The notes beneath the pieces are model-generated. The model worked only from the letters and a program-made list of their open reading frames with translations, had not been told where the DNA came from and searched no databases. Positions 1 through 28,252 of a stretch of 28,252 nucleotides of DNA are shown here, one piece after another (within the stretch, counting starts at the first letter, position 1; every line of letters starts with the position of its first letter). Both the position numbers and the translations under genes were made by a program. The stretch covers positions 1 through 28,252 of the forward strand of contig BTUM01000097.1 in NCBI GenBank assembly GCA_045863235.1. The letters are read 5' to 3'. The DNA is from Candidatus Xenobia bacterium. Its GTDB lineage: Bacteria; Vulcanimicrobiota; Xenobia; Xenobiales; QWHO01.

Positions 1-695
1 GCTTCCCGTCCAGGCTGTTGCCCACCGAACAAAGAATCGATACCGCCGGTTCAAAAACCGACCACCCGTTCGCTCCAGGCTCAGCTCCTATCGAACAAAA
101 ATTCGATACCGCCGGTTCATGTCCCGACCACCGTACGCTCCAGGCTGCTTCCCGTCCAGGCTGTTGCCCACCGAACAAAGAATCGATACCGCCGGTTCAA
201 ACACCGACCACCCGTTCCCTCCAGGCTCAGCTCCTATCGAACAAAAATTCGATACCGCCGGTTCATGAGCCGACCACCGTACGCTCCAGGTTGCTTCCCG
301 TCCAGGCTGTTGCCCACCGAACAAAGAGTCGATACCGTCGGTTCAAAACCGAGCACCTGTTCGCTCCAGGCTTAGCTTCCCACCGAACAAAGAGTCGATA
401 CCGCCGGTTCAAGAACCGAGCACCTGTTCGCTCCAGGCTTAGCTTCCCACCGAACAAAGAGTCGATACCGCCGGTTCAAAAACCGAGCACCTGTTCGCTC
501 CAGGGCTTAGCTTCCCACCGAACAAAGAGTCGATACCGCCGGTTCAAGAACCGAGCACCTGTTCGCTCCAGGGCTTAGCTTCCCACCGAACAAAGAATCG
601 ATACCGCCGGTTCAAAAACCGAGCACCCGTTCGCTCCAGGCTCTTCCCACCTCAATACCCCGGTTCACAAACCGACCACCCGTTCGCTCCAGCTT
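1..695. repeat. Non-coding tandem repeat array; ~66-68 bp monomer, with a 146-bp higher-order unit in the first ~360 bp
   Basis: The core (C/T)CGAACAAA..TCGATACCGCCGGTTCA..CCGA(G/C)CACC..GTTCGCTCCAGG recurs at about 25, 91, 171, 237, 317, 383, 450, 518 and 586, with a degenerate copy at ~650-690. GCTTCCCGTCCAGGCTGTTG recurs at 1, 147 and 293. Truncated by the window start. Confidence 0.95.
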
Positions 696-907
696 CTCAC
701 CGATACGCCTGCTCTCCCCAACCCCCGATCGGCCGACCCGGCCAGACTGCAGGCTCCCGTCCTCCACGCGACCGATGCGCACTCGCTCGGGACTCTGGCT
801 CCTGGCGGCGGCATTCCCCTGGTTGGGCGAGTTTCCGGGATGTCCGCAAGGCGAGCTATCGGGCGCCATCCTCTCCTCCCTGGCCCGAGATTCGTCGCCA
901 TGGCCGA

Positions 908-1264
908 ATGAAGCTCATTCCTTCCGCAGACCTTGGTGGTCTCGTGGCGAGATTGCCCTCTCAGACCCCTCCCCTTCTGAACCGCCTTGACGAATTGCGC
1001 GCAGGCTACGCCCCGCCTGCCAGTTGGCAGAGGGAGCCTGCTATGGAGCTGCTCCGGGGCGACGAAGAGCTGGCCGCAGTGCTGATCGATCTCGAGCGGG
1101 CCGAGTCGCAAAGTGGTCGCCTTCGGCTCGACAGAGCCCTGCAGAGAGCCGACCGCAACCGGGTCACGCGACCCCCAATGGACCAGCCCGAGTGGCGCCC
1201 AGCGTCAAAGCGTTACACCCGTGCAACCTCTGGCGACCTTTTCGAGGCTATGGTTGGTGCGTGA
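908..1264 (+). CDS. Hypothetical protein (118 aa)
   Basis: Its TGA overlaps the likely GTG start of the next gene (GTGA at 1261-1264), which suggests translational coupling. No recognisable motif. Confidence 0.45.
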   Translation: MKLIPSADLGGLVARLPSQTPPLLNRLDELRAGYAPPASWQREPAMELLRGDEELAAVLIDLERAESQSGRLRLDRALQRADRNRVTRPPMDQPEWRPASKRYTRATSGDLFEAMVGA

Positions 1265-2844
1265 ATTTAGCTGCCCCCATCCTGCCCTCGCGCCCGCCGG
1301 CCAGGCCAGCTCCGGCCAGTCCGGCCGGGCCCATCCTGCAAGCTCAGGGCGACCCGACCGAGCGTTACCTGGGCCGCGTGGCCCAGCGCGCCCTGCAGCA
1401 ACTGGGCGCCATGGCCGCTACCACCGCCGGCCTCATCGTGGGCACCTCCCTGGGCTCGATCTGGGCCGTTCCCCTGGGCGTGCAGAGCGTCAACCTCATG
1501 CTCATGGCCGCCGGCACCCTGGGCTCGGGCCTGGCCGGGGCCGCCGCTGGCTACGCTCTGTCGCGCCACCTGCAATCCCCCGCCCTGGACCTTCCCCTGA
1601 CCGTGGGCGGCGCCCTGCGCGGCCTGCCCCGCATCGCCTACCCCTCCCTCATCGGGGCCACCCCGGCCGAGCAGGCCAAGATCATGAGCGTGCTCGACAG
1701 CTTGCCCATGGCCGAGGTGACCAGCCTCTCCACCCTCAAGGTCGAGCCCCGCCTGGATACCGCCGGTCTTTCGCTGCCTCTCCTGAGCCACAACCATATC
1801 TTGCTTGATCGCGGCCACCTCAACGGCCCCGAGCACTTCCGCGACCTGGTCACCCACGAGGTGGCTCACACCTGGGACTTCAGCGGCGGCCTCGGCCCCT
1901 TCGGCTCGCTCAGCGGCCGGGGCGCCTTCGGCAGCCCGCCCTACCTGAGCTCGTATGCCGGCTCCGACCGCTACGAGGACTTTGCCGAGACCCACCAGCT
2001 CTTCCACCGCGACCCCGCCCGGCTGGGCGCGCTGACTCCCGACAAGCTGGAGGCCATGCGCGAGCTGCACCGACCCGACCTGCTCGACCGCCCGGCCGTT
2101 CGCGAGCTGGGTCGCGACCTGGGAGCGACCCTGGGCGGCGTGCCCTACCTGCGCCAGGGGCTGGAGCTGGCCGGGGCCCTGGTGGGTCCCCTGCAGCTCG
2201 TTCGCGGCGCCAGCCTGTTGCAGCAGGACGACCCCGGCGCCCGTCTGGCCGGCCAGCTCCAGCTCGCCAGCGGAGCCCTCCTGCTGGTGCCCGGCGGCGC
2301 CCTGCCGGCCCTGGCCCTCAACACCTTGAGCCTGGCCTCCCCCCGGCTGGCCCCCGGCGCCCTGGCCCTGGCCCTCGGTCCCGTGGGCCTGGCTGGCCAG
2401 ACCCTGCTGGGCAAGACCCCTCTTCAGGCCCCCCCTCCTCCTGCCGCCGGGTTCGGCTCCTTCCTGCTGGGCACCGCCTCGACCGTCCTGGGATTGGGGC
2501 TGGGCTCGCTGGCCGGCCAGACTCTGGGAGCCCTGGTGGCCGGCCCCACCGGCGCCATGCTGGGCGCCTTCTGGGGACGTCTGGGCGGGGCTGCCGTGGG
2601 CCTGGTCGGCTTTGCCGCTCTCAAAGCCGCCCGCGAGGTTCCCCTCGAGCGAGCCGAGGGACTCGAGTTGCTGCGCAGCGCCGCCTTCTCCCTCGGAGGC
2701 GCTCTGGTCGGGGCCGTGGGCGGCCTGGCCCTGGGCCATCAGGCCTCCCTGGCTCTCGGCCTGGGTCCCACCGGGGCCGTCCTGGTGGCCGCCGCGGGAG
2801 CCCTGGGCAGCTCCTGGCTGGCGGGTCGTCTTTACAGGAGCTAG
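1261..2844 (+). CDS. Membrane-associated zinc metallopeptidase (anthrax lethal factor/PPEP-like HExxH domain) with glycine-zipper hydrophobic segments
   Basis: THEVAHTWD (HExxH) is followed by SSYAGSDRYEDFAE. GxxxG-rich hydrophobic helices lie on both sides. High-GC3 coding pattern from 1261. Start moved from 1024 (ORF track) to GTG 1261. Confidence 0.75.
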   Translation: MNLAAPILPSRPPARPAPASPAGPILQAQGDPTERYLGRVAQRALQQLGAMAATTAGLIVGTSLGSIWAVPLGVQSVNLMLMAAGTLGSGLAGAAAGYALSRHLQSPALDLPLTVGGALRGLPRIAYPSLIGATPAEQAKIMSVLDSLPMAEVTSLSTLKVEPRLDTAGLSLPLLSHNHILLDRGHLNGPEHFRDLVTHEVAHTWDFSGGLGPFGSLSGRGAFGSPPYLSSYAGSDRYEDFAETHQLFHRDPARLGALTPDKLEAMRELHRPDLLDRPAVRELGRDLGATLGGVPYLRQGLELAGALVGPLQLVRGASLLQQDDPGARLAGQLQLASGALLLVPGGALPALALNTLSLASPRLAPGALALALGPVGLAGQTLLGKTPLQAPPPPAAGFGSFLLGTASTVLGLGLGSLAGQTLGALVAGPTGAMLGAFWGRLGGAAVGLVGFAALKAAREVPLERAEGLELLRSAAFSLGGALVGAVGGLALGHQASLALGLGPTGAVLVAAAGALGSSWLAGRLYRS

Positions 2845-3104
2845 ATAGACCGGATGCTCAGCGAGCTCCGCTCCAGCGGGGCGAGCTCGACTCTCTCAGG
2901 GCGCCTTGACCCTGCCCCCGCCCGAGATCGACCTGGGCTCCGAATCAGCGCTGGGGCGGGGGGCTCCGTCGCTGCGTCTGATACCCTGAGAAATCGCACT
3001 TGTCAAAACCAGGAGCACTTGGTAGCACGTTTTGGAGGCGAGAGCTCATCGCGCGCCAGGCAAGTGCCGGGTGCAATCTTACGTCGGAGAGGCTCGGGGA
3101 TTGC

Positions 3105-3455
3105 TCAGCGAGGCTTGCGGCCAAAGATCTTCTGATAGACTTGAGCGCCTGTTGTTCCGGGAATAACTGCTTGCCATTTGGAGTGCTTGCCCCGGTCACA
3201 ACGCCACTGCGGTGGTTCCTTCGTCAGATACATCCTGTTATAGTAAATTCTTCCATCTGCGTAAGTTTCGGCTATCGTAAGATGAAAGTTGTTCTTGTCA
3301 ATTTTTTTCTTGCTGTTCATGTCCACAAACATGACATATTGCTCGCCGTGCTCGTCAGTCATGATTCCGGCGTTATAATATTTCGGAGATTTTGATACTG
3401 GGTAGTCCTGAGCACTGGCCACTCCTGAAAATAGGAATAACAAGAGCAATGCCAT
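3105..3455 (-). CDS. Small secreted hypothetical protein (116 aa), lower GC than flanks
   Basis: ATG at 3455 preceded by GAGGAAAGG. Signal-peptide-like MALLLLFLFSGVASA|QD. AT-richer codons than neighbours. Confidence 0.7.
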   Translation of the reverse strand: MALLLLFLFSGVASAQDYPVSKSPKYYNAGIMTDEHGEQYVMFVDMNSKKKIDKNNFHLTIAETYADGRIYYNRMYLTKEPPQWRCDRGKHSKWQAVIPGTTGAQVYQKIFGRKPR

Positions 3456-3859
3456 TGCTCTGCCTTTCCTCGTCATCGGTGCGATCAGAACTCGTGCGCC
3501 AAGCTGGAGGAAGAAGCCCGAGACGCGTCGAGCGGAGAATGTAGGCTGATTCGTCTGACAAAGATCGCGCTTGGCCATGACCAGGATTACGCCGCTTGGC
3601 TGGCAGCTCCTGCCGTGGACAATTCCCCAAATTGATCCAGTGTGGTCGGTCACCTGGCCCGGGAACATCCTGGCTGGGGGAGCCGGCCCGGCCGTCTGGT
3701 TCTGGGATCGGACAGGTGATCGAGCGAACCACGTGCTTGTTTATTGTTTGAGCTGCCTGTCGTGATATCCGGTCAGGTAATGGACACGGACCCGGTCTCG
3801 CTCCCGCCGGCTCCTGGTCTGGCGCCTTCTCGATGAGCTCCGCGGCGACTGACCTCCAT

Positions 3860-4100
3860 TGAGCTGAGGCCGAGCATACGGAGCAATAGCGTCTCCACAC
3901 GGTCCACTTGGCCAGCCTGCGACGGAATCGAGTCTGGGAGAGTGCCCGGACCTGCTCGCACATCAGGTCAGAGGGCCGGCTCAGCCCGCCCTCAGGAGGA
4001 ACCAGTTTGATATGGCAACTCTGGTCGAGGAGATCGGGATGACGATGGATAGCCTGGCTGGTCCGTGATTGAGCTGGTCATCCGAGTATCGCTCGGGCGC
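3860..4100 (-). pseudogene. mazF: PemK/MazF-family toxin pseudogene (multiple frameshifts, 5' end missing)
   Basis: Consecutive pieces in different frames read SDDQLNHGPARLSIVIPISST / PEGGLSRPSDLMCEQVRALSQTRFRRRL / GQVDRVETLLLRMLGL. This matches the PemK pattern (N-x-G..VxPIxS..GGL..S..CEQIR.IS..R...LG.V). Confidence 0.8.
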
Positions 4101-4132
4101 TACAATTCTGTCTACGCTCAGATATACTCCCC

Positions 4133-5410
4133 TTAAGCCCCCGCCCCCACCGCCCGCCGCGTCAACCACCCGATCCCCGCGAAATACAGCCCGTAAGCCG
4201 CGCAGTTCACCAGCACGTAGAGGCCGATGGTGGACTCGAAGCTCGCCTGCGGAAACAGCTGGGGGCTGAACACTGCCAACAGCAGCACAAGCGAGCCCAC
4301 GTCATAGAACAGCTTCAGCCGCTGTCCCTGGAGCACGAACACCAGCCGGCTCAGCGGCACCACCACGAACTGGCACAGCACCAGGGGAGCGAGCACCACG
4401 CTCAGCTGCCCGGCCGTTGCCCAGCGGGCCCCGAACAGTGTCTGGAAGAGCCACGGTCCGAGCAGCACCAGGATCAATGTGGGCACAAGCCCCAGCAGGA
4501 ACAAGCGCAGCGAGATGCCCCGGAACATCCCCCAGAGCCGCTCGGGAGCCTCCAGCCGCAGCTTGGAGGCCTCGCTGTGCAGCGCGTCCGCCACCGAGGC
4601 TGAGGCGACCGCCAGCGGACCGGCCACCAGGCGCTGTACGAAGGACAGGTTCCCGGCCGCGTCCGCCCCGAAGCGCATCGTCACCAGCGGGATGGTCAGG
4701 CTCAGGGCCAGAAGGTCGATCAGGGACGAGGGAAGCAGCACCAGCGGCGAGCGGCGGTGCGCTCCGGCCGCCTGGCGCAGGGCCAGCGCCGTCACCTCCG
4801 GGGCGCTCTGGCGAAAGCTCTTCCACAGAGCCGGCATCAGCCACAGGCAGCCGGCCAGCTTGGCGGCCATCTCCCCGAGCAGCAGCCCGGCCGCGCCCAG
4901 GCCCAGGGCTCCCAGTCCCAGTTGCACCGTCACCCGTCCCACCGACTGGGCCACGATGGCCGAGCTCAGCCGTCCGAAGGCGTCCGCCTTGAGGGTGGTG
5001 TAGCGCGAGCACTCCATCCAGGCCCCCAGAGCCACCGTGGGCAGCATCAGGGCCACCACCCAGAGGCTCAGCTCGCTCAGCCCCAGCACCTGGTAGCGCG
5101 TCAGCACGAGCACCCCCGCTACCAGCAGGGGAGACATCACCAGCGTGGCCAGAAACGAGGTGATGGATAGCAGCCACGACTCGCGCTCGGAGTTGGCCGC
5201 CAGGATGGAGACGTCGTAGCGCAGCGGCGCGGCCATGGTCAGCAGGCTGACGAAGGCCAGGAACACCCCGTAGAGCCCCATCTCCGCCGGCGTGTAGAGC
5301 CAGCCCAGGAACGGGGTGGAGAGGAACTGCAGCGTGTAAGCCAGCCCGATTCCCCTGCCCAGCACCGAGACCTTCCGGACGAAGGGATGGGCGAAGGCCC
5401 GCCGCAACAA
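4133..5410 (-). CDS. wzx: Wzx-type oligosaccharide flippase (MOP/PST family)
   Basis: About 12 TM helices. LYTPAEMGLYG, LRYDVSIL and LFGARWATAG motifs typical of polysaccharide flippases. TTG start with upstream GAGAGGA. Confidence 0.85.
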   Translation of the reverse strand: MLRRAFAHPFVRKVSVLGRGIGLAYTLQFLSTPFLGWLYTPAEMGLYGVFLAFVSLLTMAAPLRYDVSILAANSERESWLLSITSFLATLVMSPLLVAGVLVLTRYQVLGLSELSLWVVALMLPTVALGAWMECSRYTTLKADAFGRLSSAIVAQSVGRVTVQLGLGALGLGAAGLLLGEMAAKLAGCLWLMPALWKSFRQSAPEVTALALRQAAGAHRRSPLVLLPSSLIDLLALSLTIPLVTMRFGADAAGNLSFVQRLVAGPLAVASASVADALHSEASKLRLEAPERLWGMFRGISLRLFLLGLVPTLILVLLGPWLFQTLFGARWATAGQLSVVLAPLVLCQFVVVPLSRLVFVLQGQRLKLFYDVGSLVLLLAVFSPQLFPQASFESTIGLYVLVNCAAYGLYFAGIGWLTRRAVGAGA

Positions 5411-5500
5411 TTCAGGTGCTTCCTCTCACAGCCCCGCCCCTTCAACGATGGCCCTGCCGCTCCTTTGTCCCGGCCCCGCCTTCCAGCTCCATGTCCACGA

Positions 5501-5593
5501 CCCTCAACGATGCAGCCTCAGCTTGCCCCCAATGCCCCTCAACGATGCAGCCTCAGCTCGCCCCAATGCCCCTCAACGATGCAGCCTCAGCCC
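5501..5593. repeat. Short tandem repeat, 34-35 bp x ~3
   Basis: CCCTCAACGATGCAGCCTCAGC at 5501, 5536 and 5570; degenerate CCCTTCAACGATG near 5438. Confidence 0.9.
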
Positions 5594-5613
5594 GCTCGCC
5601 CCGACCCGTTGAC

Positions 5614-6141
5614 TCAGCGCGAGCCCCACCCGAACGTCCACCCCAGCACCACCGCCACCCGGTAGCGCCGGACGGGCACGAACCCCGCCTTCTCGATCCC
5701 CCGCACACTGGCCGGATTGCTCACCGTGGTCGCGATCAGCAGCCGGCGCGACCCCCCCAGCTCTTCGGCCACCCGCGCCAGCACCGCCGGATACACATTC
5801 TTCCCGCGCGCCTCCGGCGCCGTCTCGCAGTAGTGCACGTAGGCCTCTCCTGCCCGCAGCGCATAGCTCAGCCGGCGAAACAGCCTCACCTGGCGCGGCC
5901 CCATCTGCACCCAGCTGCGATGCACGCAGCGCCCCTCGAGGTAGCCCAGGTAGCCGCGATCCCCGCGCGAGAGAAAGTCCCGGTAGACCTCCAGCTGACG
6001 CGGGGACTCGAACTCGAGCAGGTCGGCCAGGTTCTCCTGGCTGGCCGCCACCACCGTGCAGGGCGACCCCACGCTCACAGCGTTCCGGTGCTCGAACAAT
6101 ACCACCGTCCCGAACCAGAACAGCCGCCGTAAGATCCGCAT
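5614..6141 (-). CDS. GNAT-family N-acetyltransferase (175 aa)
   Basis: AYVHYCETAPEARGKNVY (acetyl-CoA motif A) and NPASVRGIEKAGF (motif B). ATG at 6141 preceded by GGGAG. The ORF-track extension to 6372 runs into the islet. Confidence 0.88.
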   Translation of the reverse strand: MRILRRLFWFGTVVLFEHRNAVSVGSPCTVVAASQENLADLLEFESPRQLEVYRDFLSRGDRGYLGYLEGRCVHRSWVQMGPRQVRLFRRLSYALRAGEAYVHYCETAPEARGKNVYPAVLARVAEELGGSRRLLIATTVSNPASVRGIEKAGFVPVRRYRVAVVLGWTFGWGSR

Positions 6142-6206
6142 TTGGCTCCCAGTATACCAGGGCGCGCAACGCCGGACGGGCGGCGAAGCCGCGCCCCGCC
6201 GCCATG
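6060..6206 (+). repeat. Left direct repeat of the islet (147 bp)
   Basis: 6060-6175 is identical to 10184-10299 (116 bp), and 6180-6200 is identical to 10300-10320. The left copy has an extra ACGG and an extra GCC before the shared ATG. Confidence 0.97.
6151..6159 (-). promoter_or_regulatory. Putative extended -10 promoter (TGG TATACT) of the GNAT gene
   Basis: The minus strand reads TGGTATACT-GGGAGCCAA-ATG, matching TGnTAnnnT 9 nt before the start codon. Confidence 0.55.
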
Positions 6207-6280
6207 TGGGGGTTGGGACGAGATCCCGAGAGCACGGGACCTCGGATGGGAGACCTCTGACATCATACTCGGAAGAACCC

Positions 6281-7126
6281 TCAATCTTCGGAGTGCGAAG
6301 GGAAGAGGTGCCGTCCTGTCGCTTCACATAATGGAGCAAAATGTTTGGTATTAGAAGTGCAGATTGTAGCATCTTCGGGAGCCGAAATGGTGATGATAAT
6401 ATCCCCGCAGGACCAACAGGTCTGGTAACCCTCTTTGTTGCTGAGAGCGTGTTTCCAAGATTCGCATTTCTTTAGGGCCTCTTTTAAATGGGTGCGAGAT
6501 TTGGCCTGCTCTGGATCTCTCTCATGCAAAGAATCCAACTTCTCCAAAACCTTCTCTAGTTCAGGCTTTCTCTCTCTGAGAAATCCTTTTAGATTACATT
6601 CAAGCTTCGAACTGGTGCATCGAGAACCAGCAACATTCTCAAGCGAACCAGTCTTGTCGTTCACGGTTAGGCCTTTGATGTCTTCGTAGCAAGCCATCAG
6701 GTTGGGGGAGGCCCCATCTACAAGGGTGCTGGTCACGGCATTCCAAAGGCGGTAGGCGTGGAGAACTAAGAAATCTTTCACCTTCTTGAGCACGTATGAA
6801 TCCAGACTCAGGGCTCCAGTCGACTCTTTGCCTATCTCCTCCCATAAGGCTTCTAATGTCTCAGCGACTGTGCCTTGTCGGTAACGCTGTTGGTGAACCC
6901 GATTGATGACCCGATAGACCTCCGAATACTTGGTCGAGTTGACCAACACGCTGTGCAGGTAAACCAGATACTGCAGAACGCCTCGCTTAATCTCCATGCG
7001 CACGTAGTTGTTCGTAACCCGGACAGCAGGCGTCGCGGTTTCCCTAGAGAGAGCTTCGTGCTGGCCCTTTCTAAAGCAGAGGTCTATCAGCGCTGAGGTC
7101 TCGAGGAAACAGACTTTTGGGGCCAT
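6281..7126 (-). CDS. Large PIN-domain ribonuclease-like protein (281 aa) with Cys-rich insertion
   Basis: N-terminal CFLETSALID (PIN first acidic motif, E for D) and RMEIKRG. C-terminal CWSCGDIIITISAPEDATICTSNTKHF (PIN D..T-x-N-x-x-HF). Starts 1 nt after the upstream stop. Confidence 0.8.
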   Translation of the reverse strand: MAPKVCFLETSALIDLCFRKGQHEALSRETATPAVRVTNNYVRMEIKRGVLQYLVYLHSVLVNSTKYSEVYRVINRVHQQRYRQGTVAETLEALWEEIGKESTGALSLDSYVLKKVKDFLVLHAYRLWNAVTSTLVDGASPNLMACYEDIKGLTVNDKTGSLENVAGSRCTSSKLECNLKGFLRERKPELEKVLEKLDSLHERDPEQAKSRTHLKEALKKCESWKHALSNKEGYQTCWSCGDIIITISAPEDATICTSNTKHFAPLCEATGRHLFPSHSED

Positions 7127-7127
7127 T

Positions 7128-7712
7128 CTAGAAGGCTTCAGCGAAGAAGTTGCCGCCGAAATCTATTCCAGCCTCTTCTAATGTCTGAATCCACTTAACA
7201 AACGTGGCCTCACTTGGGCGCGCTGTAATAGCCAGTTCGCCGCAAACTTTCTCCAACGCAATTAGTTCCCGTTGACTGAAAGGGATGCCACGATGCTGCC
7301 TTAGGGCGACTTCAATCCCCGTGACTAATGTGTCCCAGAACGTGTGGCCAGTATCAATCGTGCCCGCCTCGTGAATGTCTCTCAGGGCATACTCCAGTTC
7401 CGTAAGCTGGGCGAGGTCATCGTCCTCTGCTCTGATCGCGCGTCCCAAAAATTCAACGACGTTCTTAAGCAGCTTACGTGCTGTAAGAGCGGGACTGGTC
7501 GCCTCTGCATAAACAACGCCAGGGTCAATGTCACGCATACCACGTCTAGCCAAAGGTCGACCAGACTCGAGTTCGCGGACGGCCGCACTAGCGGTTCGCT
7601 TCATGCGGTCATTGTTGTCCAGGGCAGGTTCATCGTCCATGATGGCAGTACCGCCCTCGCCCGACTCCCTCGGAGAAGCGACTACTCTCGCTGTCTTCTC
7701 ATTTGACGCCAT
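7128..7712 (-). CDS. Hypothetical protein (~194 aa), middle gene of the three-gene operon; candidate antitoxin or adaptor
   Basis: ATG at 7712, 5 nt after the upstream TGA (an in-frame TTG at 7721 overlaps that stop). Charged, probably disordered N-terminus and helical acidic C-terminal half. Confidence 0.75.
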   Translation of the reverse strand: MASNEKTARVVASPRESGEGGTAIMDDEPALDNNDRMKRTASAAVRELESGRPLARRGMRDIDPGVVYAEATSPALTARKLLKNVVEFLGRAIRAEDDDLAQLTELEYALRDIHEAGTIDTGHTFWDTLVTGIEVALRQHRGIPFSQRELIALEKVCGELAITARPSEATFVKWIQTLEEAGIDFGGNFFAEAF

Positions 7713-7717
7713 GATCC

Positions 7718-8404
7718 TCAAGCCTCACATCCTAGGCGCTCCGACAATACGTGCTTGGCCCGTTTCAAGCACGCTTTAGCAAAGTCACTAAACTTAAGTT
7801 GTTCGACTCTTATACTATGCGGGATAAACCGGTCAATGTCTATACTCAGGCCGGTTCCAGAGAAGTCATCTCTAATGGCTACTCCGGGTGGCGCCGATAT
7901 GGTGAGAGTTCGAGTGAAGGACTTGAGGGTAATTCTGGAGCCGATCTTGTCATCTTCCGCATGAAAACTAGTGGTGATAGCCTTTACCTCTAGATCAGGG
8001 TCTGTCGAGACTGGATCCGACGCCACCAAAGACGTCCGGCGAAAAACCGCCAGGGCGTTCTCCAGTGGTCCCATCGCGATCCAAATGCCCCTACACCCCA
8101 CCCTTGTGACGGCATCCAAATCTAGTGTAGTTGTGATCACCGGTAGAAAATCGTCGAATACGTCGAGTTTGGGCTGATGTACTCCCGCCAAGTCCAGTTG
8201 TACGTAGGCTCGTTGGTAGTTGAAGTTAACCTGTCCGGGTATTTCCTTACTAAGGAACTTGGCTTCGGATGTGGTGATCTCGACCATTTCAAGATCTTCG
8301 CACTGCTTCTGGAGTTCTCGCCAGATCGCCCCACATCGGTCCCAGTATAACCACCCTTGGTCATATCGGATTTCAACAACCAGAGTCTCAAGCTTCGGTT
8401 TCAT
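7718..8404 (-). CDS. TIGR04255-like family protein (228 aa)
   Basis: N-terminal PKLETLVVEIRY, central VTRVGCRGIW and C-terminal LSIDID resemble the PLxEVVxEIRF / RIGLRYIN / LDID pattern as I recall it for TIGR04255. Confidence 0.65.
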   Translation of the reverse strand: MKPKLETLVVEIRYDQGWLYWDRCGAIWRELQKQCEDLEMVEITTSEAKFLSKEIPGQVNFNYQRAYVQLDLAGVHQPKLDVFDDFLPVITTTLDLDAVTRVGCRGIWIAMGPLENALAVFRRTSLVASDPVSTDPDLEVKAITTSFHAEDDKIGSRITLKSFTRTLTISAPPGVAIRDDFSGTGLSIDIDRFIPHSIRVEQLKFSDFAKACLKRAKHVLSERLGCEA

Positions 8405-8873
8405 TCCATTTGGCTTATCCCGTCGGATTCTTCGGAGTGGCTATGCTGCGCCCCTCGCTTGGTTCTTCCTTCCTGATCACATCAACTAGCGCCGCTGTAA
8501 CGAAGCCAATCCGGGAAGAGCGACTCACAAGCGCGATAAAAACGAATAAATCTGCAAGGAGAGCTTACCCCGAGTTGGCAGCTGAAACCCGCAATAGGTG
8601 AAAGCCTATTGGGGGGGTGTATCCCTAGCTCTGCGCCAAGTATCAGGCCTCCGATGAGCTCACTTGTCCGTTTTTGGGTCAGATCGCACGAGAGTGCGTC
8701 TCTTTTCAGCGAGGCATAAGGTACTAACAGTCCACCGTTTTCGAAGCGACCGCATAGCACTGTACTCCCGCCTATCCGAAGAGTCGCCAAACCGAATGAC
8801 CGCCCGTACTGACGCCATTGTTCTACGCTTCGACGGCACCCTCCCTTCAGTCGCGCTCTAAGTTTAGAACGAG

Positions 8874-9539
8874 TCAAAACGCGTGTCGCTTGTCGCCCAG
8901 GAAGTTGAGAACATAACGCACAGTATCCACTCTGTCTTGTATTTCGGGGTTGGTTAGGTCGTCGAGAAAGGCCCGACAACTTGCGTCGACCTTCTCGAAA
9001 AGCATCACCGTATGGAAGCAAGCGTTTCGGCCATTGTGTATTGACGTACAGAAGGCCGTGACTGAGTCATCTGAGCGAAACTCGTCGCCCCTCCTCACTC
9101 TCAGCGTATGGACGAGGGCGTTACGAAAGTTGTCGCCGAATCTGTAGGCAGCAGAAACGCCACCCACAACTTGCATCCACTCCGGGTCTTGGGTTCGTTC
9201 GAGAAAGCGTGCAATCTGTCCAGGTTGGCTATCTCGTGGCCTGCCGCGCTCCCAATTCTCTGCGAGAGTTCCCGCGCAGCACGCCAGAATCATCAAAGCC
9301 GCCATATGCCCGGGAACTCGCTCAGGCGCCCGCTGAAGCTCGAAAAGACGGCGCGCTGGCTCCAGAAACCATTCCCTGACACGCCAGCGGTAGAATCGCG
9401 CCGCTCGGTCGATGTCAAAAGAATTGGAATCGAAGCGGCCGAGGCCTAACACCCGCTTCTCAACCTGAAGAAAATTGCCCCAGTCGGGTGTAGGCCAGTC
9501 TACCTGGCACTGCTCGGGGTCGTATAGCAGCGGAGGCAT
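8874..9539 (-). CDS. HEPN-like RNase candidate (221 aa)
   Basis: FRNALVH is an RxxxxH motif in a helical context, preceded by RVREWFLEPARRL..MAALMILACC. GGAG lies upstream of the ATG. Confidence 0.7.
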   Translation of the reverse strand: MPPLLYDPEQCQVDWPTPDWGNFLQVEKRVLGLGRFDSNSFDIDRAARFYRWRVREWFLEPARRLFELQRAPERVPGHMAALMILACCAGTLAENWERGRPRDSQPGQIARFLERTQDPEWMQVVGGVSAAYRFGDNFRNALVHTLRVRRGDEFRSDDSVTAFCTSIHNGRNACFHTVMLFEKVDASCRAFLDDLTNPEIQDRVDTVRYVLNFLGDKRHAF

Positions 9540-9676
9540 CGCTTGACGTTCACGACTCCTTCGAGTAGCACCTGCCTATGTCTACAGCCAGACCTTCTCG
9601 GCCTTCTTGCGAAGGTCCTTGTATACTCGATAGTACACAATCTGATCGTCGTACATCGGCTTAGCCTTTGCCAATC

Positions 9677-10045
9677 CTAACTCGCTTCGATAGAACACGC
9701 GTCCCTAAGTTTTTTGATTCTCATTATTTGTGCGTCGAAGAGGTCGGATAAGACGTTATAGTGGTAGGTGCTTGTTCCCTCAACAATGACTGCAACAGCC
9801 TGCCAATTCTGACGCACCAGATTGGTCGCCTCTAGGTAGTCGTTGAGAAGGGCGGTCAATTCCATGAATGCTTCAGCAGCCTTGATATCGCCCTTCCTGA
9901 GCTGAGCAGAGATTTTCTCTGTCCGGTCATTAGCATACTGGTCCATTATCAGGAGATTACGCCCCGCCTCCCAGCCATTGTTCTGAGCGAGACAAGGGTG
10001 CGACAACAGCACGGCCATCCGAACGACCGTAACGGAGACTCTCAC
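9677..10045 (-). CDS. Hypothetical, possibly exported protein; probably frameshifted near its 3' end
   Basis: Weak signal-like N-terminus (..AVLLSHPCLA|Q) and helical body. An overlapping frame at 9582-9704 continues with 40 plausible residues. Confidence 0.55.
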   Translation of the reverse strand: MRVSVTVVRMAVLLSHPCLAQNNGWEAGRNLLIMDQYANDRTEKISAQLRKGDIKAAEAFMELTALLNDYLEATNLVRQNWQAVAVIVEGTSTYHYNVLSDLFDAQIMRIKKLRDACSIEAS

Positions 10046-10183
10046 GCCATACCATTCGCGGGTCGATTCGTTCGGACCTCGTCCGCCCCGACTGATCGTG
10101 GACTACTATGGCGTGGACGAACTCCAGGGTAATCGCCCAACGCACTTTCCATTCGGATACCCGGGGTCTCTACAGCGATGGAG

Positions 10184-10323
10184 AGGGCGACCCCACGCTC
10201 ACAGCGTTCCGGTGCTCGAACAATACCACCGTCCCGAACCAGAACAGCCGCCGTAAGATCCGCATTTGGCTCCCAGTATACCAGGGCGCGCAACGCCGGG
10301 CGGCGAAGCCGCGCCCCGCCATG
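10184..10323 (+). repeat. Right direct repeat of the islet (140 bp); contains a truncated copy of the GNAT 5' end
   Basis: Matches 6060-6206. The minus strand 10170-10265 encodes MRILRRLFWFGTVVLFEHRNAVSVGSPSPSL*. The repeat ends at the deacetylase ATG. Confidence 0.97.
10275..10283 (-). promoter_or_regulatory. Duplicated extended -10 promoter pointing into the islet
   Basis: Identical to 6151-6159 (TGGTATACT on the minus strand). Confidence 0.5.
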
Positions 10324-11688
10324 CTCTGTGTCCAAGTCCCGGCCGGCCGGGAAGCCGAAAGACGCTACATCGTCGAGGTCTTGCTCGGTGAGTTCCTGGG
10401 CCTCGAGCACCAGCTCCTCGTCGGGCCGGGCGCCACCTATCGCCTCGAGCAGGAGGGCAAAGTGCTCGAGCTGCCCGATTGCTTCCTGGGCATGCCCGAG
10501 GAGCACTGGCTCGAGCCCTGCTCGCTCCCTCCTCAACCCCTGAGGTCGGCTCGACCCAACCTCGAGGCTCTCCTGGCCCGCCCCGAGGTCCCCGTCCTCT
10601 ACGGCCAGGACCCCCTCTATCGCCCCACCGAGCAGGGCGGCTTCCTGGGCCTGGACGTCTTCGGCTCGGCCTTCTTCATGCTCAGCCGTTACGAAGAGGT
10701 GGTCAGGCGCGAGCGCGACTCCTTTGACCGTTTCCCCGCCCGCGCCTCGCTCGCATACCAGGAGGGCTTTCTCGACCGGCCCATCATCAACGAATACCTC
10801 GAGCTTTTGTTCTGCGCCATGCGAGAGCTCTGGCCGGGCCTGCAGCGCAAGCAGCGCAGTTTCTCGGTCAAGGTCGGACACGACGTGGATGAGCCCTACC
10901 GCTATGCCATCGACAGCCCTTACATCCTGGCCCGGCGCTGTGCCCGCGATCTGAGCCGCCGGCCCACCCCGGCGGGAATCTTGAGCACCCTGACCCGCAT
11001 CGCTCGAGTCAAGGCCGGCAACCTGGCCATCGATCCCTACGATACCTTCGACCGCATCATGGACCTGGGCGAGCGCCTCAACCTCAAGAGCGCCTTCTAC
11101 TTCTTCGCTCACAGCGGTCCCGACGACGGCCAGTACAACGTGCTCCACCCTTGCATCCGCAGCCTGGCGCGCAAGATCCACCGGCGCGGCCACGAGGTTG
11201 GCCTGCATGCCAGTTTCGCCACCTACGACAATCCGGATCAGATGACCCTGGAGGTGCGGCGTCTGGTCTCCATCATGGCCGAAGAGGGCGTGCGCCAGGA
11301 GCGCTGGGGCAACCGCCAGCACTACCTGCGCTGGAAGACCCCCAACACCTTCGAGAACCTCGAGCGGGCTGGCATAAGCTACGACGCCACCCTGGGCTAT
11401 CCCGAGCGGATCGGCTTCCGGTGCGGCGTATGCTATGACTACCCCGCCTTCTCGCTGGGCCAGCGACGGGCCCTGAAGCTGCGCGTGCACCCTCTCACAG
11501 CCATGGAGATCAGCGTCTTTCACTACCCCTATATGAACCTGGGCACCACCCCGCGGGCCCTGCAGGCCATGCTTGCCCTCAAGGCTACTTGCCGGCGCTT
11601 TGAGGACGAGTTCCGCTTGCTCTGGCACAACAACACCCTGGCCAGCCCGGTCGAGTTCGACCTCTATCGCGGTTTGCTCGAGGCCTGA
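10321..11688 (+). CDS. Polysaccharide deacetylase family protein (CE4/NodB-like, O-antigen-cluster type; 455 aa)
   Basis: DVFGSAFFMLSRYEE..DRFPA..FLDRPIINEY, GHDVD, GHEVGLHAS, RQHYLRW, YDATLGYPERIGFRCG and LLWHN motifs. Start moved to ATG 10321 because the upstream ORF-track part is repeat and islet sequence. Confidence 0.88.
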   Translation: MLCVQVPAGREAERRYIVEVLLGEFLGLEHQLLVGPGATYRLEQEGKVLELPDCFLGMPEEHWLEPCSLPPQPLRSARPNLEALLARPEVPVLYGQDPLYRPTEQGGFLGLDVFGSAFFMLSRYEEVVRRERDSFDRFPARASLAYQEGFLDRPIINEYLELLFCAMRELWPGLQRKQRSFSVKVGHDVDEPYRYAIDSPYILARRCARDLSRRPTPAGILSTLTRIARVKAGNLAIDPYDTFDRIMDLGERLNLKSAFYFFAHSGPDDGQYNVLHPCIRSLARKIHRRGHEVGLHASFATYDNPDQMTLEVRRLVSIMAEEGVRQERWGNRQHYLRWKTPNTFENLERAGISYDATLGYPERIGFRCGVCYDYPAFSLGQRRALKLRVHPLTAMEISVFHYPYMNLGTTPRALQAMLALKATCRRFEDEFRLLWHNNTLASPVEFDLYRGLLEA

Positions 11689-13263
11689 TCAGTCGGGCGA
11701 GCGCAGCAGCCACCAGCAGGGCGTCTCGCCCAGGTACGGTCGGGCCGCATCCAGCTCGTAGTAGTCGGCCCAGTCCAGCCGGCGCAGAGGCTGAAAGCCG
11801 GCCGCCTGCCAGGCCGGGTCGAGCGCCGTGCCCGAGTTCTGGTAGACCACCGCATAGCGCGCTCCGAGCTCTCGGACGTTGTGGCTCACCCGCTCCAGCG
11901 AGCGGCCCCAGAAGTTGGCTCCCTGCGGGTGGTTCTCCGAGATCACCGCCCACCAGTCCGGCAAGAAGTGGAAGTCACGCTGGCCGGCCACGTAGAGGGG
12001 GAGCTCCAGCAGTACCCGGTAGCCGTCGAAGATCTTGGAATAGTCGTCCACCGGGTCCTCGAAGGCCATCAGCACACGCTCGCCGGGGCGCACCAGGGCC
12101 AGGAAGTCCTCCACCGGGCGCACCAGGTTCTCTACCCGGAAGGGCGCCAGGGCCGGCATCGTATCCAGCCGGGGGCGGGGCATGAAGGTCAGCAGCACCG
12201 CCGGCAGCGGCGAGATCACCAGCCAGGTGGAGACGGCCAGCAGCGGGTCGGGGCGCACGATCAGCGCTCCCGTGGCCAGACTCATCATCAGCGCCAGCAG
12301 CGAGCAGGGGTCGGCAAAGCGAAAGCCGGTGGAGTTCAGCACGAACAGGATGAATCCGGCCAGGATCAGGCCCAGCCAGGGGTGTCCGAGCAGCCCCGCC
12401 ACCACCACGAACTGCCCGAAGGACGCCAGGTAGAACCAGAAGCTCAGCCCCAGGCGGCTCGAGTGCTTGTAGCGGGCCGGGCGGCGCAGGATGCCGATGG
12501 ACATCAGGATCGCGTGCGAGCTCGAGAAGACGTCCCCCCGCTCGAGGTTGGGCAGAAAGTGCGTCAGCAGCTTGCAGAGCGCCGGCAGCACCGTCAGGAG
12601 CGGCCAGGGCGACCACGTCCACAGGCTCTGGGCAAAGCACAAGATGATCATCATCGTGGTGGCCGTGAAGCTGCCCAGGCTGACTCCCAGCCAGGCGATC
12701 ACGGCCAGGGGCCAGATGCCCTGCGTGACCGCGTACAGTCCCAGGGGCACGAAAGCCCAGCCCAGCGTATTGTAATTCTGGCCGATGAAGGCCTCGAAGT
12801 AGAAACCCGTGCTGATCAGGGCCAGCCCCATCACCGCCAGCACCAGGGCAAAATCGTGGTTGACCGCGAACACCGCGTGGGCGGCCAGCCACCCGAACAT
12901 GCCCAGGGGCGGCCCGATGGGGGCCAGTCGCCAGTAAGCGTAGAGCGAGACCAGCGTCTGGAAGAACCAGCGCGACAGGGGATAGTTGCCCATCCCCAGG
13001 TGGGGAGCCGTGCCCCGCCGCCCGTGGCGGTAAAGGTTGATGGCCATGGTGTAGTAGAACAGCGTGGAGATGCCAAAAAACGGCGTGAAGGCGTTGTAGG
13101 ACCCCCAGCGGCCGTCCAGCAGCACCCGCGAGCGAACCAGCGTCGTGGCCAGCTGAAAGGGAGTGGTCAAGAGCACCGTGAGCGGATAGAAGGCCAGTCG
13201 GAGGGCCGCCATGCGACCGAACCGGGTGTTGAGCTCTCGCCAGATGTGCCGTGCCAACCTCAC
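11689..13263 (-). CDS. Multi-pass membrane protein of unknown function with a soluble C-terminal domain (possible GT-C-like)
   Basis: About 11-12 hydrophobic segments followed by ~150 hydrophilic residues; high GC3. Start uncertain (GTG 13263 chosen; the ORF extends to 13374). Its stop abuts the deacetylase stop. Confidence 0.75.
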   Translation of the reverse strand: MRLARHIWRELNTRFGRMAALRLAFYPLTVLLTTPFQLATTLVRSRVLLDGRWGSYNAFTPFFGISTLFYYTMAINLYRHGRRGTAPHLGMGNYPLSRWFFQTLVSLYAYWRLAPIGPPLGMFGWLAAHAVFAVNHDFALVLAVMGLALISTGFYFEAFIGQNYNTLGWAFVPLGLYAVTQGIWPLAVIAWLGVSLGSFTATTMMIILCFAQSLWTWSPWPLLTVLPALCKLLTHFLPNLERGDVFSSSHAILMSIGILRRPARYKHSSRLGLSFWFYLASFGQFVVVAGLLGHPWLGLILAGFILFVLNSTGFRFADPCSLLALMMSLATGALIVRPDPLLAVSTWLVISPLPAVLLTFMPRPRLDTMPALAPFRVENLVRPVEDFLALVRPGERVLMAFEDPVDDYSKIFDGYRVLLELPLYVAGQRDFHFLPDWWAVISENHPQGANFWGRSLERVSHNVRELGARYAVVYQNSGTALDPAWQAAGFQPLRRLDWADYYELDAARPYLGETPCWWLLRSPD

Positions 13264-13502
13264 CAGGGGGCCGCCAGTTCGTTCGCCCGGGCGGCGAATC
13301 CTCCAGCTCGACGAGGCCGGAAGCCCTCCAATGAGCCGCTCTCCAAGCCCTGTCGCTGGAGGGACGCCCCCCACCAGGCCTGGAGCAGAGTTCTTCGCGT
13401 CAGGTCAACTGCCCGACCCGCGACACCTGTCGACCACGCGCCCGGGCGGCCCCTCCACGCAAGCAAAGCTCTCCACCCCCAGGCCATCCGCAAGCAAAGC
13501 CC

Positions 13503-14906
13503 CTACCCCCGCAGCACCGTGCGCAGCGGCCGCCGGCTGGCCAGCCCCACCAGCAGAAGGCAACCCGCCAGCACCCCCGCCACCGGCACCACCTGGCCGT
13601 GTACCACCAGCCAGGTCAGCCCCAGCGTGGCCCCCACCCCCGCCAGCACGATGGCCAGCATCCGCAGCCAGGGGAACCCGACCGGCCAGAGCCGCTCGCT
13701 CAAAAAGAGCGAGGCGAAGTTCCAGACCGTATACGAGGTCACCACCGCCGCCGCCACGCCCGCCAGTCCCCAGTGGGGGATCAGGGCCGCGTTCAGGCTC
13801 AGGCTGAGCACCGCCGATGCCCCTGCCGTGACGGGGATCAGGTTCGAGCGCTGCGACTTCCAGAAGCCCGGCGTGATCACGTTGAACAGTCCCGACAGCA
13901 CCACCGGCCAGCCCAGGATGCCCAGCAGCGGGTAAGCCTCGCGGAACTTTGCTCCCACCAGCACCTCTACCGCGTACGGCCCCAGGCCCGCCAGTAGCAG
14001 CACGGCCGCGCAGCTGAGCAGCAGGTAGAGCTGGGCGATGTTGCGGAACAGCCCCGGCCCCTGCTCGCGGTTGATCGCCTCCATGGCCAGCGGCCAGAAA
14101 GCCTGGCGAAAACTCTCCATCCAGAAGCTGATCACCGACGCCAGACGGTAGGCCACCGCGTAGAGGCCCAGGGCCGAGGCGCCCATGAAGTAAGAGATCA
14201 GCCACTTCTCCCCGTTGGCCAGCGTGTACAGGGCCACCGCCGCCGGCACCAGCGGCAGTCCCGTGCGCAGCAGGCGGCGGGCTTCCTCGCGATGCAGCCG
14301 GCCCAGCTCCAGCAGAGCGCGGTTGCCGAACCAGCCGATCGAGGCGGCTACCAGCCCTCCCACCACCTGGCCCAGGAAGAACGCCTCCACCGACCAGCCC
14401 AGGCCCAGCATCGCTCCCAGCGAGGTCAGCCCGGCCACCACCACATAAAGCAGATTCACCCCCACCGAGACCGCCGGGCGGTGGCGCAAGCGGTCGAGGT
14501 CCACCGAGCCGCTCATCAGGAGCTGGCAGAGCAGGCCCAGCAGGGCCAGGCCCAGTGGAACCAGCTCCAGCCCGGCCAGCCAGCCCACCGTAAAGGCCGC
14601 CGCCGCCAGGCTTGTCCCCACCCCCAGCAGAAGCTGCACGCGCGCGCTCACCAGGCGGCGCAGGCTCTCGGGATTCTCCCCCTCCACCTGGTAGAAGTGA
14701 TACGAGAGGGCCGTATCCGCTCCCAGCACCATGAAGCAGGTCAGCAGGGCTTGCAGCTGCACCAGCGTCTCGATGCGCCCGTACTGCTCGGGGGCCAGCA
14801 GCCGGGTGTAGGCGGGGATCAAGAGCAGGTAGAACGATCCGATCAAGACCTTGCCCAGCCCGTAGGCGGCGGCTTCGCGGCCCAGCCGCAGGAACCAGCT
14901 ACGCAT
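13503..14906 (-). CDS. wzx: Wzx-type oligosaccharide flippase (second copy, different subtype)
   Basis: LLIPAYTRLLAPEQYG, GLPLVPA, ALGLYAVAYRLAS and LNAALIPHWGLAGVAAA motifs; about 13-14 TM. ATG at 14906. Confidence 0.88.
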   Translation of the reverse strand: MRSWFLRLGREAAAYGLGKVLIGSFYLLLIPAYTRLLAPEQYGRIETLVQLQALLTCFMVLGADTALSYHFYQVEGENPESLRRLVSARVQLLLGVGTSLAAAAFTVGWLAGLELVPLGLALLGLLCQLLMSGSVDLDRLRHRPAVSVGVNLLYVVVAGLTSLGAMLGLGWSVEAFFLGQVVGGLVAASIGWFGNRALLELGRLHREEARRLLRTGLPLVPAAVALYTLANGEKWLISYFMGASALGLYAVAYRLASVISFWMESFRQAFWPLAMEAINREQGPGLFRNIAQLYLLLSCAAVLLLAGLGPYAVEVLVGAKFREAYPLLGILGWPVVLSGLFNVITPGFWKSQRSNLIPVTAGASAVLSLSLNAALIPHWGLAGVAAAVVTSYTVWNFASLFLSERLWPVGFPWLRMLAIVLAGVGATLGLTWLVVHGQVVPVAGVLAGCLLLVGLASRRPLRTVLRG

Positions 14907-15006
14907 GGAGGGGATCGTTGTGCATGGCGGGGTCAGGATACCACTGCCGGTCAATCCCTTCCTGCGCAGGAGGAGGCCGCGGGGCGGGCGGGGCATAGGG
15001 TGGGCG

Positions 15007-16299
15007 ATGCAGTATCTGGCCTATCGCCTCCCCCCGGGCTGGGACCCGGGGGCCAGCCTGGAGGCGCCCGAAGTCCAGGCCGAGGGCCGGGTGGGTCGCC
15101 CCGGCGAGGCTCCTGCTCACCTGCCCCGCCAGGTGGGCCGGGGAGCCTGCTGGCTGCTGGGCTGCCGGGGCAGCCGGACAGACCAGCTGACCGCCCGCAT
15201 CCGCCAGCTGGCCGCCCGAGCCCGCTCCCAGGCGCCCGAGGTCTACGTGGACGCTGACCCCCTCGACTCCGTCGCCCGGGCCGCCATCCTGGCCGCCGGC
15301 CTGGAGCCGGCCGGGGTCATCCGCACCGGTCTCGTGGGGAGGTGGGAGCGAACCCGCCCTCATCCCGAGCTCCGTCGGTTCACGGCCGCCGATCCGTCTC
15401 CCCTGGCCCTGCCCGGCTGGCTCGACTTCAACCGCTGGCGCTGGCGGCTCGAGCCCCTGGCGGTGCGCCTGGAAGGCGATCAGGCCGCCCTGGAGACCGT
15501 GCTCTACAAGAATCGGAACGGCCGGCTGTGCACTCCCCCCCTGAGCCCCTACCTGCCCATCGCCTTTCTGCCCAGCCCCACCAGCTCGCCCATCCGGCTC
15601 GGTCGCCAGTGGCTGGAGGTGGGCCAGGCCCTGGCCGAGGAGCTGGCCCGCCACCCTATCTACGGCCCCCTGCGCCTGCCGCCCGAGGTCCGCGACGTGC
15701 GCCCCTTCACCTGGCGAGGCTTTCAGATGGAGCCGGTCTACACCTACCTGCTCGACCTCCCGTTGGCTCTCGAGCAGACCGACCACTCGGTGCGCAAGAA
15801 TATCGCCAAGGCCCGTCGCCAGGGGTTTTCCTGCGGTCCCACCCGCGACTATGCCGCCGTTTGCCGCTGCCTGGCCGAGACCGAGGAGCGCAAGTCGTTC
15901 ACTTACCTCCTGCAGCCGCCCGATCTCGAGCAGGCCGTGCGCCTGGTGGGGGAGGAGCACCTGCGCGTGCTGGCGTGCTTCGGCCCGCAGGGCGAGATGG
16001 TGGGGGCCCAGGTGGCCCTGCACGCCCCCGGCGGCCGGGCCCTGGACCTGGTGGTGGGAATCCGCACCGAGTATCGCACCAGCGGAGCCGCCCAGCTGCT
16101 GATGGCCAGCCTGCTCGACCAGCTCACCGCTGCCGGGGCCACCGGCTTTGATCACGCCGGAGCCGACATCCGGGTGGTCGCCCGGGCCAAGGCCAACTGG
16201 GGAGGCGAGCTCACCACCGTCACCATCCTGCGTGCCCCTGGCCTGCGCCAGCTAGCCCGTCAGGGGAGGGCTATCTGGCGCTACTTTCGCCCCCGCTGA
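15007..16299 (+). CDS. GNAT/FemAB-like acyl- or aminoacyltransferase (430 aa)
   Basis: PPLSPY, DVRPFTWRGF..YTYLLDL, VRKNIAKA, GAAQLL and FDHAGAD..AKANWGG fit the Fem/Acetyltransf_6 pattern. ATG 15007 lies 5 nt after TAGGGT (possibly leaderless). Confidence 0.8.
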   Translation: MQYLAYRLPPGWDPGASLEAPEVQAEGRVGRPGEAPAHLPRQVGRGACWLLGCRGSRTDQLTARIRQLAARARSQAPEVYVDADPLDSVARAAILAAGLEPAGVIRTGLVGRWERTRPHPELRRFTAADPSPLALPGWLDFNRWRWRLEPLAVRLEGDQAALETVLYKNRNGRLCTPPLSPYLPIAFLPSPTSSPIRLGRQWLEVGQALAEELARHPIYGPLRLPPEVRDVRPFTWRGFQMEPVYTYLLDLPLALEQTDHSVRKNIAKARRQGFSCGPTRDYAAVCRCLAETEERKSFTYLLQPPDLEQAVRLVGEEHLRVLACFGPQGEMVGAQVALHAPGGRALDLVVGIRTEYRTSGAAQLLMASLLDQLTAAGATGFDHAGADIRVVARAKANWGGELTTVTILRAPGLRQLARQGRAIWRYFRPR

Positions 16300-17598
16300 G
16301 TCGCGCGGGTAGAGCGCCAGGATCAAGAGCAACAGCAGAAAGCCGTTCCCCAGCAGGATGGGGAAGATGCCCCCGTTGGTCAGGTTGATCAGCTGGAAGC
16401 TGCAGACCAGCACCACCAGCCGCACGTCCAGCCCCCGCGAAACCGAATCCAAGAGCCAGAGCGTCAGCATGGCCGCCAAGGACTCGATCAGCACGCCCGC
16501 GACGTACATGTTGGCGTAGCCGTCCCCCCACAGGTTGACGTTGGGGTCGGTCAGTTGCCCGAAGTAGGTGTAGCCCAGCACCTGCTTGTAGCCGAAGGCG
16601 TAGGGCGAGGAGAAGAAGAAGCTGAACCCCTTCACCTCGCCGAACATGGCCACCGGGTTGTCCTGGAAGAACTGAAAGTAGATCACCGTCAGGTAGCCCG
16701 GTCCCACGAACACGCGCCACAGCACCAGGTCGGTCAGCACCATCGTCACGATGCTGCGCGTGTCGCCCAGCACCAGCGCCCCCAGTCCAAACAGGGCCAC
16801 GATGGCCCACACCCAGCGTTTGGCGAAGCTCTGGCCGGTCTTGCCCAGGATGGGCACCAGGCTCAGGATCAGAACCGCCGAGGCGGGCATGGCCTTCATG
16901 GCCCCTACTGCGAAGAAGAACACCTGCCCCACAAAGCCGAGCATGAAGAGCAGGGGCTTGCGTCGATACACGGCGTAGGCCATCAAGAGCGGATTGAGCA
17001 CCTGCGACTGCCAGGCCAGCGCGTAATTGGCCGGAAAGCGCACCTGCTGCTCGAACACCGCGCGCTGGATGTAGATCTGGGCCGCCGAGGAGACCAGGTT
17101 GAGGCTGGCCCCGAACGCCCACACGCAGATGCCGTAGAACACCACCGTCACCAGCGCGAACCCTCCCCAGAAGCTGGCCGGGGAGACCCGGAAGGGGGGC
17201 ATGCGCATGGTGGGCAGCACCATGCTGACCATGAGGATGGCCATGCCAGCGAGCAGGGCCAGGTTGATCTCCAGGATTTCCAACCCCGAGGCGTTGTGCC
17301 AGCAGGTGTAGAGCAGCGAAGGCACGTACACGATCGTGTACATGCCCCAACAGAAGAACTGGGAAGGCCGTTTGAGCACCAGCGGCAGGAAGAAGGCCGG
17401 CAGCAGCGTCACCAGGACGATGGCGGCGATCTCCAGCGGCGGCCGGGGGAAATAGATCAGCCCCATGTGGGCTTCCAGGGGATGCACGTTGCGCACGTAG
17501 CAGACCCAGAAAAAGACGAAGTAGAGCGCCATGCCGAGCAGGATCAGGGCTCGGGCCGCCAGGCCGCGGGAGAGGATGGACCTTGTCGTGGGGCTCAC
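16252..17598 (-). CDS. wzy: O-antigen polymerase (Wzy)-like membrane protein
   Basis: About 12 TM with IYIQR, GAMKA, WRVFVGPG..YFQFF and PNVNLWGDGYAN motifs; context of two flippases. Start uncertain (17598 or 17631). Its 3' end overlaps the convergent gene by 48 nt. Confidence 0.7.
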   Translation of the reverse strand: MSPTTRSILSRGLAARALILLGMALYFVFFWVCYVRNVHPLEAHMGLIYFPRPPLEIAAIVLVTLLPAFFLPLVLKRPSQFFCWGMYTIVYVPSLLYTCWHNASGLEILEINLALLAGMAILMVSMVLPTMRMPPFRVSPASFWGGFALVTVVFYGICVWAFGASLNLVSSAAQIYIQRAVFEQQVRFPANYALAWQSQVLNPLLMAYAVYRRKPLLFMLGFVGQVFFFAVGAMKAMPASAVLILSLVPILGKTGQSFAKRWVWAIVALFGLGALVLGDTRSIVTMVLTDLVLWRVFVGPGYLTVIYFQFFQDNPVAMFGEVKGFSFFFSSPYAFGYKQVLGYTYFGQLTDPNVNLWGDGYANMYVAGVLIESLAAMLTLWLLDSVSRGLDVRLVVLVCSFQLINLTNGGIFPILLGNGFLLLLLILALYPRDSAGAKVAPDSPPLTG

Positions 17599-17629
17599 AA
17601 ACAACCGGGAAACGGGCCTTTCGCGCGGC

Positions 17630-17638
17630 ACTGTAACA
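17630..17638 (-). promoter_or_regulatory. Putative extended -10 (TGT TACAGT) upstream of the wzy-like gene
   Basis: The minus strand reads TGTTACAGT, matching TGnTAnnnT. Confidence 0.4.
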
Positions 17639-17839
17639 TCGCCCGATGGCCCCCGTCAACCGTGAGAGGACGTCCGGCGTGTCGACCATGCCTGCAGCTG
17701 GCGGTGCCATGGCGCATGGCTGCCGCGCAAAGCCTCGGCTCGCTCGGGGACCCTTTCTCCGAGTTGACAGCTTCCGCGTCTGATCATGAGCTGACTGACC
17801 CGGAGGGACTTGCTGACCGAGACAAGAAAGGCGGGCCCC

Positions 17840-19417
17840 GTGTCCGACGAGTCAAACCCCCCAAAGGTCCGCTCCACGAGCTGGAAGGCGTTCTCGCTCC
17901 CGCTCTTGTTCACGACCTTCGTGCTGATCCACTTCTATTTGACCAACTACATCGAGGTCAATCTCTCCGAGTTCTTGTTCGTGGCCGGCCTTCTGCTGGG
18001 ATTGATCGCGGCCATAGAGCTGGGGCTCTGGGCCTGGCTCAAGGACATGGACCGGGTGGGCCTCATCACCGGGCTGGGCGCCTTCTTCTTCTTCAGCTAC
18101 GAGCGCATCGTCTACGCTTACCATCGCTTCTCCCAGAAAGTGGGCACCGAGCTGGCCCTGGTGGGCACGGCCGATCCGTCCCACGAGACGCGGGTGCGCT
18201 TTCTGTTTCTCCTGGCCGGGGTGACCCTGCTGGCCGGAGTGGTGCTCTTTCGCCTGAGATTCGACCTGCGGGGCCTGGTGCGCTTTGCTTTCCTCTGCTC
18301 GGTGGCGGCCGTGGTGCTGGCCGCCGGAACCGGGGCTCTCAACATGGCCGGCCGGCTGCGTCCTCGGCTGGAGCTGACCCCGCCCGGACCGGTCAAGAGC
18401 AAGCCCGACATCTACGTGCTCTTGCTCGATGCCTTCGGGCGCCCGGACGTGCTCGAGCGCGATTACGGGGTGCGCACCGGGCCCTTCGTGGCTTCGCTCG
18501 AGAAGCTGGGGTTCAAAGTCTTCACCCGCAGCCTGGCCAACTACCCCACTACCTCCTACGCCCTGGCCTGCGAGCTCAACTACGCCTACATCGACCAGGA
18601 AAGCGTGGGGATCCCCGCCGACTACCCCTCCGGGTATCCCCTCATCCCGTTGATCCACAGCAACCGGGTGACCCGCTTTCTGCGCGAGCAGGGCTACGAG
18701 ATCATCAACATCTATGGAGGCGTCCACTTCACCCGGGCCTTCGAGGCCACCACCCGGCGGCTCGGCTCGCGCCGCAGCGTCAACGGATTCTTCTACGTCT
18801 TCTTCAAGCACACCCCGGTGGACGTCATCGCCCCCGACCTTCTCACCGTTCCCGAGCTCGATCTTCGCCGCGACATCCTGCTTGAAGCCCTGCAGGAGCT
18901 GCGCGAGCTGCCCCGGCAGAGCGATGCCCCTCGCTTCGTCATGCTGCACGTCCTCTGCCCCCACTCCCCCTTCTTCGTAGACGCGCAGGGGGGTCGGCCC
19001 TTCGCCGACCCCGCCTTCGACTGGGAGGGCAAGCGCGACCACGCCCCGGGCTACGCCGGCCAGGCCGAGTTTCTCCAGAGCCAGGTGGAGCCGATCGTGG
19101 CCGAGTTGCTCAAGGACCCCGCCCGCGAGAGCGTCATCTTGATCCAGGGCGACCACGGACCCGTTCCCCTCCAGCTCGAGCCTCCGGCCACCTACCAGCA
19201 GCGCTACCCCAACCTCTGTGCGCTCTACTTGCCCGGACGTGACTACACCGGCATTCCCGAGGACCTCTCCCCGGTCAACTACTTCCGCGTCATCTTCAAC
19301 CGCTTCTTTGGGACCAACCTCGAGCTTCTGCCCAACAAGGCCTTCTATCTGCTCGAGGGCACCAAGTATTTCAAGTTCACCGACATCACCGATCAGGTCA
19401 ACCAGACCTCGCCGTAA
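17840..19417 (+). CDS. Membrane-anchored sulfatase/alkaline-phosphatase-superfamily transferase (LtaS/EptA-like; NoeB-like)
   Basis: About 5 N-terminal TMs, then PDIYVLLLDAFGR, NYPTTSYAL (Thr at the nucleophile position), HVLCPHSPF and IQGDHG. GTG 17840 follows GAAAGG. Confidence 0.85.
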   Translation: MSDESNPPKVRSTSWKAFSLPLLFTTFVLIHFYLTNYIEVNLSEFLFVAGLLLGLIAAIELGLWAWLKDMDRVGLITGLGAFFFFSYERIVYAYHRFSQKVGTELALVGTADPSHETRVRFLFLLAGVTLLAGVVLFRLRFDLRGLVRFAFLCSVAAVVLAAGTGALNMAGRLRPRLELTPPGPVKSKPDIYVLLLDAFGRPDVLERDYGVRTGPFVASLEKLGFKVFTRSLANYPTTSYALACELNYAYIDQESVGIPADYPSGYPLIPLIHSNRVTRFLREQGYEIINIYGGVHFTRAFEATTRRLGSRRSVNGFFYVFFKHTPVDVIAPDLLTVPELDLRRDILLEALQELRELPRQSDAPRFVMLHVLCPHSPFFVDAQGGRPFADPAFDWEGKRDHAPGYAGQAEFLQSQVEPIVAELLKDPARESVILIQGDHGPVPLQLEPPATYQQRYPNLCALYLPGRDYTGIPEDLSPVNYFRVIFNRFFGTNLELLPNKAFYLLEGTKYFKFTDITDQVNQTSP

Positions 19418-19472
19418 AGGACGCGGGCCCATGTCGGCGAATTCTCCCGGACAATTTTTGGAGCTTCATCGC

Positions 19473-19667
19473 ATGCACAGGTTTCTCGCCATCTTCCTTC
19501 TCGCCTTGCTGACCCTCAGGCCGGCCCAGGCTTACATCGACCTCGGCTCGGGCAGCTATATCCTGCAGATCGTCCTGGCCTTCTTGTTCGGCTCGCTCTT
19601 CTACGTGAAGAGCGCCTGGCAGAGATTCGTCGGCCTGTTCCGGCGCAAGCGCGACTCCTCCAAGTAA
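19473..19667 (+). CDS. Small membrane protein with AYIDxGSGS motif (64 aa)
   Basis: GGAG ribosome-binding site; signal-like segment, then AQAYIDLGSGSYILQ, a TM helix and a basic tail. Lies 4 nt before the next gene. Confidence 0.8.
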   Translation: MHRFLAIFLLALLTLRPAQAYIDLGSGSYILQIVLAFLFGSLFYVKSAWQRFVGLFRRKRDSSK

Positions 19668-19671
19668 GCTT

Positions 19672-21078
19672 TTGTCCTTGACCCGGGCCCAGCTCCCCTT
19701 GCAGAGCTCCTTTCGAGACCCGAGCGGTTTCATGTTCACCCGCGAGGGCGAGCTGCTGCGCCAGGTCAACCCGGTCTACGCTCCCCACTACGATCGCCTC
19801 ATCCAGAGCGGGCTCTACCAGCGGCTGGTGGACAAAGGCTGGCTCATCCCCCACGAGGAGACCGACCTCGAGCTCGCCTGCAGCCCGCCCGCCCATCGCG
19901 TGCTGAGGCCCCGGGCCGTCCCCTTCATCTCCTATCCCTACGAGTGGTGCTTTGCGCAGCTCAAGGAGGCCGCCCTCTTGACGCTCGACATCCTCAAGCT
20001 GGCCCTGGATCAGGGCATGATCGTGAAGGACGCCAGCGCCTACAACGTCCAGTTCCTGGCTACCCGGCCCGTCTTCATCGACACTCTGTCTTTCGAGAGC
20101 TATGCCGAGGGCCAGCCCTGGCAGGCCTACGGTCAGTTCTGCCAGCACTTCCTGGCCCCGCTCTTGTTGATGGCCTATCGCGACGTCCGCCTCGGTCAGC
20201 TCTCCCGCGTCTATCTCGACGGGGTCCCCCTGGACGTGGCCAGCTCGCTCTTGCCTCGCCGCACCCTCTTCAAGCTGGGAGCCCTGACCCACGTTCACCT
20301 GCACGCTCGCAGTCAGGCTCGTTTCTCCCAGGCCTCGGCCACCCGGCGCGAGGGGCGCATCAGCCGCACCGGCCTCTTCGGCATCGTGGACAACCTCGAG
20401 TCCACCATTCGCGGCCTGAGGTGGCGCGAGTCCGGCAACTGGCAGGGCTACTACCAGGACACCAACTACTCCGACCAGGCCATGCAGGCCAAGGAGCAGC
20501 TGGTCACGCAGCTCGTGGCTCAGGTAAGCCCGCGGCCCTCCTCGGTCTGGGACCTGGGCGCCAACACCGGCTCCTTCAGCCGCCTGCTGGCCCGCCAGGG
20601 CCTGAGCGTGGTCTCCTTCGACCTCGACCCCGCCTGCGTCCAGCGGGGCCTGGAGCTGGCTCGCGCCGAGAGCCTGGACGTCCTGCCCCTGGTGCAAGAC
20701 CTGGCCAACCCCGCTCCCTCTCAGGGCTGGGCCCATCAAGAGCGTAGCTCGCTCGAAGAGCGCGGCCCGGCCGGCCTCCTGCTGGCCCTGGCCCTGGTGC
20801 ACCACCTGCGCATCTCGTGCATGGTGCCCTTTGCCGGTCAGGCCGAGTTCCTGGCCCGCCTCGCTCCCTGGCTGCTGGTGGAGTATGTGGGGGGCGACGA
20901 TTCCCAGGTCCAGCGCCTCTGCCAGGGCAACCTGGAGCGCTATCAAGACTACACCGAGGAAGGCTTTCAGGCCGGCTTCGCCCGGTTCTACGAGACCGTG
21001 GCCCGCGAGCAGATCCCTGGCACGTCGCGCGTTCTCTATCTCTACAAGCGAGCTGATTCCGCCGGCCCCCCTCGTTGA
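19672..21078 (+). CDS. noeA: NoeA-like protein: kinase-like N-terminal domain plus class I SAM methyltransferase
   Basis: SSFRDPSGF, FISYPYEWCF.QLKEAALLTL, KDASAYNVQF and FIDTLSF in the N-terminal half. VWDLGANTG.FS and LALALVHHL in the C-terminal half. Confidence 0.82.
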   Translation: MSLTRAQLPLQSSFRDPSGFMFTREGELLRQVNPVYAPHYDRLIQSGLYQRLVDKGWLIPHEETDLELACSPPAHRVLRPRAVPFISYPYEWCFAQLKEAALLTLDILKLALDQGMIVKDASAYNVQFLATRPVFIDTLSFESYAEGQPWQAYGQFCQHFLAPLLLMAYRDVRLGQLSRVYLDGVPLDVASSLLPRRTLFKLGALTHVHLHARSQARFSQASATRREGRISRTGLFGIVDNLESTIRGLRWRESGNWQGYYQDTNYSDQAMQAKEQLVTQLVAQVSPRPSSVWDLGANTGSFSRLLARQGLSVVSFDLDPACVQRGLELARAESLDVLPLVQDLANPAPSQGWAHQERSSLEERGPAGLLLALALVHHLRISCMVPFAGQAEFLARLAPWLLVEYVGGDDSQVQRLCQGNLERYQDYTEEGFQAGFARFYETVAREQIPGTSRVLYLYKRADSAGPPR

Positions 21079-21217
21079 TCGTCAGCAGATCTCCGCGTTC
21101 TCTCTCTCTCCAAGCACCCAGGGTGATTCCGCCCCTTCGTCGATGGTCAGCAAGCTTCGAGCGGCCACCTCGACGAACGGGGGCGCCGCCACCCCCGGCC
21201 TAACCAGGGTATTTCGT

Positions 21218-21243
21218 CATACCCGAATAATTATTCGGGTATG
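21218..21243. promoter_or_regulatory. Perfect 26-bp palindrome overlapping the start codon; probable operator
   Basis: CATACCCGAATAATTATTCGGGTATG is its own reverse complement and ends with the ATG at 21241. Confidence 0.6.
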
Positions 21244-21425
21244 TCTGACAGTGTTGGCCTGTCCGCCTGCCGCCGCGAGCTGCTCAAGCGCCTGCGCGAG
21301 AGCGCGCCCGGGCGCATCCAGATGCTGGTTGGCCCCCGCCAGGTGGGCAAGACGACCCTGCTGCTCGACCTGGTGAGCCGGCTCGGGCCCACCGCATTCT
21401 ACGCCTCGGCCGACGAGCCCGCCGC
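21241..21425 (+). pseudogene. 5' fragment of an AAA_14/DUF4143-type ATPase
   Basis: RIQMLVGPRQVGKTTLL (Walker A) ..FYASADEP. Family-like sequence stops before Walker B; the ORF runs on to 21504 in unrelated sequence. Confidence 0.8.
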
Positions 21426-21540
21426 CGCCCTTCTTGCTGCCTCGGCGTCCACAGGGAGTATCGTCATCGCCTCGAGCAGAGTGGCGATATCTCTTTACGC
21501 CTGAGTGAAGCTCAAGAACGGTGATCGTCGTCGTGGCAGG
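21421..21540 (-). pseudogene. vapC: Internal fragment of a VapC (PIN) toxin gene
   Basis: The minus strand reads PATTTITVLELHSGVKR and then, in a shifted frame, DIATLLEAMTILPVDAEAARRAA, which is the VapC mid-region pattern. Confidence 0.6.
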
Positions 21541-21555
21541 AGGGAAAGTAGCCCC

Positions 21556-24357
21556 TCAGTGCTTGAGCAGGCCAACCAGGGATGACCAGAGACTGAGCGC
21601 CAGCTCATTCACTCCGTCGCTGTCGAGATCGATGGCGGTCGCATCGGTCGAGAGCAACTCGAAGTCATCACTGGCGGAGAAGCCTCCAACGCCATCGCCA
21701 TAATAGACCCGCGTCAGAGTCGCCGACATTATCAGATCGGCCTTTGCATCTCCATTGACATCGGCCACCCGGAGAGTCCCCGATGGGAAAACGGGGATGG
21801 ACGTGCCGGCGGAAAATGTGCCGTCACCCTGGTTGCGATAGATCTCGAGCGAGTTCGGCGTCGCGCACGCCAGATCAGCACCGGGCTGGGCATCGAAGTT
21901 CCCCGCCGCCACCGAGAACGCCGGTCCCGCCAGAGTGGTCAAGGGGGTAGGAGCGCCGAACGTTCCGTTCCCCTGATTGAAGAAGAGCAACAACTCCGTG
22001 CCGGCGCCGCGGGCGACCACGAAGTCGAGTCCGTTGCGCTGGTCCAGATCGCAGACCACCACATTCCGCATGACGCCGCCGCCATCGTCATAGACCTCGG
22101 GTGGGCCGAATCCACCACTGCCATTGTTCAAGAAGATGGATACCCACCTGGTCTCGTGCGTGACCACGACATCCGGGCCGTTGACGCCGTCAAAGTCTCC
22201 CACTGCCAGACGAACCGGATTCGGAAGCACGGCCTGGAAGAGGGGGGCCGCGAATCCGCCCGTCCCATCGTTAAGGAATATCTGAATGTCAGCGCTTTGC
22301 TTGTTGGCCACCACAAGATCGGGACCAGAGGCCTGGTCGAAGTCTCCGGTGGCCAGGTCCAACGGCTGGGGGTGCGTCGCGAGGGACGTCGTCAGCGGGA
22401 GGTCTCCGGACCCATCATTTCGCAGGACAAGAATCTGGCTGAAGTGGTAACCGCCAGCTACCGCCACATCCGCCCCCGACGTCCCGTCGAAATCTGCCGA
22501 TACAATCGTCGAGCCATTGCCGGTGTTGGCCAGCAAGGTCGGCAAGCTCGTGAAGTCGCCTCCGCCGCGATTGGTCATCACGAGAGCGTTCGCAGTAGCA
22601 TTGTCGACCATGGCGAGATCGACCCCATTGATCCCATCGAAGTCGCCGGAAACGATCGACATCGGTCCCTGACCGGTCGGATAACGTTTCGAAACGCTGA
22701 AGTTGCCAGCTCCGTCGTTGGTGAAGACCATGGCGAAGCTTCCATCACCACAGGCGATTACATCGGGGCCGTTCACCCCGTCGGCATCGGCCACATTGAT
22801 GGAGTGCAGCCCGAGAAGCGGAATGACCACCTCGGGCCCAAACCCGCCGGAACCGTTGTTGAGCAGGAACAGCGGCCCGACCGGGGATGCCCCCTGGGGC
22901 CGGGCTATGGCCAGATCGGGGCCGTTCCTTCCATCAAAGTCCGCTGCGACGACCCCCACACCACCGGTGCGGCTAAGGCTGGTGCTGCTGCTGGTCGGGA
23001 AACCTCCACTGCCGTCGTTGAAGAAAACCTGGACAGCGTTGAACTTGCTCACCACTACATCCAGGCTTCCGTTGCGGTCGACGTCGGCTACCGTCAGGCC
23101 GTTTCCTCCTCCTAAAACGGCGAGGTCGGTCACGGCGAACGCAGCGGACCCGTTGTTGAGACCAATCGCCATCAGGTTATTGTCCATCAGGATCGCGAAA
23201 TCGGGACCGTTGATGCCGTCGAAGTCGCCCACGGTCACGTTCTGCGGGATGCCCGACAGCGGAACGCTGACGGGACTTCCCAGAGCTCCCGCTCCGTCAT
23301 TCATCATGAGGTAGGCATTGCCAAGCTCGTTCTGAAAAATGATGTCCGGTCCGTTGGCGCGGTCGAAATCCCCCACGGCCATGGTCACGAAGCCCGTATG
23401 AATGATCTGCAGGCCGGTTCCGGCGGGGAAGCTGGTGCGGGCAAAACCGCCAGTGCCATCGTTGAGAAGCACCTCGATGACGTAATCGTTGCCTTGAAAC
23501 CTGCGCACGGCCAGGTCCGGGCCATTCTGGCCATCGAAGTCGGCCACGACCGATGCGTGAGGAAAGGTCCCTACGGGAATTCCGCGCGGCCCCTGGAGAG
23601 GGCCCGGGGGCGGCGGTGGCGGTGGCGGTGGGGGGGGAGGGGGCGGTGGCGGTGGGGGGGGAGGGGGCGGTGGCGGTGGCGGTGGCGGTGGCGGTGGGGG
23701 CGCCCCACCCTGGACCGTGAAGGTCGCGTGTGCGGGAGGAACCCCTGTCAGAGCGGCCGTCACCATGGTGGTCCCGGGCCCGACGCCGGTCGCCCGGCCC
23801 GTCCCATCAATCGAGCCGACCGCGGAGTCGGCCACCGTCCAGGTGACCTCGAGGCTGACGTCATAGGGCGTCCCGTCGGGGAGAAAGGCGGTGGCGGCAT
23901 ACTGCTGGACGCCCCCGAGCGCGACCGTGGCGCTGGGTGGAGTCACGTCGACACGAGTAGGGCTGACCGTCGCGATGAAGGGCGGGTCGATGAGGATGAC
24001 CGTGACCCCGGCCGACACCGTCACGGTGACCTCGCCGGTGCCCACGACCTGTCCATTGCGCAGGTACTCGATAGTGATTTTTTTGACCAGGACGTTGACG
24101 TTCCTGAGCGTCACCTCGGGCGCCTTGTCCACGGTTACCGTGGGGAAGAGAATCACGTCGCTGTCGTCCAGACCCGTGAGCCGCAACGAGTCGACATAGC
24201 TTGGGACCCTGGGCTGCAGGTCGAAACGAAGCACCACGTCCCCAAACTGTGAGGGAGCGAGGGGGGCTGCCGGCATGGTATTGTTGGCACCACCACCCGA
24301 GCAAGCGACCGCCAACAGGGCGGCCAGAAGGAACAGGTGCAATCGCCTGGTCAGCAT
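21556..24357 (-). CDS. FG-GAP/VCBS-repeat surface lipoprotein with an Ig-like (Big_2) domain and a polyproline linker (933 aa)
   Basis: Lipobox LAVAC; Big_2-like VDVTPPSATVALG..VTWTVAD; 32 consecutive Pro; about 13 (G/A)DFDGxNGPDLA repeats. Confidence 0.9.
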   Translation of the reverse strand: MLTRRLHLFLLAALLAVACSGGGANNTMPAAPLAPSQFGDVVLRFDLQPRVPSYVDSLRLTGLDDSDVILFPTVTVDKAPEVTLRNVNVLVKKITIEYLRNGQVVGTGEVTVTVSAGVTVILIDPPFIATVSPTRVDVTPPSATVALGGVQQYAATAFLPDGTPYDVSLEVTWTVADSAVGSIDGTGRATGVGPGTTMVTAALTGVPPAHATFTVQGGAPPPPPPPPPPPPPPPPPPPPPPPPPPPPPPPPGPLQGPRGIPVGTFPHASVVADFDGQNGPDLAVRRFQGNDYVIEVLLNDGTGGFARTSFPAGTGLQIIHTGFVTMAVGDFDRANGPDIIFQNELGNAYLMMNDGAGALGSPVSVPLSGIPQNVTVGDFDGINGPDFAILMDNNLMAIGLNNGSAAFAVTDLAVLGGGNGLTVADVDRNGSLDVVVSKFNAVQVFFNDGSGGFPTSSSTSLSRTGGVGVVAADFDGRNGPDLAIARPQGASPVGPLFLLNNGSGGFGPEVVIPLLGLHSINVADADGVNGPDVIACGDGSFAMVFTNDGAGNFSVSKRYPTGQGPMSIVSGDFDGINGVDLAMVDNATANALVMTNRGGGDFTSLPTLLANTGNGSTIVSADFDGTSGADVAVAGGYHFSQILVLRNDGSGDLPLTTSLATHPQPLDLATGDFDQASGPDLVVANKQSADIQIFLNDGTGGFAAPLFQAVLPNPVRLAVGDFDGVNGPDVVVTHETRWVSIFLNNGSGGFGPPEVYDDGGGVMRNVVVCDLDQRNGLDFVVARGAGTELLLFFNQGNGTFGAPTPLTTLAGPAFSVAAGNFDAQPGADLACATPNSLEIYRNQGDGTFSAGTSIPVFPSGTLRVADVNGDAKADLIMSATLTRVYYGDGVGGFSASDDFELLSTDATAIDLDSDGVNELALSLWSSLVGLLKH
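23605..23700 (-). repeat. Polyproline-coding low-complexity tract (32 CCN codons)
   Basis: 96 bp of NGG triplets on the plus strand, with (GGCGGT)n runs and two G8 runs. Confidence 0.92.
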
Positions 24358-24620
24358 GATTCAATTCCGATTGAAGCAGCCGACGGCACTCTACCTTCGC
24401 AATCCCCCGTAAAGAAGAAGAACGCTGCAACTCTCACTGGAGGATCTTCGCCCCCTGATCCTTCGGATCCTTGGGAAGATCTCGGCGCGTTCACTGGGTG
24501 AAATTCCCGCCCCCGGGCCGTACCGGGAACTTTGGGGGTTGCCGGGGAATTCTCGCGGGGCCGAGCCGGACTGGAGGCAAACGCCTGACGGATGGATGCC
24601 ACCCAGCCCGGCCCGGGGCC

Positions 24621-25817
24621 TTACTTGAACGAGTAGCCCTTCTTGCCAGCTTGCTCTTGCACGGTGCTGATCACCAGGGCGTCCAGGGTGGACTCGCGGC
24701 CGGCCTTCTCGCGCTCCTTGGCCACGAACTCCTCGCGCTCGGCGGTCAGCTTCTTGATCCTGGCCTGGATGTCTTCACGCTCTTTCTGCTTCTCAGCCAC
24801 GTACTTCTTGCGCTCGTCGGTATTCATGGACTGCATTGGAGCGGGAAGCTCGGCGGCGGAGACCCGGCCCAGGTCGACTTTGCCATCCTTGGCGGCGTCG
24901 ACCAGATCCCAGCTGGAGTTGTCATACTGCTTGGAGGACTTGGCCGCGGCCCGATAGGCAACCACCTCGGAGGAGGCGCCGGCGGCGTTCTGGTCCTGAG
25001 CGACCTGGCGCTGACAGGCTATCTGGCCCTCGGCGCCATAGGGCACGTAGGAGTTGTTGAGCTCTGAGCTCAGGCGGGCCAGCTCGTCGTCTTGGGGGGC
25101 GGCGATGTAGGCCACTTTCTGGTTGGTGTCCAGGGTCAGGTAGCGGCCGTCGCCCAGGGAGGCTCCATGGGACCACAAAGTCGCGTCCTGGTCGCTTGGG
25201 CTGCCGCAGAAGATGGTGTTGACGAAGATGTTTCGCTTCTTGGCGGCGGCGCAGACGTCACGGAAGTTGAGGGGGCCCTGGTCGAAGGGCTCGTTGCCGG
25301 CCACGAAGATCAAGTTGAGATCGCCGGGCTTCTTGCTCCAGTCGAGCTCGTTCAGGCCGGCCTGGATGACGCTGGCGCAGTATTCCTCGCCGCCGTTGGT
25401 GCGCAGGGCGAAGAGCTCCTCGGAGACCCGGTCGAGCTCGGTGGTGAAGCCGACCACCTTGCGCACGTAGCCCTTCTCACCGGAGAGGCTGTCGTTGCCG
25501 AACTCGTAGAGGGCCACCTCCAGGCGCGGCTCTTTGCCCTGGTAGCGGGCCTTGCCAAACTCGTTGACCACGCGCCAGAGCTGGTTGCGGGCCTGGTCGA
25601 TCAGGCCGTCCATGCTGTTGGAGGTGTCGAGCATGATGGCCAGCTTGATGGTGGGCGCATCGGTGAGCGCGGGCACCGGATCGGGGGTGGCGGTGCGGGT
25701 GACCGCCGGGGTCGGAGTGGTGACCACCAGCTGCGGCTGGGGTGTTTGCACCCAGAAATAGGTGGACATGACGCCCGCCAGGAAGAGGCTCGAGAGGACC
25801 AGGCCTTGCTTGTTCAT
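24621..25817 (-). CDS. VWA-domain protein, N-terminally anchored or exported (398 aa)
   Basis: MIDAS motif LDTSNSM, TNGGEEYC and IFVAGNEPF; N-terminal hydrophobic segment, Thr/Pro linker and C-terminal coiled coil; GGGGAG ribosome-binding site. Confidence 0.9.
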   Translation of the reverse strand: MNKQGLVLSSLFLAGVMSTYFWVQTPQPQLVVTTPTPAVTRTATPDPVPALTDAPTIKLAIMLDTSNSMDGLIDQARNQLWRVVNEFGKARYQGKEPRLEVALYEFGNDSLSGEKGYVRKVVGFTTELDRVSEELFALRTNGGEEYCASVIQAGLNELDWSKKPGDLNLIFVAGNEPFDQGPLNFRDVCAAAKKRNIFVNTIFCGSPSDQDATLWSHGASLGDGRYLTLDTNQKVAYIAAPQDDELARLSSELNNSYVPYGAEGQIACQRQVAQDQNAAGASSEVVAYRAAAKSSKQYDNSSWDLVDAAKDGKVDLGRVSAAELPAPMQSMNTDERKKYVAEKQKEREDIQARIKKLTAEREEFVAKEREKAGRESTLDALVISTVQEQAGKKGYSFK

Positions 25818-25898
25818 CGTTCAGGACGCTCCCCGTTCGGTGTTGGATGAGGGTATGGTCGTGGAAGGGCCGGGATTCTTCCCGGAGAAAATCAGCTG

Positions 25899-26654
25899 GT
25901 GAAGATCTTCCTGATCGCTTTGCTCCTGGCGCTCCCCGTGCTGGCGGAGGGAGAGCCGATCACGCCCGGCATCACGCTCAACAAAGCTTATGGCCAGGCG
26001 CGGCTGGCCGACCAGCAGCGCTGCATCGTGGAGTACGACGTGCGCTCGGTGGGGGGAGAGGGGATCCTGCTCTTCATCTGGGGGGCCAAGGACCCGCCCG
26101 AGCGGCCGCGCCGGGTGTGGCGCTTCGACAAGCCCAGGGACAGCCGCCAGCTCTTCATGAACGACCTGCCCCTGTCGCTTTACTCGCTGCGCTGCGTGGC
26201 CATCGACCGGGAGGGCAAGCCGGTGGCCCTCCCCTCCCCGTTCATCGCCCTGGAGTACGGGGGCTGGAAGGCCTGGCGCGACGTGCAGCCGGACACAGCC
26301 GCCCAGCCCGGGACGTTCGCCGACGCGGGGCGGCTGACCCCGGAGAACATGGTGGACCGGCCCGAGGTGGTGGTCCTGCCAGGCGCCAACGTGTGCGGCT
26401 ACGGCAAGTCCCTGGTGTTGACGGCGGCCATCAAGAACCTGCCGGCCGACGAGCAGGTGCTGTGGGAGGTCGAGGGCGAGGGGGACATCAAGGTGATGAA
26501 CCAGGGGCAGGCGGTGTTCACGGCTCCGACCGACATGGTGGGGCAGAGCTTGAGCCGGGTGATCGTGCGCAGCCGGCGCTACCCGGACGTGTACGGGACG
26601 GCCTCGGTGCTGATCACGGACGTGAAGGAAGGGGACAATCCGGGGGTTCGCTAG
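25899..26654 (+). CDS. Secreted hypothetical protein with two probable beta-sandwich (Ig-like) domains
   Basis: Signal peptide MKIFLIALLLALPVLA|E; GGAG upstream; C-terminal VLWEVEGEG..AVFTAP..VIVRS..GTASVLI pattern. Confidence 0.8.
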   Translation: MKIFLIALLLALPVLAEGEPITPGITLNKAYGQARLADQQRCIVEYDVRSVGGEGILLFIWGAKDPPERPRRVWRFDKPRDSRQLFMNDLPLSLYSLRCVAIDREGKPVALPSPFIALEYGGWKAWRDVQPDTAAQPGTFADAGRLTPENMVDRPEVVVLPGANVCGYGKSLVLTAAIKNLPADEQVLWEVEGEGDIKVMNQGQAVFTAPTDMVGQSLSRVIVRSRRYPDVYGTASVLITDVKEGDNPGVR

Positions 26655-26897
26655 AGGTCCCGACGCACCCCCTCGGAGGAAAGCTCCGCCACCACACGAT
26701 GTTGCAGGCGGCCTGGGTTGGCCGTCGCGCGCCGGAAAACCGTGTCAGGTCCAGCCCCGTGTGTGGTGTCGGAGGAAGCTCCCCGGACTTCCGGAGGAGG
26801 CCCCGGAGCAGCCCGCCGCGGATCGTCCGGGCAAGAGCCCACCGCGGAACGGCCTGCCGGGGCCGCGCAACCAACTGAGAGTCGAATGCGTTGAGGG

Positions 26898-27095
26898 GTA
26901 AGAACGACCGTCGAGCTGACTCAGGAGCAGCGTGCCAGACTCGTCGAGCTGGCCGCCCGACGAGGGGCCGACGAGGGGAGAAGGGCTTTTCCTGGTTGGT
27001 TCAAGAGGCCATCGATGCCTACCTGGAGGTTTACGGGGCTCAGAGTGAGTGGACCCGGGCGGCTCAATCCGTTCTTGGCACGTTCGACAGCGCTG
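26898..27095 (+). pseudogene. CopG/RHH (VapB-type) antitoxin pseudogene
   Basis: Removing one copy of the 11-bp tandem duplication CCGACGAGGGG (26957-26978) restores RTTVELTQEQRARLVELAARRGEKGFSWLVQEAIDAYLE. The start codon reads GTA, and the 3' end runs into a repeat array. Confidence 0.75.
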
Positions 27096-27281
27096 CCGTG
27101 CCGCGAAAGTTAGGCCCAGAGTTCCCGGTACGACCCTCTCTGCCGCGTGCCGCGAAGGTTAGGCCCAGAGTTCCCAGTGCGGCCCTGGCACCGACCTCCT
27201 TGCCCCGTCCCGCGAAGGTTAGGCCCAGAGTTCCCGGTGCGGCACTGGCACCGACCTCCTTGCCCCGTGCCGCGAAAAGTA
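27094..27281. repeat. Tandem repeat, 60-bp unit x ~3
   Basis: CCGCGAA(A/G)GTTAGGCCCAGAGTTCCC at 27101, 27150 and 27210; partial copy at 27270. Confidence 0.92.
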
Positions 27282-27408
27282 CCCCTCGCCCAAATTCCCC
27301 GGTAAACCGCTCGACCCGCGCAGGGGGGCCTTTCGGGGCGAACCTTCAAGCCGTCCGGATCGAAGGCGCTCGCTGAGCGCTGCTTGAACTCTTGATAGCA
27401 TGTCGAAT

Positions 27409-27470
27409 CGGTCAGCTCCTTCAGCTTCCGGGCTATCTGAGGGGTCACGTTGCGAAGGGTGATGACCTTT
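27409..27470 (-). pseudogene. Possible Arc/FitA-like RHH antitoxin N-terminal fragment
   Basis: KVITLRNVTPQIARKLKELT resembles the MxxITLRNIPDE...LK beta-helix start of RHH antitoxins. No proper start codon or continuation. Confidence 0.4.
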
Positions 27471-27566
27471 GTTTGCTCCGTGCTATCGGACGGCAATGCA
27501 GCTGGCCTACTTTTCGGTTCGCCTGGGGTTGCTGGAGGCTACACTAACTCGTGGAGATTATTTTGG

Positions 27567-27791
27567 ATGACTCAAGCCCCCTTTATTGTAGGAATATTCT
27601 TCTTGGCCTATGGCATGTGGATTCTCAAGAGTCCATATACGCTAACTAGATTTAATCCTTACTTTTCGAGACTATCAAGAGACAATACCGAAAACTTCCT
27701 TTCTGTCGCCAGAGCTATTGGCTATATTGTGCTTGCTGCGGGCATATTCACATTTTGTGTGCTGTTCTTGGCAGTGGCGCGCAAGTCTTGA
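27567..27791 (+). CDS. Small two-TM membrane protein (74 aa), AT-rich
   Basis: GGAG upstream of ATG 27567; two hydrophobic helices; markedly lower GC than flanks. Confidence 0.6.
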   Translation: MTQAPFIVGIFFLAYGMWILKSPYTLTRFNPYFSRLSRDNTENFLSVARAIGYIVLAAGIFTFCVLFLAVARKS

Positions 27792-28088
27792 GATTTAAAC
27801 GTGCAGCCCAATCGTCAATCGGGAGAAATCGGACGAATGTCGCGCTCCCGGGGCGGCGATGACGCCGACTCGGGGCCCTCAGCCGGGCGGTGACGCCGGC
27901 CGGGGCCCGGACCACCTCACGAGGCTGGTGGCGGAGGTCTCGTCCGGCGCGGCGTGCGACCTTACGCTTTGCGAAGGGGCCACGCAAGCTCTGATTTCGC
28001 ACGCTTGACTCCTGGCGTGGCCTCTTTGTTTTGGCATCGTCGAAGAGGATGCTCCGTCGCCCGAGGCCCGAGGCAAGTCTTCCCGCAG

Positions 28089-28252
28089 GCCCCGGCGGGA
28101 ACAAACTGGTGTTCGGCCCCCGCGGTTCGAGTCGCCAGCGCGAGCAGACGTTCGTCCCCGGCGGGAACAAACTGGCGTTCGGTCCCCGCGGTTACGAGCC
28201 AGCGCGAGCAGACGTTCGTCCCCGGCGGGAACAAACTGGCGTTCGGCCCCCG
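28089..28252. repeat. Tandem repeat array, 64-66 bp unit, truncated by the window end
   Basis: CCCGGCGGGAACAAACTGG(T/C)GTTCGG at 28091, 28157 and 28221. Confidence 0.93.

Follow-up and report, generated by a model that had tools for sequence, protein, structure and literature searches.

Three tightly linked genes make up a mobile cassette that distant microbes share, and they probably constitute a putative immune module of the toxin–antitoxin-like kind. The genes were analyzed in contig BTUM01000097.1 of a Candidatus Xenobia bacterium, and the window refers to the whole 28,252-nucleotide stretch. The trio is real and, with a toxin role predicted, is judged to be an undescribed variant of the three-part toxin modules.

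Organization and mobility of the three-gene unit

The initial annotation described three tightly coupled minus-strand genes in a lower-GC islet, and both parts of the description were confirmed. The open reading frames are as given (Table 1), the spacing is 5 nt between gene 1 and gene 2 and 1 nt between gene 2 and gene 3, and the GC content of the trio is 0.52, whereas the flanks have 0.65 and the genome as a whole 0.658. Direct scans of the trio proteins against Pfam, NCBIfam, PADLOC, and PHROGs gave no matches beyond chance; a beta-lactamase match at E 0.025 in the scans of the window proteins was rejected as chance. A search for promoters and terminators at the locus returned none that was convincing above shuffled background.

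Table 1 Features of the three-gene locus and the insert that carries it (window positions).
Feature	Position	Strand	Description
Gene 1	7718..8404	minus	228 aa; remote TIGR04255 homolog, proposed regulator (chaperone or sensor)
Gene 2	7128..7712	minus	194 aa counted from ATG; proposed antitoxin or adaptor
Gene 3	6281..7126	minus	281 aa; VapC-type PIN with insert, proposed RNase toxin
Left direct-repeat copy	6060..6200		141 bp, 97% identical to right copy; contains probable start of gene 5614-6140
Right direct-repeat copy	10184..10320		small indels at one end versus left copy
Passenger ORF	8874..9539	minus	221 aa; RNxxxH motif, no family match
Passenger ORF	9677..10045	minus	122 aa; no family match, not conserved beside trio

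Word-based homolog searches were nearly blind: gene 3 yielded three relatives and gene 1 yielded none, with seven when an alignment was used, and a first genome scan found 0 of 64 candidates. A profile built from four close gene-3 sequences and applied at E 0.001 or better recovered 580 cluster representatives. Loci were fetched from two sub-alignments, covering 12 of 53 in the largest clade and 11 of 22 in the clade nearest the window. This gave 44 genome and 37 metagenome loci, 81 in all, and 66 of these include 1.4 kb of upstream sequence. Both partners are present in 64 of the 66, and the order and strand of the genes are identical in all 64, which supports the conserved three-gene order that the initial annotation proposed to look for. 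After duplicate removal the trio is complete in 52 of 54 loci. The two exceptions are L042 and L044, whose match to the PIN protein is confined to its C-terminal part. By record title, the loci belong to Acidobacteriota, Alpha-, Gamma-, and Deltaproteobacteria, and Bacteroidota, among other groups.

The partner profiles had originally been seeded by position, so they were rebuilt from one collection and tried on the other. The held-out profiles recovered the partners, and they identified gene 1 (E ≤ 1e-25) and gene 2 (E ≤ 7e-9) of the window among 5,015 ORFs. In the reverse test, 401 genomes from a single phylum were searched with the gene-1 profile and 4 had a match, a set that includes one already-counted center genome and may otherwise overlap earlier loci. 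In all four, the second gene downstream encodes the family PIN; the middle gene fits the gene-2 profile in three. A fourth recurring gene beside the trio was not found among 68 distinct loci. These data identify the trio as a near-obligate unit of three genes that is mobile and retains an intact PIN. Several loci have split genes, for which long-read errors are a possible cause. A divergent trio at L095:2-2142 (minus strand) has an insertion in gene 1, a middle gene under the gene-2 threshold, and the family PIN.

The trio of the window lies with the two passenger ORFs inside a 4,124-bp low-GC insert at 6060-10183, bracketed by the two copies of the direct repeat. Of four sequencing runs compared, contigs from X2 and X4, which belong to two different studies, join position 6059 to 10184 and represent the empty site, and run X1 covers the insert in pieces. 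Because the X2 and X4 contigs bridge 6059/10184, near-identical strains exist without the insert. A search of 43 other genomes from the class did not find a full-length family PIN; it gave six weak partial matches, all of them within long ORFs from a single genus, and these were set aside as chance. An integrase is absent inside the insert, and the 141-bp duplication takes in the probable start of the neighboring gene. The RNxxxH motif of the 221-residue passenger is reminiscent of HEPN nucleases, making this ORF a possible second RNase that adjoins the trio, and it is not conserved with it. The surroundings of the insert, which it interrupts, are a region for polysaccharide biosynthesis (4133-21078) with two Polysacc_synt-type flippases by Pfam and, by eye, deacetylase-like and acetyltransferase-like genes. 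Elsewhere in the window, at least eight imperfect copies of a 66-69-nt repeat occupy the contig end (1-700), similar short repeat arrays are found at 5492-5594, 27075-27243, and 28068-28252, and a minus-strand ORF at 3105-3668 has no Pfam match and lies in a second low-GC patch (0.50 at 3001-3500).

The same signs of mobility are found at other loci. The GC content of the trio is under that of its flanks in 42 of 43 loci. At least 9 of 45 loci have the cassette between a direct-repeat pair of 30-141 bp; five of these lie at a tRNA gene, and the repeats of L036 and L040 contain hardly anything besides the trio. The flanks were scanned at 44 loci using the two nearest ORFs on either side (150 of 183 flanking ORFs). 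Defense-type neighbors occur at four: a helicase-nuclease plus Shedu (L007), type I restriction (L013), DUF4357 (L019), and a methylase (L046). The clear defense-island enrichment envisaged at the outset is not supported by these 4 of 44 loci, counted without a background control. Integrases flank two loci, other toxin-antitoxin genes three, and transposases two; the remaining flanking genes are mostly housekeeping. Relatives in the PIN clade were not found in plasmids, phages, or viral contigs. Because the cassette is mostly outside defense islands, discovery based on neighborhood would tend to miss it. The clearest defense-island setting is L007:29-10609, where the trio sits between the helicase-nuclease gene and the Shedu gene. 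In L009, L038, and L043 the cassette adjoins an S-adenosylhomocysteine hydrolase gene, which is split in L043.

Properties of the three proteins

Gene 3 was analyzed using an alignment of 125 proteins of 255-295 residues taken from 153. The PIN motifs that had been read in the last gene are present, and the catalytic residues are conserved in these full-length homologs: D/E9 in 124, E45 in 123, D242 in all 125, and N259 in 124. The Pfam PIN model matched 11 of the 125, each weakly. The predicted structure has a mean pLDDT of 89.7. VapC folds take the top ranks in the VIA fold search, where PIN-family proteins make up nearly all of the first 32 rows, and the alignment to VapC21 has a Z score of 9.7 and an rmsd of 3.3 Å over 134 residues scattered over positions 3-281. 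Foldseek gave no match for the model at E 0.001. Because the VapC21 alignment spreads across 3-281, the PIN domain is interrupted by approximately 140 residues. The fold check thus returned a PIN fold, and in the predicted model gene 3 is a VapC-type PIN split by a helical, cysteine-bearing insert of this length.

The extra cysteines noted in gene 3 are retained with one exception. C146, C170, C177, and C237 are kept in 122, 121, 123, and 124 of the 125 homologs, respectively, and the fifth, C240, is present in only 40. The four near-invariant cysteines probably form a zinc site that pins the inserted helical domain, in keeping with the possible zinc-binding effector that had been suggested. 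From the fold and the catalytic residues in the alignment and model, we infer that gene 3 is a metal-dependent RNase. Gene 3 adds an unclassified family of PIN nucleases, with at least 580 clusters and a probable zinc-pinned insert.

The architecture of gene 2 was derived from 44 paired sequences and consists of a variable, low-complexity N-terminus, an LY motif, a helical core, and an acidic tail. The variable region has a median length of 59 residues and is low in order-promoting residues. The tyrosine of the LY motif, Y68, is near-invariant (42/44) with a leucine before it. The aromatic tail proposed as a functional motif is not conserved in the family, and the conserved aromatic residue is Y68. 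Gene 2 has a median net charge of -11, and gene 3 one of +12; the contrast is weak in the window, because the PIN protein there has a net charge of only +2. The distance matrices of gene 2 and gene 3 give the best correlation of the pairs, 0.85, the weight of which is limited because a correlation between linked genes is expected from co-transfer alone. None of the 44 gene-2 proteins matched the DNA-binding Pfam families (RHH, AbrB, Phd, and HTH), and comparison with Atlas and PDB sequences gave no usable match. Prediction of the three-chain complex with gene 2 as the partner gave 0.82; the two partner-swapped controls gave 0.00 and 0.00, and the PIN-swapped control gave 0.67, inside the 0.20 margin, so that the score counts neither for nor against binding. 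Acidic where the PIN is basic, and co-varying with it, gene 2 is plausibly the antitoxin.

A short hydrophobic motif in many gene-2 N-termini is reminiscent of ClpX-binding tails. Such patterns were counted in 9 of 56 N-termini versus 0.2 in shuffles and in 19 of 56 versus 3.5; a fourth pattern is not enriched (4/56 versus 1.9). The motif is weak at best in the gene 2 of the window. Because the patterns are post hoc and come from related sequences, a ClpX-tether role of the gene-2 arm is a lead only. ClpX tethering as a possible model for the arm is taken from two reports (PMC12373786, PMC5422525). The adaptor of the type VI toxin–antitoxin system SocAB, which links the toxin to ClpXP, is likened to gene 2 by description, as a possible model (PMC5422525).

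Gene 1 was initially called TIGR04255-like. The relationship stands as a remote homology, and the window protein itself falls below the family model: neither it nor its genome gives a match to NCBIfam TIGR04255 at the curated cut-off of 30 bits. The model is matched by 11 of 47 members of the gene-1 family (best E 2.9e-7), and the gene-1 clade mostly scores under it. A gene-1 profile aligned over its full length with a profile of 29 canonical TIGR04255 members (hhalign probability 98.1%, E 1.1e-13, 217 columns), the RxGxR and DxD motifs are common to both, and the Atlas structure listing contains a TIGR04255 cluster at TM 0.71 to gene 1.

The predicted structure of gene 1 (pLDDT 92.4) is a twofold beta-alpha-beta4-alpha saddle of the TBP type. 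SecB is absent from two fold-search listings, which do not support the SecB-like assignment. The fold neighbors include Rep initiator, McsB (kinase domain, Z 7.8 over 164 residues), AdoMet decarboxylase, TBP, and glutamine-synthetase-type folds. All Z scores are below 8, a level that the fold-search tool rates as common, and therefore no fold family can be named for gene 1. Foldseek gave no match for the model at E 0.001, and PDB sequences gave none for the protein. R101, R105, D189, and D191 are invariant in all 47 proteins at a mean identity of about 25%; E11 is present in 44 and R13 in 45, and D22, G25, and G103 are also invariant or nearly so. In the secondary structure the charged residues alternate on three strands, which suggests that together they make a single charged patch where the face of the sheet is open. 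A hydrophobic groove, as in a chaperone, is a poorer likeness for these invariant Arg, Asp, and Glu residues than a ligand site or a catalytic site. The canonical TIGR04255 consensus retains the charged residues in part.

Relationship to TIGR04255 loci and described systems

Canonical TIGR04255 genes, like gene 1, head three-gene units. In a sample of 401 genomes from a second, large phylum, 31 contain TIGR04255, and 30 canonical loci (L096-L125) were examined. Neither this gene 2 nor this PIN is present in any of the 30. The genes downstream are mostly tightly coupled, and clustering sorts the second genes of 24 loci into seven groups and the third genes of 22 loci into five, the two sets of groups being matched to each other. 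Some second genes carry an HTH, and two match the PADLOC candidate PDC-M32A weakly. One further third gene is a PemK/MazF (E 1.1e-18). Eleven of the 20 third genes tested belong to four prophage-borne PHROG families of unknown function (4575, 10743, 11836, and 34320), and there are at least five unannotated third-gene families. By motif, other third-gene groups look ART-, MazF-, and papain-like; PDB profile searches and the PemK profile comparison gave no support for these labels.

Because its first-gene family heads other antitoxin-effector-like pairs, the cassette appears to be the PIN version of a modular family. It is possible, although we lean against it, that TIGR04255-type proteins are an undescribed class of regulators in universal use, or of sensors for phage, with no kinship to SecB, and that they steer swappable antitoxin-effector pairs through a disordered N-terminal antitoxin arm. 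If this is true, there would be a widespread superfamily of three-part immune systems whose effectors include a zinc-PIN RNase, MazF, and several unknown enzymes, and the cassette would be its PIN branch. The proposal gives TIGR04255, a curated family of unknown function, a testable role. If gene 1 is the trigger sensor for many toxins, the family would be a second independent answer to the problem solved by SecB chaperones and a source of new effectors.

Among the closest analogs are the toxin–antitoxin–chaperone (TAC) systems HigBAC, MqsRAC, and CmdTAC. In their description (10.1101/2024.02.24.581848), a disordered ChAD with key aromatic residues joins antitoxin and SecB-like chaperone, and there is competition for it from phage proteins. 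As described there, TAC systems resemble the trio in having three genes, a constant partner family with different toxins, and a middle protein that is disordered in one region and has an aromatic residue under conservation. They differ in that the SecB-like gene follows the toxin–antitoxin pair, whereas the constant gene is first in 64 of 64 complete loci, and the ChAD is C-terminal, whereas the low-complexity arm of gene 2 is N-terminal and ends at Y68. The third protein is SecB-like in TAC systems; the trio has a TIGR04255-like protein with a TBP-like saddle, and its effector is a PIN. Because the gene order and the position of the disordered region differ, the trio is not a TAC system, but it may still work like one.

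VapBC systems share with the trio the VapC-type PIN fold, the D/E, E, D, N catalytic set (D6, E43, D99, and E120/N117 of VapC1; PMC5499597), and a tightly coupled upstream partner. They consist of two genes, a small single-domain toxin and an antitoxin that has a DNA-binding domain at its N-terminus, whereas the trio has a 281-residue nuclease with an insert and four conserved cysteines, an obligate third gene, and a 194-residue partner with no RHH, AbrB, Phd, or HTH match. The size, the third gene, and the partner lacking a DNA-binding match separate the trio from VapBC. Two further comparisons come from the DefensePredictor report (10.1101/2025.01.08.631726). DS-3 is a PIN split between the N- and C-terminus with catalytic residues needed for defense, and DS-5 is a PIN with a partner that is genetically required for defense. 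One gene encodes DS-3 and two encode DS-5, whereas the trio has three with obligate partners, and they are likened by description rather than by sequence.

PADLOC-DB 2.0, which holds systems up to 2023, gave no matches for the window proteins or for 47 gene-1 proteins, and six single, scattered, weak matches among the 125 PIN proteins. A paper describing the trio was not found in the open literature, with the qualification that subscription journals and the DefensePredictor supplements could hold a member, and TIGR04255 is unmentioned in the open literature searched. The statement that the trio is not a recognized named system therefore agrees with PADLOC 2.0 and the literature searched. The parts of the first interpretation that gained support are the conserved unit, the PIN, the probable zinc site, and the kinship with TIGR04255; the SecB-like gene 1, the aromatic tail, and clear defense-island enrichment did not.

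Proposed mechanism and alternatives

The reading we favor, at a little short of even confidence, is that the cassette is a mobile toxin–antitoxin–regulator module, probably anti-phage, in which the regulator would hold the antitoxin until a trigger arrives. The mechanism is proposed by analogy with the TAC systems, where a ChAD, a SecB-like chaperone, and competing phage proteins play these parts. The acidic helical core of gene 2 would bind the basic gene-3 nuclease; its N-terminal arm, disordered and with the LY motif at its end, would make the antitoxin unstable or dependent on gene 1. Gene 1 would be the constant regulator, holding the arm so that the antitoxin stays functional. Displacement of gene 1 from the arm by stress or by a product of the phage would release the nuclease, which would cut tRNA, rRNA, or mRNA and abort the infection. 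A toxin module is favored by the co-occurrence, the VapC fold, the catalytic set, the charge contrast, the mobility, the matched TIGR04255 pairs, and the DS-3 precedent. The lack of a DNA-binding match in 44 gene-2 proteins, the few defense neighbors, the lack of relatives found in plasmids, phages, or viral contigs, the weak charge contrast in the window, and the resemblance of the charged residues of gene 1 to a ligand or catalytic site argue against it.

The foremost alternative, which we judge somewhat unlikely, is an activation complex: the PIN would be held off by its own insert, gene 1 as sensor and gene 2 as adaptor would switch the nuclease on, and all three would be needed for defense. 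The sensor would bind a nucleotide, nucleic acid, or phage protein. The large conserved insert is like that of single-gene DS-3, which is proposed to be auto-inhibited, and the DS-5 partner is required for defense and is not an antitoxin (10.1101/2025.01.08.631726). The location of E11, R13, R101, R105, D189, and D191 on three central strands of gene 1 is consistent with such a sensor, as are its weak fold neighbors that bind DNA or nucleotides (TBP, Rep initiator, and McsB; Z < 8), and gene 2 has no DNA-binding domain match. However, the second and third genes behind TIGR04255 are strictly paired, as with cognate antitoxins, gene 2 is acidic and one arm of it is disordered, and the partnerless PINs are C-terminal fragments only.

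It is improbable that the cassette is a selfish addiction or stress-response module that stabilizes small inserts and has no anti-phage role. The cassette is usually alone among housekeeping genes, the repeat-bounded inserts are small and losable, and genes are split at several loci, with the reservation noted above about long-read errors. Against this, three obligate genes totaling 2.1 kb are costly for simple addiction, none was found on a plasmid, and related third genes belong to prophage protein families. Least probable of all is that gene 1 is a kinase-, ligase-, or transferase-like enzyme that controls the system by covalently modifying gene 2, gene 3, or RNA; the four invariant charged residues and the McsB and glutamine-synthetase-type neighbors agree with an enzyme, but every Z score is below 8, PDB sequences gave no match, and canonical TIGR04255 keeps the charged set in part.
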